Source of the DNA: a virus
Lineage: Duplodnaviria; Heunggongvirae; Uroviricota; Caudoviricetes
Reading direction: 5' to 3' (one strand)
Virus record (IMG/VR): IMGVR_UViG_3300021431_000083
DNA: 64,000 nucleotides
Shown here: positions 1 through 64,000 of the stretch, piece after piece
Layout of the letters: each line of letters begins with the position of its first letter
How positions within the stretch are numbered: the first letter of the stretch is position 1
Translations under genes and position numbers: made by a program
Notes under the pieces: generated by a model
Seen by the model: the letters and a program-made list of their open reading frames with translations, nothing else
Told to the model about the DNA's origin: nothing
Databases searched by the model: none

Positions 1-167
1 CAGGCTTAACCTTGCGCTCACGCGGCTTGGACTTGGCCTTCTCCGCACGATCCTTCAGGAACTCAACTGCGTCAGTTACGTCAAACTCGATCTCAGGCTC
101 AGCACCCTCCAGGATGGCGATGGTAGCCGCAAACTTCTCAGCGATGGTGATCTTCTTCTCGGTCATA
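1..167 (-). CDS. hypothetical acidic protein; 5' part only, gene continues past the window start. N-terminus MTEKKITIAEKFAATIAILEGAEPEIEF...
   Basis: ATG at 165-167 (read on minus) preceded by an AAGGAG-like RBS. No stop through the window edge. About 58% GC with GC3-rich codons, unlike the rest of the window. Confidence 0.5.
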
Positions 168-289
168 ACAATCTCCTTGTCTGCTCTTACGAGCGGTCTC
201 GTTTTGGAAATGAAATTTCTTTTTCACTTCCTGGGAGGACGTCCCACAAAGGGGTTCCTTTCTTATCTCTCCCTTTTCCTTACATATAT

Positions 290-319
290 ATTATATCATA
301 TTTTTCTTTCAGCCGTCAA
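290..319 (-). promoter_or_regulatory. consensus sigma70-type promoter module: TTGACG, 18-nt spacer, TATAAT, then ATATATGTAAG
   Basis: Read on the minus strand. Confidence 0.5.
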
Positions 320-396
320 GTTTTATTTTTAAGCTTCTGAAAGAAAACTGATATGTAAGAATTTGAGTTATTTTCTTCTCTCTTTCTTACAAATAT

Positions 397-426
397 ATTA
401 TAGCATAAATATTGGGCAGCTGGCAA
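397..426 (-). promoter_or_regulatory. consensus promoter module (TTGCCA, 18-nt spacer, TATAAT)
   Basis: Same motif family, in tandem with the previous one. Confidence 0.45.
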
Positions 427-761
427 CTAATTTTTTATTCCAAGAGAGTTGAAAATAAAAATCGTGTGCGGGACTCGTGCGGTGCAGACGTTAAAAAATT
501 TTTAGGACTCGATGTCGGAAATTACTTGACAGCAGCTGTTAATATGTGCGCACCCAAGTCCCTTGGTGTGAGTAGTTCAATTTAAGAAATCTTATTATTT
601 CCTTGACTTTTCTTTGTTTTCATAGGCCATTAAACACACATTAATGCAATGCCGCACAAACTCCGCAATAGTCATACTTTTTTGTTCAGCAAATTTATCT
701 AATCGTTTTTTCATAGTTGGAGTAACCGCAACATTAAGTTGAATACTTTTTCTTTCAGGCA

Positions 762-1382
762 TTATACCTCTCCTTGTTCATTATAATCAACTAATACACA
801 ATTATCATTAAAACTAAAAGCTATTAATTCATATCGACAACCTCTTTTAATTTCATTATGATATTTAATACGAATATAATTTCTATTTTCTAAAAATTCA
901 AGGATCGCTCCTATTTTATCCATAGTAAATCTTGTATATTCCCAATTCAATTCTTCAATGATTTTTCTTTTACTAAACATAAAATTAGTATACAAATTAT
1001 GATACTGACGAGATTTAATTTTATACTTTAAATAACAATATACTTGAATAATTTCTATATCAACTTTATTTTCTGCAAAATGCCAAGCTATATCATTATG
1101 GACAGATACAAAACGTTTATGACATACAAAATTTTCATTAGGAATATATCCGCATCCTTCATGAATTAACATTCCTTCATGAAGTAAAGCAATAATATTT
1201 TTATCTGTTAATTCTACGTTAAAATCATCTTTATAAATTTTAATTAATTCATATTTTTTAAATGAAATTTTTTCATCTCTTTCTAAAATCTCATTCAATA
1301 ATCCTATATAAAACATTTGTTGAAAATTAAAACCATTATATGAATCATTATCCATATAAACTAAACATTCGTTCTTTCTCAT
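762..1382 (-). CDS. hypothetical protein (206 aa)
   Basis: Intact ORF in the track. TAA stop. Same strand and operon-like packing as its neighbours. Confidence 0.6.
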   Translation of the reverse strand: MRKNECLVYMDNDSYNGFNFQQMFYIGLLNEILERDEKISFKKYELIKIYKDDFNVELTDKNIIALLHEGMLIHEGCGYIPNENFVCHKRFVSVHNDIAWHFAENKVDIEIIQVYCYLKYKIKSRQYHNLYTNFMFSKRKIIEELNWEYTRFTMDKIGAILEFLENRNYIRIKYHNEIKRGCRYELIAFSFNDNCVLVDYNEQGEV

Positions 1383-1385
1383 TAT

Positions 1386-1973
1386 TTACTCCTTCACATA
1401 GATAACCTTTGGATGATCATCTATGTTATCGCCATCCATTTTAATATATCCTCTGTCAACAAGCATTTCTACACCATGCCGCAATCGTGGGATGGTTTTT
1501 GAACTTGAACTAGAATATTTACCTTCATTAACAATATTTATTAAATACAAATAATAACGATTTTTAAAACAAGTAAAACCATTTCTTAATATAATAAAAT
1601 CATATAAAGCATAAGGCTTATCTTTATTATTTTCTCCAAAATCTATTAAGGCAAGTTCTAAGCTTGTTGCTCTAGTAATTAAACAATATTTACCTTCTAC
1701 TTTTGGAAATACATACTTATCATTTTGTTTTACTATAATGCCAGTATCATACATTAATTGTAAACTACTTTTCACTGTTGATACTTTCTTTTTAAGCATT
1801 TTAGCAATGTTACTTTGACTTCCGCAATGTTTAATATCAACATATTCACATTCATTTCCTACATCGTAAGAGGCTAATCCTTTCAGATACATATATACAT
1901 CTAAACCTTGAAGATTATTTCCAAATACTCTTCTTTCACATGGAATGGCGGTACTATATTCTTTACCAACCAT
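1386..1973 (-). CDS. hypothetical protein (195 aa); possible DNA-binding or initiator protein next to the iteron array
   Basis: Intact ORF, TAA stop. Its upstream intergenic region carries 21-bp-spaced direct repeats. Confidence 0.55.
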   Translation of the reverse strand: MVGKEYSTAIPCERRVFGNNLQGLDVYMYLKGLASYDVGNECEYVDIKHCGSQSNIAKMLKKKVSTVKSSLQLMYDTGIIVKQNDKYVFPKVEGKYCLITRATSLELALIDFGENNKDKPYALYDFIILRNGFTCFKNRYYLYLINIVNEGKYSSSSSKTIPRLRHGVEMLVDRGYIKMDGDNIDDHPKVIYVKE

Positions 1974-2013
1974 AACTATTCTCCTTTTAAATTTTCTATG
2001 CAGAAAATTTAAA

Positions 2014-2066
2014 CTATATAAAAACTATATAAAGACTATATAAAAGCTATATAAAGACTATATACT
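2014..2066. repeat. five CTATATAAA-like direct repeats at about 11-bp spacing (AT-rich element)
   Basis: Seen directly: ctatataaa, ctatataaag, ctatataaaag, ctatataaag, ctatatac. Confidence 0.6.
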
Positions 2067-2080
2067 ATATATGTTACTCC

Positions 2081-2196
2081 AATTTCGTCCATTTTATACT
2101 CCAATTTCGTCCGCCAAGCAGTTAATTTCGTCCGTTGAGCAGTTAATTTCGTCCATTTGCTAGTAGAATTCGTCCGTTTACTAGTTAATTTCGTCC
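2081..2196. repeat. iteron array: six AATTTCGTCC direct repeats at 20-22 bp spacing. One copy is degenerate (AATTCGTCC).
   Basis: Repeat starts at 2081, 2103, 2124, 2145, 2167 and 2187. The extended unit is nnCAGTTAATTTCGTCC. The last copy overlaps the 3' end of the RHH gene. Confidence 0.7.
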
Positions 2197-2334
2197 ATAT
2201 CTAACAGATAAAATATATCTTAATAGCTCACTTTGACTCATATCTTTTTCTTTTGCCTCTTTAACCAACGCATCTTTTAAAAAACGTGGCACTCTTGCGG
2301 CAATACGTATTTCATCTTTTTTATTTTCCATCAT
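2185..2334 (-). CDS. ribbon-helix-helix (CopG/Arc/ParG-like) DNA-binding protein, 49 aa (MMENKKDEIRIAARVPRFLKDALVKEAKEKDMSQSELLRYILSVRYGRN)
   Basis: Not in the ORF track because it is under 60 aa. Strong RBS GGAGG 7 nt upstream. Typical RHH beta-strand plus two helices. TAA stop. Confidence 0.6.
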   Translation of the reverse strand: MMENKKDEIRIAARVPRFLKDALVKEAKEKDMSQSELLRYILSVRYGRN

Positions 2335-2474
2335 ACCTCCTTTTTCCCATTTGGGAAACAAAAATTGAATAAATAAAAATAGGGCTATAAAAGCCCTATT
2401 TAACTTTCTATTATATATAATTTTAAGCCTAGATTCCTAACTCAATTTTGTTAAATAACTATAAAAAATTTTAA

Positions 2475-2852
2475 CTAATAATCATACATAGTACAAATAT
2501 GATATCCATAATCACTAATATCAGTATCCCAATCAGTAAAGAACTTTACAGCTTTACTAATATCTTTAGCCCGAGTCTTAACCTCCTCCATGTTTTCGAG
2601 ACTTAATTCATCCCCAGACTCACCTAGAAAGATACCGAAAATAACCCTATCAGAATACCATAACTGATCATCTTCAACAAACACATATTGACCATATTTA
2701 TGATGTTCCATAGCCCACTCAATAGGATGAATATCCTCATTATCAACAAGCACTGTGCGGCCGTCCCTGTCACGGTAAGAATCTACTTGCGGCATCTGCG
2801 TAATATCATCAGCTGTGGCCGCATACCCATAAATCAAAGCTCCCCACGCCAT
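2475..2852 (-). CDS. hypothetical protein (125 aa)
   Basis: Intact ORF, TAG stop. Confidence 0.5.
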   Translation of the reverse strand: MAWGALIYGYAATADDITQMPQVDSYRDRDGRTVLVDNEDIHPIEWAMEHHKYGQYVFVEDDQLWYSDRVIFGIFLGESGDELSLENMEEVKTRAKDISKAVKFFTDWDTDISDYGYHICTMYDY

Positions 2853-2854
2853 AA

Positions 2855-3049
2855 TTAATCCTCTTCCCTTACATAGAACTTAGCAATTTCATTATCACTT
2901 TCATTCTTACAAACAATATAAGTAAAACCAGGATTCAAAATTGCACTCTCTGCCGCACTCTTTAAAGCATCTATCTTTCTGGGTGTAGACATTCGTATAG
3001 AGAGCATTTCACCAAACATCCCTCGCAGCACAAAATAAATATCTTCCAT
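2855..3049 (-). CDS. hypothetical protein (64 aa)
   Basis: Intact ORF, TAA stop. Confidence 0.45.
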   Translation of the reverse strand: MEDIYFVLRGMFGEMLSIRMSTPRKIDALKSAAESAILNPGFTYIVCKNESDNEIAKFYVREED

Positions 3050-3067
3050 TTCTTTCTTTCTCTTGGA

Positions 3068-3337
3068 CTACCAACTAACTCTATATATCTTTCTACCATT
3101 CGTAGCTAACATTTTAAATGGTTTAACTTTATAACCAAGCTGAACGAGTTTTGCAATTACTTCTTGCTCTACAATAAAATCTCCACACTCAGCTCCGCAA
3201 AAATTCATACCATATCGTCCATGCTCAATTGCTATTAAAATATATCTAAATAAAGTATCAAGCACCATTGAAACTTGTTTATCTAAATCAATTCTAACCT
3301 TAGTAGTTTGTTGATTAGCTTCTGCCGCAGTCAACAT
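3068..3337 (-). CDS. small protein, paralog 1 of a 5-member tandem family (N-term M-x-T/S-A-A-E/Q/D-A, central LGYKV, C-terminal W)
   Basis: Intact ORF. Ends TGG-TAG, where the TAG sits inside the RBS TAGGAGAG of the next cistron. Confidence 0.6.
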   Translation of the reverse strand: MLTAAEANQQTTKVRIDLDKQVSMVLDTLFRYILIAIEHGRYGMNFCGAECGDFIVEQEVIAKLVQLGYKVKPFKMLATNGRKIYRVSW

Positions 3338-3347
3338 ATTAATTTAC

Positions 3348-3599
3348 CTACCAATTAATTACATATATAGGGCAACCATGCTTCTGAAATTCTTGCTTAA
3401 CCACTTCATACCCTAAATTTTTAAATTCTTGTACCATAAAATCTTCTAGTTCTAAATGTTCAACAATAAAAAGTAAATAATCTTTACCTTTTAAAGCTTG
3501 CTCTTTAATCCAAGGAGATAACTTTTCAACATTTTCTTTAGCTTTTGCTCTACTAACAGAATCATCAGTAATTTTACGAGCTTCTGCGGCACTTATCAT
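3348..3599 (-). CDS. small protein, paralog 2 of the tandem family
   Basis: Same architecture: MISAAEARKI... NLGYEV ...W, then TAG. Confidence 0.6.
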   Translation of the reverse strand: MISAAEARKITDDSVSRAKAKENVEKLSPWIKEQALKGKDYLLFIVEHLELEDFMVQEFKNLGYEVVKQEFQKHGCPIYVINW

Positions 3600-3608
3600 A
3601 TTACTCTC

Positions 3609-3869
3609 CTACCATTGAATATAGCAAATATTATCTTTCCAAAAATCAAAACTAACTTTATAACCAAGATCTCTTAATACATGAACTATGGGCATACGAG
3701 TATCAAAAGGATAATTAGAAAGATCAAGATCATATTTACAATAACCTTTATTAGCGTCTGTTTCAATACTAATAAGAATACCCTTCACGTATGATTTTAC
3801 TCGTACTTCATCTTTATTTTTCTTACTAGCTTCCTGAGAAATTTTATGAGCTTGTGCGGCAGTTAACAT
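3609..3869 (-). CDS. small protein, paralog 3 of the tandem family
   Basis: MLTAAQAHKI... DLGYKV ...W, then TAG. Confidence 0.6.
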   Translation of the reverse strand: MLTAAQAHKISQEASKKNKDEVRVKSYVKGILISIETDANKGYCKYDLDLSNYPFDTRMPIVHVLRDLGYKVSFDFWKDNICYIQW

Positions 3870-3878
3870 TAAATTCTC

Positions 3879-4157
3879 CTACCAACTAACAACATACAAG
3901 TTTGGATTCAATGAAAGATTATAAAAAAATCCTCGCTTTTTAACGTTATAACCAAGATTTTCTAGTTTACAAATCACTAATTCACGAACCTCTTTCGGAC
4001 AATAATCAAGATCAATAGAACGTTCATGAAAACCAGCATTAGCATCGCTTCGTATTCCATAAAGAATACCATCAGCCATTCTTTTTGCATATTTTTCAAA
4101 ATAATCTTGTTCTCCAACATTTTGAGAAATTCTATGAGCATCCGCCGCAGTAAACAT
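3879..4157 (-). CDS. small protein, paralog 4 of the tandem family
   Basis: MFTAADAHRI... NLGYNV ...W, then TAG. Confidence 0.6.
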   Translation of the reverse strand: MFTAADAHRISQNVGEQDYFEKYAKRMADGILYGIRSDANAGFHERSIDLDYCPKEVRELVICKLENLGYNVKKRGFFYNLSLNPNLYVVSW

Positions 4158-4166
4158 TAAACTCTC

Positions 4167-4430
4167 CTACCAGCTAATAATATAAATACTATTACTAAAC
4201 CAAGTATACGGTCGAACCTTATAACCGAGGTCCTCTAGTTTATGAATAATGGGTATACGAATCTTTTTAGGATAATCTCTAAGATCAAGAGTATGCTGAC
4301 AATATCCGCAACCAGCATCTTTTCGTACTCCAACAAGAATACCTTCTACACAACGTTTTGTGTGCTTTTCAATTTCATCTACTTCACCAGCATTTTGAGA
4401 AATTTCACGAGCTTCTTTAGCAGTCAGCAT
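4167..4430 (-). CDS. small protein, paralog 5 of the tandem family. Start taken at the internal Met (MLTAKEAREI) that follows an RBS.
   Basis: The track ORF is 4167..4454. GGAAAGGA RBS lies ahead of the ATG at 4430. DLGYKV ...W, then TAG. Confidence 0.55.
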   Translation of the reverse strand: MLTAKEAREISQNAGEVDEIEKHTKRCVEGILVGVRKDAGCGYCQHTLDLRDYPKKIRIPIIHKLEDLGYKVRPYTWFSNSIYIISW

Positions 4431-4458
4431 AATACAATTCCTTTCCCTTAACAATTAT

Positions 4459-4488
4459 ATTATACCATAAATATTGTTCATTAGTCAA
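4459..4488 (-). promoter_or_regulatory. consensus promoter module (TTGACT, 18-nt spacer, TATAAT)
   Basis: Upstream of the five-paralog operon. Confidence 0.5.
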
Positions 4489-4499
4489 TAAAAATTTTA

Positions 4500-4826
4500 T
4501 TAACTTTTTATACTATAATCACAACAACATTGCCGCATTTGTTTATTCAAATAATCTGTAGCACTCTCTTTTGAAGCATTCAATTTACAAATATCAAGAA
4601 CTGTAGTATAATTAGAACCATCTCCATAAATTTCGTTCCAATTATTTACAGCAGTGGTAATTAACATATCGGACACTCGACCGCAATCACATTCAACTTG
4701 CCAAGCATTATTATAATGCCAAATTTTAGGATATTCTCCGCACTTCTTACATTTACTTGGAGTCGCAATTATTTCAGAAAAAATAAAACCATATATAAAA
4801 CCAGAATCAAAATATTGATTATTCAT
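4500..4826 (-). CDS. Cys-rich putative zinc-binding protein (CKKCGEYP ... CDCGR)
   Basis: The track ORF is 4500..4874. The start is probably the ATG that overlaps the upstream TAA (TAATG). Confidence 0.45.
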   Translation of the reverse strand: MNNQYFDSGFIYGFIFSEIIATPSKCKKCGEYPKIWHYNNAWQVECDCGRVSDMLITTAVNNWNEIYGDGSNYTTVLDICKLNASKESATDYLNKQMRQCCCDYSIKS

Positions 4827-5152
4827 TATTTCACATCCATAAATTCTTGCGGCGTAGGGCATAACATGATACACAAAGGCTTCTCAAATAATCTATGATA
4901 CTTAAGCCGCACATCACCATTATGACTATAATGCTTACTAATCCAAGTACGATCTTTAAAGACTATTCTAAATTCATCTTTAAGTTTATCAATGTCCCAA
5001 GGAACCTGTTCCGCACGTGCCCAAAAATCATTAACATGTAAACCTAATCCACCAACAAGAATAAAGTCTACATCTTCTACACTCTTACCTTCCTCTTGGA
5101 TTTTGCGGCACAGAGCCTCTGCCAGTGATACATACACTTTACCATTAGTCAT
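4826..5152 (-). CDS. hypothetical protein (108 aa)
   Basis: Intact ORF, TAA stop. Confidence 0.5.
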   Translation of the reverse strand: MTNGKVYVSLAEALCRKIQEEGKSVEDVDFILVGGLGLHVNDFWARAEQVPWDIDKLKDEFRIVFKDRTWISKHYSHNGDVRLKYHRLFEKPLCIMLCPTPQEFMDVK

Positions 5153-5417
5153 TAAGATTTACCTTTGCTTGACAAAAACTACCAATAAGACAAAGAGCAA
5201 GCCAAACACCAGTCGCAAATGCCCATGACCATTCAAAAGCAAATGCGGTTCCTGCCCAAAGCAAACTAATCCAATAGACAACCAAACAAGTAAGTCCCCA
5301 ACTAACAGCAAGTGCGGCCAGTATAATAAAAATCATTAAAAATACAATACCAATTGTACTTTGAATGCCAGTAATTCTACTCCAACGACTCATAATTAAT
5401 CCTTCCAAATCAAACAA
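5145..5417 (-). CDS. small integral membrane protein (2-3 predicted TM helices)
   Basis: Long hydrophobic stretches: IVFLMIFIILAALAVSWGLTCLVVYWISLLWAGTAFAF... Confidence 0.5.
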   Translation of the reverse strand: MFDLEGLIMSRWSRITGIQSTIGIVFLMIFIILAALAVSWGLTCLVVYWISLLWAGTAFAFEWSWAFATGVWLALCLIGSFCQAKVNLND

Positions 5418-5614
5418 GTAAGTTTTCCATCTTCAATATCAATATCGCTTACCCAATAGTTACCATATTTAGCGAGATTACGAATATTAAAATCAATGGA
5501 CGTAAATTCACCAGTATCTTCATAAACTTTAGACTTGTCCCATAAAACAATTTTTATATGATCTTGCGGCTCTAGCCATGTCGTCGCATTAATTAATTCT
5601 ACTAAAGTAATCAT
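5396..5614 (-). CDS. hypothetical protein (72 aa)
   Basis: Intact ORF, TAA stop. Confidence 0.45.
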   Translation of the reverse strand: MITLVELINATTWLEPQDHIKIVLWDKSKVYEDTGEFTSIDFNIRNLAKYGNYWVSDIDIEDGKLTCLIWKD

Positions 5615-5826
5615 TATACATCTAATACCTTTCTAATATTATCATCATGATCAATCCATCCACTATCCCAGCCTTCATTATATCCAACTAAATATCCTAG
5701 TTTATAGGCTTCGTCTAAATAAGAGCTGAGACTATTCAACTTTTTAATATCAGGACGATCAGCATTTATTCCTAATTCTCGATATAACCATTGTTTAGCT
5801 ACTTCAAACGCATCATATCCTACCAT
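5614..5826 (-). CDS. hypothetical protein (70 aa)
   Basis: Intact ORF, TAA stop. Confidence 0.45.
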   Translation of the reverse strand: MVGYDAFEVAKQWLYRELGINADRPDIKKLNSLSSYLDEAYKLGYLVGYNEGWDSGWIDHDDNIRKVLDV

Positions 5827-5999
5827 TGCAGCTCCGTTAAATTTTCTTCTAAACCTTTATCATATCCATAACTGCGGCCAGCTTCATAAACTTCCATAAG
5901 CACAACCGCAAGATCATCTACAAGTTCATTAAGAACCATATCATCGTAATCAACACCCGTGCGGTTTTCTAACCAAGTTCTAGCAATATCTTCAAACAT
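5820..5999 (-). CDS. hypothetical protein (59 aa). Its end overlaps the next start as ATGGTAG.
   Basis: Hand translation MFEDIARTWLENRTGVDYDDMVL... ending LQW then TAG. Confidence 0.4.
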   Translation of the reverse strand: MFEDIARTWLENRTGVDYDDMVLNELVDDLAVVLMEVYEAGRSYGYDKGLEENLTELQW

Positions 6000-6076
6000 T
6001 TCTTACCTTTCGCTGAACAAAGAATTTAAAAAGATACTAACAAGAATACTCACTATCATTGATGTTACTATAACCT

Positions 6077-6583
6077 CTACCAATTCTGAACCACCCTCAA
6101 ACTTCCTCCGCACTTGCCGCACCCATAAAAATCAGGGTGTTTAACAACTTTACCAGCTCGGTTATAATGTACCTCATTGCCGCACTCATCACATTTAACT
6201 GTATATTTAAAAATTTTATCATCACTTACAGTACGTTCAACTTTAGTCCGCGGTCGATCTGTACTACAACCTATCTTGCGGCACATAGCTTTAAAAACTT
6301 CATCATGACCATGAGGCTCACCAGTTTCAGTTAATACGGCCCAGTGTGCAAACTCATGAAGAATGGTTTGCCGCACACTCTCATCTGTCGAAGTTTCAAG
6401 AAACTGCCGACTAAATTCAATCTTTTCAGGCTCGTAAGAATCAAATGCTGCAGGTACAGCAATAACCCTTCCAAGAGTACGAGTAAGTCTGCCATTAATC
6501 TTAACAGGTGTATCAAAAACTAAATCGACACTTGCCGCAAGCTCCCGCATATAACTTTCTATCTCTTGGATTGTCCAGGTCAT
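6077..6583 (-). CDS. SprT-like zinc metallopeptidase domain protein with a C-terminal zinc ribbon
   Basis: HExxH motif (ILHEFAHWAV), then CDECGN ... CGKCGG. TAG stop. Confidence 0.55.
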   Translation of the reverse strand: MTWTIQEIESYMRELAASVDLVFDTPVKINGRLTRTLGRVIAVPAAFDSYEPEKIEFSRQFLETSTDESVRQTILHEFAHWAVLTETGEPHGHDEVFKAMCRKIGCSTDRPRTKVERTVSDDKIFKYTVKCDECGNEVHYNRAGKVVKHPDFYGCGKCGGSLRVVQNW

Positions 6584-6598
6584 ATTTATCTCCCTTCT

Positions 6599-6796
6599 CT
6601 ATCCAAACTTAATAATAAAACCTTGCGGCACTCGCTTAATCTTACCATATGGTTTACATAGTTTAATGATACGTCGTCTATTCTTAAAACCTTTTATTGC
6701 AATTTCTTTCCAATCAAATGCTTTCTCCCTAATGCCGCATTCACAAGCAATTCGCATACTTTCAATAATATCATTCATAGTACTATATTGAATCAT
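6599..6796 (-). CDS. hypothetical protein (65 aa)
   Basis: Intact ORF. Confidence 0.4.
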   Translation of the reverse strand: MIQYSTMNDIIESMRIACECGIREKAFDWKEIAIKGFKNRRRIIKLCKPYGKIKRVPQGFIIKFG

Positions 6797-7002
6797 TAGT
6801 CTACCTTTCTAACAGAGCTTTGCGGCATGTGCTTAACTAAAGTATTACGTTCTTTTATATAAATATCATAATATGGCTCTGAATTATCGAAAAAATATCC
6901 AAACTTATCAATAATTTCGATAGTTCCAGTATAATCTTTACCATCGAGAGAAAAAGAAACCTTGTCACCATAATTATAAAGTACATCTTTAACTTTAGAC
7001 AT
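6796..7002 (-). CDS. hypothetical protein (68 aa)
   Basis: Intact ORF, followed by a consensus promoter upstream. Confidence 0.45.
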   Translation of the reverse strand: MSKVKDVLYNYGDKVSFSLDGKDYTGTIEIIDKFGYFFDNSEPYYDIYIKERNTLVKHMPQSSVRKVD

Positions 7003-7029
7003 AATATATTCCTTTCTTTCTATAAATAT

Positions 7030-7059
7030 ATTATATCATATTTATTGTGCGGCTGTCAA
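7030..7059 (-). promoter_or_regulatory. consensus promoter module (TTGACA-GCCGCA, 18-nt spacer, TATAAT-ATATTTATA)
   Basis: Best match to the consensus. Confidence 0.55.
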
Positions 7060-7069
7060 TAAATAAAAA

Positions 7070-7105
7070 AAAAGACCTGTCATATAATAGACAGGTCTTG
7101 TCTTT
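7070..7105. terminator. rho-independent terminator hairpin (AGACCTGTC ... GACAGGTCT) with flanking A/T runs
   Basis: Perfect 9-bp inverted repeat. It lies between the promoter at 7030-7059 and the end of the gene at 7106. Confidence 0.6.
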
Positions 7106-7609
7106 TTATTCTTTAGGAGGTATAGGGCTTATAGGGCTAGGAGAAACAAAAGGAAAATTAATATCTCCACAAGTAAAATTCACATTACCATCAGAAGAAA
7201 TAAAAAACGTTGTGTTTGCAGTAGAATTAGAGCATGATATACCATCAGTATCACTAGAATAAGAATCTAGATAAAAAACATCGAGAAGAACACCTTCTCC
7301 ATTTTCTCACTCAGCAATCTGCTCTACTGATGGCTGAGGATCAAGGTTTGGATCGACTTCAATTTTATTTATTGTTCTTACAACGACGGGGATACGTTTA
7401 CCAGCTTCTGCGTACTCTCAGAGACGATTGAGCTCATTACCATCAAATCAATCTTCATCATAAAGATCTAGATATGTTTGTATTGTGTTACCACTATATA
7501 TTCGAGAACCACTAGAATCTCGAAAATTAAATGAATGTGTACCTACATTATATAAATTATTATTAGATTGACTAGGATCAAAAGCTAAATAATTTTCAGT
7601 TAGTAACAT
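7106..7609 (-). CDS. hypothetical protein, 167 aa, needs code 4 (three in-frame TGA)
   Basis: Hand translation MLLTENYLAFDPSQSNNNLYNVG ... EQIAEW(TGA)ENGEG ... PIPPKE, TAA stop. Start overlaps the upstream stop (TAATG). Confidence 0.5.
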
Positions 7610-8784
7610 TATGACGCCTCTTTCTCTTGATTGTCAATAATATATTTGTTAACCATAGTAAACCTTAATGGCACTACTTCATTTTCTGCTTCAAGTGCGG
7701 CGATACGATCTAACAAACTAGCAATAGTATGCTCAGTGTTGTTTACATTAACAGTTAGGTCACCAGCTAATCACTCATTACCTTGTCAATCTAAAGTACG
7801 GGCATTAGAATATACCGAAGGAGTACCATTACCAATAATTTCTGCATATTTATTATTAGTGTCTCTTAAATTATACTTACCACTAACATGTTGATAATTA
7901 CCATTAGCTATTGTATAATAACCTTCAGCATGACTTGCTTGTCCGTCTGCTGTAGTGCCTACACCTTCAGTATGACTACTTGGACCATTGGCAATAGTGC
8001 CTGTACCTTCAGCGTGACTATAATTACCATTGGCTGTACTTGTCTGTCAAATTATTTTATTATCAAGATCATATATTTCTTCGCCGCCACCTTCAGCGTG
8101 TGAACTTATTCCATTAGCGATAGTACCTTCACCTTCAGCATGAGAATAAATACCATTAGCTATAGTATTGCTACCTTCAGCATGTGAAAAATTACCATTG
8201 GTTATTGCATAATTACCTTCAGCATGAGAAAAAACACCATTAGCTGTTGTAGTATTACCTTCAGCATGAGAAAAACTATTGTTAGCTTTAGTGGCATTAC
8301 CTTCAGCATGAGAAATATAACCATAAGCCATAGTGCCATTACCTTCGGCATGAGAAAAAGTACCATTGGCTACAGTATTGCTACCTTCAGCATGAGAGCC
8401 GGTTCCGTTGGCTTTAGTATAATGACCTTCAGAATGTGAACCTATATTATTAACTTCAGTATAATAACCTTCAGCATGTGAGCCTGTTCCATCGGCTTTA
8501 GTATTATAACCTTCAGCATGTGAAGAAACACCATCAACTATAGTATTGAAACCTTCAGCATGTGAGTTATTACCATTAGCAGTAGCATAAGGGGTCTGTA
8601 CAGAATAATCACCTGTTCCTCAGTCATAAGGGAGAACTGCATCATCCTGTGATACTCATCTGTTTATACCATTTTCTTCTTCAGATATTTCTTTCACAAG
8701 CGGCATCTTAACATTAGCTCCTCCGCCAGAGCCACCACCATAATTTTTATTTTTAATCATAGAGAGTGTTGCTAAATCCATCAT
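7609..8784 (-). CDS. tail-fibre or receptor-binding-like protein with 13-residue SHAEG repeats, 391 aa, needs code 4
   Basis: N-term MMDLATLSMIKNKNYGGGSGGG. Repeated xSHAEGxxTxAxG units. C-terminal GDLTVN region. Several in-frame TGA, including the one at 8047 that splits the track ORF. TAA stop. Confidence 0.55.
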
Positions 8785-9810
8785 TTATGCTCCCTTTCTC
8801 TTGGCATTTTTCTTTTTCTTTTTCTTTTTTGAAAACGAATTCAGCCAATCTTCAATTGTAATTGATTCCATTGGCATTCCTTCCATTACGGATCTTTGCC
8901 GCACGCCATTACTAATTAACATTTTCTCTTGTTCTGAAACGGCTTGCCATTGATGTTTATGTTTGCGGTAATATTCAGAAAAACGTTTTTCTACTGCTTG
9001 ACGATAATTAAGATGAGTCTTATCTAACCATTCTTTTTTATTCATTGTATAATATGCATCAAATATCATAAAACATGTATAGAATTTAGCTTTATCTGAC
9101 ATATTCCTACGCTCAAATTCATCAACTAATGCATCATTACTATCAAGCATGTTATTATATGTTTTTAAAATATAGTCTGGATCATGCCGACATACAGATG
9201 CATCGCGCCACTTCCAAAGATAAAAAGCGTGCGGGCAGTACTTAGCTCTATTTTCTTTTGCACAATTCTGAGCTAAGATATTAAAATAACTATCTTCATG
9301 AATAGTTAAATTATCATTAAATCTGATATTATTATTTATTAAATATTCCCTATTATGAATTTTACCATGAACAAATGTACTATCCATATCATGATTAATA
9401 TATAATGGTTCTTTAGTTTCAGGATTACGAGTTTCTTCAATAAATTTACTCGTCATAGTATCAAAACCACCATTATTTATTTCATTAAAGATAATATGTA
9501 ATCCGCAGACATGACAGAACATATCATCAGCATCACAGAACATGACATATTCAGCAGTTGCGGCGTTCAACGCAGCGTTGCGGGTATGTGAAACGCCGCC
9601 CTTTTCGGCATGTACGTGGACAATCTCGAATTTGTAATGCTGCGCCCACTCTTCAACGGGTAAAGGCGTGGCATCTTCGCCGTCATAGGCGATAATCACG
9701 CCAAAATCGTCAAAGTTCACCGCTTGCTGAATCTGCAACGAATCGAGCAATGGCGTTATCTCTTCGGGCTGTTCTTGGTAATGAGGGATTAGTAATTGTA
9801 ACTTTTTCAA
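8785..9810 (-). CDS. family-2 (GT-A) glycosyltransferase
   Basis: DXD motif FCDADDMF. The first ~80 codons (about 9560-9810) are roughly 50% GC, against about 30% elsewhere. Confidence 0.6.
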   Translation of the reverse strand: MKKLQLLIPHYQEQPEEITPLLDSLQIQQAVNFDDFGVIIAYDGEDATPLPVEEWAQHYKFEIVHVHAEKGGVSHTRNAALNAATAEYVMFCDADDMFCHVCGLHIIFNEINNGGFDTMTSKFIEETRNPETKEPLYINHDMDSTFVHGKIHNREYLINNNIRFNDNLTIHEDSYFNILAQNCAKENRAKYCPHAFYLWKWRDASVCRHDPDYILKTYNNMLDSNDALVDEFERRNMSDKAKFYTCFMIFDAYYTMNKKEWLDKTHLNYRQAVEKRFSEYYRKHKHQWQAVSEQEKMLISNGVRQRSVMEGMPMESITIEDWLNSFSKKKKKKKNAKRKGA

Positions 9811-9902
9811 TATAATTCCTTAATCGTGGACGATATGAAACTAGCCATGACTAGTGCTAATGGCTAATCATGGCTAGTTCGGTTGGTGGGTTTTAGTAAT
9901 GG

Positions 9903-11126
9903 CTAAACGCTTACAATGTTAGAACTGTAAAAACTCCAATAATTAGCGCTAACAAATGCATTATACAAGCTAGCAGGAACCATAATTTTGCAACTGCTAT
10001 TTGCATATTCTAAGAATCTATTAGATGCGATTGGAACACTTGAAACGTTACGTAAATCAATTATGGACAAAGCATAACAATAATTAAACGCCCCACTAAA
10101 AATATGTGCTAATTTATCCAATTTTATTGATTTTAACTGTGTGCATTCACTAAAGCAGAATAACCCAATTGTTTCAACATTTGGACAGTTGATAGTTGTC
10201 AAAGATGCGCATTGTTGAAAGGCGCCTATACTAAGAGTTGTTGCCTTTTCAAATGATGCATTTTCTAAAATAGAACATCTAAAAAATGCTTGATTATTTA
10301 CGATTGTCGCATTATTCAATACAATACTTTTAACAATCATTGATACAAAAGCATTACTAGCAATGAAAGAAACTGTATCATCTGATACAAGCGATATTTC
10401 TAATCCTTCTGCAATACTTTTTACTTCAATACCGTTAAACGCAACATTCACACTCGCACTCTCAAACGCCCTAACATCATAAACACCGTTGGCTGTGATT
10501 TCGCTAGTACCGCTAACTCGTACATAGTCTGATGGAATATCGCCACCAGTAACCATTACGCTTGCACTCTCAAACGCCCTAACATCATAAACACCGTTGG
10601 CAGTGATTTCGCTAGTGCCTAATGGTTGAATGTAGGTGCTTGGAATTGGGCTAACAATCACGCTACCTATATTAATTGTTCCGTTTTGTGCTACTACTTG
10701 TTGTTCACTTGTTGGTGTCCAAGTCCTACCAGTTGTTCTGCCTAATGGCAGCGTATTTGAGTGAACAGAAAAATCAACATAGCCTGATGGTTGCCGCATT
10801 ATCGCTGTTACTACATTGCCATTTAAAGACATGCTAATATTAGCCAACGGATTCGTTGGAATGCTCATCTGTGCCGATTTAGTACCGCCTGCGACATAAC
10901 CCGCTTGCTGTTCGGCTGTTGCAATCACAGTAGCGCCGCTAAACGCAATACTCGGCGTTGCCTGACTCACACTGGGCATTATACCAGCAATTTTTTCACC
11001 ATTAACATAAGCAGTTGTACCTTCTAATATATCTGCTGCGGTTGCTGTGGCATCTGTAGTATCTATACCACCACCTCCACCGCCTTTCTTTATACATTTT
11101 AATCATGCGAGAGTAGCAATATTCAT
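9903..11126 (-). CDS. leucine-rich-repeat (BspA/LRR_5-like) putative receptor-binding protein, 407 aa, needs code 4 (TGA at codon 8)
   Basis: N-term MNIATLAW(TGA)LKCIKKGGGGGG. Two internal repeats of about 40 aa (TSEITANGVYDVRAFESASV). C-terminal I..SV..IG..AF..C LRR units. Confidence 0.55.
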
Positions 11127-11535
11127 ATAAGCTCCTATCTCAAAAAATTTTACACTATATAATATATAAAATTTATTGTTTTAAAATAATTGTAATTTGA
11201 TATGTTTATATAATCAAAATCCTTACCACCCAAAAGTAGTAAGGATAAATACATAACCCTGGCAGAGCGATAATATACCAGGTTGCTTAGTTTTCGGGGA
11301 TAAGCATATACCACCAGTTCACGCTTTATCGCTGGACGGAATTATTTCGCAGTTCGTAATGCAAAGAGATAATTCAATCTTTAGTAAGTTAGATGTTATA
11401 AAACGGAGAAACTTACCAAAACTCCGGGAGAAGAGGTACATACATTTTAGCATAATCCAAGATACACCGCGTGGAGGTATGTATGTCTAGTATCTCATGC
11501 GGGGCAAGTACCCGCAAGTCTTGCCCCTTCCAATA

Positions 11536-12165
11536 TTACTCATGAACAATATAATGAACAATCTTCTTATTATCAGTAAGAGTAGGCTTAATCATATCAC
11601 CCATATAAAATTTAAGAATATGATTGTTATTCTTACCTCCTATTAGAAGATGATATTCACTACCATCCCAATAATCATTCTCTTGCGGCCAATAGGCAAT
11701 GAAAATTGGAGCTTTACCTTCTTTAAAGTCTTGCTTACTAAATGGAGAACAGCCATTATAACTATAATCATTCTCAGCTTCAAGAATAACCGCATCAAAA
11801 TCAAAATAAATATCAATTACTTTATCAACATATTTATCATATACTCGACCTGCATTATGCTCATAAGGCTGATCATCCCAGTCATCGCCCCAAATATCAT
11901 TGTATTTATCTTGGTCACAACAATACAGCCGCACAACATTGCCCTTAGTTTCCCAGTCACAAATTACGAAATTTTCTATGTTCATATCATATCTTTCCTC
12001 TTGGGTAGAAAAATAAAAATCTGCATACCCCTTTAAGACGCGATCATTAACAGAAGGATTATCATTAATATAATCTATCAACTCGTTTATGTTTTTAAAA
12101 TGCGTAATATGCAATGCATCATTATAAGTATCTTCTAAAGTAATCATTAATAGCTCATCTCGCAA
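11536..12165 (-). CDS. hypothetical protein (209 aa)
   Basis: Intact ORF, TAA stop. Confidence 0.55.
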   Translation of the reverse strand: MRDELLMITLEDTYNDALHITHFKNINELIDYINDNPSVNDRVLKGYADFYFSTQEERYDMNIENFVICDWETKGNVVRLYCCDQDKYNDIWGDDWDDQPYEHNAGRVYDKYVDKVIDIYFDFDAVILEAENDYSYNGCSPFSKQDFKEGKAPIFIAYWPQENDYWDGSEYHLLIGGKNNNHILKFYMGDMIKPTLTDNKKIVHYIVHE

Positions 12166-12674
12166 ACAATGGTTATTTCACCAGGAGCAGGACAATAAAT
12201 ACCATAAGCGTACAAATAAATATCTACTTGCTTCATAAAGTCTTTCAAAGCATTCCGCACAGGTGGCTCAGACATATCATCACTATCAGGCTTACCTAAT
12301 TCATTGTAATTATGCTCTTCCATAGCTATCCAATCTTTATGAGCACAAGCATCACCCTGCGCCCATCCACGCAGTTCAAGGTAGTCATAATACGTACCTT
12401 CATCTACGTTATAAGACCACCCATCACTACCATCGAACCAGTCAGGATGCTCTTCTTTAAGAATATCTACATACCACTCAGGAAGGCCACGACGAGCACC
12501 AATATCCTCAAAGTTATAACCATGACGATTATAACCAAGAAGAAGTTGATTCAGCATTCCATCACGGCTGGGAAAGAGATCATAAAGCTCTTTACCATCT
12601 TTATCATAAAAAGCCAGCTTTTCATACTTGTCATTACATTTACGATATATACTATAAATACCATCAAACCCCAT
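12147..12674 (-). CDS. hypothetical protein (175 aa)
   Basis: Intact ORF, TAA stop. Confidence 0.55.
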   Translation of the reverse strand: MGFDGIYSIYRKCNDKYEKLAFYDKDGKELYDLFPSRDGMLNQLLLGYNRHGYNFEDIGARRGLPEWYVDILKEEHPDWFDGSDGWSYNVDEGTYYDYLELRGWAQGDACAHKDWIAMEEHNYNELGKPDSDDMSEPPVRNALKDFMKQVDIYLYAYGIYCPAPGEITIVCEMSY

Positions 12675-12702
12675 GATAATCTCCTTTCCCTTTTCTATAT
12701 TT

Positions 12703-12740
12703 ATATTATAACATATTTATATGATATTTGTCAATTAAAT
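12703..12740 (-). promoter_or_regulatory. consensus promoter module (approximate)
   Basis: tatattataacatatttatatgatatttgtcaa. Confidence 0.45.
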
Positions 12741-12932
12741 TTATGCTTCACCCACATAGATTTGACTATAATCTGAACCATAATATACATCAAAATAATC
12801 ATTAAAATTTACGTTGTAAGCTACAGGATACAATGTCTTAGACATTTTCTCAATAGCTTGTGCGGGCGATGTGGCACAATGGTGACCTAAAAATTGCTCA
12901 TTTTGATAAATCTTATACTTCTTACCACTCAT
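12741..12932 (-). CDS. hypothetical protein (63 aa)
   Basis: Intact ORF. Confidence 0.4.
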   Translation of the reverse strand: MSGKKYKIYQNEQFLGHHCATSPAQAIEKMSKTLYPVAYNVNFNDYFDVYYGSDYSQIYVGEA

Positions 12933-12942
12933 TTATTCTCCT

Positions 12943-13905
12943 TTATCTTCCCATACTTTCAGGAAATTTTTTCCAACTAATTAAATTTTCAAGTTCCTCA
13001 ATCTTTTTGCGAGCTTGTATCAATTCAAGTTCAAGACTATTTGTTGTTATACCAGACTTTCCTTCAATTAATTCTTTGGTAAGACTACGGCTGATTAAAT
13101 CATAAAGAGTTTTATCCAAGAGAGAATCCATTGAAGGATCATTCTCATTAGGACAATCTTTGCGGAAATCATCAGCTATTTTAACAATGCTTTCCATTAA
13201 TTCATCTGCTTTAATTTCCGCTTGTTCTTTAGATAATCCCCATCCATTCCGTTTACACTCCAAGAGAGAATCACGAATATTGCTATTTTTAAGATAAATA
13301 CAATCTTTATAAGGTCTACCTTCGATATACCACTTAATAAAATAATTAATGCGGGCTAGGTGTGATAACTGCTTTGGGTCATATCCAAATTTTTCAATCC
13401 AGGGCATGCGGCTTGGGTATTCATGGCACAAAGCATGTCGTTTCTCACTCGCCATACCTTTCATACAAGAAACTGCGGCATAAGGATTAATCCTTGCCAA
13501 CTCTTCCGCATTCGCCCGCAACCTATTCCAAAGATCATAATACTTATTGTTTACAATAAAATAATCAGTAAATAGAATCTCAACAAAATTAATATTTGAC
13601 TTGCGGAAAATCTTAAAGTACTCCCGCACATCCTTACAATCAACATGCTCTTGGTTATCTGGCATTTCAAGAGTATGGCTAATTGGTTTGTGGTTAAGTA
13701 CAATATCTTCTAACGAAGGAATAACTAATACTTTAGAATCAATATCAGACTCCGCATCAGCCATATTGTAATTTTGACTCCCCTGTAAACAAATAACAAA
13801 CCAATCTTTGTTATAAGTAGTTATATAATGAAAAAGATGTTCATGCAAACGTTTATTAATGTCAATATCATTTAAATATGGCATTACTATCTCCTTTAAA
13901 AGCAC
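12943..13905 (-). CDS. pol-beta-superfamily nucleotidyltransferase-like protein
   Basis: G-S-x(11)-D-x-D signature: GSQNYNMADAESDIDSKV. TAA stop. Confidence 0.45.
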   Translation of the reverse strand: MLLKEIVMPYLNDIDINKRLHEHLFHYITTYNKDWFVICLQGSQNYNMADAESDIDSKVLVIPSLEDIVLNHKPISHTLEMPDNQEHVDCKDVREYFKIFRKSNINFVEILFTDYFIVNNKYYDLWNRLRANAEELARINPYAAVSCMKGMASEKRHALCHEYPSRMPWIEKFGYDPKQLSHLARINYFIKWYIEGRPYKDCIYLKNSNIRDSLLECKRNGWGLSKEQAEIKADELMESIVKIADDFRKDCPNENDPSMDSLLDKTLYDLISRSLTKELIEGKSGITTNSLELELIQARKKIEELENLISWKKFPESMGR

Positions 13906-14078
13906 TCATCAAAGAATACATATAATCCATAAAAAAGTGCTATAATTATAATAATATCCAGTATTATTCCAACAATTATAAGAAAAATAACATTCGTTAA
14001 TATGGCATAGGTAAATAAAGGAATTAGTATAAAAGTTATAATAGTACAAATTAATGCTTTTATATTAATTTCACTCAT
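13896..14078 (-). CDS. small hydrophobic membrane protein (60 aa)
   Basis: Almost entirely hydrophobic: ICTIITFILIPLFTYAILTNVIFLIIVGIILDIIIIIALFYGLYVFF. Confidence 0.45.
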   Translation of the reverse strand: MSEINIKALICTIITFILIPLFTYAILTNVIFLIIVGIILDIIIIIALFYGLYVFFDECF

Positions 14079-14421
14079 TCTTAATAATCCTCTATATTAT
14101 CGACAATTACATAACCAGACTCTTGTGCGGCGAATTCTTGAGTAATCTCTTCAACCTCTTCAAGTATTTGCTCTTCAGTCATTCCTTCTTCAATTTCAAA
14201 ATCGCCGATTGCACCATAAGCACCAAATTCAACAAAACAATGTGCCATTCTTTAAACCTTTCTACGAATGAAAGACACGAAAATAACTAACCTCTCCTGT
14301 GATAAATTGCGTAGTTAACATATCAACTGTCTCATATAAATCTTTTTCTTGAACTTCTATATAATCTCCGACATCATTCTTTATAAATTCAATTATAATC
14401 ATTATATTCCCTTTCTCTTAT

Positions 14422-14458
14422 AAATATATTATAGCATAAAAATAAAACGCCCGTCAAG
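14422..14458 (-). promoter_or_regulatory. consensus promoter module (approximate)
   Basis: taaatatattatagcataaaaataaaacgcccgtcaa. Confidence 0.45.
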
Positions 14459-14486
14459 GAATAATCCTTAACGAGCGTATTAATAA

Positions 14487-15437
14487 TTATTTAGTAGTAT
14501 TAACCATTGGCGTTGAATTCTCTGGAACAACTACAAGGTTTCCCTGTGCACCAATTTCTTTAAGAGCATCAATATAATGTTGCTGAATAACCTTATCACT
14601 TAGAGAATCATTAAGAATCTTATTAGCATCAGCTTCACCTTGCGCTTGAACTACCTTAGTTTGTGCTTCAACTTCAGCAACAGACTTTTTATTTTCAGCT
14701 GTTTGCTTATCAATTTCAGCTTGCTGTGCCTTAGTATAACTTTCATTGATATTGTCAGGATATTCTACGTGCTGAACATTTACCTGTTCAATAACTAAAC
14801 CATAGGGCTTCCATTTCTTTTCAAGAGCTTTCCAAATAGCATTCACGAACTCTTCACGTGCGGTTAGAATCGTAATTGTATCAAACTGACCTGCGACTTG
14901 GCGTGGAACCGCACGAATATCAACCGCACAAATAGCCTTTACAAAGTTTTCTTGAGTTCCATAATTTACATATAAATCTTCTGCCGCTTCTGGATCAAGT
15001 GAATAGTTAACTTGAACATCTACAACAGCTCTTGCACCACCACGATCATTTACGATAATACCAGAGCCATTTGCGGAACCACCTTCAAATTGCTCTTCTT
15101 CTGTTTCACCCATGAAAGAAAGAATGTTATTACGAATATCATAACGGGTAATTTCTTGCCAAGGAGCTTTAACACCGAAACCAGCTTCACTATCATGTCC
15201 AGCTAGCTGACCGCCCCAATTACGAAGAACAACAACCTCTCCAACAGATTGTGTATAAATACAAGAACCAAAAATAAGAACAACACCAAGAATAATTGGA
15301 ATTAAGCTATACATCTTGGGCGGTGTAATTTGTCTTGTTCTTGTTTCTCCATAAAGTTCATAAGTTTCTGTTTTACCAAATAAGACCGCACAAACAATAC
15401 CTGCGATTAGAATAATAATACCAAAAATTGCTAGCAT
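14487..15437 (-). CDS. SPFH/band-7 (HflK/C, stomatin, prohibitin-like) membrane protein
   Basis: N-terminal TM helix, SPFH core, then a coiled-coil tail (QQAEIDKQTAENKKSVAEVEAQTKVVQAQGEADANKIL). Confidence 0.6.
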   Translation of the reverse strand: MLAIFGIIILIAGIVCAVLFGKTETYELYGETRTRQITPPKMYSLIPIILGVVLIFGSCIYTQSVGEVVVLRNWGGQLAGHDSEAGFGVKAPWQEITRYDIRNNILSFMGETEEEQFEGGSANGSGIIVNDRGGARAVVDVQVNYSLDPEAAEDLYVNYGTQENFVKAICAVDIRAVPRQVAGQFDTITILTAREEFVNAIWKALEKKWKPYGLVIEQVNVQHVEYPDNINESYTKAQQAEIDKQTAENKKSVAEVEAQTKVVQAQGEADANKILNDSLSDKVIQQHYIDALKEIGAQGNLVVVPENSTPMVNTTK

Positions 15438-15665
15438 ACAACTCCTATGACTCTGCTATGACCTCAACCCAATCAGACTTACTTAACCAAACATATCTAA
15501 AATGATATTCTCCATCAATGAATACAAGCCAAAAGCCATCTTTATTTTTAAGTACTTTTCCATGTTTACACGTACCAGCCATTACTTGTAAAAAAGAAGA
15601 AGTATCATTTAATGTGTCTAATTTAGGCTCTTTAACAATACGATGATTTTTACTCCAAGTAACTT

Positions 15666-16601
15666 TTACGAAGTCGCCGTCTTTGTATCCTCGTTCATCA
15701 GAAACATTAGTGGTAAAAAATTCTGAACACTGTTTCCATTCTGGCCATTCATTAACATAGCCATAAGCATCATCTGCATAGAGGGAGAAGAGGATGATAG
15801 ACCACCAAGACCAGGATTCTCCTTGTTCATTAGCATAAGAACTAAAGGGAGTGCATCATTACTCTTACCATCATTATTTCCCAAAAGAAGGAAAGGTAGC
15901 ATATTTCCAAACGGATTATCTTCGTTTGCGGTCGATGCTGTAAAATCTACAAGACTTACAATCTTAGTAATAAAATCAAAACCAAAAATTGACTTTGTAG
16001 GAAGAATTTTCTTAATCTCACCATCTGTTACATCAATAACAGAAATAGTCTTTCCTCTTGCCTTTGTAACAAACATAACATGACGATTATGGATAATTGC
16101 ATCACCTTCAGCTACGTCTTTAATAGCAACAGGCATCATATAAACAAAATTGTCACAACCAAAATTAATTAAATCAACATTAACAATTTCGTTGTTTTCT
16201 TTATCATAAGACACCCATTCACCATTACTATTCTGCACCGCAATACCAAGATGTGAAATCTTAGCACGATCGCCGCACGGACCAAAATTAAAATTCTTCA
16301 TAATATTCATTTTTTTATTCTCTTTCTCTTGGTTTTCTTTTAATTCATGAATAAATCTAATGTCATCTGAAGTTATCTCTTCTCCATCCAGAACAAGTTT
16401 ATTAGAAGTTGAACAAATATTGGGTTTTAAATTAATATTGTTTCCACTAATACTAAATCCATTTCCTTTAATTCCATCTTTATCAATAGTAATTTTAGGA
16501 TTAGAAGATGTTGTAGTTGTAACTGATGGATTATAATTTCAATTTGCAGTAATATTGTCCCAATAATAATTTGTAGTATCTGTAGTATAATTACTTATCA
16601 T
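15666..16601 (-). CDS. hypothetical protein, 311 aa, needs code 4 (one in-frame TGA near 16549)
   Basis: ATG at 16601 with AGGAGGA RBS. Hand translation MISNYTTDTTNYYWDNITANW(TGA)NYNPS... runs in frame into the track ORF 15666..16310. Confidence 0.5.
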
Positions 16602-16702
16602 CTATCCTCCTTTCTTACAAGTATATTATAATATATAAAATATACCCTGTCAAATAAAAAAATAGGGCAACTATAAAAATATAGCTGCCCTGTTATATTC
16701 TC

Positions 16703-16796
16703 TGCGGAAGATGCAAGATTTGAACTTGCACTAGAATTCTCGTCCTAGGCTACGCATTAGCAGTGCGACACTTTACCATTCAGTCAATCTTCCATA
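16703..16796 (-). tRNA. tRNA-Ser(GCU), type II with a long variable arm
   Basis: Acceptor GGAAGAT/ATCTTCC. Anticodon loop CTGCTAA. T-arm GCAAG-TTCAAAT-CTTGC. Confidence 0.6.
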
Positions 16797-17100
16797 GAAA
16801 ATATCGCGGGTGGCGCCTTTACGCACTTTATCAGGACTCGCAACCTGCCGCTGGAAAACCCGCTTCTTTTGGTTCACCGGAGAAGCTCTTTGCCTATGAT
16901 TACAAACCGGTTTATAATATTCTCGGAGGGTCTACCATTTACACCCTAACTCGCTTACCGAGTTCGCATGAGCTTCAGCATTCAATTAGATCTGTCACCA
17001 TCTTTATGGCGCTTTCTTTATACCACTTATCATGTGGCTGCGGTGACTAGTACGCATTTAGGAAAAGAAAGCATAAGAAAACCCTCCTACTCAGTAATTA

Positions 17101-17175
17101 TATAGTCTGGAGTCGAACCAGTGTCTCTCTGGGCATAACCATAAGCGCTCTACCGTTAAGCTATCTCTATAACAC
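17101..17175 (-). ncRNA. tRNA-like element (D-arm GCTTAACGGTAGAGC, T-loop TTCGACT). No canonical acceptor or anticodon pairing found by hand.
   Basis: Partial cloverleaf only. May be a pseudo-tRNA, a split tRNA, or part of a larger structured RNA. Confidence 0.3.
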
Positions 17176-17400
17176 CTTTCGTTCGCTACTTACCCCGTCG
17201 GACTTTCGCTACACACCTAGGTTTTATTAATGTGTCTGCAGGTGTATTAGACACTCCAGCAGCTTTTTACGTCTTCACTTTATTTGGACAGCTACCTTCC
17301 GCAGTAGTATGGCGACATGACTTTCGTTGAAGAGGACTGCCGCAAGCGAACATTATACACCAATGATTTTTATCTTCCTGGTTCCATCACCCTTCACAGA

Positions 17401-17470
17401 CAGCCAGATTGGACTCGAACCAATACCCTAGCCCTTGCGGGCCGATGCTGACCAATTACACCACCAGCTA
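17401..17470 (-). ncRNA. tRNA-like element: acceptor with G-U pairs, T-arm ATTGG-TTCGAGT-CCAAT, but a GCCC-GCAA-GGGC GNRA hairpin where the anticodon arm should be
   Basis: 70 nt. Not a standard tRNA. Confidence 0.3.
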
Positions 17471-17871
17471 TCTCCAGTTTACTTTCACCTGTGCTATGAA
17501 TGTTTTTAGAGCGCCATTATTTCTATAGCGGAGGCCAGTGGTACAAACATCATAACCATATCTTCCCGCTTGATAGTTTAGTTTGAAAGGACTATCAACC
17601 TTATGTGAGAATGGAAAACCCATCTCTTTCGCACTTCGTTTTAGAAAACGAATAATTAAACATTCTTACCTTCGACTTAGGTTTACTCGGTACGTGCCTT
17701 CTCGTTGTATCCCGACCAATTCCTGTGGTAGCTACTCCACACTCACGTTTTTCGCTATGGGTACCTCTTCCCCACCCGCGTCTAGGCCGTCTCTCTGAGC
17801 AGTTTCTGCAGTCATACTCTCAGTTGATATTGGCGAGAATGTTTAACTTTCCCTTTTCTTTATATATATAT

Positions 17872-17912
17872 TATAACATATTTTTTATTCAGTTGTCAAG
17901 TTTTATTTTAAG
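17872..17912 (-). promoter_or_regulatory. consensus promoter module (approximate). It points into the noncoding island and tRNA-Ser.
   Basis: atatattataacatattttttattcagttgtcaa. Confidence 0.45.
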
Positions 17913-17992
17913 GCTTGGTTATTTTTCCCTTTAAACTAACCGCCCTTCTACAGGACAGTGACTGATTCGAACAATCATCTCCCTTACCTTAT

Positions 17993-18030
17993 ATATATAT
18001 TATAGCATAAAAATTGAACAATCGTCAACA
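17993..18030 (-). promoter_or_regulatory. consensus promoter module (approximate), in tandem with the previous one
   Basis: atatattatagcataaaaattgaacaatcgtcaa. Confidence 0.45.
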
Positions 18031-18113
18031 AATATTTTTAAACAAGTCTTGCCGCGCTTAAACGATCAGCCCACAAGAGGACCGAGCCTGAGTCGAACAG
18101 GCATTTGTTTATA

Positions 18114-18740
18114 TTACCAAGCTACATAATAATCAGTAATACCTTCATTACAACCACTATCAGATACAATACAAGTACCTTTACTACCTTCAAAAGTAGT
18201 ACCTTGCGGCATATCACTAGCCGCAACTACATAATATCCTTCGTCAGTACGATAGAATCCTTCATCATCTACTGTCCATTGGTCAGTATCTTGATGATAA
18301 AGAACATTAGATGAATAATATGTTTCTGTGCGGCCATCATAATAGTTAACGCCAGACTCTTGAGTTAAACCAGTACCATCACTATATTCTTGACCTTGAG
18401 TAACAACATCAGCAGGTTCTTCTTGAATAGTATCAACAGACTCTTCTTGAACATCAATATCAACAGATTCTTCTTGAATAGGCTCTGTTGATATTTCTTG
18501 AACGGGGTCTGCCGCAACTTCTGATACTGTTGTTTCTACTTTTGGAACACTATATTTTTTAGCTTTCTCCAAGAGATCAACCATATCTTTATTTGTTACT
18601 GTTCGCGGTTCAGCAATATCTTCTATATTTGAAAACTCAATTTTAGCTTTCTCTTGGACAATCTTTTGCGGTGAAGAGACACAGCCAATGTTGAACACAC
18701 ATAACACAATCAAACTTATAATGATGATTCGTTGCTTCAT
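18114..18740 (-). CDS. putative lipoprotein (signal peptide plus lipobox NIGC)
   Basis: N-term MKQRIIIISLIVLCVFNIGCVSSP. Acidic low-complexity central region. Confidence 0.55.
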   Translation of the reverse strand: MKQRIIIISLIVLCVFNIGCVSSPQKIVQEKAKIEFSNIEDIAEPRTVTNKDMVDLLEKAKKYSVPKVETTVSEVAADPVQEISTEPIQEESVDIDVQEESVDTIQEEPADVVTQGQEYSDGTGLTQESGVNYYDGRTETYYSSNVLYHQDTDQWTVDDEGFYRTDEGYYVVAASDMPQGTTFEGSKGTCIVSDSGCNEGITDYYVAW

Positions 18741-18897
18741 TTATACCTCGTTTTTATGATTGTAATAAAAATCAATTATTTTACGAATAAAACTATATAT
18801 TGTTGTATCTTGACTTCGTACATCTTCTGATATTTTATCCATTTGATCTTGTCTTATTCAAAGTTCAATTGGAATATATTCATCTTCTCTTGACACT

Positions 18898-19083
18898 TTA
18901 AAATTTACCTCCACCAGAACTTCTAAATCCATTCGTTGTATTAATTTGAATTATAGCCCCGCAAAAAGGACAGTAGGCTTCTTTAAGAATATCACCATGT
19001 CAATAAACAGTTCTATAATCTTCAGGTGCGGCCATGAAAGACTTGCCGCATTTATAACAATTAAAAATAGTATTTTTATTCAT
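18898..19083 (-). CDS. small zinc-ribbon protein (CxxC ... CxxC), 61 aa, needs code 4 (one TGA)
   Basis: MNKNTIFNCYKCGKSF ... YW(TGA)HGD ... CPFCGAII... AGGTGA RBS. Confidence 0.45.
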
Positions 19084-19312
19084 TATTATCACCTGTAGAA
19101 TCTGTTTCTATGACCGGTTCTGAAGATTCTACCACTTGTTTTTCTGGGCCATATACCATTTTATGACATGTCGGGCATGTATATGAGTTCTTATCAGAAA
19201 AAGGATTATTAGAAATTAATTCTACTTCAGTTACAGCAAACTCACATCCACAATAATCACAGTTAAATATATACTCTACGTTTGGAATAGTACCTTCTTT
19301 AATAATTCTCAT
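19076..19312 (-). CDS. small zinc-ribbon protein (CDYCGCEF ... CPTCHK)
   Basis: Intact ORF, TAA stop. Confidence 0.5.
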   Translation of the reverse strand: MRIIKEGTIPNVEYIFNCDYCGCEFAVTEVELISNNPFSDKNSYTCPTCHKMVYGPEKQVVESSEPVIETDSTGDNNE

Positions 19313-19491
19313 TATCGAATCTCCTGACCAGTTTCTTTATTAATAATAGCATATGTTTCTACTCTTCTAAATTGATTGCACACAGGGCAAACGGCTGAAC
19401 GAGGATTCTCTGATTCAAAAATTATATCGCAATTTTTACAAAGCATTTTGTATTTATAAGGACTTTCTTTCTTTTTGAAAAAATTAAACAT
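19312..19491 (-). CDS. small zinc-ribbon protein (CKNCD ... CPVCNQ), 59 aa
   Basis: Hand translation MFNFFKKKESPYKYKMLCKNCDIIFESENPRSAVCPVCNQF... Start and stop overlaps of the TAATG type on both sides. Confidence 0.4.
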   Translation of the reverse strand: MFNFFKKKESPYKYKMLCKNCDIIFESENPRSAVCPVCNQFRRVETYAIINKETGQEIR

Positions 19492-19679
19492 TAGTGTTTC
19501 TTTCTATGATTAAATCGAATAATAAAGTAAACTGCAGCGCCAATGATTAAAATACCATCAATAATATACAGCACAATAACACCAATCCCTCCTGTTGAAG
19601 GAAGTTCTGCAGCGTATGCGGTGATAGGAATGATCATTAAACACATCACTGTTAATAAAATAGTTCAAAATTTCTTCAT
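19491..19679 (-). CDS. 62-aa secreted mini-protein made of a signal peptide plus an LPXTG-type sorting signal (LPSTG, hydrophobic span, RFNHRKKH tail). Needs code 4 (TGA at codon 5).
   Basis: MKKFW(TGA)TILLTVMCLMIIPITAYAAELPSTGGIGVIVLYIIDGILIIGAAVYFIIRFNHRKKH. AAGGAG RBS. Confidence 0.45.
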
Positions 19680-19783
19680 AATCTCTCCTTCCTGCAATAA
19701 TATTTTCTCTATTATATATAAAATTATATCACAAATGATTATAATTTTTTGTTATTTGGCAGAATTGATTATAAAAGAAAGAA

Positions 19784-20284
19784 TTATGCCCATTTCGTAG
19801 TATCATAAACATAACTCATTAAACCTGATTGATCGGTATGATCTTTTGAAACAAGTAAGTAACCATCCCAAGGAGCTTGTTGTGCAACATTTTCATATGG
19901 TGTTGGTGTATTATTATAAATAATAAGTTCGCCTTCAACATCTTCTGTTGTATTTCTAACATCAACAGGACAAAACATTGCACGAAAACGAGTACCTACA
20001 TTTTTTCCAAGACTGATAAAATATCTATGCCCGCTTTGAATTTTATAAATATCGGTATAAGTATTTGATAAGTCTTGATATACCCACTGAGAATTATTCT
20101 CGATGTAGCCACCTTTGTAATCACGTTCAACTGGAAAAAGTGCCATTGTTGTATTTATACCAATTACTTTTTCTCCATTAGCGCCATATGCGGTAACACC
20201 CTTCAACATTTGTTCTTCTGAAACTGTAGCATCTGTTAAATCAACGAGTACTTGATCTCCATAATAAACTTTATTTACTTTCAT
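19784..20284 (-). CDS. hypothetical protein (166 aa)
   Basis: Intact ORF. Confidence 0.5.
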   Translation of the reverse strand: MKVNKVYYGDQVLVDLTDATVSEEQMLKGVTAYGANGEKVIGINTTMALFPVERDYKGGYIENNSQWVYQDLSNTYTDIYKIQSGHRYFISLGKNVGTRFRAMFCPVDVRNTTEDVEGELIIYNNTPTPYENVAQQAPWDGYLLVSKDHTDQSGLMSYVYDTTKWA

Positions 20285-20288
20285 GATA

Positions 20289-20582
20289 TTATCCTATCTT
20301 AATGGTAATGCCGCCAGCTTCATTAAAGGTCTTTTGATAAGGAATACCTTCTACAATAACTCTGGATAAATAGTTATATTCTTTATCTGGGGTAACCGTT
20401 TGTTTTAAGATAGACGATGTTATTGTTTTAATTTGTGTTTTAATAGAATCTGAAGGTACACTAATTAATTCTTTATTAACTAAACCTAAATTACCCTCTA
20501 AATTTTGTAGTCGTGTTATTGAACCATTTAAAGACTTGGCATCATTAAGATAACCAGTTAAATTAATTTTATTTAAACTCAT
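20289..20582 (-). CDS. hypothetical protein (97 aa)
   Basis: Intact ORF. Confidence 0.45.
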   Translation of the reverse strand: MSLNKINLTGYLNDAKSLNGSITRLQNLEGNLGLVNKELISVPSDSIKTQIKTITSSILKQTVTPDKEYNYLSRVIVEGIPYQKTFNEAGGITIKIG

Positions 20583-20583
20583 T

Positions 20584-20931
20584 TTAATTTACCTCTGGAG
20601 TTAATGTGAATATACCAGAAATGAAAGTATCCACAGTACCATCTTCTTTTGTAAGTTCAATTTCATAAACATATCGTCCAAAAGCAAGATTCTTTGTTTC
20701 TGCGGATTCTAGTCTTAAAATAAGAGTATCATTCGGAATCATCTTTAAAATTAATGGTTCTTTATCGAGATACCGTTCTCTTTTACTGTCCATAGTATTG
20801 TGCTTTAAAGCAAAATAGATTATATCCCCAGAATCAGGAATATAATCACTACCATCTTGTTTAATATTTACTTGTACAATTAAAGTGTCTCCACGAGTAA
20901 GACTAATATTATTATTTTCAATAGTGTACAT
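20584..20931 (-). CDS. hypothetical protein. Start moved to the internal Met (MYTIENNN) to avoid overlap with tRNA-Arg.
   Basis: The track ORF 20584..20961 overlaps the tRNA. Confidence 0.4.
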   Translation of the reverse strand: MYTIENNNISLTRGDTLIVQVNIKQDGSDYIPDSGDIIYFALKHNTMDSKRERYLDKEPLILKMIPNDTLILRLESAETKNLAFGRYVYEIELTKEDGTVDTFISGIFTLTPEVN

Positions 20932-20950
20932 TTTACCTACCTTAATTGAC

Positions 20951-21027
20951 TGGCACCGCATATAGGACTTGAACCTATAACAAAGTAGTTTAGAAGACTA
21001 CGGCTCTTCCTCTTGAGCTAATGCGGC
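20951..21027 (-). tRNA. tRNA-Arg(UCU)
   Basis: Acceptor GCCGCAT/ATGCGGT. D-arm GCTC-AAGAGGAA-GAGC. Anticodon arm GTAGT-CTTCTAA-ACTAC. CCA encoded. Confidence 0.65.
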
Positions 21028-21036
21028 TTATTATAT

Positions 21037-21113
21037 GGCACCCGCAGTCCGAATCGAACAGACGCCTTCTTGATTTGGAGTCAAGCTATACTTCCAATTA
21101 TACGACACGGATG
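21037..21113 (-). tRNA. tRNA-Trp(CCA). The 5' side is irregular and the acceptor needs three G-U pairs.
   Basis: Anticodon arm CTTGA-CTCCAAA-TCAAG. T-arm GTCTG-TTCGATT-CGGAC. CCA encoded. Confidence 0.5.
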
Positions 21114-21121
21114 TTTATTGT

Positions 21122-21197
21122 TTGGTACCGAGCATGGGCCACGATCCCACATCTCCGACATTAAGAGTGTCGCGCTTTGCCAATTAAGCTAACTCGG
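21122..21197 (-). tRNA. tRNA-Lys(CUU)
   Basis: Acceptor ACCGAGT/GCTCGGT. Anticodon arm CGACA-CTCTTAA-TGTCG. Unusual T-loop ATCGTGG. Confidence 0.55.
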
Positions 21198-21200
21198 TAT

Positions 21201-21464
21201 TGGTTGCCTGGACGGGATTTGAACCCGCAACTAATGGATTACATACCACTACTATTTTCATAGCCATTTCGTTTGTGGTCTGGACTTTATCTTCACCATA
21301 TTTTAAAACTTAGGCGGCTCGTGTAAAGTCTCTACACACGGTTTCCCTTGCTCGGTATTACCATTTTACAGGTTTCACCGACTTAGCGAGCTTATTCACT
21401 TATAAGTTTCCTTATAAGGCTTCCAATCGAAAGTCCACTACGCTTCCGTTGCGTCACCAGGCAA
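21201..21464 (-). tRNA. split tRNA gene, probably tRNA-Lys(UUU). 5' exon about 21432-21464, 3' exon about 21201-21241, separated by an intron-like insertion of about 190 nt in the anticodon loop.
   Basis: 5' half: TGCCTGG-TG-ACGC-AACGGAA-GCGT-A-GTGGA-CTTT. 3' half: TAA-TCCAT-TAGTT-GCGGG-TTCAAAT-CCCGT-CCAGGCA-A-CCA. Acceptor and anticodon stems pair only across the insertion. Confidence 0.5.
21242..21431 (-). other. putative group I intron in a tRNA anticodon loop
   Basis: The 5' exon ends in U and the insertion ends in G before the 3' exon. It contains AAGATAAAGTCC, close to the group I P7/S element AAGATATAGTCC, plus GGGAAACC and GACTTTA elements. Confidence 0.45.
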
Positions 21465-21950
21465 TATCTTATCAAAATCATAATCTTTAAAAAATTTTAT
21501 CCCTGAAGTTTGTCCATTTTTAGTTGGTTCAATCCTTAAAGAAATAGTTTGACAACTACCAATATCTTTAATTGGTACTAGAGCAATTATATCTCTATTT
21601 TGATTATAAAATACAAAATAATCTACATCTTTTTCATAAGTATCTAAAGACTTATTTGTAGTATGATTTTTAGAACTTCTACAATAGCATCTAATACTTC
21701 CATTAGCTTCTTCATTTGCGGTTTTTACTTGGATACGATTTAGTTTACCACCAAATTCAGCAATCATATCATAACGTTCATTGTCTCCTCAAGGAAGAGC
21801 TACTGGAATATTACGACGTTGAAATTCAAATAACGCTTTAGCTTCAGAAATATTACCTTTAGTTTTACTATTCATAATTACCACACTTTCTCCACACTCA
21901 CTAATAACCGACCAAACAGGTGGTGTGGATTCACTTTTCAATAAGCTCAT
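21438..21950 (-). CDS. PD-(D/E)XK nuclease-like protein, 170 aa, needs code 4 (one TGA). Its 3' end overlaps the tRNA 5' exon.
   Basis: Motif ALPW(TGA)GDNERYDMIAEFGGKLNRIQVK (D ... E-x-K). Lies between tRNA-Asn and the split tRNA. Confidence 0.45.
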
Positions 21951-21982
21951 GACTTCTTATCTATTTTGGTCGGATATTTAAC

Positions 21983-22058
21983 ATGGCTCCCAGTACTGGA
22001 TTCGAACCAGTATAACGACATTAACAGTGTCGCGTCCTGCCGTTGAACGAACCGGGAA
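21983..22058 (-). tRNA. tRNA-Asn(GUU)
   Basis: Acceptor TCCCGGT/ACTGGGA. D-arm GTTC-AACGGCA-GGAC. Anticodon arm CGACA-CTGTTAA-TGTCG. T-arm ACTGG-TTCGAAT-CCAGT. CCA encoded. Confidence 0.65.
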
Positions 22059-22098
22059 TAAAACTAAAGTCTTTCTGGACTTTATTAAACAAGCATAT

Positions 22099-22183
22099 AG
22101 CTACCCTGTGTCGCGGGGGTCGGATTCGAACCGACGTTGATGCCGACTTATGAGGACGGTGAGTAACCACTACTCCACCCCGC
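22099..22183 (-). tRNA. tRNA-Met or Ile2 (anticodon CAU)
   Basis: Acceptor CGCGGGG/CCCCGCG. Anticodon loop CTCATAA. T-arm GTCGG-TTCGAAT-CCGAC. Slightly long variable region. Confidence 0.5.
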
Positions 22184-22194
22184 GTCACGAGGTG

Positions 22195-22407
22195 CTAATC
22201 ATCATCATAATTAAAATAATCTTCTGGATGCAATAAATAATCTATATATTCACTTGCTTCTTCATATGTATCAAAACTACCTATAACTCGAAATCTTGGA
22301 GAATATATGTCATGAATACTGCGGACAGTATAACAGCCACAATAAAAACCATTAATTTGTTCATCACAAACAATATATTCTTTAAGCATGTTATTTCCTT
22401 TTAACAT
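22195..22407 (-). CDS. hypothetical protein (70 aa)
   Basis: Intact ORF with a consensus promoter upstream at about 22405-22448. Confidence 0.45.
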   Translation of the reverse strand: MLKGNNMLKEYIVCDEQINGFYCGCYTVRSIHDIYSPRFRVIGSFDTYEEASEYIDYLLHPEDYFNYDDD

Positions 22408-22409
22408 TT

Positions 22410-22445
22410 ATATTATATCATATTAGCTTAACAATAGTCAAGTTA
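22410..22445 (-). promoter_or_regulatory. consensus promoter module (TTGACT, 18-nt spacer, TATAAT)
   Basis: Read on the minus strand. Confidence 0.5.
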
Positions 22446-22449
22446 ATTT

Positions 22450-22812
22450 TTATTCATTATAAGTATAAGTTACTTTTTCAGGAATCCATAAATATGGCCA
22501 TCCAATAAAATCGTCTAAAGTAACAACAATAAAGAAATCTTTTCCAACTTCTTTACACAATTGCGGTAAAATTACACTATGCATGTAATGATAATGTTCA
22601 CTTTTTTCTTCTTCACTCATATTAAAAAAATTACTGTCTATATCATATTCAAAATAATCTTCGTCATAGTATTTTCCGCCATGCCATGCTTTAAAACGCA
22701 TATATGGAATTTTAACAGTAACTAACATAATTCTCCTTTGGTCGCGGAGGGTGCTAAATATATTGCCATTTATATCCATAAGCAGTTTTTCTTTTTCCTC
22801 TACACACTCCAC
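22450..22812 (-). CDS. hypothetical protein (120 aa); start uncertain because it overlaps the next gene
   Basis: Intact ORF. Confidence 0.4.
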   Translation of the reverse strand: MECVEEKEKLLMDINGNIFSTLRDQRRIMLVTVKIPYMRFKAWHGGKYYDEDYFEYDIDSNFFNMSEEEKSEHYHYMHSVILPQLCKEVGKDFFIVVTLDDFIGWPYLWIPEKVTYTYNE

Positions 22813-23365
22813 TTATATGAGAACTACTATCAGGTTTATTAATAAATCTCGCAGCTTCTCTCGTAGATTTAAAAGTTTTTATAATCTCATTTGTTTTTAT
22901 ATCAATCATCGCAACAGCTTTCTGCTGCTGTTCTTGAACAGAAGGAATCAGAACATTAAATTCTTTACAAGCAGTTCTAACAGTATTTTTAGAACAATTA
23001 AAATAATCTTGGACCTTTTTTGAGTTTTTTAATTCTTTCATTTTATTTGCTATAGCTTCATAATCATAATAGCGTCTACTATCTCCACCTAAAGTAGCGT
23101 TATATCCATTATTATAAGTATCTAATTTTTGAATCCAATATTGTTCACGTTCATTTAGATCTTTTTCATCACATTCTTCTAATTTATTAATAATGAAATT
23201 ATCTACTCCATATTTATTTAAAGCTCTACAAATCGGTCTAGTTTGATTTTGTTTATATTTAGCATCATGTTGATGCATCTGCCATCTGCGATGAATAGAT
23301 TGACAAGTTTGTCCCACATACTGTTTTTTATTTATTTTATTCGTTATAACATAAATAAAACCCAT
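22754..23365 (-). CDS. GIY-YIG homing endonuclease (I-TevI-like)
   Basis: N-term GFIYVITNKINKKQYVGQT (GIY ... YVG). Basic C-terminal DNA-binding region. Sits directly beside the tRNA cluster. Confidence 0.6.
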   Translation of the reverse strand: MGFIYVITNKINKKQYVGQTCQSIHRRWQMHQHDAKYKQNQTRPICRALNKYGVDNFIINKLEECDEKDLNEREQYWIQKLDTYNNGYNATLGGDSRRYYDYEAIANKMKELKNSKKVQDYFNCSKNTVRTACKEFNVLIPSVQEQQQKAVAMIDIKTNEIIKTFKSTREAARFINKPDSSSHISGVCRGKRKTAYGYKWQYI

Positions 23366-23423
23366 CTCTTCTCCAAATTCTTATTATAACAAAAGTATCA
23401 TCACTTTTGGAGGTAGTGTCTAT

Positions 23424-23499
23424 GGTATCAGCAGCGGGCTACGATCCCGCGTTTCTACCTTGAAAGGGTAGTGTCCTAGTCCAACTAGACGATGCCGAC
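23424..23499 (-). tRNA. tRNA-Glu(UUC)
   Basis: Acceptor GTCGGCA/TGCTGAT with G-U pairs. Anticodon arm CTACC-CTTTCAA-GGTAG. T-arm GCGGG-ATCGTAG-CCCGC. CCA encoded. Confidence 0.55.
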
Positions 23500-23502
23500 A
23501 TT

Positions 23503-23575
23503 GGTCGCTATGGAAGGTAACGCTCCTCCGTCTTGGCGTTATCAGCACCCTGCTCTACTTTTGAGCTACATAGCG
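23503..23575 (-). tRNA. tRNA-Ile(GAU)
   Basis: Acceptor CGCTATG/CATAGCG. D-arm GCTC-AAAAGTA-GAGC. Anticodon loop CTGATAA. Unusual T-loop AGCGTTA. Confidence 0.5.
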
Positions 23576-23576
23576 T

Positions 23577-23651
23577 TGGCTTCCTCTTCAGGACTCGAAC
23601 CTAAACTAAGGGCACCAAAAACCCTTGTGCTACCAATTACACCAAGAGGAA
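23577..23651 (-). tRNA. tRNA-Gln(UUG)
   Basis: Acceptor TTCCTCT/AGAGGAA. Anticodon arm AGGGT-TTTTGGT-GCCCT. T-arm TTAGG-TTCGAGT-CCTGA. Confidence 0.55.
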
Positions 23652-23708
23652 ATATCAGATATTAGTATTAACCATTACGAACCACGTGGAGGTTTCTGAT
23701 TCTCGTAA

Positions 23709-23794
23709 CTACGGATGGTGGGACTCGAACCCACAAACCTTGCGGCAACGGATTTTGAGTCCGTCGTGTTTGCCAATTTCACCACACCCGCACT
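23709..23794 (-). tRNA. tRNA-Leu(CAA), type II
   Basis: Acceptor GCGGGTG/CATCCGT. Anticodon arm ACGGA-CTCAAAA-TCCGT. Long variable arm. T-arm GTGGG-TTCGAGT-CCCAC. Confidence 0.55.
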
Positions 23795-23988
23795 TAAGAT
23801 TCAATTAATTTAAATTGAGTTGTATAATAAGTACCGCAATGGTCACATTGACCACTACCATACTTTAATTCAAAAGAAGCACCACACTTAGGACAAGTTA
23901 TAGGATATACTTCTACAATTTCACATTTAAGAGCATATGTTTTACCACCAAAAGAAATTTTACTTATATATCCATCAACTTGTTCCAT
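23794..23988 (-). CDS. small zinc-ribbon protein (CPKCG ... CDHCG). Start moved to the internal Met (MEQVDGY) to avoid the tRNA.
   Basis: The track ORF 23794..24045 runs into tRNA-Met. Confidence 0.4.
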   Translation of the reverse strand: MEQVDGYISKISFGGKTYALKCEIVEVYPITCPKCGASFELKYGSGQCDHCGTYYTTQFKLIES

Positions 23989-24011
23989 ATGTAATCCTTT
24001 ATATAGTGAGA

Positions 24012-24086
24012 TGGTGCGGGAGACAGGAGTTGAACCTGCTTCCAATCGATTATGAGTCGAGTGCTCTACCGTTGAGCTTCTCCCGC
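24012..24086 (-). tRNA. tRNA-Met (CAU), second copy; possibly the initiator or elongator partner of the first
   Basis: Acceptor GCGGGAG/CTCCCGC. D-arm GCTC-AACGGTA-GAGC. Anticodon loop CTCATAA. T-arm CAGG-TTCAACT-CCTG. Confidence 0.55.
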
Positions 24087-24087
24087 A

Positions 24088-24175
24088 TGGTCCCGCGTCT
24101 AGGTAACGCTCCTAGCCAGCATTAAAGCAACAGTTTTACAGACTGCCCCGTGTCTTTAACGGAATACCGCGGGAT
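24088..24175 (-). tRNA. tRNA-Tyr(GUA), type II
   Basis: Anticodon arm GCAGT-CTGTAAA-ACTGT. 14-nt variable arm. T-arm CTAGG-AGCGTTA-CCTAG. CCA encoded. Confidence 0.45.
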
Positions 24176-24176
24176 A

Positions 24177-24251
24177 TGGCCAGGCGTACGGGAATCGAAC
24201 CCGTGATAATGGTTAGACAGACCATTGTGATAACCGCTTCACTAACGCCCG
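24177..24251 (-). tRNA. tRNA-Asp(GUC)
   Basis: Acceptor CGGGCGT/ACGCCTG. D-arm GTGA-AGCGGTTA-TCAC. Anticodon arm ATGGT-CTGTCTA-ACCAT. T-arm ACGGG-TTCGATT-CCCGT. Confidence 0.65.
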
Positions 24252-24253
24252 AC

Positions 24254-24329
24254 TGGAGCTGGCGACAGGAATCGAACCCGCAACCTAGTGATTACAAATC
24301 ACTTGCGCTACCTATTGCGCCACGCCAGC
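24254..24329 (-). tRNA. tRNA-Thr(UGU)
   Basis: Acceptor GCTGGCG/CGCCAGC. D-arm GCGC-AATAGGTA-GCGC. Anticodon arm AGTGA-TTTGTAA-TCACT. T-arm GCGGG-TTCGATT-CCTGT. Confidence 0.65.
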
Positions 24330-25619
24330 AAAATAAAAGCGTTGGGTAAGGTGTAACGCGACCACCGCATGTAAAATTATTTTATGTCTAATCGACATGC
24401 TCGCAAAGACAGTAGGATTGCTCCTTTTGGAAGATATATCTATTATGGCTGATATGACTTTAAATATATATAAATATATCCTCCAAAAGAAGATACTTTC
24501 ATAGGAACCACCCTCATCGTAGAGAAAGTATAAACTACAGAAGGTTCTAACGCTCTTAACCTACAAGCGATCTTTACTTTACGCATAGACTTGCGGCAAG
24601 ATCATTACCCTATCCTGCATGGGATGTACTTGATTTCGTTCAAACACATAAAGACGGAAATCATTTTGGTTCAGGTGATTTCAAAACCAGAAAACCACAA
24701 TTTTATTTTATAGTCTAATTGGTTCATACTAGACTGGCATTAAGTACGCCTAAGAAAACATTTTATAAATGTTCTCTAAGGCATAAACTGTTTATCAGTT
24801 ATTTCAGCCCTTTAAGCTACACTAGAGAGTATGTTAGGCTACTCTCTTTTTATATACCCTGCCTAACCAGAGACGCCGTTTTATTTAATGACGCGAACGG
24901 ACTAGGAACTTGGTAATCACCTTACGGTATCCGCCATTTTCCATACCACTTAATTTCTTAAGGGCTATTACGTCAATTCCTTCAAACAGAATAGTTGAAG
25001 ATATACATGCCAGCCTTCGCTGTACCGCATCTATTTACTGGATATTCGATCACGCAGGAGATAAGGCTGAGTATGTCGGAGCGACCGTCATACTTCTTAC
25101 CCCAGCCGTTAAGGCCATCTCTACTGTAGGAGTGATTACCTACAACTTTCACACGTCATTCAGCATTAATATATTCTCCTAAATATTCATTGATATAAGG
25201 AGCTGCTTTGTGCTACTCGAACCTTGCTCTTGTCTTATTCTTTCTGTTACCAGAAAGTCAACAGCTCAATCTCCTTATTGGTATTTCCAGCTTTCTCTTA
25301 TTCAGCACCACCTGTTAATAAGTGTTCTGGATTCTTCCCCACTGGGGCGTCTATTGCGGAGACGACAATTTGCAAGTATCTTTCCTTAGCAAATAGACTA
25401 AGCGCATTCTTCATTTTGTTGGTAGTTCCTACCTTCTAAAGCAAACCTCACGATTCACCTTAAAGCCACACAGCCAAGTATCCCAGACTGTATAAACTCA
25501 TTGAGAAGAACCCTCAGCACGTTGACACCGCTCTGCACTGAGTTGCACCTAAATCTTCAACTATTCTGTTTTCAAAGTTCTTAGGTTAAGAAACCTAATA
25601 TTAACTCTCTCAACCTTAT

Positions 25620-25662
25620 ATATTTATTATATCATATTTTCTTTTCAATTGTCAAGAAAAAT
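25620..25662 (-). promoter_or_regulatory. consensus promoter module, 1 of 3 in tandem, pointing into the 24.3-25.6 kb noncoding island and the tRNA cluster
   Basis: tatttattatatcatattttcttttcaattgtcaa. Confidence 0.45.
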
Positions 25663-25797
25663 TTTTAAACTAGTTTTTTAGTAATTTTATTCACGTGTTA
25701 TTACATTGAACTACTAGCAAACCGTTTTTAGCACGAGGACCACTCCGTGTTTTTTAGATGGTGTACGTCTTCCCTGGCCTGTTCCCATCATATCTTA

Positions 25798-25842
25798 TAT
25801 ATATATTATATCATATTTATAAAACCATTGTCAATAAAAATT
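25798..25842 (-). promoter_or_regulatory. consensus promoter module, 2 of 3 in tandem
   Basis: atatattatatcatatttataaaaccattgtcaa. Confidence 0.45.
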
Positions 25843-25925
25843 TTTAACAGCTGAAAGATTTTAAATCTTTCTTATTTTATATAAAAACTGAAAAACTTTT
25901 TTTATCCCCTTTTGATAAATATATT

Positions 25926-25962
25926 ATATCATATTTTCTTTGCGGCCGTCAATAAAAACTTT
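25926..25962 (-). promoter_or_regulatory. consensus promoter module, 3 of 3 in tandem
   Basis: atatattatatcatattttctttgcggccgtcaa. Confidence 0.45.
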
Positions 25963-25971
25963 TAGTTACAT

Positions 25972-26544
25972 TCATTCAAATTCAAATTTACATTGTATAT
26001 AATACCATTTAATATCCTCAATAATGGCATCTATATTTACAGGACAACAATCATGAGCATCAACCGCAACGTTATAAGATTGCCATCCTCTATCCATAAA
26101 CTCATATCTATTTTGAGAATGAGTATGACCATGAAGATTCCAAACACGAGCTCTTAAAGGCTTATCATAATCATCATAATTTGCGGTTAACGTAGGATAA
26201 TGCGATAAAAGAAAATGCCATTTCTTATATTTAAGCATTCCAGAATATCCAAAACCTTCAACTAAACTAGGTAAATCCCAATACAATTGTTTTCTAACAT
26301 CACTATCATGATTGCCCCAAAAGACATGTAGCTTGCCATTGAGCCGCCGCAAACAATTTAAACCATGTTCATTATCACCAAGCATCTGATCACCCAAGAG
26401 AAAGAGATCATCATCAGGCCGCACAATACTATTAAATCTTTCAATGATTGCTTCATCATGCTTTTGGATATTAGAAAATCCTCGCGGCTTATAGATAAAA
26501 TCTCTGTCATGACCGAAGTGTAAATCTGAACAAACATATAACAT
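25972..26544 (-). CDS. calcineurin-like metallophosphoesterase
   Basis: Motifs DLHFGHD, GDQMLGD, GNHD, GHTH. Confidence 0.6.
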   Translation of the reverse strand: MLYVCSDLHFGHDRDFIYKPRGFSNIQKHDEAIIERFNSIVRPDDDLFLLGDQMLGDNEHGLNCLRRLNGKLHVFWGNHDSDVRKQLYWDLPSLVEGFGYSGMLKYKKWHFLLSHYPTLTANYDDYDKPLRARVWNLHGHTHSQNRYEFMDRGWQSYNVAVDAHDCCPVNIDAIIEDIKWYYIQCKFEFE

Positions 26545-27039
26545 TTAATCTACCCTCCAGACATAATCAAAACCTTCGCTATCCTCAACAGGCTGATATG
26601 CTTCAATCATGCGGTTCATAGCATCAGCAGGGACGACTCTATCACGTTTCTTATTACGATAAACAGCATCCAACATTGATGTATTCATCTGAACCGCAAT
26701 AAATTTACAATCTAAATCTTTAAGGTGATTGCGGCATTTGCGACGAGATTTCTTGGTCAGATGTGTTGCATCAAGAATTACATCACTACCATTTTTGATA
26801 GCTTCACGAGCACGCTCATAAAAAATATCAAAAACAACACCATTAAGAGATTGATTACTGGCATCACCGCAAAGCTCTTCACGAATATCATCAGAAGAGA
26901 TATAGACTCGACTGCGCCAAGGATGATCCATCAATACGTTCTTACAAAAATAACTCTTTCCGCTGCCAGGCACGCCGCACATAATGTATACAACAGGCTT
27001 ACGCAGTTGACGACGAATACCCTCATCACATTGAGTCAT
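26545..27039 (-). CDS. P-loop kinase (polynucleotide or nucleotide kinase-like)
   Basis: Walker A GVPGSGKS. Adjacent to a phosphoesterase and a ligase. Confidence 0.55.
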   Translation of the reverse strand: MTQCDEGIRRQLRKPVVYIMCGVPGSGKSYFCKNVLMDHPWRSRVYISSDDIREELCGDASNQSLNGVVFDIFYERAREAIKNGSDVILDATHLTKKSRRKCRNHLKDLDCKFIAVQMNTSMLDAVYRNKKRDRVVPADAMNRMIEAYQPVEDSEGFDYVWRVD

Positions 27040-27061
27040 ATATCTCTCCTTTCTTTCAACA

Positions 27062-27098
27062 ATAATATTATAACATAATTATATTATAGCTGTCAACT
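27062..27098 (-). promoter_or_regulatory. consensus promoter module (approximate)
   Basis: aatattataacataattatattatagctgtcaa. Confidence 0.4.
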
Positions 27099-28362
27099 AA
27101 GAGTTCATAACTTGCGTTAATTCGATATAATCAATCATATCTCCGTACTTAACACCACGGAAATAATCAACCTTCTGGCCTAAGAATTTAGCACGTACTG
27201 CTCCTTGATACCGCTTAGGCACAACTTTATCAACAGCAATCATAAAAGTCTTGCGATCATCAGTATAATCTACGAAATCACGAGTAAGATTATACCACTT
27301 CATAACACGTTCATCGAACATTTGTACGTACTTATAAACATTATCAGCCTTTTCCTTAGCTTGCGGTTGATATGCAACAGGAATCTTTGAATAAAAATCA
27401 TCCCAACGACCTTCACGAATAGCTGCAATTATAGCGTTGGGAGAAACCATCTTACAAAGAGCATGGTGGAGCATAACATAATCATTATACTTGAGCTTAT
27501 ACTTCTGTCCGTCTACATCAATAACATATCCCTCACCCTCATTAGCCTTACGACCATCATTAAGGGCATCCTGATAAGCTTCTTCAAAAGTCATATCAAA
27601 AATTTTAACATGCGGCACATCATACTTTTCTGCGACTTCTACAACATCCTTATAAGGTAGTTCTACACCATCCTCTACTCGTCGCATTCCAAGTAAATGC
27701 AAACCGAACATTTGTTCGTTATATTGTACAACATGAACATCATCAGGGAAAATACCTTCAAAAATGAAAGTATAATCTCGATAATCCTTTACCATCTGTA
27801 CAGCATTATTATGACTAAACATCCAATGATAATAATTAGCAAGACGATAAGACATATTGGTATCAAGAGCTTGTGACCCAGACATTACCAAATCATTCTT
27901 ATACCAACGAGCACTACAAAGAGAACCGTCAAGCTTATCAGTAATTTCTACTCGGGCCGCATTCTCTATCTTCTCTTGGACTATAGGAAGCTGAGTCTCT
28001 TCTCGCTCATTAATATTAAAGAATTTGCGGAATGGAGTAAGAATAAGACAATCATTAAGTACATCAATTACAACTGAACGACACTCACGATAAAAACCAT
28101 CATAAGCATCCCAGTCAATATCAAGATCATTATACTTAATAAGTAGCATACCCATGCTTTCATTGAGAAGCAAGGGTTCAATCATCTTAGAATAATAATG
28201 ACGCTTAGGATGACCATGATTTCCGAGAGTCCATACCCAATAGGAAAGACAATTAGTAAAGGAATCATCGCGGCCATACTGCCACAAAGCATCCTTGCCG
28301 CACACCTTAACAAATTCATTCTTTACTTCAGTGAAAAAATCTAAAGGTTGATTCCAAGACAT
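27097..28362 (-). CDS. ATP-dependent RNA ligase (Rnl1-like)
   Basis: Motif I KLDGS (T4 Rnl1 has KEDGS). Motif IV EGYVI. Motif V KLK. Confidence 0.55.
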   Translation of the reverse strand: MSWNQPLDFFTEVKNEFVKVCGKDALWQYGRDDSFTNCLSYWVWTLGNHGHPKRHYYSKMIEPLLLNESMGMLLIKYNDLDIDWDAYDGFYRECRSVVIDVLNDCLILTPFRKFFNINEREETQLPIVQEKIENAARVEITDKLDGSLCSARWYKNDLVMSGSQALDTNMSYRLANYYHWMFSHNNAVQMVKDYRDYTFIFEGIFPDDVHVVQYNEQMFGLHLLGMRRVEDGVELPYKDVVEVAEKYDVPHVKIFDMTFEEAYQDALNDGRKANEGEGYVIDVDGQKYKLKYNDYVMLHHALCKMVSPNAIIAAIREGRWDDFYSKIPVAYQPQAKEKADNVYKYVQMFDERVMKWYNLTRDFVDYTDDRKTFMIAVDKVVPKRYQGAVRAKFLGQKVDYFRGVKYGDMIDYIELTQVMNS

Positions 28363-28371
28363 ATTTACCTC

Positions 28372-28868
28372 TTATTCATTAAGTTTCTTTAAACCGTCTG
28401 AAGCATCATACCCTGATGAATCAGCTAATTTAACTTTTCCTTGATAATGATATTGCGGCTTCTGCGGACGTGTATTATATCTCCACCATTCTGAACCATC
28501 ATATTCCGCACGAGACAGCCATGATCCATCATTAAAACAAATGACTAAATCTACTGCAACTTCTTCACTACCATATCCACAATAGTAATTAGTATCTTTC
28601 GCGGCTTCTTTGAATTGTTCAGTGCTAATATAGAAATCATGTCCACCAATCCAAGAAACATCCTCCCAAGTTTTATTATGATAAAATAAAACATGTTCGG
28701 TCTCTTCAAGAAGATTAATCTCGCTCACAGTTTCTCCAATCAGTCTTATATTTTTCTTTGCGGCTATACTTATTTTTTCCATGTGCACCATGTCCGCACA
28801 TCCAACCATTATAGTGCGGTTTTTGTGCATTCCAAATAATTTTAGGATCAATAGTAATAGACCCATGA
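28372..28868 (-). CDS. hypothetical protein. The real start is probably internal: the N-terminal LFLCYNIFI of the track ORF is a translated promoter.
   Basis: The track ORF is 28372..28941. Confidence 0.4.
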
Positions 28869-28904
28869 TACTTCTTTTTGGACATACTATCTCCCCTTTC
28901 CTTA

Positions 28905-28942
28905 TAAATATATTATAACATAAAAATAAGGTAGCTGACAAG
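28905..28942 (-). promoter_or_regulatory. consensus promoter module (TTGTCA, 18-nt spacer, TATAAT)
   Basis: Read on the minus strand. Confidence 0.45.
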
Positions 28943-28967
28943 AGCTACCTTATAACAAGTATAATAA

Positions 28968-29297
28968 TTATTTAAGTGATTTTCCGCACATAGGACAAAA
29001 CTGAATTTCAGTTTTACCTACACCATCAGGAGTACCAAACCGCAGATATCCCTTTGGATCAACATAAATAAATATATCTTTATCATAATAAAGATCAACG
29101 CCATCTTTATTGCCGCAATAAGGACAATCTAACTCTTCTAAAACTGGAATGTCCCAACAAATATCTCGCTTTAATACACTAGGTTTTGGTGTCCATTTAT
29201 AAAGATTTTCTACATATACAGGAGTTTCTTTACGTTCCAAAGTAAGACGGTCCATTACATCCACCATATCTTTCATGTCCTTTCTCGTCGTATACAT
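28968..29297 (-). CDS. zinc-ribbon protein (CPYCGN ... CPMCG)
   Basis: Intact ORF. Confidence 0.45.
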   Translation of the reverse strand: MYTTRKDMKDMVDVMDRLTLERKETPVYVENLYKWTPKPSVLKRDICWDIPVLEELDCPYCGNKDGVDLYYDKDIFIYVDPKGYLRFGTPDGVGKTEIQFCPMCGKSLK

Positions 29298-29417
29298 GCC
29301 ATCGCATCCAGCTACGTTTATTTAATTTACACCATTTTTTAGCAGTATCCAAATCAAAAAACCATGACACATAATGATAACAAAGATCATCATCATATAC
29401 TACTTTATAAATATTCA

Positions 29418-30344
29418 TTACATCAACCCTAGAAACTTGCGGCCTTCTGCTTTAATCAAGCCATTAAGTGCGGCAAAGTCGATTTGAGGATTCTTAGCAC
29501 GTTTACAAAAATCTACAATATTCTCCTCAAGAGTATCCTTCCAAAGTAAATTAAGAAACATACCAATAAATTTGCCATTACCAGGAACATACTCTTCACC
29601 GCAAGCCAGGGCAGTTTTAGCCTTAGCTTTCTCAAGCTCAGATTGAGTCAGATAGCGATTAATGAAATCTTGTTCAACTTCGCCAGCCTGAACAATTCTC
29701 TTTACTCTTGGAGTGTCAGGTCTAAAATCTTCCCGTACATATTTTGCTACAGCATAGCGTCCATAGCAATTTACATAATTGTCTCTACGAATCACAACAC
29801 CCTCTCCAAGAGTATCAGTTCCTTCAAGAAGAAAAGTATTCTCATTCGCAACCTTGATAATATCTTCAAGTGTAGGATTAGTTAACGTGGCAAGAAGTTT
29901 TACACGATAATGAAGTAGATCATACATAATAAGTGCAGCTTCAAGCTCATCCCAGGTTAGATATTTTTCAGTTTCACGATTGTAAATATCAAAAATCCAA
30001 AGTTTATTTGCAGCTTGTTCAGTATACTTTTTTATTGCACCAACTTTTCCTACTGACCATTCTCCATAAATAATCCAATTAGGATTAGCTTGACATGCTT
30101 TAACAAGCAATTGAGCTTCTAATCTTTTAGATTCCATCCAAGCGGCAAAACCAGCATTGTCATTCTCAATAGAAATTTCACGTTTGCGGCTACCATAACG
30201 CATACGACCATCTTCATCTGCCCATACACAACTATTACAACCATCAAGCTTGGCCGTGATTTTTACTTCACCATTTAAAATATTATCAACTTCTGTTTTT
30301 CCTAAACGTTCAACGTGAAGGTAAGGTCTAAAACAATTGGTCAT
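29418..30344 (-). CDS. ATP-dependent polynucleotide ligase (second nucleotidyltransferase-family ligase)
   Basis: Motif I KLDGC. Motif IV EGVVIRR. 308 aa. Confidence 0.5.
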   Translation of the reverse strand: MTNCFRPYLHVERLGKTEVDNILNGEVKITAKLDGCNSCVWADEDGRMRYGSRKREISIENDNAGFAAWMESKRLEAQLLVKACQANPNWIIYGEWSVGKVGAIKKYTEQAANKLWIFDIYNRETEKYLTWDELEAALIMYDLLHYRVKLLATLTNPTLEDIIKVANENTFLLEGTDTLGEGVVIRRDNYVNCYGRYAVAKYVREDFRPDTPRVKRIVQAGEVEQDFINRYLTQSELEKAKAKTALACGEEYVPGNGKFIGMFLNLLWKDTLEENIVDFCKRAKNPQIDFAALNGLIKAEGRKFLGLM

Positions 30345-30540
30345 TGCAACTCCTTAGAAGAGATCGTCATAGGCGTCCATCATTTCAACATACTGCTCTT
30401 CATAATCCCTATCATCAATCCAATCATTTTCATTTATGTCCCAGGGTTCTGCGGTGGCCATATTTGAAAACAAATCAGATTCAAAATCATAGATATGATC
30501 ATCGCCGCATACGTAATCTTCACAATCCATTACATTCTCC

Positions 30541-30876
30541 TTATGCTACTCGCTCACAATAACGATTACAAAAAGTATCAGGGCCAAAATCAAATTCATC
30601 CCATGCCGTACCAGGAATATTAGGGTCAATCTTCCATACTTCAAACCTAATAAAATCATCCATAACTTGCTCATATACATCTGCGGGATCAAGTGGCAAT
30701 TCTCTTTCAGTCTCCTGAATAATTAAATCTGCATATCTGTCGATACTTTGCCGCAAAGAGAGCTTTTTAGCTTTATCTACAGCTTCGTTATGAGTAACAT
30801 CATAAATAATTTCGTATTCATAATCTGGGACAACATCAATCCCACAATAGCCGCAAATTATATAATCATTCTTTTC
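30541..30876 (-). CDS. hypothetical Cys-containing protein. Start at the internal Met (MEKNDYIICGYCG).
   Basis: The N-terminal part of the track ORF is promoter-derived. Confidence 0.4.
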   Translation of the reverse strand, partial: EKNDYIICGYCGIDVVPDYEYEIIYDVTHNEAVDKAKKLSLRQSIDRYADLIIQETERELPLDPADVYEQVMDDFIRFEVWKIDPNIPGTAWDEFDFGPDTFCNRYCERVA

Positions 30877-30894
30877 CATACTTCTCCTTCCTCT

Positions 30895-30935
30895 TATAAA
30901 TATATTATAGCATAAAAATAATGCGACTGGCAAGA
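30895..30935 (-). promoter_or_regulatory. consensus promoter module (approximate)
   Basis: aatatattatagcataaaaataatgcgactggcaa. Confidence 0.45.
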
Positions 30936-31011
30936 AAAATCTTACTACAGCCGCACAGGATATTATTTTACATATATGTAATATTATAGATTTTATTACG
31001 AATAAGTAATA

Positions 31012-31752
31012 TTACCAAGAGAGAGTATGTTTAGGAATTAGTTGTTTAGGATGATCTGGATGATTCTTGTTATAAAGCCGCACACTTGCTTCATAATCTA
31101 TCTTGCCAGTCTTGCGGTCATATACTGCATCTTCCTTCTTTTGAGTAATAAGCATGTGCCGCACATAAGGTTCTTCAAGAAACTTAAAGCTTGGCTTTTC
31201 AAGTTTACCGAGTAAATTCATTACTCTCTTGGAAGAAGCAAGCTGATAATTAAGCATATGGACATTCACATTAAAATGCTGTTCACTATCAAGACGTTCA
31301 CAGTGAAGGTGGCCATGAACATTTAAAGTTCCTGCGGGACAAGGCCACACAGGTTCATGAGAAATTATAATTCTAGGATGAATATAAACTGGCATGGTAT
31401 AAACTTTATCAAATACCCTTTGAAATCTATCGAGTTCAGATCGAGCATCATGATTTCCCATTACAAAATGACATTCAATGCCATATTCCCATCTTAACTT
31501 ACGGATTACCCACAGATGATCAATATTACCAAAATCACCTAAATGAAATAAGATTGCTCCATAGTGTTTTTCTGCCCAAGAAAAAAGTAAATTATCAATT
31601 GTATCATCATGCTCTTTAATAGTTTTGAACTGTGTACGTTCAAAAAAAATTACACCACGTTGTTCTCCTTGTTTATTTTGATTTATATGATTATAATGAG
31701 TATCGGATATAAACCAAGTATTAGAAATATCATTAATCATACTTACCACCAA
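31012..31752 (-). CDS. calcineurin-like metallophosphoesterase (second copy)
   Basis: Motifs DTHYNH, GDFGN, GNHD, GHLH. Confidence 0.55.
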   Translation of the reverse strand: MVVSMINDISNTWFISDTHYNHINQNKQGEQRGVIFFERTQFKTIKEHDDTIDNLLFSWAEKHYGAILFHLGDFGNIDHLWVIRKLRWEYGIECHFVMGNHDARSELDRFQRVFDKVYTMPVYIHPRIIISHEPVWPCPAGTLNVHGHLHCERLDSEQHFNVNVHMLNYQLASSKRVMNLLGKLEKPSFKFLEEPYVRHMLITQKKEDAVYDRKTGKIDYEASVRLYNKNHPDHPKQLIPKHTLSW

Positions 31753-32192
31753 AGATAGAAAATTATTTCGCCCAAATATTTTAATGCTTTTTCAACTTGC
31801 TTTTGAGCCGCAATCTCTTCACCAGTAGCCCAAGTATCAATATCATTAATACAAATAAGCCATCGTTCAAAACTATCCATAATATAAACAACAGCTTCTA
31901 ACTCAGTTAATTCCATACCATCAATATTGAATTTATAATACTCAAGATCAATGGTGCCATAACTAGCTTCAAGATACATATTAAGCCAAGTATAAAGTTG
32001 TTCAATTATCCAAGAGTCAAGATTATAAGTTACTCTATCATCATATCCACCACACTTGCGGCGTTGTGTAAAATCCCGTACCCACCGCATAGGGTGAAAA
32101 CCCATATGTTTCCAGTTAATACCATAACTGTGAATATCAGGATTGATTTTTTCAAGATATATATTACGTTGTCTCATTAGCATTTCTCCCAC
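31743..32192 (-). CDS. hypothetical protein (149 aa)
   Basis: Intact ORF. Confidence 0.45.
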   Translation of the reverse strand: MGEMLMRQRNIYLEKINPDIHSYGINWKHMGFHPMRWVRDFTQRRKCGGYDDRVTYNLDSWIIEQLYTWLNMYLEASYGTIDLEYYKFNIDGMELTELEAVVYIMDSFERWLICINDIDTWATGEEIAAQKQVEKALKYLGEIIFYLWW

Positions 32193-32455
32193 AATTCATA
32201 ATGAGCACATTCTAACATAGTGTTATGAATAGTTTCATCATAATCATAGCCATTCGCGGCCATATGCTCAGCGTAATGTTTAATTTCATTCATATAAGGG
32301 TCAAGAAGAGTAAAAGCAAATTCAAGTGCTTGAGCATGAGCATCTGTCTGTGTCGTTGCATGAATTATTTTATATTGACATTTGCTATTGGAACCGTCCC
32401 AATTCTCATATGCCCTGACCAAAAACTCTCTCACATATACATATCCCTCTGCCAT
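32177..32455 (-). CDS. hypothetical protein (92 aa)
   Basis: Intact ORF. Confidence 0.45.
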   Translation of the reverse strand: MAEGYVYVREFLVRAYENWDGSNSKCQYKIIHATTQTDAHAQALEFAFTLLDPYMNEIKHYAEHMAANGYDYDETIHNTMLECAHYELWEKC

Positions 32456-32479
32456 AATATATATATCCTTTCTTCTTTG

Positions 32480-32516
32480 ATAAATATATTATAGCATAAA
32501 AATAGTGCGGCTGTCC
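32480..32516 (-). promoter_or_regulatory. consensus promoter module (TGGACA, 18-nt spacer, TATAAT)
   Basis: Read on the minus strand. Confidence 0.45.
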
Positions 32517-32867
32517 AGTAAAATCTTAGGACAACCGCACTTGACATCACCAGAGCCGCAGTAGTGAAGAGGGCTTTTATTATTAATGACCAATAAGCTG
32601 CTGGTCTACTCTGCGGAGTAATAAGGTTTTGACTCTGAAGAACCTCTTTCATTCTAACTTCCTTAGTTCAGAGCATGCAGTAAAGCGCCCTCGTTTTTCC
32701 ACACAATGCCATGTGCTGATCATTCTCTAACTAAGTTCCGTATCGCGCTCCAATAAAAGTATTTTCTTAAAGTACAGACGGCATCATCTGTACTTGCAGC
32801 CTGACCAGGGCAGACCATCACCTTTTGGCTTCTTAATGAATAATATTCATAATACGGTCTAGGTCTT

Positions 32868-32904
32868 TATAAATATATTATAACAAATAATTTATTTATT
32901 GTCT
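32868..32904 (-). promoter_or_regulatory. consensus promoter module (weak -35)
   Basis: aatatattataacaaataatttatttattgtcta. Confidence 0.35.
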
Positions 32905-32915
32905 ATTAAAATTTA

Positions 32916-33146
32916 TTACTTATCATAATATTCTTTATACCAATCTTTATAAGCAAAACCGCAAGCATTGCCCATCCACACAGCGCCAAGAATACCAGTT
33001 AATCCAAGAGCAACAGCAATTGGGATTCCAACGTAAGGAATTTTACTGGTAGCAGACACTAAGAATCCTGTCCATGCAGTTTCTCCTATAACAGATGCCG
33101 CACTGAGTCCTGTAATTGCAGAGAACTCTTTCCACTTCTTCTCCAT
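32916..33146 (-). CDS. small two-TM membrane protein (holin-like?)
   Basis: Two hydrophobic helices. Charged C-terminal tail KDWYKEYYDK. Confidence 0.4.
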   Translation of the reverse strand: MEKKWKEFSAITGLSAASVIGETAWTGFLVSATSKIPYVGIPIAVALGLTGILGAVWMGNACGFAYKDWYKEYYDK

Positions 33147-33148
33147 TA

Positions 33149-33583
33149 CTAAAAAATCCTTTCAGATGCAAAACCATCATTTGTTGAATAAAGAATATTT
33201 CGTATACCCTTATCTCGCAAAGCTTTCATACAACCAGCACAAGGTCTTGCCAATCCCATGTGTAGTTTCTTACCATTACAAATGCGGAAAATATATACCT
33301 TAACCTTACTCCAATCAATAGATTCTTGTATGGGATAAGGTATAGATTTCAATGCTGCAATTTCCGCATGAACACTATGTTTTATAGGTTGCTTGCTGCA
33401 CTTATTAAATTTACGTTCTTTATTATATTTTTTTTGAAGTGGATCTGTCTTATCAGAATTAGCACCACGGCCAATAATACGACCTTTATAAACAATAATG
33501 CATCCAAGATGAAAACGTGCAAAATCACTGTGCAATGCTTCTTGACGAGCCAATTCAAAAAACCTATAATCTTTCTTATTCAT
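33149..33583 (-). CDS. dCMP/cytidine deaminase family zinc-dependent deaminase
   Basis: HAE ... PCAGC zinc-binding signature. Confidence 0.6.
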   Translation of the reverse strand: MNKKDYRFFELARQEALHSDFARFHLGCIIVYKGRIIGRGANSDKTDPLQKKYNKERKFNKCSKQPIKHSVHAEIAALKSIPYPIQESIDWSKVKVYIFRICNGKKLHMGLARPCAGCMKALRDKGIRNILYSTNDGFASERIF

Positions 33584-33605
33584 AGTTCCCTTTCTCTCTA
33601 TAAAT

Positions 33606-33642
33606 ATATTATATCATAGATTAATTGTGGCCGTCTAGTAAT
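33606..33642 (-). promoter_or_regulatory. consensus promoter module (TAGACG, spacer, TATGAT)
   Basis: aatatattatatcatagattaattgtggccgtcta. Confidence 0.4.
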
Positions 33643-33686
33643 TTTTCAAGGCAATAAAAAAATAGGGTTTATATAGATTATAAACC

Positions 33687-34256
33687 CTATAGTGTTGTAA
33701 TAATTGCATCGTCTAAAATAACCTTAGTTACTTTTGAATCGGTTTCTATTGTTTGATTATTTGTTGCAGAAAATTTCCATAATTGTTCTACATTTAGTCC
33801 ATCACACCTTGCAAAAGCATCACCAATTTTATTGCCATCTTTATCTAATAATGAAAAATTTAATTCTATACTTGTAAAGTGCTTATCAGATATATTTTTT
33901 AAAGTGCCGTCTATATTGTATATTTTACCATTTTCTTGCGGCTTAGAATTAAAATTAATTTCATAAACATCATTATCTTCATTACCTAAAGCATATAAAA
34001 CAGCTCTTGCACCATGCTCTGACATTGCACTAGAACTATGAAGTATATGAACTCTATTTACTTGATGCGGCAACATATTTGCAAACAAGTCTTGATAATT
34101 ATAAGTATTTCCAACGAATAAACCAAGAGCAAAACAGAGTAAAACGATTCCAATACACTGGGCGGTTATTTTACGCCCTCTCTTCTTTTTATCTTTATCC
34201 ATTCTTTCTCTCCTAACTTCTTTTGTAACGAATAGTATAGTTCTATCTCGCTCCAA
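33687..34256 (-). CDS. hypothetical membrane-anchored protein (189 aa)
   Basis: Basic N-terminus followed by a TM helix. Confidence 0.45.
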   Translation of the reverse strand: MERDRTILFVTKEVRRERMDKDKKKRGRKITAQCIGIVLLCFALGLFVGNTYNYQDLFANMLPHQVNRVHILHSSSAMSEHGARAVLYALGNEDNDVYEINFNSKPQENGKIYNIDGTLKNISDKHFTSIELNFSLLDKDGNKIGDAFARCDGLNVEQLWKFSATNNQTIETDSKVTKVILDDAIITTL

Positions 34257-34805
34257 GAGAAGTGATAAGTGTTATATCGTGTACTTATCAAAACACGTCC
34301 GCATTATTTCTACTAACTTAGCCCTTGCGGCAAGACTCGGTTACATTCTCAGCAACTTAGTTTAGGCCATTCCGCCAGACAAGACACTTTTATGTTTATA
34401 ACATAAGCAGGATTTGAACCTGCCCCTCCTAAACATTGCGGCATTCAATCCACTTTTACCTTGTATTCATGCCCCGCAAGGTTCGGTTTCGGGGACTTCC
34501 CCTGTTTGATATCCTTTTCAGATATGCGGAGGACCATAGGCATATACATCAACCTTAAAGCAGCTCAGTCACGCATGATGATGTTCATCAGGAAGGGATT
34601 CCAACCCTTGTGTTGGGTTTCTCACCACCAACTATAGTATATGTCCGGAGCCCAAGACTTTCGTCCCACGTGAGGCCGTCCTTATCACGTGTTGCCGCAC
34701 AAAGCGACCATTTCTGAGAACGCAATGCCACACGTTCTCGCATCTCTTTCTTCTCTTGGAAGATGAGTAAAAATAAAGTATCTTTATTTTCTATTAATAG
34801 TATAA

Positions 34806-34842
34806 TATAAATAAAGGCGGTTGTCAATAAAATTTTTAACAG
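34806..34842 (-). promoter_or_regulatory. consensus promoter module pointing into the 34.3-34.8 kb noncoding island
   Basis: tataatataaataaaggcggttgtcaa. Confidence 0.4.
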
Positions 34843-34855
34843 CCGCCTTGTTGTT

Positions 34856-35266
34856 CTAAAGTTTTTCTACAACTGCTGGGAAGTTGTTAATAACACAACT
34901 ACCGCTAATTGTTGTTGTTAAAACGCTGTCACAGTCACATCCGCAATTACGGACTAGTGCTTTAATTGGAAGAGCTATTGGAGTATTAAGTGCACCAGTA
35001 AGAGTAATAGAAGCTCCACGAACAGGTTTACCATCTTGGAAAAGTCTAGCTGTAATTGGGCCTGCGGCAGTAGGTGTAACAACCAATGTTTGATCTACAT
35101 CAAAATATCCAGCACCACAACATTGAATTGAACCACCTTGTGATTGAACGCATTGACCAAATCGACGAACGATTGAGCCATAAGGTACTTGTACAGGAAC
35201 ATTATTAGTAACTGTAACACTGGTACCAGTATCATTTACAGTATAAATTGCGGATTTACAAGTCAT
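34856..35266 (-). CDS. Cys-rich small protein (136 aa)
   Basis: Intact under the standard code. Motifs CCGAGY, NCGCDCDS. Confidence 0.45.
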   Translation of the reverse strand: MTCKSAIYTVNDTGTSVTVTNNVPVQVPYGSIVRRFGQCVQSQGGSIQCCGAGYFDVDQTLVVTPTAAGPITARLFQDGKPVRGASITLTGALNTPIALPIKALVRNCGCDCDSVLTTTISGSCVINNFPAVVEKL

Positions 35267-35338
35267 TTTTGTAACTTCCTTCCTTGTCTAAACTGACATA
35301 TAGGGGTAATGCTTTACATTACCCCTAAAACTATTTAA

Positions 35339-36001
35339 TTAAATATTGCCGCAGCAACCGCCATAATTGCCACAACCGCAGAAGGGATTATTGCCTGCAT
35401 TATATGCGAACATATTTGGATAACGAACAACTCCCTGCATAGCTTGGTCTAATTGTAGCTGATTAATCTGATTTTGCATATCGGCCATACGATTACCAGT
35501 AATCTGATCAGATACTCCTTGAATCTTATCACCAATTTTCTGAACTGCATCATTAACTTGCATAGCAACGTTATAATTGACACCGTCAATCGCGCGTTGG
35601 ACGCTGCAGCAGCATTCATTTTCTTTTGCAAGAAGATTTGCTTGACCAACCGCAAGACCAGCAATATCACGTTGTAGTTCCTGATATTTATCACTTAACG
35701 CACTAATAGTATCATGGAATACTTGGTTTGTAGTCTGTATGCCTTGCATTGTACCAGCATTTACAGCCGCAAGAATTTCACGCTGATTCGCCATGCTGTT
35801 TTGATTATCGAAACCACGCTGTACTTCGTTAGAAGTTGCTAGATTTTCATAACCAATAGCATTAGCAAAACCATTGTTACCAAAGCCATTATTGCCCCAG
35901 CCAAAGATTAAAGCAAAAAGAACAATGACTCACCAGCAACCACCACCCCAATCATTATCATGATTAAGAGCAGCAATATCACTTAATGTCATATCAGCCA
36001 T
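35339..36001 (-). CDS. Gly/Cys-rich protein ending CGCGNYGGCCGNI, 220 aa, needs code 4 (one TGA)
   Basis: Hand translation MADMTLSDIAALNHDNDWGGGCW(TGA)VIVLFALIFGW... joins the track ORF 35339..35794. Confidence 0.45.
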
Positions 36002-36064
36002 AAATATATCCTTCCATTCATTAACAATATTTTATATATCCACTGATTCGCGCGTTCTCAGTAG

Positions 36065-36289
36065 TTATCTTACCATATTTTTGAATGAGCTAAAATCAAA
36101 TCCTCTCTCTTGGAAGGCTTGTTCGGGAGTCTTTCCCTTCATAGAATTAGCAAAATCTCTAAATTGCGGATTTGATTGATACATTTGATTAAACAACTGT
36201 TCCGCACCGCCACCTTTTAATTGATTGATAAGGCCAAAGATACCTTGATTACCAGGTTGCGGCTGATTATCAAATAAGGGATTGGGCAT
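36065..36289 (-). CDS. hypothetical Q/N/G-rich protein (74 aa)
   Basis: Intact ORF, TAA stop. Confidence 0.45.
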   Translation of the reverse strand: MPNPLFDNQPQPGNQGIFGLINQLKGGGAEQLFNQMYQSNPQFRDFANSMKGKTPEQAFQERGFDFSSFKNMVR

Positions 36290-36290
36290 A

Positions 36291-36677
36291 TTAATTCACT
36301 AATCCTTCCAACATATTCTTTAATTCAGAAATATTATTTTGTAATCCTTCTAAATCATCTTTAGTTACGAAATTTGAAGTATCAATTTGTTCAACAACAG
36401 GTTGAACTTCAGGAGTTTTTATTTCTTCAAAAGAAAAAGTTCTTAATGGTAGTGGAAAACCACCATCATCAGTAGTTTTTAAATAAAATACAGGATTATC
36501 TGCATCAAATAAAACAACAGAAGAATCACGACCGAGAGGATATGCTTTTGCACTTTCTGGTCCTGTTACTCTAAAAATATTGTTTATAGAATTTCTATTA
36601 TTTAATTGCTGTTGTTGTTGATATGGTTGATTTCATTGTCAATTATTATTATTTGGCATTCAACCATTATATTGTCC
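36291..36677 (-). CDS. hypothetical protein, 128 aa, needs code 4 (three TGA)
   Basis: MPAGQYNGW(TGA)MPNNNNW(TGA)QW(TGA)NQPYQQQQ... TAA stop. Confidence 0.45.
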
Positions 36678-36689
36678 CGCAGGCATAGC

Positions 36690-36998
36690 TATCACCTTCT
36701 ATCCTTCTGCGTTCATAACGTATGCTTTGGCTAAAGCCATTTTGTCTATTTTAGCTTGTTCCATTTCTTCTCAAAGTTCCATTAACATTGGATCTACTTT
36801 TTCACCGAGTTTACTTTCAGCTAATTTTTTAGACATGTTATGTAATGATTGAGCATGTTCTAACTCTTGCTTAGCCATACTAACATACATTTTAGATAAT
36901 TCTGGATGTTCACGACATGAATTAGCACAGTTAGAATATTCTATTACACCATCTAACTCCTCCATAGTTTGATCATAGAGTTTCCGCATAATCTTCAT
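36690..36998 (-). CDS. hypothetical protein, 102 aa, needs code 4 (one TGA)
   Basis: The track ORF 36771..36998 ends at TGA. It continues ELW(TGA)EEMEQAKIDKMALAKAYVMNAEG to a TAG. Confidence 0.5.
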
Positions 36999-37102
36999 AG
37001 ACGTTTCTCCTTTGATTTTCTTTTTATCTTCTATTATATATAATTTTTAAAGATAATAGTTTATGCACATTCGTTAAAAAATTTTTTAACGGCATAAAAA
37101 AA

Positions 37103-37126
37103 AGAGCACTATAAAAGTGCTCTTTT
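37103..37126. terminator. rho-independent terminator hairpin (AGAGCACT ... AGTGCTCT) with T-run
   Basis: Immediately downstream of the gene ending at 37135. Confidence 0.55.
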
Positions 37127-37134
37127 AATAAATT

Positions 37135-37507
37135 TTATTCACCGTCTGTTGGAGTTTCAGTATTCTCATTATCTGTTGGAGTTTCAGGGGTCTGTTCCGC
37201 AGTTTGCTTCGCATCACGAATAGTGCGAAGAGAAGTGACGATTGAATTTATATCAGCTACAGTGACTTCAGGACTACTTGCCCATTGATCTACAGTGTTG
37301 AGTAAACGAAGACGATTGATTTCTGCAATTCGCTCTTCTGTTGAAAGCCCCATGAAAAGACCAAGTGCTGTATTAGCACCTTCCATATCTCCAAAAGAAC
37401 CATCATCTACAAGTAGACGAGCGCTATCTAAACGATCTACAAAAGTAGTCCGCATCCACTCTTCGGGGATTGAGTCTAGAAAATTATCAATGTATGTAAG
37501 TGCCATT
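37135..37507 (-). CDS. hypothetical acidic protein (start at the internal Met MALTYIDNF)
   Basis: The track ORF is 37135..37530. AAAGGA RBS ahead of the ATG at 37507. Confidence 0.45.
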
Positions 37508-37583
37508 TTAAATCCTTTCTTTAACAACATGTTGTTTTTTATCTTAAATAGGTGGTATAATTTTTATACCACCTAAATAATCA

Positions 37584-37862
37584 CTATTTTTGCGCGGCTA
37601 ATGCTTCCGCAACTTTTTGAGTAACCAATTCATCAAGAGATATTTTTTCTTCTGTTGGAAGTATCACATCTTCTTCTATTGGCTGTTCATATTTAAATTC
37701 TTTGCCATCTCAGCGATAGTCTCAAATGTCATGCTCAAAATTATGATCTGTTGCTACCACATATCAGTCATGTTCTTCAAATTGTCATTCCATTGGTTGT
37801 CCCATTGTAATGCCTAAAGATGCACGACATTTTCCTGTTTCATCTACTAAAACATAAAGCAT
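37584..37862 (-). CDS. Trp-rich small protein, 92 aa, needs code 4 (five TGA)
   Basis: MLYVLVDETGKCRASLGITMGQPMEW(TGA)QFEEHDW(TGA)YVVATDHNFEHDIW(TGA)DYRW(TGA)DGKEF... AAGGAG RBS. Confidence 0.45.
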
Positions 37863-37874
37863 TTTTTCTCCTTT

Positions 37875-40800
37875 TTAAATATTCGCATATGCTACTTGAG
37901 CAGTAATTGTAATATTGTCTTTTGAAGTAGTTCCCAAAGCTCTTCAATAACTGCGAACAGTAACATTATTAGTACCTGACACTTGATTTAAGTCAAAACC
38001 ACGTAAAACATAATAACCAGATCCAGTTCCAGAAGCAGTAACAGCCAATACGCCAACGCATTTTGTAAATCCGCTAGGAGCAGCGATTGTTGTATCAATA
38101 GCAAAAGTGTTTCCATTTGCTCTTGCAGTTCCATCTTTTACTGATGCTGTTGGTCAGTTTGATTTAAAACTAAAATCAACACCTAAGTTAGTACGTGCGG
38201 CAGCTGCGGTCGTGGCGCCTGTACCGCCACCAGTTATTGCTAATGCTGTTCCTGAGCTAGTAGTTATAGATGTATTACCACTATCAGATGCATTAAGATA
38301 AAGTGCTGCGGTTTTACCTGATACTGGATTTTGTACCGCGAAAGAACGATATACAGTAGTAGGATGCCGCACTATTTCAGAATATCCTATACGAGCATCA
38401 GATTTTTCATAGTGATACATTCCAGCTAAAACAATATTTGAATTTGGAGCTTCGCTTGTAACGGCAGCTGCAAGTGAACGTTGTGTCGTATGACCATTCC
38501 AGTCGATAGTAAGAGCATTTGAACGTAAAACATCAGAGCTAGAATTACCAATAATAACAGCACTTGTGGTATCTATTGCATTAAATCTACCAAGAACGGT
38601 CTGATACTCGCCTTCAGCCACAGTTGAACCATTTTGTGCATGGCTACCATATCCACTAGCAATGGTATTATATCCCTCTGCATGACTATAATAAGCAGCT
38701 CTAGTGCAAAACCCCTCTGCATGGCCACAATATCCATTAGCAATAGTGCTTCATCCTTCAGCATGACTATAATCACTTTGAGCTTTAGTATTATATCCTT
38801 CAGCATGACTATAGTCACTTTGAGCTTTAGTATTATATCCTTCAGCATGGGTATAATCAGCAATAGCTCCAGTATTATTACCTTCAGCATGTGAACCTTT
38901 TCCATTAGCAATAGTGTAATAACCCTCAGCGTGAGAGTAAGAACCATTGGCTGTAGTATAAAAACCCTCAGCATGTGAACATTTTTCACTAGCTGTTACA
39001 TTTATTCCTGCTCCTATTGAATACCCGCCTATCTTAAAACCAGATGCTCTTGTTCCAAATGTAAAACTCGGTGATGGCAAATCTTCATCATGAGATATTG
39101 AGATATACATTTTTCTAAAAGCAACACTAGATGTATTTTTTATTGTAAAACTATTTGTTCCATTGTAGGTAATAGTAAAAGTATAAACATCGGTATTAGT
39201 TGTAATCAGTGATATGTATTTTGTTACAGTTAGTGATGTACCTTTTTGAAAAGTTTCTTCAAATGTAGATAAATCACTTTCATGAACAGATACTACTACT
39301 TTAAAATAAAATGTATCTGCTGATGGAGAATGGTTATAAGTTTTTTGAGAATTAGCTTGAAAATTGAATATTGAAAAAGATGTTTCTATTTTTCTAGTTG
39401 TCTCTGCACCTGAGCTAGTCCCTATTTCAAATGCTACTGAATTATTAGCACCAAATAGTTTAATTGAATCATTGTCAATTTCAGCATTAGCAGAGTCTGA
39501 TTCACCAATTCTCGCTATGGTTCCAAAGCTTGCCACGCTCGTAGAACCATCTGGACCAAATATATCTAAACCGTTGGCAGTAGTTGCAGCACGCTTAGAA
39601 TTTTTTTGGTACATAGTTAAACCATTAGCATCAATTTTAGCGCCTAAACTTGATTCACCACTATTATCATAAAATAAAATTTTATCATCTTTAATTTGCA
39701 TACGACCTTGGTTCGCATCAGTGGTATTACCCATAACCACGCCATCGGTTCCATTTAATTTTAGACGAGCTTTATTGCCACCATCAAAGAATGTCGCGGC
39801 TCCACTACTAATTACTAATCTTTCTTGATTAGTTGTACCACCTTTAATTGTTATACCGCCACTGTTAATAGCGATTCTTTCTGTTTGAGACTGATCATAA
39901 AGACTTATTCCATTACCGTTAGCTCAAAGCATATATTTACCGCTACTATTATATAATAAAATATCAGTTCCAAAATGAGCAGCTTTATTAGCTTTACTAC
40001 TTACGGTAGTATAAACATCTAGACCAGATGAAGTAATTGAAGTATAAGACGTAGCATTTTGTTTAATATTAATACTAGACGAAGTAATTTGAACATGTGG
40101 ATAAACTGATATAGATGGTGTTGATCGTGCTATAACAAGACCATTAGTTGAATCAAAATGCATATAATTGGTGATAATTTGTTCAACTAATTTTGATCCA
40201 TCATATTTAAAAGTAGGATTACTGTCTGATAAATTTATTTGATATACGCCACCATTGGTATGTTTTGCACTGTGTGCTGCACCAATAAACACATAAGTTT
40301 TAGCAGTATCGTTTGGTGTTTGCGTCCATCAATTTGTTGCATCAAGGTAAAATAATCCATCAGTTTTTACAGTGCCAACCAAATATACAAATTTTCTTAA
40401 TTGTAAAGTAGAAGCACTATCTAAAGCAATACCATTAGCTGAATATCTAAAATCAAGAGTATTACGTGATTCTCATATTTCACCACTGTTAGCATCTGCC
40501 GCATAATCAGCACCAGCTGCATGATACATTACTTTACCAAGTTGTAAACCGCCAGTATAACATGTTTTTCCACTCGCTGCTACATTATTTGCTTGATTAA
40601 CTATACTTGTTCAATTGCCCGCTGAATCTTTCATGCATAAAGTATAACGTCTAATACCATTAAGACCAGCAACAACTGATGATGCATATCTATTAGCAAC
40701 TGTATCTCCTGTTGTATAATTGTCACATTTCCAATAAGTACCATCGTAAGTCAATTTAAGAACTGAATATTGTGCATAATGTGTGGTTACATTTGAATTA

Positions 40801-43800
40801 TTCAATCGAACATTTTTTGCACCAGTTGTTTTACCATCTGCTAATGTAAGATTGAGTGTTGCAGCAGAGCCTGTACCTGCGCTTGTCATATAAAAAGCAA
40901 TTTGTTTACCTGTATAAAGAGCAGAATCACGTGTAACACCGGTTCATGCATTCGTTGCAGTAGAACCATGTGTTCCTACAATATATTCAATTGCTCCAGA
41001 AAGTGCGGTATTAGCAGTGTCTTGAGCAGCTTCTACTTGTGATGTAGTTGCTGCAGTATTATTACTACCTCAAGTCATCCCACTAGCACTAACTTCAAAA
41101 TATTTAGTAGTACCAGTATATGCTCTTAAAGTAGTTGGACTAATTTCAAATCTTGATGATTTATCTTGACCAATCCTAGCAAAAGCTGTTGTTCCACTTG
41201 TTCCAACAGTAGAACCAAATAAAGCAACTTCTACAGGCGTACTGCTTGCATCAAAAACATGTAAACCAGAAGCGTCAACTGCAGTACGTTTTTTATTACT
41301 GCTATCATATATTGTAACACCAGTATCATTACGAGCAGTTACACGTCCACCAGATGGGTTACCAATAATAACTCCATTTGTTGCACCAGCTTCAAAACGT
41401 TGATTTCCACTTGCATCGTACATTCTAAGAACTTCTGATGTTAACTCTACTTTTGGATTAGCTCCTGATGCATTACTACCCCCATAGAGGATAATATTGC
41501 TAGAGTATTTAGCTTTAAGATAATTATTCTTATAAATATCTATATCTCCGTCATTGCCATTAATATTTACATATGTGTGATTTAATTTTCCAAATCTTGC
41601 CACATCTCCATTAATAGCACCAATACTAGTATTACTTGAATTATAAAAATCAATTCTACCTGATGTTAATTGAATACGCTGATTTTGAGTTGACGGATTA
41701 GCAGATGCAATTCGTAGACCATCCGTACTATCAAATGACATATAATTTGTTGCTGTAGTAGCTGCATTAGTAACATTAGTTTGAGTTTCTCTACGAGAAA
41801 CTACAAAAGTGGATGAATTTACAGGCTGCGTTGTAGTTGGAGATACTGATTGAGCCGAATCAAAAGTATAGGTTTCTGTTTTAATTGATGGTGGAATTGG
41901 AGTATTTGCTTTATATGAATAAATACCACCACCTCTACAATACATCACTAATTTATCACTATGATTTAGTTCTTCGCTAAATGTGACAGGATATAATCCA
42001 TCTGGCAATTGACCAAAATTATAAGAATCAATAAAACTACTTGAAGATGGTTTTCATCCTCATTGAGATGGATAATATGTTATATCGATGCTACAGGCTC
42101 AATGTTTACTATTATGATTCGATCAAGTAGGTGTTCCACCAGCACCATTAAATGTCATAACAACTTTAGTAGACCCACCTGATTTTGCTGGTGATAATAT
42201 TATTGGATATCAAGTATCTTGACTATAAGTAGAAGATGAAAGATCAACAATATGATCATACATTTCTTTAATATTTTCACTATGGTCTATTTCACTAAAA
42301 TGCTTAGGAGGATCAAAAAGTGTGGCACCAGTGATAGCAGCTTCACTTGATGCTTGCATATAACTAGCTAAAATAATATCTGTATTATCATTTCATGTTC
42401 AATCAGTCGCATTTGCATTACCAGCAGTTTGCGAAGAATTATAAGAGCGTGCTTTTCATTTAGCTGTAGAAGTATCTCAATAAACTCCATAAAAAACATT
42501 GTTAGAAGTACGTCTAACACAATAAGTTAATACATTGTAAGGAAAATATGTGTCAGGATTAATTCAATATCCTTTTGGAATTGTCACTTTTGAGCCATTT
42601 CAAATTACTCAACCATCACTATTCGCTGGTGCATAATTATCATCTAAACCACAGAAAAGGCATTCTCCATTATTTGATCCGACAGTTCCATTTCATGAAG
42701 TACAATTTACTTTCATACAAAGACCACCAGTTTTTGGTATCTCATTTTGTATATTAGTTAATTGTGTAGTAGTTGCAGCAATATTATTACCTCAACTTAA
42801 TCCATTTGCAGAAACTTCAAAATATTTAGTATTAGAACTATTATATGCTTGAAGACTATCACTATTCATCAAAAATCTTGATGAATTATTTTTACCAACT
42901 CTAGCTGTTACTCCAAAATTAGCTACATCACTATTATCTTTATAAATAGTCATTCCATTGCTATTAATAGCAACACGATTATTTGTTGTGGATGAAGGGT
43001 GAATTGTAATACCAGCATTGTCAATATGTGTTATATAATTACTAGCAATTTTACTAGCATCATCAATAGCGGAATCTACGTCTTCTGGTGCGGGAGATCA
43101 GTCTGTAGGTTTATTACCTTTTTCAAGTTTAGGCTGTCTTACATAGAGAATTGCCTCTGTCCCACTAGTCTTTGACCCGTTATTGTCAAAGCGTGCAATC
43201 CATATAGCAGTTTCGTTTGTGCCACTCACCCACGTATCAGGCATAGTTACTGTTCAGGTATAATATTCCCAATCAATTGTAAGGGCACTGAAGTTTTTAC
43301 TTTTTACTGTTTTTACTGCAGCATCATATAAAACCATTTCAACGCTTGAAACTTGACCATTTGTTTTCATTCATGCTGAAAACGTATATGTGGCTCCAAG
43401 TTCCAGAGGAACTGTCGTTTTGCCACTAATATATGATTCGCTAGTCGTTGTCGTTGAACGGGTATAGACGCCATCTGCGAATGTTGAATAAGATCAACCC
43501 CTTCCTGTCCCGGAATATGCAAGCAAATTTTTTCCACCAATTTCACCAGCTAAATCACCGATATTAATTTCACTTACTTTAATTTTATTAGCTGCAATAC
43601 TATTTGTTATAATATTTCCACCGTCAATAACAGTCGTATTTTCATCTAATAACACTTTAGTACATTCTACTGTACCATCTAAACGTTTACGTTGTTCACA
43701 AGTGTAAAGACATGGATATTTAGTATACCCATTAGCACTACTATTAGTACCATTAGCTAAAGGTGGAATTTTAGTAGTTCATGCATTATAAACATTTGCA

Positions 43801-46628
43801 GTTGCTTCATTTACTCATGTTGTAGGTGCCGCAAGACTATTATTCGCTGCGGTAGTACGATAATAGATTCTATGAGTTGCTACTATCTCTGTAGGAGTAA
43901 CCTGTCTAAATTTACCATCAATATATGCATACAAACTTTTTGAACTATTAAAATATAATTTATTTGTAGTAGTTGATGTATAGTCATTCGCGAGAATACC
44001 TATTGGAATATAAAAATTACCATCCTCGCTATTTGGTATTTTACAAGTTAAATAATTCGCTGAAGCACAAGTAAACGTATTTCCATTTACTTTACCGACA
44101 ACATATACTATTTTATTGGCCGCAATTTCTGGAATGTTAGCCACAGCTAATGTTGTTGCAATATTTACAGAAGGATAGTTCTCATATGCGTTAGCATATT
44201 GCGATCCACTAGTTCATGCTCCTCCAGCTCAAAGAATTGGATAGGATAAATCAAATGCTACTGATGCAGCGACTTGCTTATAACCAGCAGAAGTTCCGCA
44301 GACAATAGCTCCAGATGTAACTGCCGCAGCTGCTTTGACATAATTATTATGTAGTGTACGATCATAGTTATTTGTATTATATCAACCAGCAGTACGTCAG
44401 TTTGATCCATCAAATGTCATTTGAATAATAGAGCCTGCGGGATAGTGTGATGTTACACGAGTAGTCATAGAATATACGGGGATATTACCACCAACATTAT
44501 TGCCAGCTGAATCTTTAAGTTGTAATGATGCTCCACTACTATTGCCTGCATATGGTAATTTATAAGCAATTGTCTTACCTGCAACTAATGATGTTTCTTT
44601 AGTAATACCTGTTCAATTATTAGTTGCAGCAGTTTGAGTACCTGCAATATATTCAACACCAGCTGCTAAAGTAGCTGCTTCTGCATCTTCTGGTGCAGGA
44701 GATCAGTCAGTTGCTTTATTACCTTTTTCGAGCTTCATATTACGAATATATAATGTATAATCAGTACCAAGATTATATTTTGGGTATACACCAAAAACAG
44801 AGCCTTCTAAAGAGTTAGTTATAAAAGTAAATGAAATATGGGTTCATTTACCAATTGGGACATTAGTTGGTGTATAAATACGTTCTGAAGCGACATCTTC
44901 ATGTGTTTTATCACTAGCTGTACTTGCATTATTACTAACTCCAAAATGACCAAGAGAAGTAAAATTTAAAGGAACTGAAGTTGTATTGGTTGTAGTAGTA
45001 AGATATACTCAAGCACTATAGGTATAAACAGTATTTGCTTCAAGCATTGGAGCCAAGTGAGTATTATCATATCACAATCGTATTGAAGTATTTGCTCCAG
45101 TTGCTTTATATGCTGAATATCCGCCAACAGAATCTATCACCACTGAAACACGTGAAGCTCCGATGGTTTCTAAATTTTCTTGGCTAATAGAACTTCTTTG
45201 AAGTAAATTTCTTCCACCGATTTGAAGATTATCTAAATTAGTTTGAACTGCTGCAGCCGCACCTTTAGTGTCATAATTATTAGTTAAATAATTCCCAAGA
45301 GTAGTTGTAGTATTATCGCTATTCTTAAAAGTTGCGGTTCCATCAATTTCAATATGTTTAGCCTGAATTTTGACACTATCTGCAGATTGATTAATAAGTG
45401 AAGCAACAGTATTACCATTATAATCTGTTGTAGAAACTTTTAATGCTATGTTATCTGCATTTTGAATAATTGCAGACTCTGCACTAGATACACGTTCTTC
45501 AATATCTTCAGGAGCAGGGGTCCAGTCGGTGGCTATCGTTCCTTGCTCTAACTTGGGCAAGCAAAATTCGAATGTTCCTGAGCCTTGTCCACCTATCGTT
45601 ATATTGATAGTAGAGTAATTCTCGGCCGGTATCTCGGTTGCCAAATCGATTCTAGTCCATTCGGATGATGTGGCTCGTAATACAGGAAGATTTATATCCT
45701 TGTATTTCAATCCATTTGGAAACGTTCGATTATTGGTTAAGGTAAATCTAACAAATATTGAACTACCAGATATATCTCCATTAACCTTAACATATGCGCT
45801 GATTACAAATGTAGTGTCCTTGTTCAACGTATCAGGAATAGTTACATTTGTAACGTAAGCGGAGCCTATGCCGCAAAACACTCGACTAGAGCCTGTGTTG
45901 GTGCCTTTGTATCGAATCGAAGACGATCCGTTAAGACCTTCGGCAAACTCAAAGTACTGTTGATTACCGCTCGTTATGCCGACTAACGATAAATCAAATG
46001 ACTTGGGCCACAGATTCTTCCCGCCGATTTCTAAATTATTAAACTCAGTCTTAGTAGTATAATTTGCAGCAACTGTACTGGTAATACTGTCACTAGCAGT
46101 TTTAATAGCAGCATTTCTATCAGTGACTTCTTTACTAATAAAACCATCTACACTAGCCTTATTATAAACGTCACTACTATTAGCTTTAAGAGCAATATTT
46201 GTAGCATTCTGCTCAATAGCAGTCTTAGCAGAATATACACGCTCCATTAAATCACTATCTTGTATTCTCCAATAGGTACCGTCATATGTAAGTGCTATAG
46301 CTGCACCATCCAACCATTCTCGTGCGGCTTTAGTTAATTCATTACCATTATAATCACGAATAGTTTTAGCACCTGTATTATTAACATTTAATGTTGGTGT
46401 AACCGCAGTATTTTTACTTGTGAATTTTACTGTCACAGTTGCACCCGTATAAAGAGTTCAACCAGAATCAGCTGGAACAATTGTAGCTACTTTTGCGGCT
46501 GTGCTTGCACCCGTGCTGCATGTAGCAAATTGTCCTTTAATCTGTGACAAAGTCGCATAGTTTTGTTTAGCATAACTGTTAAAACCACCAGTTGCTTCAA
46601 AACTAATTGAACCAGTTTGTGTACTCAT
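37875..46628 (-). CDS. giant modular tail-fibre or adhesin-like protein, about 2917 aa, open only under code 4 (dozens of TGA, no TAA/TAG)
   Basis: ATG at 46628 with AAGGAG RBS. All track ORF pieces in this span share one frame and are bounded by TGA. Every inter-piece gap was checked triplet by triplet and contains no TAA/TAG. Modules: a TYDGTYW unit repeated three times, a KLEKGNKxTDWxPAPED motif three times, and a SHAEG repeat block. Confidence 0.55.
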
Positions 46629-46641
46629 TTTATCTCCTTAT

Positions 46642-49600
46642 CTATCATGTGACAGTACAATTATATGTAGCATTTAAATCTGTTACGTCTAATGTCGAAC
46701 CAGTCCCCAAAGAATCTGCACTAGTTCCTTTTGTTCATTTATATCCTGTCGGAGTAGTTATAACTCCATTAACTCTCAATGTCGCAGCTAAAGTTGCAGT
46801 TCCAGTGGCTCAATTTATAGTTGTGGGTGTGACAGTTACAATAGCTTCCGGACCAGTTGCACCAGTCTGACCAGGGTCACCCTTATCACCCTTATCACCT
46901 TTTTCTCCAACATACCTTGACCACGTATATGAATTTGCAGTGGTTGGCGCTGTAGCACTATTACCAACATATACACCAATATATGTGGTAGAGGCCGTCG
47001 GCGTTGCTGTCATGCCTGCGCCAGAAGAATTCGTACCATACCGCACATAAGTATAAGAGCTAGTACCATTAATACCAGTTTTACCACCAACTGTATAAGT
47101 AGTAGCCGTACTATTATCACTATAAGTTGTTATTGTACGTGTCCATGCATATTGTGTAGTAGTAGGTGCTTGCGGCGAGGTCTTCCATTCTCCCGTTGGA
47201 GGTGTTGTTCCACTCGTAGAAAGCTGATAAGCATATTCTGTACTTTTAACCGTAACAGAGCTGCCATTACTACCATTAGCTCCTTGTCGTGATGTTGTAT
47301 AACTTACCGCTTTAGATGAATCTGAAAATGTTGTAGTAACTTTTGTTCATAGATATGAACCTTGAGCTACGCTTGGAACAGTTGATTGTCACCCAGAATT
47401 AGGAATCGTAGTACCATTTGTAGAACTCGTATACTCTGTGACATTAGATGAAATAGTTACACTGTCACCCTTTTCTCCTCTATCACCTTTTTGACCTTGA
47501 ATTGCTAGTGTCCATGAAAATTTCTTCTCAAAGCTTTTACTATCTACTACTATTGGGATAGTAAGAACACCACTTCTAGTAGTTAATGTATTTGCCGCAC
47601 TTACTGTAAAACCAGCTGAAGTACTATTGTTGTTAGTAATAGAAGTAGTTAAACCTGTAACTTCACCACTAATAGTTCCAATAGAAACGGGAACTTGTGT
47701 AGTACCTTTATAAGCTATAATGTTACAAGTTGTACTTGAAGCAAGTGCCGCACTTGTACCAGCTGGGAAATTGTGAGATTCATTCGTTAATGTGACAGTA
47801 TAACCATCACTACCTGCCGCACCTGGAGCACCTGGCGGACCAGCTACACCTTGTCAATTTTCAACAATAGTTCATTCGGTAGCACCAGTTCCTTTATAAT
47901 ATAAATCATACTGACCATCACCATCATCAACAAGATAAGCATCAGCTTCATTTGCCGCGCTTATATTTGGTAGTTCAGATTCTAAATATACACCTGATTT
48001 AATATTTAAAATTTTACCATCTTCGCCCTGATAGCCGTCACTAATAATTGGTACTGTCTGTGTATCAATTAATGTTGTAGTACCTCCCGCAAGATATAAT
48101 TCACATTTTACAAACTTAGTGTTTGCGGGAGCTATATATTGTTTAACACTTTCATCTGAAGAACTTGTATATCGAGAAGTCCAAGTTGTTCCATCTTCTG
48201 AAATTGAAATGACAAATCTTGCAGGGTAATCCGCAAGATTTCCTGTTCCTTGACTTCTCTTGGAAGTAAAAGTTATTTTAGGAGGTATATCTGTTAAATT
48301 AGCTTTTGCTATTGCAGAAGGGTCACACAATAATTCATAAACGTAGGAAGGGTCTCCAGGATCACCCTTATCACCTTTAATTAATGACCAGTTATAATCA
48401 GAAGGATCATCACTGTCCGCAAGATCAACACTATCATATACACCCATATATTTTTTATTGGTACTATTGGATGTATCAAAGCCAGTTGCTCGTACAACTA
48501 AACTACCATTTTCTTGCGTAATGGTAATTGTATCTGCTCAAGCTATATGAATATTTTTACCATTAGCACCTGGAACACCATTAGCGCCATCTTGACCATC
48601 TGCAATTTCTAAATTTGTTTCATTTCCATCACTATCAATTAATGTTACTGTTGTAACACCATTTTGTTTAGAAGAACTTTTAACAAAAACACTTGTACCA
48701 TCTTGTCCATCAGTACCAATATAAGATTTTTGATATGTTACATCAGAACTAAAATCTGAATATTCTGTTGTAGTACGAACTCAAAGTCAACTACCTTTTT
48801 GAAGTGTTAATAAATCTTCTTCTATTGATGACTCATCAGCAGGTTCTTCATCAGTACCAGGTTCTTCTTCCTCACCAGTATCAGGTTCTTCTTCATCTTG
48901 TTCTAATTCATAAATATCATATCACTGGTCTATAGAACTCTTTCAAGCTTCATCTTCAGGAATAACATCCCCAGAATCGCTTATTGCATAAGCAATCTCA
49001 ACAGAAAGAATACCAATACCTGTTAAACCTTGCGGCCCTTGCTCACCTTGCGGACCGATTGGCCCGGGTTGACCTTCCGCACCTTGAATACAAGTATATG
49101 TATATGTTTGTCCATTAGTAGTAGTTCGCATTCAAACATATTTACCAGGTTCTCATTCAGGAGTTTCAGTTGACCATCTTTCTACATCAGAATGATCTGT
49201 GCTTGAACTACTAACGCCATATTGGATAGAAGTAATTGCAGAGCCAAGGTCATTTAAAACTTGTGATAATGTCTTTTTACTTTCTCCAATAGTAACACCT
49301 GTTAGAATATCTACTCCATCGCCGCCAATGGTGATATGACCATTGCCATCAAATACTACATAAGCATTTTCATCACCAATATAAAACGGTGAATTTCTAT
49401 CAAATTGAATGCCACCAGGACCATCTTCTGTTTCATTGTTAACTATTGACTGTTTAATTACACCATTAGGGTCTACAATAAATATACCTGGGGTATAATT
49501 TCCTGTACCAGTAGAAACCAATATCCTTCATCCAGAGATAGTAGATGCTACATAAAGGCCATCATCTGTTTGCGCAACATGAGAAGCAACATAGTTTTGA

Positions 49601-50379
49601 ATTGTCTCATCTAATTCATATCACCCTTCTTCAGAAGGATTTTCACTTCCTCATGGACTAACTTTTGACATTGTTCCGGTAGAAGAATCATAAGTATAAT
49701 AATTTTTATTAGGGTCTACTTCTGTATCTGTTGAAGCAGTTCTATGTTCTGAAAATCAATTTACTGTATCAATAACTGACTCAAGTGTTGAAAGTCCTGC
49801 AAGAGCACCATTAGCATAAGTATTAGCTCTTCTAGCATCCGTTTGTGCGGCGCTGGCGGCTTCACTTGCTAAATCTGCTTTATGGTTTGCTAGTTCAGCT
49901 GCTTCACTAGCATCCGTGGCTTTATTTCAAGCCAGCTCAGAAGCTTGTGTTGCACTATTTGCGGCAGATTCAGCTACAGCTGCACTTGCAACTGCTTCAT
50001 CTGCTTTCTGTCCTGCAACATCTGCTGAAATTGAAGCTGACACAGCTTTATCTCAAGCTGTATTGGCAGCTGCAGAAGCGCTCGCAGCTTCGTCTCACGC
50101 TTTATCTGCGGCTTGTGTAGCTGAAACAGCTTTCTCATCTGCTAATGCCGCAGCTTCTGACGCTGCCATTGCATTTGCCTGTGCCGCAAAAGCTGTTGAA
50201 TAAGCCTGACTAATTGAATTTGATAATGTCCCATCTGGGCCAGTTTCAAGTTGTATATATTCAATATCATTACTGTGGGCAATAACTGTCGCCGCAATAT
50301 TTTGAATATCGTTACGGCTAGCTATATCCGCAATTTCTTTTGTTTCATCGTTAATAGTTAGATAAGATACTGTATCCAT
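46642..50379 (-). CDS. collagen-like-repeat tail-fibre protein, about 1245 aa, needs code 4
   Basis: N-terminal Ala-rich region, then GXY triplet runs (GAEGQPGPIGPQGEQGPQGLTG, GDKGDKGDPGQTGATGPEA). All pieces share a frame. Ends W(TGA)-TAG at 46642. Confidence 0.55.
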
Positions 50380-50467
50380 CTATTCTCCTTTTGTAGCCGT
50401 TTTTATTTCTATTATATTTAATTTCTAATCATTATTTATTATTAGTTTTTGTTATTTAAAAAGAAAA

Positions 50468-50492
50468 AAGGTCTTGTATAAAACAAGACCTT
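50468..50492. terminator. rho-independent terminator hairpin (AGGTCTTGT ... ACAAGACCT) after the tape-measure gene
   Basis: Perfect inverted repeat with a T-run on the minus strand. Confidence 0.6.
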
Positions 50493-50498
50493 TAATAT

Positions 50499-53400
50499 TT
50501 AATATTTATATTTATTAGCATATTGATAAGCATTATCAGCCAGCTCTGTTAATGCACGCTCAATTTCAAGTGCGGTTGTTACACCTGGGAAATTAGCACT
50601 AACTTCAACACGTTGTTCAACATTATTATTAGAAGCATTTGAACTTATACTATTTCCAAAAGAAGGTAGCTTGTTAACATTGGACATAATGTCACGAACT
50701 ACTTCTACTGTAGAAAGCATGTTCTTAGTATCATCAGCATTAAGAACTAATTCTTTTTGATGAAGAATAGCTAATTTTCCTTTCTTTTCATCCATGCCCA
50801 TATCTGTTCATGTTCCAGTATAGCCACCAGTATCTCATTGCCCAACTTTAATTGTTAAAGGCATTCCTGGACGACTATGATTCTTTTTATATTCTTCTGC
50901 GGCTGTATAGCTTGTTGTTCTAAACACCATTCCACCGCCGAATCCATGAACTGAATAGTGCGTAGGACGATTATCATTACTGCTAGAATCATCATTACTA
51001 CTATAAATAGGAGTACTGTTAGTATAAGTAGGCTCACTATAACTGTTATCATAACTACTTCCTCCTCCTCCATCACTATATGAAGTAGTATAAACATCAT
51101 TATGATAAGTAGTATATGTAGTAGTATAATCAACAGAAACATCAATATCTGAATTTTCTGCGATGCGCTCTAATTCATCTGCCGCAAGTGATGCAGAATA
51201 CTCTATATCACCAAGGGCCTCATCCATCGCATTAGCTTTAGGAACAAATTTCTCTGCTTTTGTAATAGCATCACTTATTTTACTATTTCATCCATTCTCT
51301 CCACCAATTGCAGTTGTTGATGCTGATATTACGTTATTTAAATATCCTAAATCTTCTTTAAGACTTACAGCATCATCATCTAGTTCTTTTGTTCCTTCTG
51401 CTGTTGGTGTGAGACTATCACTCACAAAATTATCATAAGTAGTTCCTGTATTAATTAATACTTCATTATTTATACTTTCATATTCTCTTAGATAACCATC
51501 TGATCCTGTGATTTTATCAAAAGTTTCTCTAATTCCTTGATCTATATTATTAGCAGTAGTGATGCTTTCCGTTTCTGTAACTTTAAATCGATCATCAATA
51601 CTAGTTAACGCAGCTGAAATAATTCCTTCAATACTATCATCGCCTTCACTTTGTTGCATAAAAGCGCTTTTTATAGAATTACTTATTCTAGGTAACTTAT
51701 CTTTTTCAAGACTGTTTCCAATATTAGTTCAACTAGTATCAGAATCTTCTTCTGTTGTTTGAAGGAGTTCTTTCATTGTTCCTTTATCTCCGAACAACCC
51801 TTCTGCACCAGAAAGAATCTTCGTGAAAACGCCTAAAGCAGATTTTGCAAAATTCTCTCAACTTTCATCTGTGCCGCCTTCACCAGTTTGATAATCTATT
51901 AAATCTTGTTTCATTGTTCCGAGAGTATTAGAAGATAACGTTCTTATTCCTTCGTATACTTCTTCTAGTTTACCTAAATTTTCTTGTGCAATTAAATTGT
52001 CAGCTTCTATAAAATCATTGTAAAGGTTAACAGATATTCCTTTAATTTCTACAGAAGAATTATTCATATACTCTTTTAAACTTTCAAGAGTATAATTGAT
52101 TCGTTTAGCTTTTTCATCAAAACTTAATGAGGCATCCGTAGCAATTTGAACGACTATTTCTTTTGTCTTTAAAGCTGTTTGAACTGCATTATCATAAGTT
52201 TCTAAGAATATTTGCTTGGATAAATTATATGCTTCTTGTTGAGCATTTAATAATGCTTGCTGAGCTTGATTTACTGCATTTTCATCAGCACCATAAACAA
52301 AATCATAATTACCTGCGGCATTACGCTGTAACCGCATTTGACTTTTGTTGTTTTGAGCTTCTTCTAATGCAATTTGTTTCTGAAGAATTTCTAACTGTTT
52401 CTCTGCATACTGAACATCATATTTACTAATTGCCAAATTTTCTTTAGACGCATCTGTTCTAGTACGCAAATAATCTAATTGATCTTTCATATGTGCGGAA
52501 ATACGTTGCTGTACTGCAAGTCCCGCGTTTTGTGTATCATTTAATAAATTTTGATATTTTAATTGTAACTTTTGAATTTCAAAAGCACGATTATAATCAT
52601 CAAGATATTGTTCAGAATTACGAGTTGCTATCTCTCATTGTTGAGCAATTCATTCAGCATCTTGTCCACCAAAGAAACCATTAACCATCTCATCTACTTG
52701 AGATCTTACTTGTGCTTCAAGTTTTGATGCAATATCTTGAAGCAAACTAGTCTCTGTATCAATTTGTTCTTGTTGAAGTTTAGCGACTTCATTACGAGCA
52801 TCACGTAATTCTTTACGTTGCTCTGTAGACAGTTTTTTATCGCTACTTTCAAGTTTTTCAAGTTCTCTAACAGTAATTTGTTTAGCTTCAAGCGCTTCCC
52901 CAATTGTTGCCATTTTACTCATATTGGTGTTAATTTTTTGATTATAAAGCTTAATTTGAGCACCATAATCATCACCAAATAATAATTTAACTTGATTTAA
53001 TCGAGTATCAAGAATATCTTCAATTCTATCATATGCTTCAAGCCTATTGTCAACAAGTTCGTCCATCTTTGCAGAAGCTTCACTGATAGTATCTAATAAA
53101 GAATCATAATACCCAATTATATCATTAAGAGAATCAACAACTTTGTCTGTAGCTTCACGGAGATTTTCTCTAGCAGCTTGTTGACTAAGTTTTTCTTCAT
53201 CAGCGGTTTTTCCATCTTTTCCGCTCTTATCAAAAACATCTTCGGCATCTTTAATACGTTTATCTAGATTCTTTATTTCAGCATCAATTACAGATATAGA
53301 ATTTTTATTAAGTGTCGAAGAAAGTAAATTAGATAATCCTTCAGAATAGAATCGTCTATCATTATCAAAGTGACTATATCCACTACCGCCTTCTCTTCAA

Positions 53401-56400
53401 TTACGGGCCATTCTGTTAAATTCACGCTGGCTATCCATCGCTTCAACAACTTGATCAATACCCTCTTGGATACTATCAACTATTTCATCTGCGGCATCTT
53501 GAATTTTCTCATTATACTCTTGAATTTGACTTTGACTATCTTCAATAGTTTTAAGAGAAGATTCATAGTCTGATACTGCTTTCATAAAATCATCATGATC
53601 TTTTTGAGCCAACTCAATATTTTTTTTGTATCAAGTAGTATCTTCTACACCATTACGAACTGCTGCATTATATCTTTCTATTTCATCATTTACTTTTTGA
53701 GTTAAAGCAGCTTCAATATTTTTTCCATTTTCAATGTTACCTTTGGAATCAAATTTAACACTACCAAAACCAGCACGACCCGCAAAACCATTAAGGGTTA
53801 AATTACCATTTTCATCATACGTATGTGTTTGTTGATTTTTTACATGCTTCTTTGCTAAACTAACTTCTTTTTCAAGTAATTTGATATATCCTTTATATTC
53901 ACTCTGCATTTTCTTTAAATTAGAAATACGACTTTTACCAAACAGTCTATCTTCTAATTTTGTTAATTTTTCCATCGCTGCAGATGCACGATCTAAATCA
54001 TTGGTTATATCAGTTAAATAATCTCACTCATTTTTTTGTTTATCTTCTGGATCAATTGTTTTTTGCTTAGGAGTACTATTATTTTTTGGAGAAGAAGATT
54101 TTCCACCAGAAGGTTTTGGATTACTGCTATAACCACCAGTATAAGAAGGATTACGTGCAGCTGTATTTGCAGTTTGAACACCTGAACCAGTATAATGTGT
54201 ACCCTGAAGATATGGAATCCTTGTTGTTGTTTCTACTGGTACCATATGTGGAATCATTCTAATTTTTGGAATAGACGGTGCTTGACTTCCATCTGGCATC
54301 GGTCCAACCTGGTCAACCCAATCTACAGCAACCTCATATTCTACTGCATCAACGGTGCCTTTCCCTTCAGCATATTGAATTTTAGCATCCATTCCAATAG
54401 AAGAAAGAATGTTTGAAGCCTGTTCCGCAGATATTTGACTATCTGCAAGCATCATATTTAATTTTTGAATAAAGGGTTTATCATCGAGATCTGTTGTAAT
54501 TGTAATAGTTCCAGCATTAATTTCTGCTTGTAATTGATTTAATTCATTTAACAATTGTGAACGTACAGCATCAACATCTTCCCCCTTTTTTAATTGAATA
54601 GAAAGATTTTGAATAATATCTTGTGCTGCTGCAATACGTAAATCATCAATGGCAGACATATCACCTTCAGCCATACGTTGAGCATATGCTAAAGCATCTC
54701 CACTTTCAATAAACGTATCACTTAACGTACCAGCATCAATATTCAGAACTTCAGATAATCCTTTATCTAAGTCGTCTAAAGCTTCATATCACTCTGTGGT
54801 ACCTTTAAGAGCATCATTAGTAAGAATTTCAGATATGTCACCAATTTTATTGCGTAAAGTCACAACGCCATTACTCATACGAAGAATTGCGGCAGTAGTA
54901 TCTCTTGCGGCATCATCTAAATCTTCAATTTCAAGATTTATTTTTGAGATTTCTTCTGCTTCTTCTTCTGTAACTTTACCGTCTTCCTTTTTAACAGCAA
55001 TTAAATCTTCAAGACGTTCTTTTTCTTTTTGATAATATCCGCCTTCTTCTTCATAAGAGTTACGAGACATACGATTAAAGGCACCTTCAGACATACCACT
55101 GTCATTAAGGAAGTCTTTGAAATCCTCTTCATTAGAAGAAATATCTATGCGATTGGTAAAAGTATTACCATTAATATTAGTAGTTAAGTCTTCTGCTGCA
55201 GATGTAAGTAATTTAACAGATTCCGCAAATCCTTCAATATTAATCGTGCCATTTTCAATAGCTTTAGAAAAATCTTCTACAGAATTTATATTTAGAGATT
55301 TAAGTTGTTCTTGTAACGATATATCACTATTATAAGCATCAAAAGCAGCATTTTCATCGGCAATAGCTTTTTGATAGGCTTCTAAAATATCTGTTTTACC
55401 AGCTAATATTTCTTGAGTATAAGCTTGAATTCAAGCCCTAGCTTCTTCTTCACCTAAAAATGATAAATATTTTTTTATATCTTCATTTGATTGAAGTTCA
55501 TCAATAACTTCTTGATAATTTTTAACATTATTAAATAATCCACTATCTTTAAAAATATTTGCAGTATTTTCTGCAATCCCTTTATAAACTTCTACTTGTT
55601 TTTCTTCATTTTCAGTCAGTGTATTTTGTGTAACATATGCTTGTTTAGTTTTTATTAATTCTTCAAGAGCAGCTTTTTCTTCAATATATCCATCTTTAGT
55701 ATTATCTAAAAGTGCAAGTTGTTCTCTAGCAACGGCGATCTCTTTTTCAGCTGTTTCAATTGCACTTTTTTTAGTTTCTATCCTTTGGTCACCAGAGATA
55801 GAAGATCCTTCTCCAATGATATAGCCATTATCTCCAACAACAGGGCTACTCAAAGTAGAGTTTTCAGCATTCAAATCTCTAGATTGTTGACGTAATAGAG
55901 CTGTATTATATTCTCTTTGATTAAGTGAAGCCTGTTGAATTTTTTCATTTAACTCATCATATCGACCAGCATTGGCTAAAGCTTCTGCGCCTTCAATTTT
56001 TAAAGCTTCTGCTAATTCTAAAGATTTATTTTTTAAATCTTCTGAAGCTGCGCCAGTTCGTTTATAATTATCATAAACCTCGTCATAAGCAGATTTAGTT
56101 TCATTTAATTTTTGAACAATTTGATTAGAAGTATTAATCTGCTCTTCTAACTGTTGTTTCCTTTTTTCTTCTGCTTCTGCATATTGATTAACAGCAATAG
56201 TAGCCGCAGTTAATGCAGCACCTATTCCTAGAATGGCTCAACCGATAGGACCAGCCATTGCTGCAACTCTTGATTGTTCAATGCCCAATCGTCTAAGAGC
56301 TGCTGTCAATGCCTCAGTAGCAGCTGTTCTTAAACCAGTTTTAATAATTTGACTGGTTGTAACTTTTCCAGTAGCTTCTTCAATGGCAAGATTCGCTGTT

Positions 56401-59072
56401 TTAGTAGCAATTCCTTTTGCCATTGTTTCAGAATATCCTGCTTCTATTAATGCAGCAGTCATTTTTTCTTTATTTAATTTACCTTGCTCTATACTTTCAA
56501 CAGCAATTTTTTTAACAGTATCGCTCCGCAAAGATATGTTTAAAGCTTGTTTATCAGCTCATAACTCTTCAACAACTATTGCCGCAGCTTGTTGTACTTT
56601 TCAAGCTTCTCAAGCTTTATTAAGTTCTCTAACAGCATTTACACCTTGCATAATACCAGGTACTAACATTGTAATACCCATTAAGCCATTTAAGGCAATA
56701 GCATCAATTTTTTCTTTTAGAGAAGCACTTTCATCCCCAAGTGTTTTAAATGTTTCACCTATCATTGAAACACCAAATGCAATTGATGTTAAACTAGATA
56801 AACCTCTAATGATATTATTAATATTAGCTTCAAGATTAACGGTACTAACGGTTGCTTCCACCATCTTTTCACCAATTTTTAAATTATTAGAAGCAACCCC
56901 AAGTTTTTCAATTAAAGATTCTAATTCAGCAATATTAATTCCAAGACCAGAAGCTTCTCGCCGCATTTCTTGTAAACGAGTAATCATTTTTTCATCTACA
57001 CCAGCGCCAGTTGCAATTTTATTTGCATAATTAGCCACTTCTTTTGAAATTTCTGTGTATATCTTTAATTTTTTACTAAGCTCATTTTTAACTTTTTCTT
57101 CTAATTGGAGGGATTTTTCAATTTCTTCAGTAGAAGCTTTGCCTGCTTTAGCTTTCTCTTCTATTAATTTTATTTCTTCAGCATATTCAGTAACTTGCTG
57201 TTGAATTGCAAATTTTTCTTCAACGGCTTTTGCTCCAATTTGTTTAAAGAAAAGTTCTTGTTCTTTTAAAATACCTGTTTTTTGTTCTTCAAGTTCAACA
57301 ATTTGTTGAGACAAATCTCTTATTTTTTCTTGAGTCTTAACAGATAATTGGTCGTAATTATCTGCAACACTAGCAACAAGTTTACCAGCTACGGATTTTT
57401 GTCCTTGAGCTTGACCATAAGTTTGATCATAATTACTTAAACCAACAAGACTAGCAGTAGTTTGTAACTGATTTGCATTTCTACTATTAGCTACAATAGT
57501 TCCAATAGAAGTGGCCATATTTGTAACAGTGCCAGCAATTTGTGTACTAAAAGTACGAAGCATTAATGCACTTATTGCAGGTAAAACACCATTTAGTCCA
57601 CCCATTGCTTCAACTAAATCATTTAAACCATTAACTAAATGAGTAACATCTTCAATAACAGGTTCAACAGCATCTTGATTAAATAATGTAGACATTACTT
57701 GTTCGCCAGCAGCTTGTAAAGTATTAAGCCTACCTTCAATACTCTCCATATATATATCATTCATCTGATTCATCATACCTTCAGAACCAGCTCCGGTAGC
57801 ATTTAAAGCTTTTTGATAATATTCTGGATTATTCATTAATGCGGCGAAACGGTTATATTGGAATTTACCAGCAACTTTTTCACCAACCGCAATTTTCATA
57901 GTATCAGATAAACTAGACCAAACTTCTTGAGTTTCTTGAAGAATTTGGTCCATTCCTTTAAACTGACCTGTAGCATCAAGTACATCTACACCAATTGACT
58001 TTAAAGCATTAGCGTATTGACCATAATCAACGCCATCTTCAGCTGAACCACCAGCTTTAATATCAGCAAAACGTTGATAAATGGTTTTTAGACCATTACC
58101 GATTTCTTCAGCACTTTGACGTGTAACAGATTCAATCGTAGCAATTGAAGCTAAAAATGAATCTTGACTAGCACCGACCGCTTGCGCAACAGATGCGGCA
58201 CGCTGTGATGCGGTCATCAATTCATTAACATTAGATGCTGTATTATTAGCAACATTTGCAACTTTATCCATTGCTGCAGCCGTTTGTTCAAAATCAAGTT
58301 GAAAAGCATTACGGAAAGCAGTAATTTGATCTGAAGTAGTTGCAGTATCTTGTTCTGATACATTCGCTAATTTAATTGATAAATCTGCATATTGCTTAGA
58401 CTCTCTCTCAGAGAAACCTTCTTGAACGAATACTTTAACAGCATTTGTATAGTCAGTAGTGGTTGAACCTAAAGCTTGTGCTGCACTATTCGCATATTGA
58501 GCTAGTTCCCGCATGTCCTCTTTAGATGAGTTAGTAACCATTTGAATCTGAGTTAATGATTCATCTAAATCTTTCATATATGAAACGGCACCTTGAACAC
58601 TACTCATCATCTCTTGGAAAATACTTGCAGTAATACCCCAACGAACAGTATTTCCAAAAGTATTAGCTATTTTAGATAATGTAGTATTTACATTTAAAGC
58701 ACCCTTATTCATTGATAGAAGAGCATTTGACAAATTTGAAATTGCCATAGTACCACGAGTACCCATTTGCTCTCAATCTTTAACTATCATTTGTAAAGAT
58801 GTATGTTCTTTTTGTAATGATGCGTTTAACTTACTAAGATCAATTGTACCAATTTTAGGATTGAATGCTGCAGCAATAGCAGTTTGTAATTGATTAACTT
58901 TTTGAATAGATTTTTCTATTTTAGCATCATCAAAACCTAGTTGACTAAATCCGCTCTTATCAAACTTTAATGACTGTTTTAATTTAGTTAATTCATTTTG
59001 TAATTTAATAATGCCTGACGTATCAACATCTGTTACAATATTATACTCTACAACATTACTATATTTTGCCAT
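50499..59072 (-). CDS. tail tape measure protein (TP901-family-like core), about 2857 aa under code 4
   Basis: The 56610..58766 segment has the typical tape-measure composition. All 13 track pieces share one frame and every boundary checked is TGA. Strong AAGGAGG RBS at the 59072 start. TAA stop at 50499. Confidence 0.55.
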
Positions 59073-59258
59073 AGACTAAACCACCTCCTTATATACTCGA
59101 TATTGACGTTCTTTATGATTATCTTCTATCCTTTTCAAGAACATCCACTCCTTTATCTCTTATACGTATAACAAATAAAATAGGAATTCCAGGTGTAAAT
59201 TACACCTATAATATTTAAAAATTATCATATGTATATTACTGTTTTTTGAAATAAAAAA

Positions 59259-59279
59259 AAGGAGTCTATAAAGACTCCT
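59259..59279. terminator. terminator-like hairpin (GGAGTCT ... AGACTCC) with an A/T run
   Basis: Directly after the 60-aa gene ending at 59278. Confidence 0.45.
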
Positions 59280-59460
59280 AATTCTTTGGCTTTACATTTG
59301 ATATGTCAACATTTAATTCGTTTGCAAGATATTCAATCTGTGCTTTTAATAAATCTATATCTTTACGACATTTTTCATCAACGATTCTTCTAGTATCTCC
59401 ATTTAGAGTAAGATATGATACTGTTTCCATTTCCATTTTAAGCTCCTTTTTCTCCATCAA
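59278..59460 (-). CDS. small protein whose N-terminus (METVSYLTLNGDT) resembles the N-terminus of the collagen-like fibre (MDTVSYLTINDET)
   Basis: Intact ORF, TAG stop. Confidence 0.45.
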   Translation of the reverse strand: MMEKKELKMEMETVSYLTLNGDTRRIVDEKCRKDIDLLKAQIEYLANELNVDISNVKPKN

Positions 59461-59727
59461 TTAAACTATCTATTCTAGTATTGGCACGTTTAGCTTCAGC
59501 TTCTGCGGAAACAGCTATTGTTCGCACATCCTGTAAATCACGACTAAAAGATCTTATATCAATTTTAACTTCCTTAATGTCATTAGACATAAAATCAAGT
59601 TTTGTTTTTATCTCTGACTCAGATGCTTTTTGCTGACTTGCATCTGTTCTAGTATTTCTTAATCACCCCGCGGCACCAACTAAACAACCAATAATAGCTA
59701 TCATTATAGAAATTGTATTTATATCCA
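59438..59727 (-). pseudogene. paralog of 59852..60148 (N-terminal TM plus coiled coil), with an apparent 1-nt frameshift after codon 9
   Basis: ATG GAT ATA AAT ACA ATT TCT ATA ATG TAG. The paralog-like continuation VAIIGCLVGAAGW(TGA)LRN... lies in the -1 frame and aligns without gaps to MDMATVSILIVIVGCVIGLAEW. Confidence 0.4.
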
Positions 59728-59819
59728 TACCTCTCCTTTTTAAAGCTATTATTTAACCATCTATATTATTTGATTTTCAAAAACTATAAATTATTATAAT
59801 TTGTTATTTTAAAACAAAA

Positions 59820-59846
59820 TAGGGCAAGTATTTTTATACTTGCCCA
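59820..59846. terminator. rho-independent terminator hairpin (GGGCAAGTA ... TACTTGCCC)
   Basis: After the gene ending at 59852. Confidence 0.5.
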
Positions 59847-59851
59847 TATAA

Positions 59852-60148
59852 TTATTTCTTGATAGTTGGTGGAACTGGTTCTTGAATTTTTAATTTTTCT
59901 TGAATTAAAGAAATAATTTTTTCATTAACAATTTTTTCTTCAATGGCCTTTTGGACAATGACTTTAGTTAATTCTTCATCATTCTTTAACTCATCCAACT
60001 GTTCTTCAAGATGTTCTATCTTAGTCTCAAGAGTACGAATTTGTGCGGCCATTGTCCCCGCATCATTTTTTATCATCCTTACCCATTCAGCTAAGCCAAT
60101 TACACATCCAACTATTACTATAAGAATACTAACTGTAGCCATATCCAT
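59852..60148 (-). CDS. small membrane protein with N-terminal TM helix and coiled coil (98 aa)
   Basis: Intact ORF, TAA stop. Confidence 0.5.
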   Translation of the reverse strand: MDMATVSILIVIVGCVIGLAEWVRMIKNDAGTMAAQIRTLETKIEHLEEQLDELKNDEELTKVIVQKAIEEKIVNEKIISLIQEKLKIQEPVPPTIKK

Positions 60149-60158
60149 AAGAACCTCC

Positions 60159-63100
60159 TTAGATTCTTTCCATTGCTTTAGACATACTTACTGACATAGC
60201 ACTTCCAACTCCAAGAGGAATAGAAATAGATTTAACCACATAATCACCAAATGTATTTGTACTATGGTCATTTAAAGTAACTCTAACATTTGGTTCTAAA
60301 TAAAAGCATGGAATTGCGGTTATACTAACGATATTCTGATAAGAAGTGTGTTGTTGTAAATCATATCTAATTTGTTCATAAGCAGATTGTTTAAAACTAC
60401 CAGTTGCAAAATTATTACAGTACATATCTGTTACTTGGATAATATCTTCCGCAATGTTTTTTAAATCCGTAAATACTTGATTTTTTTCTTGCGGATTTAA
60501 ACCACTAATATTAACAAAAGCATAGTCAGGAATTTTAGGAGCAAAAATACAGTTAACACCATCACTGACAGTAACATTTGTGCGGCGCCCTATATTCTTT
60601 ACACTATATTCACCTCAAGTGGGAGAAGAACTATCAATCATATCAAAGAAATAATAATAGTGATCATTTTCATAGTTATACAAGAAATTCATAATTTCTC
60701 CTATTTTACCATTTTTAAATGATGCTTTACTACTATCATTACTTTGTTCTTCACCAATATTAGCAGTTTCTCTCTCTTTACCGTCAATAGTTTTATTCGT
60801 AAACTTATATTTATTACTATCAATTAAAACGCCTGTACTACCAACAAAATAATTAATATAATCAATGCTTGTTGAAACTAATTGATTATTTTTAAAATCA
60901 AATGTAGAAGGTCAATTAAGTTTTAATTCTTGATAATAAGGGCCTGGGTCGGTTCCATTCTCTTCAGCCCGCAACCCCATTAAAAATAATTCTGTTCGTC
61001 AATTTGTAGGAACGTAGGTGTTTAACTTATTAGTGTCTGTAACATCAATATAAGGTAAATCTTTCTGTTGTGCATAATTAATATAATCTTGTTTATATCA
61101 AGAAGAATTACAATTCATTGAAGGATAATATGTTTGATTTAAATCAGATACTTTATCGTCTCAATTAATAAGTGAATAATCAATAAAAGTCATCGGTCCG
61201 AATCCATCTGGATAATAAGTTTTACTATTATCCTTTTCACTAGTATGATAATATTGATATCATTCTAATTCATTTCATCCATAATTATTCTCAGTATTAT
61301 CTGTATTATAATATCAGAAAGATGTTGACCGAATATTAATTGTCACATCTACTGGATAATATGTATCTGGAGCAACTAAACCGCCAGCACCGAATGCTGT
61401 CAATGCTGAATATAATAAATTCAATCTTTTATTACATATATCTCTTTGAGACATATAGTTATTAATTAAGTTTTGAATTGCAGTTTTTTTACTAATTAAA
61501 TCTGAAGTTGAACCACCACTTCTTTCAATAAAAGCAATCTCAGCATCATATTCATTTGTTATTTGAGTATATTGTTCAATTAATATATCTAACTGTCTTT
61601 GTTTAATCTGTAATGGATCTAAATATTTTAAACATTGACTCTTTCTTGCGGCCCTCAATGCTTCTTCATAATTTGATGATACAGATACCCCTTCTCAAAG
61701 TTTCTTAATAGATATATCAATAACAGGCCAATAATTCTCATCTTTCTTAGGTAAACTATCTTCATCACTTATATTTGAAAATAATAATTGCAATAGCCGC
61801 AACAATCCACCTACTCTTGGGATAATAGGATCATTGCTATCTTTGTTATCAGAATATGAAGTGTATAAATCTTGATAATATACAAGAGTAGAAGATGAAG
61901 CCTCTTTAGTCATACTATATCTTCTTAATTGTCTCGCCAATGTAAAAATAATATCTCTATATCGTTCTTTATATGTTGAATTATCTGTATAACCCATATA
62001 TCTTTCCAAAAGAGCAAATAAGTAGTTTTTATTATCATCATTATTTGTTTTATTTGAATTAAGAACGAAAGTTCTTTCTTCAGTAATAAGATTATTTTCA
62101 TTCTCAACAAAATTATTATAATGATATTCAAAATCATCCATACCTTTTAATGATTTCTTGAACGTATATGTTTGCGGTTCATCAAATAATCCATATATCT
62201 TACCGCTTTCACCAAACTCTGGAAGTGTTCAAACATATTCACCTTTATTAAGTTTAGGGTCAACTATTATAGGTTTAGTTATTGTAGTATCTTTATTTAC
62301 TGGATCAGTATATATTAATACATTATCATACCCTTCTACGGTAATCGTAGGTTTACTATCAATCACTAAATGATATCTACAAGGACGTTTAACACCACTT
62401 ACATCAATTGTACCTTCAACAATAAAATCATTTTTAATATTCTCATAAGAAGGTGTATTTGTAATACTAATTAAATTTATATTATCATCAAAAGTATAAA
62501 CACTTTTTCCTTGTGTTGATTCATATAAATAATCTATATCTTTTGTTTCTTCAATTTTTTCTCATATATCACTAGATTGAGCATTGTTTAAATAATTTTT
62601 AATTTCTTGAAAATGAAACTTCCCTTGCTCGTCATAAAAGTATTCATAATTACCTAATCAATCTCGCAGCTTGTCTAGAACATCTGTAACTTTACTTCCA
62701 GCATTAAAAGTAAGTTCTTGGTCATAAACAAAATCTTCATACATATAACCTATATTTTGATTAGTTCTATATTCTTTTGCACCAATGACTTCTCCATTAT
62801 AATTAACAGGAGTGTGCGCAGTTTGCTTTTCATCTAAATCAGAAGTAAGACAAACATCATAAGATATTTTATTTGTCTTAGTATCAATAATAGGGTAAAT
62901 TCATAAAGACTCTTCTCCCATTCATCTAATAATTCTTTTAGCTTTACGAGGAATATCATCAATAATAATATTAGATAAATCTTCATTTCCAAAATGATTA
63001 ACAGTTTCCATAATAATATCATAAATTAATGCTTTATTGGTATGAGCAACACCATTAACCATCGTTGTTACTGTATCAAATCTAACAGTCGCGGGAAGTG

Positions 63101-63551
63101 TTCCTCCAATAGTTCCATCTAATTGTGCCATTTTATCTTTAAATTGAAGATTAATACTCGCGGCACCAGTTGCAGAAGCAGAAATAGCAAAACTGGTTAT
63201 AAAGAATACACCTTGCGGGAATCAGATAATTTTTTCACCAGGATATTCATCTGTTTCATTAGTTATACCTAATTCAAGATATATTTTTTTTGATATAGAG
63301 TAATTGCTTTTTATACTTTCAGGGTCATATTTAAAAGCATCAACCGCACAACTTAAATTACAAGTGCGGCGAACAGCGGAATCCCCATTTTTAGTGAGGG
63401 TTCCGCTGGTTATTTTTCCTTCTATACTCTCTAATGGTACTTCACTACTATATTCGAGCAATGTGATTTTAACTCATTGTTCTCGAACACGAAGAGTATC
63501 AATTTTACTAAGGAAATTTGTATCATTAGAGTATGGATATTGTTTTTTCAT
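60159..63551 (-). CDS. large virion structural protein, about 1130 aa, needs code 4. Putative tail or baseplate component.
   Basis: ATG at 63551 with GGAGGA RBS. The six track ORF pieces share one frame. TAA stop at 60159. Confidence 0.5.
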
Positions 63552-63571
63552 TTTTCCTCCTTAGTAAAATT

Positions 63572-64000
63572 TTATTTTTCTCTTTCGTCAACAATATCAA
63601 ATAATCCAAAAGAAGCAATGGAATTTATGTCTTTTCCATTACCTATTTCATACATTGTTGCACTAAAATTATAAAGTCTGCGGCCAAGCACCGTGTCTGG
63701 GGTCATAGTAACACCATCTAGCATAACTATCATATTGCCTTCTGTCATTGACCTAAACAACTTAGGCTTACCATTATTTAATCAATCTTCAACCGCATCA
63801 CGATATTCACGCTCATAAAGTCAATCATTATTAGGTTTAATACTTTGACATTCTGCAGTATGTGGTAATATTGCCGCAGGATTGTATCTATAATTATAAT
63901 ATTCTTCACCAAAAATTTCTTGTTTTGGTAAAAATAATTCACCACTATCTTCTGTTGATATACGGCCAGAAATACTATAAGTATGATATTTTAATTTGGC
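63572..64000 (-). CDS. structural protein, 3' part only, needs code 4. It starts beyond the window edge.
   Basis: The track ORF 63572..63760 is preceded by an in-frame TGA. The frame stays open to position 64000. TAA stop. Confidence 0.45.

Follow-up and report, generated by a model that had tools for sequence, protein, structure and literature searches.

A candidate iteron-type replication origin in an exchangeable cassette of a large rumen phage

Results

Repeats, genes and signals at the locus

The window (the whole 64-kb stretch of DNA that was analyzed) carries two families of direct repeats in the spacer between a small ribbon-helix-helix (RHH)-like gene and the gene of a 195-amino-acid (aa) protein. 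The repeats, the surrounding genes and the associated signals are the following.

595..762, minus strand: gene of RHH55, a second RHH protein of 55 aa (NikA-like/CopB-like), outside the swapped cassette
762..1382, minus strand: gene of an orphan protein of 206 aa that is inherited together with the cassette
763..2409, minus strand: exchangeable cassette (allele A), with terminator, RHH49, iterons, AT-rich repeats, palindrome, 195-aa gene and 206-aa gene
1386..1973, minus strand: gene of the 195-aa winged-helix protein (weak winged helix-turn-helix (HTH) matches), candidate initiator (origin-binding protein)
1986-1997/2002-2013, no strand: perfect 12-nt palindrome TTTAAATTTTCT-GCAT-AGAAAATTTAAA, abutting the ribosome-binding site of the 195-aa gene
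2014..2071, no strand: AT-rich tandem repeats, candidate DNA-unwinding element, with CTATATA at 2014, 2025, 2036, 2047, 2058 and 2065
2064..2091, minus strand: sigma-70-like promoter candidate (-35 TGGACG within the last iteron, 16 nt, -10 TATAGT)
2081..2196, minus strand: six phased iterons, GGACGAA(A/T)TT on the transcribed strand, with plus-strand starts at 2187, 2166, 2145, 2124, 2103 and 2081
2185..2334, minus strand: RHH49, a 49-aa RHH-like gene, open reading frame with a GGAGG ribosome-binding site
2343..2358, no strand: palindrome TTTCCCA-NN-TGGGAAA, abutting the RHH49 ribosome-binding site
2377..2401, minus strand: intrinsic-terminator-like hairpin followed by a T-run, closing the upstream operon

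An earlier note on this DNA had described six iterons at 21-bp phasing and five further repeats at 11-bp phasing. The iteron array lies where it had been placed, as five exact copies and one variant. On the plus strand, AATTTCGTCC occurs exactly at 2081, 2103, 2124, 2145 and 2187, with no further exact copies in the 64 kb, and the unit at 2166 is GAATTCGTCC, which differs from it at two positions; the core TTCGTCC is common to both. The start-to-start distances are 22, 21, 21, 21 and 21 bp (about two helical turns). When up to one mismatch was allowed, AATTTCGTCC matched 11 times in the window compared to 3.96 ± 1.9 times in shuffled sequence, and none of 100 shuffles reached 11. TRF scored the iterons at 83 and 67. 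The copy at 2187-2196 extends over the final three codons of RHH49 (G-R-N) and by one base into the stop codon. It had been called the last iteron; it does lie in the 3' end of the RHH gene, but is the first iteron in the direction of transcription.

The 11-bp phasing of the second family was borne out as well, with a different copy count: CTATATAAA is present as four exact copies at 11-bp steps (2014, 2025, 2036 and 2047), after which come two truncated AT-rich copies, CTATATAC 11 bp further at 2058 and CTATATAT another 7 bp further at 2065. TRF reported this block with a period of 11, 4.9 copies and a score of 87. Computed from the sequence, it is the fourth least stable 60-bp segment in the 64 kb (z = 2.9). 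At the sequence level, the locus combines two characteristics of iteron origins, namely helically phased direct repeats of ~17–22 bp and an adjoining block of AT-rich short repeats. No DnaA box resembling TTATCCACA (≤1 mismatch) was detected within 1974-2420.

Two palindromes and a terminator hairpin, all of which the earlier note had omitted, complete the locus. The palindrome at 1986..2013 may act as an operator or form a hairpin in the 5' UTR (−8.2 kcal/mol as an RNA hairpin, z = −2.2). Operators of classical Rep genes share the iteron core, whereas this palindrome before the 195-aa gene lacks it. The palindrome at 2343..2358 is a candidate RHH operator and has no significant RNA fold (z = −0.8). 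The terminator hairpin at 2377..2401 folds with −13.6 kcal/mol (z = −2.7). The promoter candidate at 2064..2091 matches the consensus at 9/12 positions, in a region whose count of such sites is not above the shuffled expectation.

Other classes of element were considered and rejected for the repeats. A plus-strand open reading frame at 2071-2163, which would make them a translated repeat, has no ribosome-binding site; an Rfam search for an RNA gene returned nothing real in positions 1-4000 of the window; and the units are too short for a CRISPR-like array, with no cas genes seen.

Conservation of the repeat cores

The comparative basis consists of two independent loci and one sister strain; L007–L011 are 100% identical to the window and carry no comparative information. 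Over 3.1 kb, the sister strain L013 shares 84% identity with the window. Conservation in this alignment is highest in the spacer that bears the repeats (95.3% identical), compared to 56–88% for other spacers and a divergence of 10–16% at third codon positions of the neighboring genes. None of the 10 substitutions in the spacer falls within the 126 of 223 positions that form repeat cores or palindrome arms (hypergeometric P = 1.8e-4). The six 10-nt iteron cores are unchanged in both L013 and L015, with four substitutions confined to the spacers between cores, and the TATATAG cores of the AT-rich repeats are unchanged in L013. The same pattern is seen in the palindromes, whose arms are unchanged in L013: at 1986..2013 the loop changes from GCAT to GTGT, and at 2343..2358 the only differences are the central bases 2350 and 2351. 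The terminator hairpin is likewise unchanged, and the repeat cores are preserved together with the recognition-helix segment VSTVKSSLQLM of the 195-aa protein. Lack of conservation in related phages had been named in advance as an outcome that would count against the array; run against the sister strain, this check found the repeats conserved. As judged from these alignments, the repeat cores are under purifying selection.

Recurrence of the two-tier layout at a second locus

The second locus, L012, encodes P0002, a homolog of the 195-aa protein. Immediately upstream of the P0002 gene are three 12-bp AT-rich repeats, three 22-bp direct repeats and a TTGACA-17-TATAAT promoter. The repeat sequences differ from those of the window while the two-tier layout recurs, and these arrays are the only strong tandem arrays in the 5.5-kb contig. 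The order at L012 (AT-rich region, iterons, promoter, gene) is the classical order of an iteron origin. P0002 is thus accompanied by iterons of its own in the same place, so that protein and repeats co-vary across two independent loci. The small gene upstream in L012 is not an RHH gene.

Searches for further examples were negative. Blastn of window positions 400-3000 against phages and plasmids gave no match. Scanning for the repeat pattern returned six unrelated loci in viral contigs (either coding repeats of the flagellin type, D-E-I, or a two-copy repeat belonging to another element), mainly a dispersed palindromic 22-bp repeat of one Prevotellaceae MAG plus coding repeats in genome contigs and, with a loose pattern in metagenome contigs, unrelated 21-nt coding repeats among the matches listed.

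Exchange of the cassette between related phages

Alignment by blastn to L018 and L017 placed breakpoints at window positions 2410 and 762, with flanks that are 78–88% identical and an interior that is replaced. In place of 763-2409, the related phages carry allele B, which consists of the gene of RHH53 and a gene of a 277–279-aa HTH protein. The central part of this HTH gene contains 13–16 copies of TACAAC at 9-bp spacing, which are read in two reading frames (as Thr-Thr and as Tyr-Asn), as well as two inverted copies, followed by AT-rich hexamer repeats. Because TACAAC persists across the frame change, it is constrained as DNA. The RHH homolog of allele B has no iteron-type array beside it, and the RHH55 gene is kept beside both alleles. 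The GC content of the cassette is ~26–28%, compared to ~34% for the phage and 43–47% for the adjoining region; the low value fits a horizontally exchanged module.

Proteins encoded by the cassette

The 195-aa protein gave weak matches at residues ~45–90 to HVO_A0114 (2.9e-4), HTH_36 (0.13) and TIGR01714, the N-terminal model of phage replisome organizers (8.8e-3). P0002 matched HTH_36 (7.7e-5) and, over residues 8–181 of 211, phrog_3396, which is labeled ScpB (E 3.8e-7). ScpB is a tandem winged-helix protein. All of these winged-helix matches lie below curated cut-offs, and PDB sequence searches returned generic winged-HTH regulators only (E > 0.02). A single-sequence AlphaFold2 model of the 195-aa protein had a pLDDT of 31. 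Comparison of its N-terminal half by hhalign with its C-terminal half or with the 206-aa protein was not significant, nor was BLASTP of the 195-aa against the 206-aa protein. None of the cassette proteins matched Rep_3, RepA_N or Phage_rep_O even at E ≤ 1. Toward lambda O, the profile of the 195-aa protein and P0002 reached an hhalign probability of 0.1 (not significant), and BLASTP of the 277-aa protein of allele B was also not significant.

Among 1.84 billion cluster representatives, the sole relative of the 195-aa protein was P0002 (28% identity, E 2.7e-4), giving a family of two members at 50% clustering. Word-indexed searches with the 195-aa protein, the 206-aa protein and a two-sequence profile retrieved themselves and P0002 only. 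Tblastn of the 195-aa protein and P0002 against phages and plasmids gave nothing usable, and a related-locus search with the 195-aa protein found nothing in viral or genome contigs. A defense-system reading was set aside, as PADLOC gave P0002 matches at the winged-HTH level only. The 206-aa protein has no family match and no P-loop, and its homology search returned only itself; it is possibly an accessory or loader-like partner.

The 49-aa RHH gene of the earlier note exists as an open reading frame, which public gene callers shorten to 48 aa by starting at the second ATG, but its RHH model matches fall below threshold: in Pfam, RHH_1 gave E 0.036 (14.5 bits versus a cut-off of 20.5) and CopG_antitoxin E 0.051. 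RHH49 also matched an Arc-like repressor in PHROG (E 3.7e-3) and RHH53 of allele B (43% identity, E 9e-16), which itself scores 18.0–19.8 bits on RHH_1 against the same cut-off of 20.5. An AF2 model of moderate confidence places helices at residues 17–29 and 34–46 and renders the N-terminal segment helical. Foldseek ranked VapB, Arc and CopG at the top for RHH49, all with E > 1 and not significant, and tblastn against phages and plasmids gave nothing usable. RHH55 matched the Pfam NikA-like model (5.6e-6, 26.9 bits versus a cut-off of 27), RepB-RCR_reg (0.063) and the NCBIfam replication regulatory protein RepA PRK13702 (0.004); BLASTP of RHH49 against RHH55 was not significant.

Comparison with characterized replicons

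Iteron origins contain 2–7 iterons of 17–22 bp that are bound with phase-dependent cooperativity by a winged-helix Rep protein, and their unwinding element consists of repeated 13-mers, four in RK2; their requirement for DnaA depends on the host (PMC4980987). The window resembles pPS10, F oriS/RepE, R6K gamma/pi, RK2 oriV/TrfA and P1 oriR/RepA in its phased direct repeats of ~20 bp, its tandem-repeat AT-rich element and, as candidates here, an adjoining initiator gene and a promoter overlapped by repeats. Unlike in those plasmids, the encoded proteins match no Rep family, DnaA boxes are absent, the AT-rich block lies between iterons and gene instead of in the classical position, and the module resides in a ~140-kb phage, flanked by two RHH genes.

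A second parallel is lambda ori, which is annotated with four 18-bp iterons at 20–24-bp spacing within the O gene. As in lambda, an AT-rich stretch comes after the iterons when the locus is read with transcription, and origin and initiator specificity would move as one exchangeable module. Allele B resembles lambda further in that its array and AT-rich repeats lie in the linker-coding part of an HTH gene. Unlike lambda, there is no detectable homology to O, the window array is intergenic and the allele B units are 9 bp long, compared to iterons of ~19 bp.

The RHH genes have counterparts in CopG-RepB of pMV158, orf56-orf904 of pRN1 and CopB-RepA of R1, in which a small RHH gene is followed by a replication gene (a candidate one here). 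RHH49 has the same size as CopG, and the sub-threshold matches of RHH55 to RepB-RCR_reg and to replication regulatory protein RepA models recall the same CopG/CopB systems. In the pRN1 replicon, a repressor gene and a rep gene are reported to share one operon (PMC4234260). In pMV158, pRN1 and R1, however, the RHH protein binds a (pseudo)palindromic promoter operator, unlike the six-copy direct-repeat array of the window. Binding of the iterons by the RHH protein, as the earlier note had suggested, is possible but was not supported, given that the L012 iterons occur without an RHH gene and the RHH homolog of allele B occurs without an adjacent array.

A model for the locus as a replication origin

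The earlier note had proposed that the locus is an autoregulated operator, a centromere for partition or an origin with an unwinding element, and under each option the RHH protein was taken to bind the repeats. Selection on the cores, the low stability of the AT-rich block, the layout at L012 and the lambda-ori-like allele B favor the origin. We therefore propose, at about even chances, that an exchangeable cassette of a ~140-kb phage houses a self-contained origin of the plasmid iteron type, complete with an unwinding element, a cognate winged-helix initiator and RHH regulators. Origins of this type are already known; the present example, as read from its sequence, is a new candidate.

In the proposed mechanism, monomers of the 195-aa winged-helix protein would bind the six GGACGAAATT cores head-to-tail, all of which the 21-bp phasing would place on one face of the helix. 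The resulting nucleoprotein complex would strain and melt the adjoining TATATAG 11-mers, and the replicative helicase would be loaded at the melted repeats. Since the last iteron overlaps the -35 element of the candidate promoter of the 195-aa gene, a filled array would also stop initiator synthesis. RHH49 (upstream) and RHH55 (downstream) would serve as CopG/CopB-like transcriptional regulators, with the two palindromes that abut ribosome-binding sites as their likely targets. For the pairing of protein and repeats, strand opening, helicase loading and origin activity itself, we infer function from layout, conservation and analogy.

The position of the locus in the genome was also considered. 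It lies ~3 kb from the point of convergent transcription at which the cumulative GC skew peaks, which is not the expected place of a single bidirectional origin. GC skew, which had been recommended for locating the origin, proved uninformative here, as it simply tracks the direction of transcription. Just past the window, a 1.1-kb non-coding region at 12810-13950 of L007 contains a cluster of DnaA-box-like motifs along with the DNA of lowest stability in L007, and it competes with the iteron locus as a possible site of the phage origin.

Alternative functions of the array

The strongest competing explanation is a purely transcriptional control region, in which the winged-helix and/or RHH proteins would use the repeats as an enhancer or operator array that switches the operon of the 195-aa and 206-aa genes and has no role in replication. 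Comparable operator arrays are those of PhoB/OmpR-type activators on direct repeats and of omega-type RHH repressors, and phage immunity regions swap a regulator together with its operators, much as this cassette is swapped. Promoter-like hexamers are present, one of -35 type that the last iteron overlaps and others of -10 type within the TATA repeats; both ribosome-binding sites are abutted by palindromes with conserved arms; and the four small DNA-binding proteins associated with the cassette have regulator-type matches only (Arc-like repressor, transcriptional repressor and HTH families). Iteron origins autoregulate too, however, so that an overlap with the promoter is compatible with either function. 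Six head-to-tail sites followed by an AT-rich block of low stability form an origin layout that would be unusual for an operator, and this two-tier layout is present twice, with different sequences, at homologous genes. The array of allele B, which lies in a coding region in two frames ahead of AT-rich repeats, is typical of the lambda origin and would be odd for an operator. Outside the array, the window contains no exact copy of the iteron core and hence no regulon, which argues against control alone. On balance, we regard a purely transcriptional function as rather improbable.

A packaging site (pac) is very unlikely. The repeats would then be binding boxes for a TerS-like protein, either the 195-aa protein or, in allele B, the 277-aa protein, comparable to the SPP1 pac boxes or to the hexamers repeated within P1 pacA. 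TerS proteins are small and very diverse with an N-terminal (winged) HTH, and their pac site often lies inside or next to their own gene. The location of the allele B repeats within a gene and the proximity of the locus to the junction of two transcription arms agree with such a site. A phased six-copy array with an AT-rich block nonetheless differs from the known pac layout, and the cassette proteins have no terminase-small match in Pfam, PHROGs or NCBIfam. Nor is a large terminase adjacent: the sole P-loop open reading frame found in the 64 kb adjoins RNA ligase genes, and the structural genes start >35 kb away.

A partition centromere for plasmid-prophage inheritance, bound by an RHH protein of type Ib (ParG/omega-like) or type II (ParR-like), is more doubtful still: an RHH gene does abut phased tandem repeats, as in pSK41/R1 parC-ParR, TP228 parH-ParG and the pSM19035 omega heptads, and RHH49 and RHH53 weakly match phrog_795, 'partition protein ATPase' (2.3e-3 and 1.4e-4), but the defining motor gene is absent, with no ParA Walker box (KGGxGK[ST]) or tubulin signature in a motif search of the 64 kb (which an actin-like ParM could escape) and no NTPase motif or family match in the 195-aa and 206-aa proteins. 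RHH49 consists of the 49-aa fold alone and lacks a tail that could contact a motor, and array and RHH gene are not co-inherited across L012 (array without RHH) and allele B (RHH without array). In type II systems, the centromere (parC) is an array of tandem repeats to which the RHH protein ParR binds, and centromere repeats are expected upstream of the par operon (PMC5016525), whereas the array here is downstream of the RHH gene.

Discussion

To our knowledge, the replication origins of large uncultured phages have almost never been identified. The locus described here provides a candidate origin defined from sequence that is ~220 bp long, conserved and experimentally tractable, together with a candidate initiator for which annotated collections contain no relatives. 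Should the array be only an operator, the finding would be an ordinary one. If the origin reading is true, the 195-aa protein would found a new family of winged-helix initiators, the locus would constitute a minimal rumen-phage replicon of ~1.6 kb, of possible use as a vector backbone in hosts that are difficult to handle, and allelic exchange of origin-initiator cassettes would be documented in stop-codon-recoded phages.

The two alleles invite a broader and more tentative reading, which we consider possible though somewhat unlikely, namely that the locus is a hot-swappable cassette of origin and initiator specificity in TGA-recoded rumen phages of ~140 kb, with a new initiator family. Allele A would be a plasmid-like replicon with orphan tandem winged-helix initiators and allele B a lambda-O-like one with an in-gene origin, the same pair of RHH regulators framing both. 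If true, large phages of lytic type would swap origin modules in the way that lambdoid phages and phage satellites do.

Anatomy of the repeat-bearing cassette

The window is part of a large phage and encodes 13–14 tRNAs, RNA ligases, and tape-measure and other tail proteins; contigs encoding the 195-aa protein of the cassette reach 140–141 kb. The cassette occupies the 3′ end of a long arm transcribed in one direction. Every gene in this region is on the minus strand, and convergent transcription begins ~3 kb past the cassette, just beyond window position 1. The cassette has a GC content of 26–28%, compared to a phage mean of ~34% and 43–47% in the adjoining genes. No match to DNA of the locus was found in phage or plasmid collections. 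RHH49 and RHH55 denote small ribbon-helix-helix (RHH)-like proteins.

Features of the cassette and its downstream neighbor
2401..2377, minus: intrinsic-terminator hairpin, −13.6 kcal/mol
2358..2343: 16-nt palindrome, TTTCCCA-AA-TGGGAAA
2334..2185, minus: RHH49, 49-aa ORF preceded by a GGAGG ribosome-binding site
2196..2081, minus: six iterons, GGACGAA(A/T)TT
2071..2014, minus: AT-rich repeats TTTATATAG (plus strand, CTATATAAA), four exact and two truncated copies
2013..1986: perfect 12-nt palindrome with a 4-nt spacer
1973..1386, minus: 195-aa gene preceded by AAGGAG
1382..762, minus: 206-aa gene
762..595, minus: RHH55, 55-aa gene

The first GGACGAAATT copy overlaps the end of RHH49, covering the final three codons and reaching into the stop codon. 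The iteron 10-mers, five exact and one variant with two mismatches, are spaced by 22, 21, 21, 21 and 21 bp, while the AT-rich 9-mers follow an 11-bp spacing, with the last truncated copy 7 bp after the preceding one. The earlier note had placed six and five repeats here; the location was correct, although both counts of full copies were slightly high. The exact 10-mer occurs five times in 64 kb, always in the array, and no shuffled sequence reached the observed number of matches with at most one mismatch. The TATATAG repeats form the fourth least stable 60-bp segment of the window, and a promoter candidate of the 195-aa gene has its −35 element within the last iteron.

Conservation of the repeat cores

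A sister strain (contigs L013, L014 and L015) carries the same cassette at 84% nucleotide identity over 3.1 kb. Compared to L013, the repeat-bearing spacer (1974–2184) was the best-conserved feature, with 95.3% identity versus 91.3–93.6% for four CDSs, whose third codon positions diverge by 10–16%, and 56% and 88% for other spacers. None of the ten substitutions within 1974–2196 fell in the 126 positions of the six iteron cores, six TATATAG cores and palindrome arms (hypergeometric, 1.8e-4; ~3e-3 with neighboring changes merged into one event). Of the four changes in the iteron array, three were at the pyrimidine immediately 5′ of GGACGAA, and changes in both palindromes were confined to the central spacer. 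Because the spacer is conserved and substitutions avoid cores and arms, this sequence comparison indicates that purifying selection acts on the repeat cores. The earlier note had named a lack of conservation of the repeats in related phages as an outcome that would count against its proposal; they are conserved. Chance or neutral tandem duplication is excluded by the same conservation.

A near-orphan protein and its distant homologue

When 1.84 billion representatives were scanned exhaustively with HMMER, only the 195-aa protein itself and P0002, a protein of 211 aa with 28% identity (E = 2.7e-4), were returned, in agreement with word-indexed homology searches. By these searches, the 195-aa protein is almost an orphan. 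P0002 is encoded on a phage-like 5.5-kb contig (L012), with ThyX downstream. Directly upstream of its gene (L012 2495–2710) are two tandem arrays, one of three AT-rich 12-bp units and one of three direct 22-bp units, together with a perfect inverted repeat of 20 nt and a consensus sigma-70 promoter (TTGACA-17-TATAAT); L012 has no other strong tandem repeats. The repeat sequences differ from those of the window, but the two-tier layout is common to both, with periods of 22/12 versus 21/11 bp. The small gene upstream of P0002 encodes a helical product with no RHH.

Winged-HTH signals were detected at residues ~45–90 of both proteins, all under family cut-offs, including HTH_36 for P0002 (7.7e-5) and the phage replisome organizer N-terminal model for the 195-aa protein (8.8e-3). 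Residues 8–181 of the 211 in P0002 match a PHROG family labelled ScpB (3.8e-7); ScpB is a tandem winged-helix protein. AF2 modelling of the 195-aa protein gave an uninformative result (pLDDT 31). RHH49 gave sub-threshold Pfam and PHROG matches and a Foldseek list that was RHH-enriched and non-significant; it has a clear homologue, RHH53, whose RHH_1 score falls just short of the cut-off. It is plausible that RHH49 belongs to the RHH proteins.

An alternative cassette at the same locus

In close relatives with flanks 78–88% identical to the window (L016–L023), a second cassette, allele B, replaces window 763–2409 (L018 3127–4324; also L017 and L019–L023). Allele B comes with another terminator and encodes RHH53, which shares 43% identity with RHH49, and an HTH protein of 277–279 aa; some strains also encode a zinc-ribbon protein of 93 aa. 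The low-complexity center of the 277-aa gene contains 13–16 TACAAC motifs at 9-bp spacing, nine encoding Thr-Thr and four Tyr-Asn, together with two inverted copies, and the array is followed by an AT-rich run of AATGTA-type hexamers. Copy number varies between strains by whole units. As TACAAC is kept across the reading-frame change, it is constrained at the DNA level. Two unrelated DNA-binding proteins so alternate at one locus, each with a private repeat array and an AT-rich block, which fits the expected behavior of origin–initiator modules; we infer that the swapped modules couple an origin to its initiator.

Other features of the phage genome

TGA is read as sense in window 37878–63560 (minus), the structural-gene half, yielding stop-free frames of 2920, 1245, 2858 (tape measure) and 1133 aa with 39, 21, 17 and 16 in-frame TGA codons, respectively. 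Standard-code ORFs end in TGA in 33 of 39 cases at 37–64 kb versus 5 of 53 at 1–37 kb. This read-through is stop-codon recoding of late genes, known from gut phages (bioRxiv 10.1101/2021.08.26.457843). The cassette genes all have non-TGA stops and are unaffected.

The tRNA cluster (16704–24329, minus; 13–14 genes) includes an odd tRNA at 17399–17470, to which ARAGORN assigned no anticodon (Rfam, 31 bits), and one at 23505–23575 that was found by Rfam and missed by ARAGORN. Beside the cluster lies a full-length ROOL RNA (24991–25566, minus; Rfam RF03087, 334 bits versus a gathering score of 99). Directly upstream of this region is a candidate RNA-repair set (26545–30344, minus) of two RNA ligase genes (27097–28362 and 29418–30344) and the sole P-loop ORF found in the window (26545–27039, GVPGSGKS), which we guess to be a kinase.

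Five tandem paralogous genes (3068–4454, minus; 83–95 aa), with products starting M-(L/F/I)-(T/S)-A-A/K-(E/Q/D)-A and ending in W, match only function-unknown PHROG families. Tandem 42-nt repeats with a similar consensus, ACCTTCAGCATGAG..., at 8089–8580 (11.7 copies) and 38753–38996 (about 3–6 copies) are presumably translated, giving 14-residue repeats in two separate proteins. In the opposite arm, on L007, a contig identical to the window and extending beyond it, two paralogous 228-aa proteins (14485–15171 and 19552–20238, both minus) hit phrog_20187; their weaker matches are to a DNA polymerase exonuclease subunit family (1.3e-8 and 2.1e-7).

An uncultured Prevotellaceae MAG, RUG733 (L146–L222, ONXQ01...), apparently from the same rumen habitat as judged by sample and MAG names only, contains ~60 dispersed arrays of 2–5 units of a 22-bp palindromic repeat, GGACGAAATTTTTTTC(G/A)(T/A)CTGC. 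The repeat includes the phage-iteron 10-mer at the same period and otherwise has no similarity to the window; the resemblance is probably coincidence.

A proposed iteron-type origin and its alternatives

We put at about even the chance that the locus is an iteron-type origin with the 195-aa protein as initiator. The 195-aa protein, a putative winged-helix protein, would load head-to-tail on the six in-phase cores, and the nucleoprotein complex would open the adjoining TATATAG repeats, at which a helicase would be recruited. Because the −35 element of the promoter candidate lies within the last iteron, a filled array would repress the 195-aa gene. RHH49 and RHH55 may serve as CopG/CopB-like regulators via the two palindromes beside ribosome-binding sites. 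The mechanism agrees with the published iteron-origin scheme (PMC4980987). The sequence analysis itself shows the anatomy of the locus, the selection on the repeats, their duplex stability, the recurrent layout at the homologous gene and the exchange of cassettes, whereas every protein–DNA assignment and all replication activity are what we infer.

The functionally closest systems are the iteron plasmids pPS10, F, R6K, RK2 and P1, lambda ori/O, and small RHH genes for copy control in an arrangement like that of pMV158 CopG–RepB or pRN1. The annotated lambda record has four iterons inside the O gene, and the allele-B array is likewise inside the HTH protein gene, although that protein has no sequence homology to lambda O. 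Tests of sequence membership in the protein families of iteron plasmids, lambda O and RHH copy-control systems gave no match above family thresholds; the locus is therefore proposed to work like these systems and not to be a member of them.

Several observations weigh against an origin. None of the cassette proteins falls into a known Rep family, DnaA boxes were not found near the array, and the locus is close to the point of convergent transcription. At that point, outside the window, L007 12810–13950 (window 1 = L007 11973) is a 1.1-kb non-coding region and a candidate rival for the phage origin or genome ends. It contains the least stable 60-bp segment of L007 (13066–13126), strong promoters (TTGAC-N17-TGATATAAT), three direct DnaA-box-like TCCACA motifs at 13577–13609 (TTTTCCACA, TTATCCACA and TTTTCCACC) and two inverted TGTGGA motifs at ~13793–13813.

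A purely transcriptional operator or enhancer array is a less likely but serious alternative that accounts for the overlap with the promoter and for family matches of the regulator type; the AT-rich block and the location of an array inside the allele-B gene are less well explained. It is improbable that the locus is a pac site with a small terminase: repeats in or near a small HTH protein gene fit this pattern, but no terminase match and no neighboring large terminase were found. The RHH-bound partition centromere offered by the earlier note is more improbable still, as motif and family searches found no motor gene in the window and the RHH gene and array are not co-inherited.

In this uncultured phage with recoded stop codons, the locus would, as an iteron-type origin, provide a testable candidate origin and an orphan family of initiators; the cassette itself occurs in two alleles.

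Follow-up and report, generated by a model that had tools for sequence, protein, structure and literature searches.

A candidate large structured non-coding RNA beside the tRNA genes of a phage lineage, analogous to GOLLD and ROOL

The stretch of phage DNA analysed here (the window, 64 kb in full length) carries, on its minus strand at 17861..16806, an ORF-free region of 1,056 nt that, judging by its sequence, is one large structured RNA and not a set of broken tRNAs. Base pairs that covary across ten phage relatives support its 5' domain and two of its 3' modules, z2 and z1, and this conserved core is not tRNA-like. The original prediction had named a structured RNA, or another non-coding RNA, as the candidate product of this island; covariation backs this, and the Rfam scan that it recommended places the RNA in no family of Rfam 15, either at E<=10 (targeted scans) or at gathering score (broad scans). 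No description of such an RNA was found in the literature searched. On balance we believe that the island is probably the gene for one large structured non-coding RNA, from a family present in no library, that would work like GOLLD and ROOL. The best reading is thus a new class of giant ornate phage RNA analogous to these two, with a function suggested by that analogy.

All elements of the island read on the minus strand (Table 1). It had been described as free of plausible coding sequence, which holds: no open stretch within the RNA body exceeds 73 codons (minus strand) or 81 codons (plus strand), and each reading frame of the body contains 13-31 stops. A protein-coding reading was dropped, since the sole minus-strand ORF (51 aa) falls in a segment that is deleted in the related locus L003. 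The island had also been called GC-richer than its surroundings; this is correct for 16806-17861 (GC 0.45, vs 0.345, or 34.5%, for the whole window) but not for the upstream 250 nt (17862-18110), where GC is only 0.337. For 16797-18110 taken together it is 0.427, with flanks of 0.32-0.33. The upstream segment lies outside the RNA body and consists of two promoters and two copies of a small tRNA-like module.

Table 1. Features of the island and its downstream flank, listed in minus-strand reading order
Feature	Position	Strand	Details
U1, closed tRNA-like module	18037..18102	minus	MFE z-score -2.4
Promoter P1	17999..18028	minus	TTGACG-18-TATAAT, 11/12 consensus match, TG extension
U2, second copy of the tRNA-like module	17909..17991	minus	MFE z-score -2.9; 0/200 shuffles fold as well
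Promoter P2	17870..17899	minus	TTGACA-18-TATAAT, 12/12 consensus match, TG extension
Conserved 5' domain	17570..17861	minus	~290 nt; CM R1 144 bits on the window
Pseudoknotted centre of the 5' domain	17687..17747	minus	helices 4-6; includes the earlier-noted GCACGUACCGAG motif
Hypervariable linker	17085..17569	minus	different tRNA-like modules in different phages
Module common to the window, L030 and L034	17569..17528	minus	part of the linker
tRNA-like unit 1	17400..17470	minus	RF00005 31.2 bits (gathering score 29)
Hairpin GTGTCT...AGACAC	17254..17232	minus	window-specific; absent in L002, L003
GACG-loop hairpin module	17212..17184	minus	part of the linker
tRNA-like unit 2	17099..17170	minus	RF00005 27.1 bits, below gathering score; not called by ARAGORN
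Module y	16922..17084	minus	GGGUUUUC...GAAUGCUGAAGCUCAUGCGAACUCGGUAAGCGAG...CCCUCCGAG; in most members
Module z2, H-type pseudoknot	16853..16911	minus	stems S1, S2
Module z1	16806..16851	minus	present in 10/10 members
tRNA-Ser(GCT)	16704..16793	minus	59.7 bits; ARAGORN and Rfam model; 12 nt past module z1
Intrinsic terminator	16664..16691	minus	12-bp stem, then T run; ends the transcription unit

About 13 homologous loci were recovered from phage metagenome contigs, and ten of them were used for the structure analysis. All members belong to one phage lineage, linked by a common 214-aa neighbouring protein (52-99% identity), so that the covariation signal partly reflects few independent events. 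In every case the RNA lies at a tRNA array or adjoins one, and it appears to be co-transcribed with the tRNAs. It precedes tRNA-Ser or tRNA-Cys in the window, L002, L003, L022 and L023, and takes the head-of-array position in L026, L027, L030 and L034. Among GenBank phages, blastn and megablast returned no homologue; the single match, Bacillus phage G, was rejected as it reflects only promoter similarity upstream of gp631. An exact-pattern scan of IMG/VR with five conserved 17-19-mers found two contigs only (L002 and L003), a metagenome scan added three truncated close relatives plus two chance matches in coding sequence, and a scan of GTDB genomes gave one chance match, again in coding sequence. 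The upstream 208-aa protein, used as bait, retrieved no relatives, and in L004-L006, L031 and L033 no RNA homologue was found by nhmmer and no match by covariance model (CM) search.

The 5' domain aligns across all members. It comprises a long closing helix P1 (from 17836, with its 3' strand at 17666..17655), a hairpin P2 (17823..17793), a GGGUG..CCC hairpin, and a helix CGUG/CACG around a hairpin whose loop, AGUAGCUA (17736..17729), is invariant; a terminal hairpin (17598..17570) carries the invariant 13-nt loop CCUUUCAAACUAA. In the RNAalifold structure of this domain (alignment A5, n=9), 24 of 61 pairs are compensatory. In the comparative alignment that had been proposed as a check, 97.2% of cells are paired and 25 of 60 pairs change on both sides, giving a covariation score of 0.383 vs 0.160 for shuffles (0/500 reach the observed score) and at most 0.081 for slid controls. 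Homologous phages thus conserve the structure, whose absence had been named beforehand as grounds for giving the prediction up. The stem of the central pseudoknot varies as well, from UCGG/CCGA in the window to UCUG/CAGA, UCCAGG/CCUGGA and CCCAG/CUGGG. The motif GCACGTACCGAG, picked out earlier by eye, is real, as it combines the 3' strand of a covarying helix with a pseudoknot strand, and a second one, GAAAGTCC, is part of a small hairpin that covaries and has a GACG loop. A long-range pairing between TACCGAG of the 5' domain and CTCGGTA of module y was dropped, because the local pseudoknot covaries instead and because the y anchor sequence is not found in L028 and L030, where other sequence occupies that position.

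Downstream of the linker, module y has 38 nt that are identical among close relatives. The z2 pseudoknot runs in the order S1 (ACCGG), conserved loop UUUGUAAUCAUAGGCAAAGAG, S2 (CUUCU), S1' (CCGGU), a loop, S2' (AGAAG) and conserved GGGUUUUCC. A script check found all its stems to be perfectly Watson-Crick paired in 8/8 sequences, with six different S1 stems and four different S2 stems at fixed positions (n=8), and a seventh S1 stem occurs in L034. Module z1 is built from a closing helix (GCGG/CCGC), a hairpin CAGG-UUGCGAGU-CCUG and a hairpin GUGCG-UAAAGG-CGCC, the latter with compensatory changes at two positions (C-G to U-A and G-C to A-U); L026, L028, L030 and L034 have an optional extra hairpin here. 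Module z2 precedes z1 in six members and follows it in four.

Most of the linker between these domains has been deleted from L003 and L022, and elsewhere in the family different modules take its place. Both tRNA-like units that had been reported to fail canonical folding are present, as is the strong GTGTCT...AGACAC hairpin. Unit 1 is a full cloverleaf with D arm and T arm (UUGG-UUCGAGU-CCAA); it resembles tRNA in scoring above the RF00005 gathering threshold and in its 7-bp acceptor stem and canonical T arm. Unlike tRNA, it has the GNRA hairpin that had been noticed in place of an anticodon arm, an "anticodon" stem of 5 bp that ends in a GCAA tetraloop (GGCCC-GCAA-GGGCU); a 7-nt anticodon loop with a readable anticodon is lacking, and ARAGORN labels the unit "tRNA-???", anticodon (ca). 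Unit 2 is degenerate, with mispaired acceptor and T stems, no 7-nt anticodon loop and an MFE z-score of +0.27. The suggestion that these are intron-containing or split tRNAs falls on both counts: unit 1 has a 4-nt loop with neither anticodon nor intron, and unit 2 is a degenerate insertion restricted to the lineage of the window and missing in L002, L003 and L017. Both units sit in the hypervariable linker of a single ~1-kb RNA.

That tRNA-like structures can serve as processing signals is known from MALAT1-mascRNA. With its acceptor stem and T arm, unit 1 would be a plausible substrate for RNase P and RNase Z, able to cut the long RNA (PMC4201824). L002 and L017 conserve unit 1, L003 and L022 lack it, and other members have different tRNA-like modules in its stead, so that it is not the core function. 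The degeneracy and lineage-specificity of unit 2, together with the T-loop hairpins scattered across the region, are what one would expect of a functionless graveyard of decaying tRNA genes and spacer DNA. Such a reading is hardly credible here: it does not account for the more than 30 base pairs with compensatory changes, for the two pseudoknots or for the loops of 8-21 nt that are invariant, nor for dedicated promoters conserved even between relatives that share just ~60% identity in the neighbouring protein, and it is effectively refuted by the covariation.

The two consensus promoters that had been predicted lie within the island and fire leftwards, into the RNA. A strong promoter equivalent to P2 is found in every family member (with a 12/12 match in L034 and 10/12 in L027), and promoter P1 is kept in close relatives. 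U1, which lies after the upstream gene (stop codon at 18114) and before promoter P1, consists of a T-loop hairpin (GCCUG-UUCGACU-CAGGC), a 7-bp hairpin and a D-like segment, in that order; it is conserved in L002, L003, L014, L022 and L023, and its T stem, hairpin and closing helix covary. U2 has a corresponding GAUUG-UUCGAAU-CAGUC hairpin followed by ACUGUCC...GGGCGGU, the whole closed by UAAGG/CCUUA, and its stems covary too (GAUUG/CAGUC vs AAUUA/UAAUU). U1 with P1 and U2 with P2 form a tandem duplication of ~129 nt. U2 is predicted to be the leader of P1 transcripts, and promoter P1 is expected to give an isoform that carries this small tRNA-like leader. A U2-type module is also found inside the 5' domain of L027. 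In 11 U-type copies inspected by sequence, the T, acceptor-like and closing stems covary, and the D arm is only loosely defined.

These modules invite comparison with the YrlA RNAs, which are ~100 nt long and are encoded beside Ro60. Like YrlA, the U modules and the linker modules of L026-L034 have, in permuted tRNA order, a T arm, a closed 7-bp acceptor-like stem and a D-like arm, the whole closed by an "anticodon-stem" terminal helix (PMC4201824); unlike YrlA, the modules described here belong to a ~1-kb RNA or precede it as leaders. One could therefore think of a giant Y-RNA-like scaffold that tethers a phage Ro60 (TROVE) protein and RNA-repair enzymes through its tRNA mimics and core, all the more as a TROVE gene lies ~3-5 kb upstream of the RNA in the distant relatives L027, L028, L030 and L034, and genes for two RNA ligases and an RlaP-type nucleotidyltransferase are present in the window. 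We nonetheless regard this as very unlikely. A tblastn search found no TROVE gene in the 64-kb window, and the Ro60 link was rejected there for that reason; the Y RNA and YrlA models of Rfam have no match to the RNA at E<=10; and the Ro60-strand motif GNCGAAN0-1G occurs once in 1.3 kb (GUCGAAGG at 17676), about the chance level of ~0.6 expected matches, and is not retained in the TROVE-encoding L030.

At the other end of the transcription unit, the tRNA-Ser that had been placed at the downstream end of the island is present, just outside its start. As this tRNA appears to be co-transcribed with the RNA, cleavage at its RNase P site would set the position at which the large RNA ends. Stable-RNA operons (rrn, tRNA) typically have strong promoters in tandem, and the presence of such promoters here, along with an RNA that always lies 5' of tRNAs without an intervening terminator (none separates the promoter from the tRNA array in L027 and L034), is also what a cis-acting leader of a tRNA operon would show, that is, a platform for processing, folding or antitermination with no life after cleavage. 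We consider a leader of this kind rather unlikely: only one tRNA follows in the window, where the main array of 13 tRNAs is led by ROOL, a conserved pseudoknotted fold of 750-1,050 nt far exceeds the needs of known leaders, and the core stays conserved while the identity of the downstream tRNA changes from member to member (Ser, Cys+Ser, Thr-Asp-...).

This leaves the comparison with GOLLD and ROOL, which occupy the same niche and size class and have a disordered linker able to hold tRNAs (PMC12286853, PMC12990946, PMC5737381). With GOLLD (RF02032; 0.7-0.85 kb or more) the new RNA, at ~1 kb, shares the size class and the architecture of two domains joined by a variable linker (PMC12286853, PMC12990946); the location in phages or prophages beside tRNAs and the capacity of the linker to contain a tRNA are shared as well, but these are common to ROOL and not diagnostic. 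The GOLLD of Streptococcus phage LYGO9 has a tRNA-Ser(GCT) directly after it, as does the new RNA, and there are short look-alike strings such as GCGAAAGUCC compared with GCAAAAGUCU of the GOLLD consensus. Taken together, these resemblances could mean that the new RNA is a highly divergent GOLLD, homologous to RF02032 beyond the reach of the model. The searches speak against this. At E<=10, RF02032 found nothing in the window at 16500-18400 (1.9 kb) or 16790-17100 (311 nt), in L027 at 17540-18815 or in L034 at 13440-14790, and at its gathering score (150 bits) nothing in the window or 11 loci, while the positive control, the GOLLD of LYGO9, scored 260.6 bits. Comparing the new RNA with GOLLD by nhmmer --max gave negative-bit alignments only, and a CM of its 5' core had no match in the GOLLD locus. 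A common tRNA-Ser module with LYGO9 was rejected, since the two tRNA-Ser genes are only 62% identical.

The pattern of conservation is also reversed. GOLLD has a universally conserved 3' domain and a variable 5' domain, whereas in the new RNA the 5' domain is best conserved and the 3' part is modular, with modules permuted or lost; the inserts, which in GOLLD are real tRNAs, are here mostly non-decoding tRNA mimics. Homology to GOLLD is on these grounds unlikely.

ROOL (RF03087) is likewise pseudoknotted, has a variable linker and shares the niche, but the new RNA is longer, and a sequence comparison with ROOL gave no match. RF03087 (gathering score 99.1 bits) never hits the new RNA or its homologues, with targeted scans run at E<=10; it does find the ROOL of the window, the positive control (334.5 bits), and that of L022 (297 bits). 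The former lies at 24991-25566, 7 kb from the new RNA, and heads the 13-tRNA array; in L026-L034 it is the new RNA that holds this position, and no ROOL was seen there within 12-21 kb around the locus. Since both coexist in one genome, the new RNA is not simply a replacement for ROOL, and its redundancy with a ROOL already present needs explaining.

For the preferred reading, an RNA analogous to GOLLD and ROOL, we propose the following mechanism. The RNA would be produced abundantly, forming the 5' portion of a transcript that continues into the tRNA; RNase P cleavage at the downstream tRNA would free the 3' end of the RNA, and the tRNA-like units, with their 7-bp acceptor stems, may be further cleavage sites of this enzyme. 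Once mature, the RNA might function in the way envisaged for GOLLD and ROOL, as an architectural particle made of RNA only and plausibly homo-oligomeric, in which the conserved domains build the scaffold and the variable linker presents or encloses tRNA-like cargo. Such a particle would serve the tRNA supply and repair programme of the phage, whose window also carries the array of 13 tRNAs, the ROOL, the two RNA ligases and the RlaP-type enzyme. Oligomerisation is suggested by the analogy and by one palindromic loop: AGUAGCUA contains the palindrome UAGCUA and sits on a covarying stem, the chance expectation for a 6-nt palindrome within an 8-nt loop being roughly 5%. In OLE and GOLLD, symmetric kissing contacts form from palindromic-type loops (PMC12286853).

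A bolder version, which we put forward as a tentative possibility, is that, after GOLLD and ROOL, the RNA represents a third class of giant phage RNA, independent of both, that assembles by itself: its conserved pseudoknotted domains would form a homo-oligomeric shell, its hypervariable linker would display or enclose tRNA mimics, and the RNA would act as a decoy, tether or store against host defences that target tRNA. The mimics would be interchangeable, including anticodon-less cloverleaves and YrlA-like permuted modules, and the co-residence with ROOL in one genome would point to two particles with distinct jobs. In natural "swap experiments", different tRNA-like modules have come to occupy the cargo position, which may indicate tRNA-binding factors as partners.

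To our knowledge, only a handful of bacterial or phage RNAs longer than 500 nt with complex conserved folds have been described. GOLLD and ROOL have recently been shown to form RNA-only cages of unknown function. The new family provides a naturally occurring case of circularly permuted RNA modules, which is of use in predicting RNA structure and in cryo-EM work. Its RNA occurs together with ROOL in one phage and, in relatives, takes the head-of-array position that is occupied by ROOL in the window, and a further, unrelated family in the GOLLD and ROOL niche would offer an independent handle on what such RNAs do.

The ORF-free stretch encodes a member of a genuine family of pseudoknotted, promoter-driven RNAs, about 0.75-1.06 kb long, in which conserved domains are combined with a mosaic linker; the family is tied to phage tRNA genes and is not in Rfam. 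All genes of the window lie on the minus strand, and the non-coding gap runs from the stop of a 208-aa ORF (18114) to tRNA-Ser(GCT). The absence of coding potential held up, the longest open stretches in the 1,056-nt body being 73 codons (minus strand) and 81 codons (plus strand). The proposed GC enrichment applies to the body (0.45, compared with 0.345 for the window and 0.32-0.33 for the flanks), but not to the upstream 250 nt of the island as first delimited, which consist of promoters and small modules. Both promoters predicted there were found on the minus strand in a consensus scan, as was a terminator 3' of the tRNA; the predicted hairpin (17254..17232) and the motifs quoted with it are likewise present. 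At a further promoter, right after the terminator of the large RNA/tRNA-Ser unit, transcription presumably starts again for the protein genes that follow (15666-16310 and beyond).

Features of the large RNA locus, its surroundings and its relatives (window unless a contig is named)
Feature	Position	Strand	Remarks
U1	18102..18037	-	T arm, closed acceptor-like stem, D-like arm, terminal helix
Promoter	18028..17999	-	11/12 consensus, TG extension
U2	17991..17909	-	permuted order as in U1
Promoter	17899..17870	-	12/12 consensus, TG extension
5' domain	17861..17570	-	nine sequences: long closing helix, four hairpins, CGUG/CACG helix
Hairpin loop AGUAGCUA	17729-17736	-	invariant in all members; 6-nt palindrome UAGCUA
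Unit 1	17470..17400	-	31.2 bits; GCAA tetraloop in anticodon-loop place
Unit 2	17170..17099	-	27.1 bits, under threshold
z2	16911..16853	-	H-type pseudoknot
z1	16851..16806	-	in 10/10 members; two compensatory positions
tRNA-Ser(GCT)	16793..16704	-	downstream bound of gap
Intrinsic terminator	16691..16664	-	12-bp; directly 3' of tRNA-Ser(GCT)
Promoter	16625-16653	-	12/12 consensus
13-tRNA array	20951-24329	-	three clusters, small ORFs interspersed
ROOL (RF03087)	24991-25566	-	Rfam 15, 334.5 bits, full-length; directly upstream of tRNA array
RNA-repair genes	27097-28362, 29418-30344, 12943-13905	-	two RNA ligases, nucleotidyltransferase
TROVE gene	L027 12949-14409; L028 11914-13368; L030 11318-12769; L034 7148-8611		
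~300-nt extra sequence	L027 18490-18810; L030 18430-18770; L034 14520-14790; L026 ~9000-9370		

GenBank phages hold no similar sequence; the sole match, in Bacillus phage G, is a look-alike promoter and not a homologue. Exact-word scans returned truncated close copies only. The large RNA also occurs on the IMG/VR contigs L002 and L003, reached via the downstream 214-aa protein, and wider diversity came from a protein search with this neighbour followed by contig look-ups, giving close relatives (L022, L023) and diverged ones (L026, L027, L028/L029, L030, L034; neighbouring protein 60-64% identical). Core length across members is 756 to 1,057 nt. With a covariance model built on the central 131 nt of the 5' domain, each family locus gives a single hit (101-157 bits); the GOLLD locus, ROOL and the more distant loci L004-L006, L031 and L033 give none. 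The members all come from a single phage lineage and so represent few independent events; record names suggest rumen or gut as the environment.

Alignment with related phages, the check proposed in the original prediction, reveals a conserved structure. RNAalifold on nine sequences gives double changes in 24 of 61 pairs of the 5' domain; with the pseudoknot included, 97.2% of cells pair and both sides change in 25 of 60 pairs, for a covariation score of 0.383; shuffles score 0.160 (0/500), and sliding the partners gives no more than 0.081. The pseudoknot stem UCGG/CCGA has the variants UCUG/CAGA, UCCAGG/CCUGGA and CCCAG/CUGGG. Pairing between the 5' leader and the following hairpin's loop is also seen by eye in all lineages (left out of the pair counts) and would make a second pseudoknot. 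The stem beneath the invariant loop AGUAGCUA covaries (five variants); this loop, with its palindrome UAGCUA, is a candidate symmetric kissing loop that could join two copies.

The invariant loop UUYGNAAUCAUAGGCAAAGAG of module z2 has stems S1 and S2 around it at constant positions; both are perfectly Watson-Crick in all sequences, S1 occurring in six to seven different versions and S2 in four. Four members have a hairpin inserted into module z1. Relative to the window, L002, L003, L022, L023 and L030, z1 and z2 have traded places in L026, L027, L028 and L034. RNA modules are thus permuted naturally here, and it follows that the 3' core consists of self-contained units. Among close relatives, compensatory changes fall in near-identical parts flanking the variable middle. 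Covariation and pseudoknots across relatives thus bear out the suggestion of a structured non-coding RNA, and covariation rules out the alternative of dead or degraded tRNA genes.

The linker that joins the 5' domain to the 3' modules varies among the phages. Both predicted tRNA-like units were recovered by ARAGORN and Rfam in the window, where a module also present in L030 and L034 is followed by unit 1, a window-specific hairpin, a hairpin with a GACG loop and unit 2. L002 is without unit 2, and L003 lacks ~480 nt of the middle, unit 1 included. L023 has a unit-1-like cloverleaf in which an insert, itself bearing another T-loop hairpin, takes the place of the anticodon arm. The linkers of L026 to L034 carry a closed module that runs from a GNRA hairpin through a T arm and a 7-bp hairpin to a D-like arm.

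Upstream of the body, the small tRNA-like elements U1 and U2 have the permuted order of those L026 to L034 linker modules; each is followed by a promoter, so that element plus promoter form a tandem duplication. In 11 copies from eight loci the T, acceptor-like and closing stems covary; one copy lies inside the 5' domain of L027. Their topology is that of YrlA Y RNAs (PMC4201824), and a Ro60 (TROVE) protein gene lies 3-5 kb upstream of the large RNA in four diverged relatives; none is present within the 64-kb window. A Y-RNA-like scaffold is accordingly among the main rival readings.

The suggested Rfam scan gave tRNA matches alone on the island (Rfam 15, gathering score). Searches relaxed to E<=10, run on the 1.9-kb region, on the 311-nt 3' part by itself and on two divergent homologues, brought up no GOLLD, ROOL, Y RNA, tmRNA, RNase P, intron or riboswitch match. 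The positive control, the GOLLD locus of Streptococcus phage LYGO9 from the alignment issued with the cryo-EM paper (PMC12286853, supplement), scored 260.6 bits on RF02032, and nhmmer --max detected no similarity of family members to LYGO9 GOLLD or the window ROOL. In both GOLLD and ROOL, conserved domains surround a disordered linker, which points into the cage and is able to hold tRNAs (PMC12286853, PMC12990946); the large RNA likewise combines conserved domains with a variable linker that holds tRNA-like modules. A very divergent GOLLD is another main rival; we file the large RNA as analogous to GOLLD and ROOL and a member of neither, since it gave no hit to the covariance model that defines each family.

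The large RNA adjoins tRNAs in every case. It precedes tRNA-Ser(GCT) in the window, L022 and L023, and tRNA-Cys then tRNA-Ser in L002 and L003; in L026, L027, L030 and L034 it stands at the head of a tRNA array, behind one strong promoter. A scan of two of these loci, L027 and L034, shows no terminator ahead of the tRNAs. The third main rival, a cis-acting leader of the tRNA operon, concerns this same arrangement. Under the reading as a large RNA family, the transcript would be shared with the tRNAs and its 3' end freed by RNase P, and tRNA-like units with 7-bp acceptor stems may be further cut sites; RNase P cleavage at the tRNA-like part is described for M. smegmatis YrlA (PMC4201824). Diverged relatives also have ~300 nt of hairpin-rich conserved non-coding sequence between large RNA and first tRNA (e.g. 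GUCGUUGCGGGCACCGCGAUAAGACGUUAAACUAUUUCCAGGUGCGG), without Rfam match and absent from the window. Inside the tRNA arrays of L030 (19626-19707) and L028 (20740-20819), 80-nt matches to the tmRNA model (64-67 bits) span model positions 1-374 and look like the tRNA-like domain alone.

ROOL heads the main tRNA array in the window and L022, co-occurring there with the large RNA; none was seen within the 12-21 kb fetched from diverged relatives. One tRNA of the window array (23505-23575) scores 48.6 bits in Rfam, yet has no ARAGORN call. The window's RNA ligases are of T4 Rnl1 type (PF09511) and PF09414, and its RlaP-like nucleotidyltransferase, to which a Pfam scan assigned no family, is 75% identical to an L027 gene with a weak precomputed RlaP (PF10127) match. 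Together with the tRNA array, these enzymes suggest a tRNA repair and replacement programme, beside which the large RNA would, by analogy, play a role like that of GOLLD and ROOL.

Follow-up and report, generated by a model that had tools for sequence, protein, structure and literature searches.

A tRNA(UCA) gene outside the tRNA island of a TGA-recoded sheep-rumen phage

In the 64,000-nucleotide stretch of phage DNA analysed here (IMG/VR record IMGVR_UViG_3300021431_000083; hereafter the window), a large array of tRNA genes includes tRNA-Trp(CCA), and TGA appears to be used as a tryptophan codon. A sequence-only reading of the window had therefore expected a tRNA with anticodon UCA, but did not locate one. 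The question raised by this locus is which tRNA reads UGA, and where its gene is found.

TGA codons in the late genes

When TGA is read as sense, the longest stop-free stretch in the window increases from 720 to 2920 codons. The largest genes form a single block:

37875-63551, minus: late tail-gene block (1130, 2857, 1245 and 2917 aa; stop-free reading; Pfam PhageMin_Tail on the 2857-aa product)

These four genes contain 93 in-frame TGA codons, compared to 22 TGG codons. In ortholog alignments, the codon opposite TGA was TGA in 108 cases, TGG in 10–12 and TAT in four, while that opposite TGG was TGG in 57 cases, TGA in 12 and another codon in one. TGA is exchanged almost solely with TGG, and therefore encodes tryptophan, as the sequence-only reading had presumed. 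In the endolysin gene, which has 13 TGA and 3 TGG codons, a GH25 alignment placed one TGA on the conserved Trp of the YPxW motif, two on Phe, and several on non-aromatic residues, e.g., V, I and N.

In-frame TGA is concentrated in the late genes (tail, head and lysis). Dozens of other genes use TGG only; in those for replication and RNA repair, TGA is absent and as many as 10 TGG codons occur. The phage is AT-rich (30–38% GC). Its use of TGA agrees with that of gut phages already known to be TGA-recoded.

The tRNA island and its split tRNA-Lys gene

ARAGORN with default settings identified 13 tRNA genes in the window, on the minus strand, and Rfam gave 14 tRNA matches above the gathering score of 29 bits, the gain being tRNA-Ile(GAU), matched at 23505–23575. 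With the ARAGORN intron mode and a relaxed cloverleaf scan included, the following features were found:

16704-16793, minus: tRNA-Ser(GCU), type II (ARAGORN; Rfam tRNA, 59.7 bits)
20951-21027, minus: tRNA-Arg(UCU) (ARAGORN; Rfam, 56.3 bits)
21036-21112, minus: tRNA-Trp(CCA) (ARAGORN; Rfam, 38.7 bits)
21123-21198, minus: tRNA-Lys(CUU), T-loop ATCGTGG (ARAGORN; Rfam, 49.3 bits; T-loop from cloverleaf scan)
21201-21241, minus: tRNA-Lys(UUU) 3' exon, encoded CCA (ARAGORN intron mode; joined exons)
21242-21429, minus: group I intron, 188 nt (Rfam Intron_gpI, 46.3 bits)
21430-21463, minus: tRNA-Lys(UUU) 5' exon, 3' end GGACUUU (ARAGORN intron mode)
21438-21875, minus: PD-(D/E)XK (PDDEXK_5) endonuclease gene, 145 aa (Pfam PF11645 on ENA gene calls)
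21984-22057, minus: tRNA-Asn(GUU) (ARAGORN; Rfam)
22110-22184, minus: tRNA with anticodon CAU, Met type (ARAGORN; Rfam)
22754-23365, minus: GIY-YIG homing endonuclease gene, 203 aa, amid the tRNA genes (NCBIfam TIGR01453)
23423-23499, minus: tRNA-Glu(UUC), T-loop ATCGTAG (ARAGORN; Rfam; cloverleaf scan)
23502-23575, minus: tRNA-Ile(GAU), T-loop AGCGTTA (Rfam, 48.6 bits; ARAGORN at lowered threshold only; cloverleaf scan)
23577-23651, minus: tRNA-Gln(UUG) (ARAGORN; Rfam)
23709-23792, minus: tRNA-Leu(CAA), type II (ARAGORN; Rfam)
24012-24086, minus: tRNA with anticodon CAU, Met type (ARAGORN; Rfam)
24088-24173, minus: tRNA-Tyr(GUA), type II, T-loop AGCGTTA (relaxed cloverleaf scan, score 19, loop CTGTAAA)
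24177-24251, minus: tRNA-Asp(GUC) (ARAGORN; Rfam)
24254-24329, minus: tRNA-Thr(UGU) (ARAGORN; Rfam)
24991-25566, minus: ROOL RNA, adjoining the tRNA array (Rfam RF03087, full length, 334.5 bits; gathering score 99.1)

Every tRNA named in the sequence-only reading was recovered by one or another of these searches, and the non-canonical T-loops that it had noted were seen again in the cloverleaf scan. Its range of 20951–24329 holds for the tRNAs other than Ser-GCU, which lies outside it. tRNA-Tyr(GUA) was missed by both ARAGORN and Rfam, but the cloverleaf scan placed it at 24092–24173 with a score in the range of true tRNAs, and it has C1-G72, A73 and an encoded CCA. Together, 20951–24329 and 16704–16793 constitute a genuine phage tRNA gene island of 16 tRNA genes, all on the minus strand, one of them interrupted by a group I intron, with the ROOL RNA, homing endonuclease genes and RNA-repair genes at its flanks.

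The interrupted gene is the split Lys-UUU candidate, which proved to be real: once joined, the exons within 21201–21463 yield a clean tRNA-Lys(ttt). The intron separates positions 35 and 36 of the anticodon loop and contains no ORF. With E = 5.9e-11 for a 291-nt query, its Rfam match falls just below the Intron_gpI gathering score of 50. In P1, the last exon U forms a U-G pair, and the final intron base is G. Group I introns are known in bacterial tRNA anticodon loops, for example that of cyanobacterial tRNA-Leu(UAA), which is likewise small, with a U-G pair in P1, a terminal G and exons that join into a normal tRNA. The present intron differs in its location in a phage tRNA-Lys(UUU), its 35/36 insertion, its 188-nt length without an ORF and its score just below the gathering threshold. 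The PDDEXK_5 gene, which has one in-frame TGA, shares 26 nt at its 3' end with the tRNA-Lys(UUU) 5' exon. The 203-aa product scored 104 bits with TIGR01453 (group I intron endonuclease; cutoff 56).

Candidate readers of UGA

No UCA-anticodon tRNA was found in the window by ARAGORN with default settings, or in 16000–64000 by Rfam with E-value thresholds. The relaxed cloverleaf scan of the window returned only two U33-UCA candidates, at 31144–31225 (plus strand, score 17.5) and 16199–16287 (minus strand, score 15), both of which lie within ORFs and score below the 18.5 reached by the background. A ‘SeC(tca)’ with a 73-nt intron, reported by ARAGORN at a lowered threshold at +39318–39487, is inside the 2917-aa ORF and was treated as spurious. 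The three methods agree for the window with the earlier observation that none of the resolved tRNAs carries a UCA anticodon. It had been suggested that the expected tRNA might sit in one of three unresolved elements (17101–17175, 17401–17470 and 34380–34460), but none of these has a normal anticodon loop. Two of them correspond to the following features:

17097-17172, minus: degenerate tRNA-like element (Rfam tRNA, 27.1 bits, gathering score 29; ARAGORN at lowered threshold only)
17399-17470, minus: tRNA-like element (ARAGORN ‘tRNA-??? (ca)’; Rfam tRNA, 31.2 bits)

The element at 17097–17172 was rejected as a UGA decoder on account of its 8-nt ‘anticodon’ loop (GUUAUGCC, containing UAUG) and mismatched acceptor stem; it has no encoded CCA and belongs to a stretch without alignment to a relative, L021. 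The element at 17399–17470, not a UGA decoder either, also lacks an encoded CCA and is conserved in L021; its anticodon arm consists of a 5-bp stem closed by a GCAA tetraloop (alternatively by 6 nt, CGCAAG). At 34399–34645, a tRNA-like frame with ≈150 nt inserted has the loop AACACAA, and was likewise rejected.

The other location that had been proposed, outside the window, was the correct one. The window shares stretches of 100% identity with a 140,415-bp scaffold from sheep rumen (ENA scaffold_115), at three loci and over 11,382, 4,860 and 20,951 nt. The same scaffold contains a 97-nt tRNA gene with the expected UCA anticodon, located at 10758–10854 of locus L146 (scaffold_115 positions 78,487–98,987), ≈30.5 kb beyond position 1 of the window. 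It shares its strand with the genes of the window. The window thus lacks a UGA reader because the phage encodes this tRNA some 30 kb away. The tRNA(UCA) gene is flanked by its own sigma-70-type promoter and terminator, and a holin-like gene and the endolysin gene lie directly downstream. Identical copies were found in six more contigs from the same and related samples, and diverged copies in relatives, including a 64,792-bp IMG/VR contig that has the Trp-CCA array as well. The remaining genome, surveyed in the same strain or in relatives at least 96% identical, yielded no further tRNA; ≈9.7 kb of the window's strain was covered through relatives ≈96% identical.

The tRNA(UCA) has A1-U72, G3-C70, G5-C68, G73 and the anticodon loop CUUCAAA, in agreement with the Trp identity elements given in PMC9976931. 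It also has a long variable arm, an unusual extra arm that in most relatives comprises a covarying stem and the invariant loop GUCCAAA. This loop resembles the tryptophan anticodon loop, as if copied from it, and the arm may act as a decoy anticodon. Aminoacyl-tRNA synthetases are known to recognise anticodon-arm mimics; in the E. coli thrS mRNA operator, for example, a hairpin outside the real anticodon arm similarly has the same anticodon-loop sequence as the matching tRNA. Unlike the operator, the putative mimic is the variable arm within the tRNA itself, and would aid charging rather than repress translation.

The best explanation, to which we assign a probability of about 0.8, is that the window holds a genuine tRNA island without a UGA reader and that the ≈140-kb phage reads UGA as Trp with the separate tRNA(UCA). 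The 93 in-frame TGA codons of the tail block are codons for this off-window tRNA to read. Early, replication and tRNA-region genes appear to be written for the standard code (TGG, without in-frame TGA), while the late tail, head and lysis genes with in-frame TGA would be completed only after synthesis of the suppressor tRNA and its charging, for which the host TrpRS is the presumed enzyme. We infer that tRNA(UCA) is expressed, that it is charged with Trp and that it has a role in timing.

Alternative readings and comparison with known phages

Could tRNA-Trp(CCA) itself be the main UGA reader, either through Hirsh-type near-cognate reading or through editing or modification of C34, possibly by a nearby deaminase-fold protein? 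This tRNA has A1-U72, G73, an encoded CCA, the loop CUCCAAA and three G-U pairs in its acceptor stem. The gene is kept in diverged relatives, with compensatory acceptor-stem changes in one of them (L020), and the tRNA has C9 and a U11-A24 pair. The changes A9C and G24A of the Hirsh-type suppressor reportedly let E. coli tRNA-Trp read UGA; U11-A24, however, is the normal state of B. subtilis tRNA-Trp. In three IMG/VR relatives the anticodon arm is the same, always CCA, and no UCA variant of this tRNA was found in IMG/VR. A 144-aa cytidine/dCMP deaminase-fold protein is encoded at 33583..33149 (Pfam, 40.2 bits), but it matched neither an NCBIfam model nor a solved structure, so that nothing connects it with tRNA. 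The anticodon stem of tRNA-Trp(CCA) is 5 bp, not the 4-bp form that reportedly reads UGA (PMC13092985). Given the dedicated tRNA(UCA) in the same genome, a modified tRNA-Trp(CCA) or a host factor, as had alternatively been proposed, is no longer needed to account for UGA decoding, and we consider tRNA-Trp(CCA) a very unlikely main reader.

If the host used genetic code 4, like Mycoplasmatota, and so read UGA as Trp on its own, the phage would follow the code of its host without any phage-driven code switch. Such a host would fit the AT-richness of the phage, the TGA-to-Trp assignment, which is that of code 4, and a crude motif search that found no phage TrpRS or release factor. It is nevertheless improbable, since a uniform code 4 would not lead one to expect the sharp limitation of in-frame TGA to late genes, and the phage retains its own tRNA(UCA) beside the lysis cassette. 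Furthermore, Enterococcus and Staphylococcus, the hosts of the nearest cultured relatives, are standard-code genera, and the phage promoters have the consensus TTGACA/TATAAT. It is highly improbable that tRNA(UCA) is instead a selenocysteine tRNA or a serine-accepting allo-tRNA, with UGA read as Sec or Ser, or at a few sites only. ARAGORN labels it tRNA-SeC, its best Rfam match is tRNA-Sec (RF01852), and SerRS uses a long variable arm and G73 as identity elements (PMC5389517; PMC9976931). It shares these two features and the UCA anticodon with tRNA-Sec and the allo-tRNAs (PMC5389517), and in the window's strain it can be drawn with an 8/4 arrangement of acceptor and T stems and a 6-bp anticodon stem. 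The Rfam score of 42 bits, however, is below the gathering score of 47, the D-arm is ordinary (3–4-bp stem and 7–9-nt loop, not 6-bp stem and 4-nt loop), most relatives have the ordinary 7/5 fold, and the amino acid is apparently Trp: over 100 sense TGA codons exchange with TGG, whereas no exchange with a Ser or Cys codon was seen. Neither SelA nor SelB is among the annotated genes.

Several known systems resemble this phage in part. The tRNA array lies beside genes for an Rnl1-family RNA ligase (TIGR02308, 63 bits, below the model cutoff) and a Pnkp-like P-loop kinase, reminiscent of the T4 tRNA cluster with its RnlA and Pnkp repair, as well as a second RNA ligase and a metallophosphatase (putative repair genes). 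The identity to T4-type RnlA is ≈25%, T4 has no stop-codon recoding, and the repair role here is putative. TGA-recoded (code 4) gut and rumen phages, such as the Agate and Jade clades of Borges et al. (bioRxiv 10.1101/2021.08.26.457843), are similar in their low GC, TGA as Trp in structural and lysis genes, standard-coded replication genes and a recoded homing endonuclease gene, and TGA-recoded phages in that study have the same layout, including a suppressor tRNA gene immediately before the lysis cassette. Here, in contrast, the crude motif search found no phage TrpRS or RF1, and the suppressor tRNA, of 97 nt, has a long variable arm.

The structural genes of the ≈140-kb phage are SPbeta-like and Phassvirus-like, and the closest GenBank phage by major capsid protein (44% identity) is phAss-1 (proposed Phassvirus, OQ749652). 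In phAss-1, the recoded stop is TAG rather than TGA and is read as Gln rather than Trp, by anticodon CUA; the variable-arm loop is CUGA (containing CUG) rather than GUCCAAA, and two short suppressor tRNAs are also present. The two phages are nonetheless alike in genome size (136 kb in phAss-1; PMC10607447), in their large tRNA sets (36 genes in phAss-1), in stop-codon recoding in virion genes without a phage aaRS, and in a long-armed suppressor tRNA, which in phAss-1 adjoins the NrdD and NrdG genes.

Probable reassignment of TGA to tryptophan

The longest stop-free stretch grows from 720 to 2920 codons once TGA is counted as a sense codon. All genes in the window are on the minus strand. The four large tail genes (63551 to 37875) contain 93 in-frame TGA codons vs. 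22 TGG. From 34202 to 9903, TGA is absent from most genes, and these have several TGG codons. In alignments of diverged orthologs, the codon opposite TGA was TGA 108 times, TGG 10–12 times, TAT four times, and others once or a few times each. Opposite TGG, the codon was TGG 57 times, TGA 12 times and another codon once. No exchange between TGA and Ser, Gly or Cys codons was seen in these alignments. Such a pattern is as expected if TGA and TGG are synonymous, and Gly, Ser and Cys do not fit; TGA as Gly (code 25) or Ser was therefore set aside. In the GH25 domain of the endolysin, the conserved YPxW Trp coincides with a TGA, two further TGA codons coincide with Phe, and the others are at variable positions. 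The premise that TGA is read as Trp thus held up, by the in-frame TGA codons in intact late genes, the TGA/TGG exchange and the conserved GH25 Trp.

A 192-codon ORF at 25966-26544 (minus strand) has its sole TGA at codon 191, two codons ahead of a TAA, and this gene may truly end at the TGA under the standard code. By a crude motif search, neither a release-factor gene nor a gene for TrpRS was found; because of the latter, charging presumably occurs via the host TrpRS.

tRNA genes and tRNA-like elements of the window

ARAGORN with default settings found 13 tRNA genes in the window. Fourteen regions, scoring 31–69 bits, reached the gathering score of the bacterial-type tRNA model (Rfam RF00005; 29 bits), including an element at 17399-17470 (31.2 bits) with a tetraloop; another element, at 17097-17172, fell below it at 27.1 bits. 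In a purpose-written, relaxed cloverleaf scan, true tRNAs scored 19–20.5 and the background up to 18.5, with one outlier at 19.0 that had non-tRNA loops. Taken together with the intron mode of ARAGORN, these searches bore out the 16 tRNAs listed in the sequence-only reading, as well as the three odd T-loop sequences (ATCGTGG, ATCGTAG and AGCGTTA) remarked on there. All 16 have a 7-nt anticodon loop with U33 on a 5-bp stem. Two of them took extra steps to detect:

23502-23575, minus strand: tRNA-Ile(GAU), T-loop AGCGTTA; found by ARAGORN only with a lowered threshold
24088-24173, minus strand: tRNA-Tyr(GUA), T-loop AGCGTTA; missed by ARAGORN and without an RF00005 match; cloverleaf-scan score 19

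Four tRNAs on the minus strand (21123-21198, 23423-23499, 23502-23575 and 24088-24173) combine A54 with U58, the reverse of the usual T54-A58 pair, in the T-loops ATCGTGG, ATCGTAG and, twice, AGCGTTA; three of the four are kept in the relatives L021 and L022. Directly upstream of the tRNA array, between it and the RNA ligase and kinase genes, is a full-length ROOL RNA (24991-25566, minus strand), which matched Rfam RF03087 over model positions 1–574 with 334.5 bits (gathering score, 99.1). Megablast of window 20000-26000 gave no match among GenBank phages.

A split candidate for tRNA-Lys(UUU) turned out to be real. The intron mode of ARAGORN placed the tRNA frame at 21201-21463, and joining the exons 21463..21430 and 21241..21201 yields a 75-nt tRNA-Lys(ttt) with an encoded CCA. 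The full-length group I intron model (Rfam RF00028) aligned to 21265-21441 with 46.3 bits (E = 5.9e-11, 291-nt query), a near miss just under the gathering score of 50 bits. The last exon U is opposite a G in P1, which forms the U-G pair of the 5' splice site, and the terminal base of the intron (...GGUAUG) is G. Because of these two features and the joining of the exons into tRNA-Lys, we kept the group I assignment despite the near miss. A PDDEXK_5 endonuclease ORF with one in-frame TGA (21875..21438, minus strand) lies upstream of the tRNA, outside the intron, and overlaps the 5' exon by 26 nt (21438-21463).

No tRNA with a U33-UCA loop rose above background in the window, using ARAGORN with default settings, Rfam in E-value mode over 16000-64000 and the cloverleaf scan. 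Three tRNA-like elements had previously been left open as possible UCA tRNAs, but their anticodon loops are abnormal and they are not decoders. The element at 17399-17470 has good acceptor, D and T arms; however, its anticodon arm is a 5-bp stem capped by GCAA (or a 6-nt loop) and CCA is absent. In the one at 17097-17172, the loop is 8 nt long and the acceptor stem is mismatched; the stretch containing it could not be aligned to L021. In the third (34399-34645), ≈150 nt are inserted between tRNA-like ends, and the loop, AACACAA, has A at position 33. With a lowered threshold, ARAGORN also reported 'SeC(tca)' (+39318-39487), 'Stop(tta)' (17952-18277), 'Glu' (11490-11611) and 'Met' (+36111-36220), all of which were rejected, as they need a long intron and lie partly or wholly within ORFs.

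Conserved non-coding stretches, neither of which matched an Rfam family, surround these elements:

16794-18113, minus strand: ≈1.3 kb, with consensus promoters (TTGACA/TATAAT) at two sites, near 18030 and 17900
34203-34855, minus strand: 650 nt with its own promoter

The former is GC-rich, structured-looking and 88% identical in L021, and contains the tetraloop element together with several T-arm-like hairpins. This stretch may encode a large, new RNA whose processing signal is the tRNA-like element. The tRNA-like frame in the latter is made up of the acceptor GACATAT/TTATGTT, the arm AACCC-AACACAA-GGGTT and the T-arm GCAGG-TTCAAAT-CCTGC, interrupted by ≈150 nt.

Location of the probable suppressor tRNA in the ≈140-kb genome

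Proteins from the window were matched exactly on sheep-rumen assemblies (JGI 3300002641, SRR8735xx and the ENA re-assemblies SHIW14-1). Two scaffolds, of 140,415 bp (ENA scaffold_115) and 140,903 bp (scaffold_118, a separate assembly of the same phage), have the same gene order and different start points, which would be expected if the ≈140-kb genome is circular or has terminal redundancy. Three loci of the former, 37 kb in total, are 100% identical to the window, which therefore represents 64 kb of this genome. The 140,903-bp scaffold starts at the equivalent of about window position 21052, inside tRNA-Trp(CCA); a possible cause of this break is a repeat there, or an end of the genome. Window positions 1-200 have a GC content of 54.5%, compared to ≈30% nearby, and are part of a 122-aa gene with GC-rich codon usage; since this gene is present in all assemblies of the phage, the segment is not an assembly chimera.

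The remaining 76 kb were covered stepwise via IMG/VR and metagenome loci, followed by look-up of protein cluster members. In IMG/VR, no relative turned up for a 228-aa early protein, and one match to the tRNA pattern (L143) proved spurious. No tRNA was found in the 10 kb on either side of the window, in the terminase region, or in the replication module (gyrase-like, ligase, ThyX-like, ATPase, DnaB, RecJ-like and Pol III alpha genes), which was searched in contigs 100% and 96% identical. A 97-nt tRNA with anticodon UCA is present in four relatives, ten kilobases past Pol III alpha; via the cluster members of a neighboring 166-aa protein, it was then located on the scaffold of the window itself, within 78,487-98,987 (locus L146):

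89,244-89,340 of the 140,415-bp scaffold (L146 10758-10854), same strand as the window genes: tRNA(UCA), ≈30.5 kb beyond window position 1

A UCA tRNA, possibly outside the window, had been expected, and this was confirmed: the tRNA is on the same scaffold and absent from the window. Identical copies occur in six other contigs from these samples, and an anticodon-stem variant in one more. For ≈9.7 kb of the genome, the sequence came from relatives ≈96% identical to the window strain rather than from the strain itself, and these have no further tRNA there. Neither form of tRNA(UCA) had a match among GenBank phages. A scan of GTDB with the tRNA pattern gave no lead to a host or prophage, returning four chance matches that are not tRNAs by ARAGORN.

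At this locus, a promoter (TTGACG-N17-TAAAAT) is followed by a 57-codon ORF, the tRNA, and a hairpin with a T-run that looks like a terminator. Past the hairpin are a 167-aa membrane protein with one TGA and the GH25 endolysin (557 aa; 13 TGA vs. 3 TGG). Only 2 nt separate the end of the 57-codon ORF (L146 10540-10757) from the tRNA gene, with which it shares the promoter. The ORF has one in-frame TGA and a strong ribosome-binding site, is conserved in the relative L124, and could act as a suppression-sensing leader.

That tRNA-Trp(CCA) might read UGA, either in the Hirsh manner or after editing, was also considered, and set aside once tRNA(UCA) had been found. In the relatives, tRNA-Trp(CCA) has an unchanged anticodon arm and compensatory changes in the acceptor stem. 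It is a conserved tRNA, apparently a functional one, and most simply serves the TGG codons still common in early genes. In Hirsh-type tRNA-Trp(CCA), A24 or C9 is the D-arm change by which CCA comes to read UGA; with its C9 and U11-A24, the tRNA here leaves some near-cognate reading of UGA possible, but nothing requires it. Beside the tRNA island is a cluster of four RNA-repair-type genes, accompanied by the gene for a deaminase-fold protein (26545-33583, minus strand):

Within 26545-33583, minus strand: Rnl1-family RNA ligase, 421 aa
Within 26545-33583, minus strand: second RNA ligase, 308 aa
Within 26545-33583, minus strand: Pnkp/PSTK-like kinase, 164 aa
Within 26545-33583, minus strand: metallophosphatase, 242 aa
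Within 26545-33583, minus strand: divergent protein with a cytidine/dCMP deaminase fold, 144 aa

The deaminase had no match in NCBIfam or the PDB, and was set aside as a tRNA editor.

Structure of the probable suppressor tRNA and comparison with known systems

ARAGORN labelled tRNA(UCA) as tRNA-SeC, and its best Rfam model was tRNA-Sec (RF01852), with 42.0 bits, below the gathering score of 47. The acceptor/T domain, however, is 12 bp long (8/4 in the window strain and 7/5 in most relatives), rather than the 13 bp (8/5) of tRNA-Sec, and the D-stem has 3–4 bp with a 7–9-nt loop, rather than 6 bp with a 4-nt loop. An 8/4 or 9/3 arrangement with a Sec-like D-arm is found in allo-tRNAs (PMC5389517); the tRNA(UCA) of the window strain is drawn as 8/4, whereas the relatives are 7/5 and the D-arm is not Sec-like. 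The 8/4 drawing comes from ARAGORN and the minimum-energy fold. The acceptor stem of the copy in the relative L141 is AGGGGCG, as in E. coli tRNA-Trp. The acceptor end of tRNA(UCA) has A1-U72, G3-C70, G5-C68 and G73, which are bacterial Trp identity elements (PMC9976931).

In six diverged copies, the variable arm forms a covarying stem of 6–7 bp that is 97.6% paired, vs. 59.6% in shuffles, with compensatory changes at six of the seven pairs. The 7-nt loop, GUCCAAA, is invariant in these copies; the anticodon loop of the phage's own tRNA-Trp is CUCCAAA. The search pattern that yielded two of the six copies had the GUCCAAA loop as a fixed part, so these two are no independent evidence; the other four were reached via neighboring proteins and are unbiased. 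The variable arm of the window strain has a 5-bp stem and a 10-nt loop containing CUCCACA.

We propose, with a probability of about 0.4, that the long variable arm may be a decoy anticodon arm for the host TrpRS. The arm would present U-CCA-A, the cognate Trp anticodon-loop sequence, to the synthetase, while the true anticodon, UCA, would read the stop codon. A standard-code host synthetase could then charge the stop-codon reader efficiently, and no phage-encoded synthetase would be needed. If true, this would be a new way to uncouple decoding by a tRNA from its recognition by the synthetase, would explain how a phage can switch the genetic code of a standard-code host without bringing a synthetase, and would offer a natural design for engineered suppressor tRNAs. 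No description of a decoy-anticodon variable arm was found in the literature searched.

The recoding system is of an already known kind, and its layout is like that of the TGA-recoded gut phages of Borges and colleagues; the structure of the suppressor tRNA is a variant for which we could not find a description in the literature searched. In that study, only 35% of TGA-recoded phages yielded a TGA suppressor, a shortfall that the authors suspected to be due to non-canonical tRNAs (bioRxiv 10.1101/2021.08.26.457843). The suppressor tRNA described here is easily missed: its gene belongs to another genome module than the tRNA island, and the tools label it as a selenocysteine tRNA.

The structural proteins match the SPbeta families YonB, YonD, YomU, YomV and YomW. 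By capsid protein, the nearest GenBank phage is phAss-1 (44% identity), a 136-kb gut phage recoded from TAG to Gln, and Enterococcus phages are next (33%). phAss-1 encodes a 91-nt tRNA(CUA) with the long variable arm TCCCT-CUGA-AGGGG, the loop of which contains CUG, a Gln anticodon; the chance of a given triplet in a 4–6-nt loop is about 3–6%. Like the suppressor tRNA here, the tRNA(CUA) of phAss-1 is located beside NrdD and NrdG genes, at a similar position in the genome.

Follow-up and report, generated by a model that had tools for sequence, protein, structure and literature searches.

We identified a phage tRNA-Lys(UUU) gene that is split within its anticodon by a group I intron and overlapped at its 5' end by a PD-(D/E)XK homing-endonuclease gene. 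We consider it probable that this is a functional tRNA gene with a self-splicing IC3-type intron and a free-standing homing endonuclease, the two spreading together by collaborative homing. The anatomy of the locus, the family memberships of its parts, the covariation within the intron, the polymorphism of the locus among related phages and the recoding of the genome were all observed directly. The DNA analysed is a single stretch of 64 kb (the window), and every feature of the locus lies on its minus strand.

The 5' exon of the tRNA gene (21430..21463, minus strand) contains the 5' strand of the acceptor stem, the D arm, the 5' strand of the anticodon stem and loop nucleotides 32-35 (CUUU). 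Read from 21463 to 21430 it is TGCCTGG-TG-ACGC-AACGGAA-GCGT-A-GTGGA-CTTT, and its last U forms the 5' splice site. The 3' exon (21201..21241, minus strand) continues with loop nucleotides 36-38 (UAA), the 3' strand of the anticodon stem, the variable loop, the T arm, the 3' strand of the acceptor stem, the discriminator A and an encoded CCA (21241 to 21201: TAA-TCCAT-TAGTT-GCGGG-TTCAAAT-CCCGT-CCAGGCA-A-CCA). An earlier, sequence-only reading had recognised both halves and their sequences, with the 3' half at 21201-21241 and the 5' half, at 21432-21464, misplaced by 1-2 nt. The intron lies between anticodon nucleotides 35 and 36. At default settings ARAGORN did not call the split gene in the 64-kb window; with introns allowed it reported a split tRNA at c[21201,21463]. 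Exons joined in silico were called by ARAGORN as a tRNA-Lys(ttt) of 75 nt with the loop CUUUUAA and the anticodon UUU, confirming the identity first proposed. In the predicted spliced form the exon-exon junction reads GTGGACTTT followed by TAATCCAT, and GTAGTGGACTTTTAATCCATTAG spans the ligated junction; the tRNA ends specific to the window are the acceptor TGCCTGG... and, on the T-arm side, ...GCGGGTTCAAATCCCGTCCAGGCA. The same reading had allowed for a one-nucleotide shift giving the anticodon UGU. This would require an intron ending in U and is ruled out, as a 7-nt loop, U-1 and a terminal G together permit only CUUU, intron, UAA.

In seven other phage contigs the tRNA-Lys(UUU) gene is uninterrupted and has an anticodon arm, GTAGTGGACTTTTAATCCAT, identical to that of the split gene. 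The uninterrupted homologue in contig L036 occupies the same array slot, has the loop CTTTTAA, scores 60 bits against the tRNA model and has a D arm homologous to that of the window 5' exon. The acceptor and anticodon stems of the split gene pair only across the insertion, as had been noted from the letters, and they do so perfectly and covary between relatives. The acceptor stems differ yet each is complementary: TGCCTGG/CCAGGCA in the window, TCGCTCG/CGGGCGA in L003 and TCTGCCG/CGGCAGA in L007. The split gene is the sole UUU-anticodon lysine tRNA of the array, and AAA is three times as frequent as AAG among the lysine codons of the genome (617 and 194, respectively). Conserved tRNA genes flank it on either side. 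Upstream lies tRNA-Asn(GUU) (21984..22057, minus strand), 98.6-100% identical in L007 and L003, and 2 nt downstream of the split gene lies tRNA-Lys(CUU) (21123..21198, minus strand), 100% identical in L003, L007, L033, L034 and L036.

The insertion (21242..21429, minus strand; CGATTGG...GGTATG) is a 188-nt IC3-like group I intron, as indicated by an Rfam match, a dedicated covariance model, covariation and its fold. The sequence-only reading had the type and the anticodon-loop position right and the length, about 190 nt, nearly so. Its observation that the insertion follows a U and ends in G was read directly at 21429..21242, and these boundaries, U-1 and G188 (21242, minus strand), are the only ones yielding a 7-nt anticodon loop. 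P1 (minus strand) is formed by exon CUUU and intron C1 with G6-G10 (GGAAG), placing a U.G pair, U-1.G7, at the splice site. P10 (minus strand), read from the sequence, pairs intron nucleotides 2-6 (GAUUG) with UAAUC of the 3' exon over 5 bp; this pairing is not kept in the L007 and L002 relatives. The remaining helices, all on the minus strand, are P2 (21418..21399), P3 (21391..21387 with 21321..21317), P4/P5/P6 (21381..21336), P7 (21330..21325 with 21288..21283), P8 (21314..21296) and P9/P9b (21278..21246). P7 (GACUUU/AAAGUC) is intact with one covarying position, P8 carries the canonical 11-nt receptor (CCUAAG..UAUGG), P5 has only about 3 bp, and GAAA loops cap P2, P6 and P9b. The P7-like and other elements quoted in the earlier reading are all present, AAGATAAAGTCC being the 3' strand of P7, GACTTTA its 5' strand and GGGAAACC part of L6. 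The intron contains no ORF, and few natural group I introns are smaller than this 188-nt ribozyme.

Searching a 901-nt region alone with Rfam model RF00028, the check proposed in the earlier reading, gave a full-model match at 21441..21265 (46.3 bits, E=1.8e-10), short of the gathering score of 50. Whole-window scans and scans of relatives did not return this match, even with relaxed E-values; it is lost in larger searches because the filters tighten with more sequence. A covariance model, R1, was made from 16 other tRNA introns, with the window sequence and its two closest relatives left out. Run on the 64 kb, R1 recovered the group I core at 145.9 bits (E=3e-35), far beyond chance, the next best match scoring 14.5 bits. 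Across 20 sequences, 87.4% of cells were paired compared with 30-40% when slid, changes on both sides were seen in 31 of 50 pairs, and none of 500 shuffles reached the observed score. The covariation score was 0.495 against 0.06-0.09 for slid controls, with compensatory changes in all five pairs of P3, all four of P9b and seven of the eight of P2. The minimum-energy fold recovers P2, P4, P5, P9 and P9b (z=-2.66). A blastn search of the locus matched only an intron in the tRNA-Leu of a metagenomic phage of 735 kb, and no match emerged when 25 kb were compared by megablast with 50,697 phage records.

Directly upstream lies a free-standing PD-(D/E)XK homing-endonuclease gene (21438..21875, minus strand) encoding 145 aa (MNSKTKGN...). 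The protein matches Pfam PF11645 at 105.8 bits (cut-off 26.1; E=2.4e-30) over profile positions 1-137 of 138, and PDB 2OST (I-Ssp6803I) at E=1.5e-4. It thus belongs to the family of the tRNA-fMet-intron nucleases and is encoded beside the intron, not inside it, as the sequence-only reading had proposed. Of the ORF then drawn (21438..21950, with one TGA), the coding region is real, but the start most likely lies at 21875, where a start codon is conserved with 12 homologues. The motif was also misread, as the catalytic signature is D...Q-x-K, as in I-Ssp6803I, instead of D...E-x-K. Residues E11, P28, D36, Q49 and K51 are invariant in 10 nuclease homologues. With those of L007 and L033 the gene shares 92% DNA and 96% protein identity, and neither a frameshift nor a true stop interrupts it. 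The overlap with the 5' exon seen in the earlier reading comprises the last 26 nt of the gene, including the TAG stop at 21440..21438.

A 108-nt leader (21876..21983, minus strand) separates tRNA-Asn from the nuclease ATG. L007 and L033 carry it at 96% identity; it is missing in L003 and L036 and absent from relatives without the nuclease, and forms part of the nuclease cassette. An origin of the leader from the 5' half of an intron was rejected, since its local alignments with the L002 and window introns did not outscore shuffled sequences (z=1.3 and -0.3, respectively), and so was a structured RNA (fold z-score 0.22). We likewise rejected a larger intron that would enclose the nuclease and have another 5' exon further upstream: the interval from tRNA-Asn to the ATG contains no tRNA half, and the acceptor-stem partner of the 3' exon sits at the 3' end of the nuclease ORF. 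A promoter and terminator scan of the region found 10 promoter-like sites, compared with 14.3 expected from shuffled controls, and no dedicated nuclease promoter. The single strong promoter match was at 22441..22412. The array also holds a second endonuclease gene, of the GIY-YIG type (22754-23365).

The phage is TGA-recoded, with TGA a sense codon (code 4). ORF coverage was 0.64 with TGA as a stop and 0.84 with TGA as sense, the latter bringing out ORFs of 2917, 2857, 1245 and 1130 aa. In the window, 106 in-frame TGA codons fall across 27 ORFs, whose stops are TAA in 22 cases, TAG in five and TGA in none. The nuclease has one in-frame TGA, at codon 29 (21789..21791, minus strand), read as Trp and its only Trp codon. 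As the whole phage is TGA-recoded, this codon is not a defect. We could thus discard it as a pseudogene sign, and the same codon is TGA in three homologues (L007, L033 and L002/L008); it is TGG in L009 and L010. The assignment of TGA to Trp rests on this one nuclease alignment column (W in L009 and L010) together with TGG depletion. No tRNA(UCA) suppressor was present among the 14 tRNAs of the 64-kb window, which is part of the genome only. An intron endonuclease family with a preference for TGA has been described in TGA-recoded cattle phages of approximately 127 kb (Borges et al., bioRxiv 10.1101/2021.08.26.457843).

Related phages carry the locus in four states. Neither intron nor nuclease is present in L036 and L034, the intron alone in L003, and the intron with the upstream nuclease in the window, L037, L007 and L033; in L002/L008 and L017 the nuclease lies within a homologous intron. 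L037 is an independent metagenome contig whose locus is identical to that of the window. Between relatives, identity is 98.6-100% for the flanking tRNAs and 97% for the intron core, but only 70-88% for the exons of the split tRNA. The closest nuclease homologue outside the present locus type, 77% identical, is that of L002/L008, encoded within the homologous intron, which there too occupies this tRNA-Lys(UUU) site; the homologue inside the L017 intron is more distant. In close relatives the place of the nuclease varies between the P6 loop, the P1/P2 region, upstream and downstream. Homologues also lie directly downstream of intact tRNA-Lys(UUU) genes in L009-L013 and L038, and AAACTTTTAATTT-type alleles were found beside free-standing homologues. 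In total, the nuclease clade is linked to tRNA-Lys(UUU) repeatedly, at approximately 15 loci. A scan of bacterial genomes for the clade returned five distant loci, the best of them on one rumen Lachnospiraceae MAG contig, where an intact tRNA-Lys(UUU) again immediately precedes the nuclease. In cultured phages, homologues sit by other tRNAs with no intron, in My1 (tRNA-Ile) and in Kuttervirus SM5, where the adjacent tRNA is a tRNA-Met according to the record and a tRNA-Asn(GTT) according to ARAGORN.

This distribution bears on whether the intron and nuclease are partners. The intron could be truly self-splicing and the nuclease independent of it, a free-standing gene whose spread, as with SegB in the tRNA cluster of T4, would be by intronless homing. 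The L003 allele, with intron and no nuclease, is in line with such independence, as are the homologues adjoining intact tRNA-Lys(UUU) genes, those by other tRNAs in My1 and SM5, and the presence of the GIY-YIG gene in the array. Against it, the 77%-identical homologue and the distant L017 homologue both sit within a homologous intron, the characterised family member I-Ssp6803I cuts at a tRNA anticodon region, and the nuclease-bearing genomes of the window and L007 types recovered at this locus also have the intron. We therefore regard independent spread as unlikely, though it deserves to be kept in view. Free-standing endonucleases often cut away from their own gene; the target could be elsewhere, for example at the Asn-Lys junction, with the intron a bystander.

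It is considerably less plausible that the locus is a decaying remnant, in which a once intronic nuclease was displaced by illegitimate recombination and is now inactive or silent, the intron staying because its precise loss is difficult. The shifting position of the nuclease among close relatives and the lack of a recognisable promoter of its own would suit such a history, and the fusion of its 3' end to the tRNA acceptor stem resembles an illegitimate junction. The ORF is however intact over the full Pfam profile and retains all invariant catalytic residues, and its high identity to the L007 and L033 genes comes without a frameshift or true stop. Furthermore, the fused acceptor stems have been repaired by compensatory changes in two tRNA backgrounds, which argues for an arrangement maintained under selection. 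A non-functional pseudogene, with tRNA and ribozyme both dead or with two partial tRNAs that do not belong together, would explain the silence of default ARAGORN and whole-window Rfam and the Rfam score below the gathering threshold, but is scarcely credible for an AAA-rich genome's only tRNA-Lys(UUU) in the array whose stems pair perfectly across the intron and covary, whose every core helix is intact and covarying (R1, 145.9 bits) and whose sequence recurs unchanged in an independent contig.

Under the preferred reading of collaborative homing, we infer splicing activity, the cleavage target and a coupling of expression from the arrangement described. The minus-strand tRNA array would be transcribed and the intron would then fold into P1-P9. 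With guanosine bound in P7, two standard transesterifications, at the P1 U.G pair and then after the terminal G, would yield the array's only UUU-anticodon lysine tRNA. During mixed infection the nuclease would cleave, close to where the intron inserts, those tRNA-Lys(UUU) alleles of related phages that are uninterrupted; the resident gene would be protected because the intron splits this site, and repair would copy the intron and adjoining nuclease gene as one. The intron can persist on its own, since L003 keeps it without any nuclease.

Nuclease output is probably kept low or late by two features. Its only Trp codon is TGA, which may be readable only after the phage code switch operates. In addition, as the nuclease stop lies inside the tRNA, RNase P cutting at the tRNA 5' end would, on coordinates alone, leave a non-stop nuclease message. 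The nuclease clade is found beside uninterrupted tRNA-Lys(UUU), beside the intron-split gene and inside two different intron loops. We tentatively suggest that these are stages in a series of a homing endonuclease and a ribozyme joining up, with nuclease output gated twice and each transcript giving either nuclease or tRNA; this may be so, but we place rather less than even weight on it.

A 2014 review (PMC3984707) noted that, although phages have many tRNA genes, every phage intron then known interrupted a protein-coding one, and our literature search found no published phage tRNA group I intron, nor any later report of a tRNA intron in a phage. The layout described here is known for phage protein genes and for bacterial tRNAs; for a phage tRNA we found no such description. 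A pattern scan of IMG/VR found group I introns in many phage tRNAs, including those for Leu and Tyr, for Lys and with a CAU anticodon, suggesting that such introns may be common but unannotated. Default ARAGORN overlooks them, as does Rfam when its gathering score is applied or whole contigs are scanned. Because standard tools miss them, the tRNAs listed for large and for recoded phages are probably too few. The locus also offers a compact and tractable test of the collaborative-homing route, with donor, naive and intermediate alleles already in sequence data, and a means of asking whether a selfish nuclease has its expression timed by stop-codon recoding.

The closest structural parallels are the bacterial IC3 tRNA introns of Azoarcus tRNA-Ile, cyanobacterial tRNA-Leu(UAA) and tRNA-Asn/Asp at 35/36, which (Nakagawa et al. 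2026, PMC13011429) have in common with ours P1-P9, GAAA loops on P2 and P9 and the P8 receptor. A U before the intron, a G at its end and a location in the anticodon loop are shared rules. The phage intron differs in residing in a phage genome, in tRNA-Lys(UUU) at 35/36, and in having an external nuclease gene. Its 188 nt fall near the lower limit of the length range given there (184-894 nt). The most similar bacterial intron among those listed is that of Bacillota_A tRNA-Asn at 35/36, classed as IC3, and among the table entries of PMC13011429 covered here Lys(UUU) introns occur at 34/35 only, in Actinomycetota.

The nuclease most resembles I-Ssp6803I of the Synechocystis tRNA-fMet intron (2OST; PF11645), with which it shares family, the D..QxK signature and a tie to a group I intron that interrupts the anticodon loop of a tRNA. 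I-Ssp6803I cleaves the tRNA gene at the anticodon region (PMC3984707). By contrast, the phage gene lies upstream of the intron and not within it, overlaps the 5' exon with its 3' end, is associated with tRNA-Lys in place of tRNA-fMet and contains a recoded TGA; identity is approximately 25% over 100 aligned residues. T4 SegB (PMC2330249) is likewise a free-standing homing endonuclease in a phage tRNA array whose neighbouring tRNAs are inherited mosaically, but it has the GIY-YIG fold and T4 has no intron there, whereas the present ORF physically overlaps a tRNA. The 'Agate' phages, which have an intron endonuclease family enriched in TGA codons (Borges et al., bioRxiv 10.1101/2021.08.26.457843), are also TGA-recoded and have ties to cattle and rumen sequences, and they encode endonuclease Trp as TGA, which was proposed to delay endonuclease translation until late infection; the intron reported there however lies in an early protein gene, and tRNA genes are unmentioned. 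Collaborative homing itself has precedents in F-CphI with the psbA intron of cyanophage S-PM2 and mobE with the I-TevIII intron of T4 nrdB (PMC3984707, PMC2790892). There too relatives occur with and without each component, and a route to composite mobile introns has been proposed. Those systems target protein genes and use other nuclease families, compared with a putative tRNA gene target here, and in the present case the relatives L002 and L017 hold the same nuclease within the intron, so that several stages are visible at once.

The minus-strand tRNA array at 20951-24329 houses both the split tRNA-Lys(UUU) gene and the nuclease ORF. On this strand the split gene consists of a 5' exon (21463..21430; TGCCTGG-TG-ACGC-AACGGAA-GCGT-A-GTGGA-CTTT), a 188-nt intervening sequence (21429..21242) and a 3' exon (21241..21201; TAA-TCCAT-TAGTT-GCGGG-TTCAAAT-CCCGT-CCAGGCA-A-CCA). 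The sequence-only reading had described this split tRNA correctly but, judged by the exon and intron sequences, its coordinates were 1-2 nt off. ARAGORN at default settings did not report the gene but, with introns allowed, placed it at exactly c[21201,21463]. Ligating the exons in silico gave a 75-nt tRNA-Lys(ttt) with an encoded CCA. The boundaries CUUU / UAA are the only choice yielding a 7-nt loop, CUUUUAA, so the anticodon is UUU (Lys), as first proposed, and the intron separates positions 35 and 36. The alternative anticodon UGU was ruled out, since the intron would then have to end in U.

The insert carries an intact, covarying group I core at position 35/36 of tRNA-Lys(UUU). The Rfam group I model RF00028, suggested earlier as a check, aligned over its full length to 21441..21265 in a 901-nt search, at 46.3 bits (E=1.8e-10), slightly below its gathering score of 50. 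This match was absent from whole-window and multi-locus Rfam searches because filters tighten in larger searches. For an independent covariance model, 12 tRNA group I introns from other phage contigs were combined with four bacterial ones from Table S5 of PMC13011429 (16 in all), leaving out the window and its two near-identical relatives. With filters off this model matched 21397..21240 (145.9 bits, E=3e-35), the second-best match in 64 kb reaching only 14.5 bits.

Helices P1-P9b, annotated by hand and projected onto a MAFFT alignment of 20 sequences, were paired in 87.4% of cells, compared with 30-40% when partners were slid by 1-3 columns. Double-sided changes occurred in 31 of 50 pairs, with P3 (5/5), P9b (4/4) and P2 (7/8) most strongly supported. 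The minimum-energy fold of the intron alone recovered P2, P4, P5, P9 and P9b (z=-2.66). In P1, CUUU of the 5' exon pairs with intron GGAAG, the final U lying opposite G as the splice-site U.G pair. A possible P10 joins intron nucleotides 2-6 (GAUUG) to the first five of the 3' exon (UAAUC), and the terminal intron nucleotide is G. P8 contains a canonical 11-nt tetraloop receptor (CCUAAG...UAUGG), and GAAA caps occur on P2, P6 and P9b. RF00028, the independent model and covariation thus agree with the initial group I interpretation, and we hold the identity of intron and tRNA with high confidence.

In the related metagenome contig L036 the corresponding place, with tRNA-Asn on one side and an identical tRNA-Lys(CUU) on the other, is filled by a tRNA-Lys(UUU) that has no interruption, has a homologous D arm and the loop CTTTTAA, and scores 60 bits against the tRNA model. 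Uninterrupted tRNA-Lys(UUU) genes also occur on seven other IMG/VR phage contigs, and their anticodon arm, GTAGTGGACTTTTAATCCAT, exactly matches the one predicted after ligation. Among intron-bearing relatives acceptor stems diverge yet remain complementary (TGCCTGG/CCAGGCA in the window, TCGCTCG/CGGGCGA in L003, TCTGCCG/CGGCAGA in L007). No second UUU-anticodon tRNA was found within the 64-kb window, whose ORFs use 617 AAA against 194 AAG lysine codons. These comparisons indicate that tRNA-Lys(UUU) is real and under selection.

With its TGA read through, the nuclease ORF matched PF11645 (PDDEXK_5) at 105.8 bits (E=2.4e-30; profile positions 1-137 of 138) and the solved structure of I-Ssp6803I (2OST, E=1.5e-4), the endonuclease encoded in a cyanobacterial tRNA-fMet intron. 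We regard its placement in this PD-(D/E)XK family, already suspected, as practically certain. All 12 IMG/VR homologues share an MNSK(T/S)KG N-terminus, which places the true start at the ATG at 21875 (145 aa) and not at 21950 as originally called. Residues E11, P28, D36, Q49 and K51 are invariant among homologues, so the catalytic motif is D...Q-x-K, as in I-Ssp6803I; of the D...E-x-K read previously, D and K stand and E gives way to Q49. The intact gene ends ...FDKIL-PGDATEA-TAG (stop at 21440..21438), and its final 26 nt double as the opening 26 nt of the tRNA, confirming that it abuts and overlaps the 5' exon.

The same type of overlap is found in the cultured Pectobacterium phage My1 (JX195166.1, 30085-30486), where the homologue My1_056 shares 7 nt with the 5' end of tRNA-Ile(GAU). 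This homologue and that of the cultured Salmonella phage SM5 (Kuttervirus), which begins 24 nt past a tRNA, are annotated as hypothetical and reside in tRNA arrays. In the cultured Enterococcus phage EFP01 (Schiekvirus; KY549443.1, ~105240-105780; locus L044), EFP01_109 lies inside a split tRNA-Asp(GUC), which ARAGORN with introns allowed placed at 832-1367. The 463-nt insert interrupts position 35/36, follows a U, has G as its last base and is nearly all ORF, leaving no space for a ribozyme core. In a multi-locus scan that also missed the known introns of L003 and L007, Rfam reported no group I match for it.

With TGA read through, ORFs cover 0.84 of the window instead of 0.64, and ORFs of 2917, 2857, 1245 and 1130 aa emerge with 39, 17, 21 and 16 TGA codons, respectively. 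Giant TGA-containing ORFs lie at 37875-63551 (-) and 7106-8784 (-), and ORFs from ~8.8 to 36 kb largely lack TGA. Across 27 ORFs there were 106 in-frame TGA and 110 TGG codons; 22 ended in TAA, five in TAG and none in TGA. By these counts the phage is TGA-recoded, with TGA a sense codon. The nuclease TGA is codon 29 (21791..21789) and recurs in L007, L033 and L002; the next closest homologues (L009, L010) have TGG there and more distant ones F or Y, so that TGA likely means Trp. No tRNA(UCA) was found within the window. A parallel exists in the TAG-recoded relative L011, whose homologue encodes the invariant catalytic Gln as TAG (codon 49, 1645-1647), with another TAG six codons later.

The intron core, the nuclease and the adjacent tRNA-Lys(CUU), scanned against IMG/VR and metagenomes, revealed the locus in four states, intron and nuclease both being polymorphic for presence. 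Neither is present in L036 and L034, and L003 has the intron only, with tRNA-Asn 3 nt upstream. Intron and upstream nuclease occur together in the window, the identical contig L037 and L007/L033. In more distant phages the nuclease is within the intron, either in the P6 loop (L002/L008) or near P1/P2, its ORF extending across P3-P6 (L017); in the window it lies beside the intron, as noted at the outset. The L017 contig also has a tmRNA-like match (2883-3286; 38.1 bits, E=4.8e-12, below the gathering score of 47) near a CUA-anticodon tRNA (1160-1232).

Between the window, L007 and L003, identity reaches 98.6-100% for the flanking tRNA-Asn, tRNA-Lys(CUU) and tRNA-Trp and ~97% for the intron core, but only 70-88% for the split-tRNA exons, a locally mosaic pattern typical of repeated gene conversion. 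In L007 the nuclease 3' end joins nucleotide 5 of an L002-like tRNA (TCTG|CCGTAGCTTAG vs GAAT|CCGTAGCTTAG), and the 3' acceptor strand is altered to match (CGGATTC to CGGCAGA). 

The same nuclease clade occurs directly downstream of intact tRNA-Lys(UUU) in L009-L013 and in L038, a rumen Lachnospiraceae MAG contig. There the anticodon-stem base is AAA...TTT in four of five distinct alleles and GCA...TGC in L009; the GGA...TCC and TGA...TCA of intron-bearing and naive (intronless) alleles occur in none of the five. This difference would fit target-site immunity. In L009 (~1180-1830), L010 (~1320-2100) and L011 (~1330-1960) the cassette of intact tRNA-Lys(UUU) and free-standing nuclease splits another, disrupted tRNA into a 5' fragment and a 3' half with complementary acceptor strands, and L009 keeps a P7-like remnant, AAGATATAAAGTCC. 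The cassette looks like a non-splicing insertion carrying its own replacement tRNA.

We propose that the intron self-splices to yield the array's only tRNA-Lys(UUU), while the nuclease would cut tRNA-Lys(UUU) alleles that lack the intron, close to where it inserts, the resident copy being shielded by its intron. Repair would then co-convert the intron and the nuclease gene 34 nt away. We lean slightly towards such collaborative, or trans, homing. More speculatively, expression of the two may be coupled. Since the nuclease ORF terminates 23-25 nt into the tRNA, processing of the tRNA 5' end by RNase P would strip the nuclease message of its stop codon. A ribosome entering the 5' exon would block folding of P1 and the cloverleaf; by these coordinates, a single transcript might yield either nuclease or tRNA. 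The TGA codon may also delay nuclease synthesis. In TGA-recoded 'Agate' phages of the cattle gut (~127 kb), one family of intron endonucleases favours TGA for Trp, a preference proposed to delay endonuclease synthesis (Borges et al., bioRxiv 10.1101/2021.08.26.457843).

Other features lie within the array or elsewhere in the window. A GIY-YIG homing endonuclease gene (22754-23365, -; PHROG 314 and 7168, E=7e-28), unrelated to the nuclease ORF, is flanked by tRNA-Met and tRNA-Glu of the same array and recalls T4 SegB. A tRNA at 23505-23575 (-; Rfam 48.6 bits), missed by ARAGORN, has by eye the loop CUGAUAA, giving anticodon GAU (Ile), and an unusual T arm. The tRNA-like gene at 17399-17470 (-; Rfam 31.2 bits) combines regular acceptor, D and T arms with a 4-5 bp anticodon stem and a very short loop (..GGCCCGCAAGGGCU..); lacking a normal 7-nt anticodon loop, it is given a 2-nt 'anticodon', ca, by ARAGORN. 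A full-length ROOL RNA (24991-25566, -; 334.5 bits) lies directly upstream of the array, and ROOL also adjoins the tRNA arrays of L002 (9153-9754) and EFP01 (L044 1830-2202). An RNA-repair-like cluster neighbouring the array (25966-31740 and 12943-13884, both -) comprises a T4 RnlA-like RNA ligase (27097-28362, -), a second RNA ligase (29418-30344, -), two phosphoesterases (25966-26544 and 31012-31740, -) and a nucleotidyltransferase. Host anticodon nucleases classically target tRNA-Lys, and the cluster looks like a tRNA-repair kit beside the phage tRNA-Lys(UUU).

A 2014 review placed all phage introns then known in protein-coding genes, despite numerous phage tRNA genes (PMC3984707), and later work on intron-rich recoded crAss-like and other gut phages describes introns in protein genes only. 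A literature search of incomplete coverage found no report of a phage tRNA intron. In one pattern scan we found introns in many different phage tRNAs, including tRNA-Leu(UAA) of a 735-kb phage (L001; LR756501.1, 1444-1735), for which Rfam gave no match at E<=0.01 in a 3.2-kb search. The tRNA genes interrupted by group I introns in L001 and L019-L032 include Leu(UAA), Tyr(GUA), CAU-anticodon tRNAs and another Lys(UUU). In bacteria, group I introns of tRNA anticodon loops are familiar, and a 2026 survey (PMC13011429) counted 333 of 184-894 nt. Position 35/36 is unusual there (28 cases), Lys(UUU) introns in the table portion examined lie only at 34/35 and in Actinomycetota, and PF11645 nucleases occur inside tRNA-fMet and tRNA-Arg(UCU) introns. 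Overall, the sequence-only reading had found something real and interpreted it essentially correctly. Each ingredient is of a known kind: the group I intron is of the type found in bacterial tRNAs, the nuclease belongs to the I-Ssp6803I family, and the proposed collaborative homing has precedents in F-CphI/psbA and mobE/I-TevIII (PMC3984707, PMC2790892). Their setting here is a TGA-recoded phage tRNA array.
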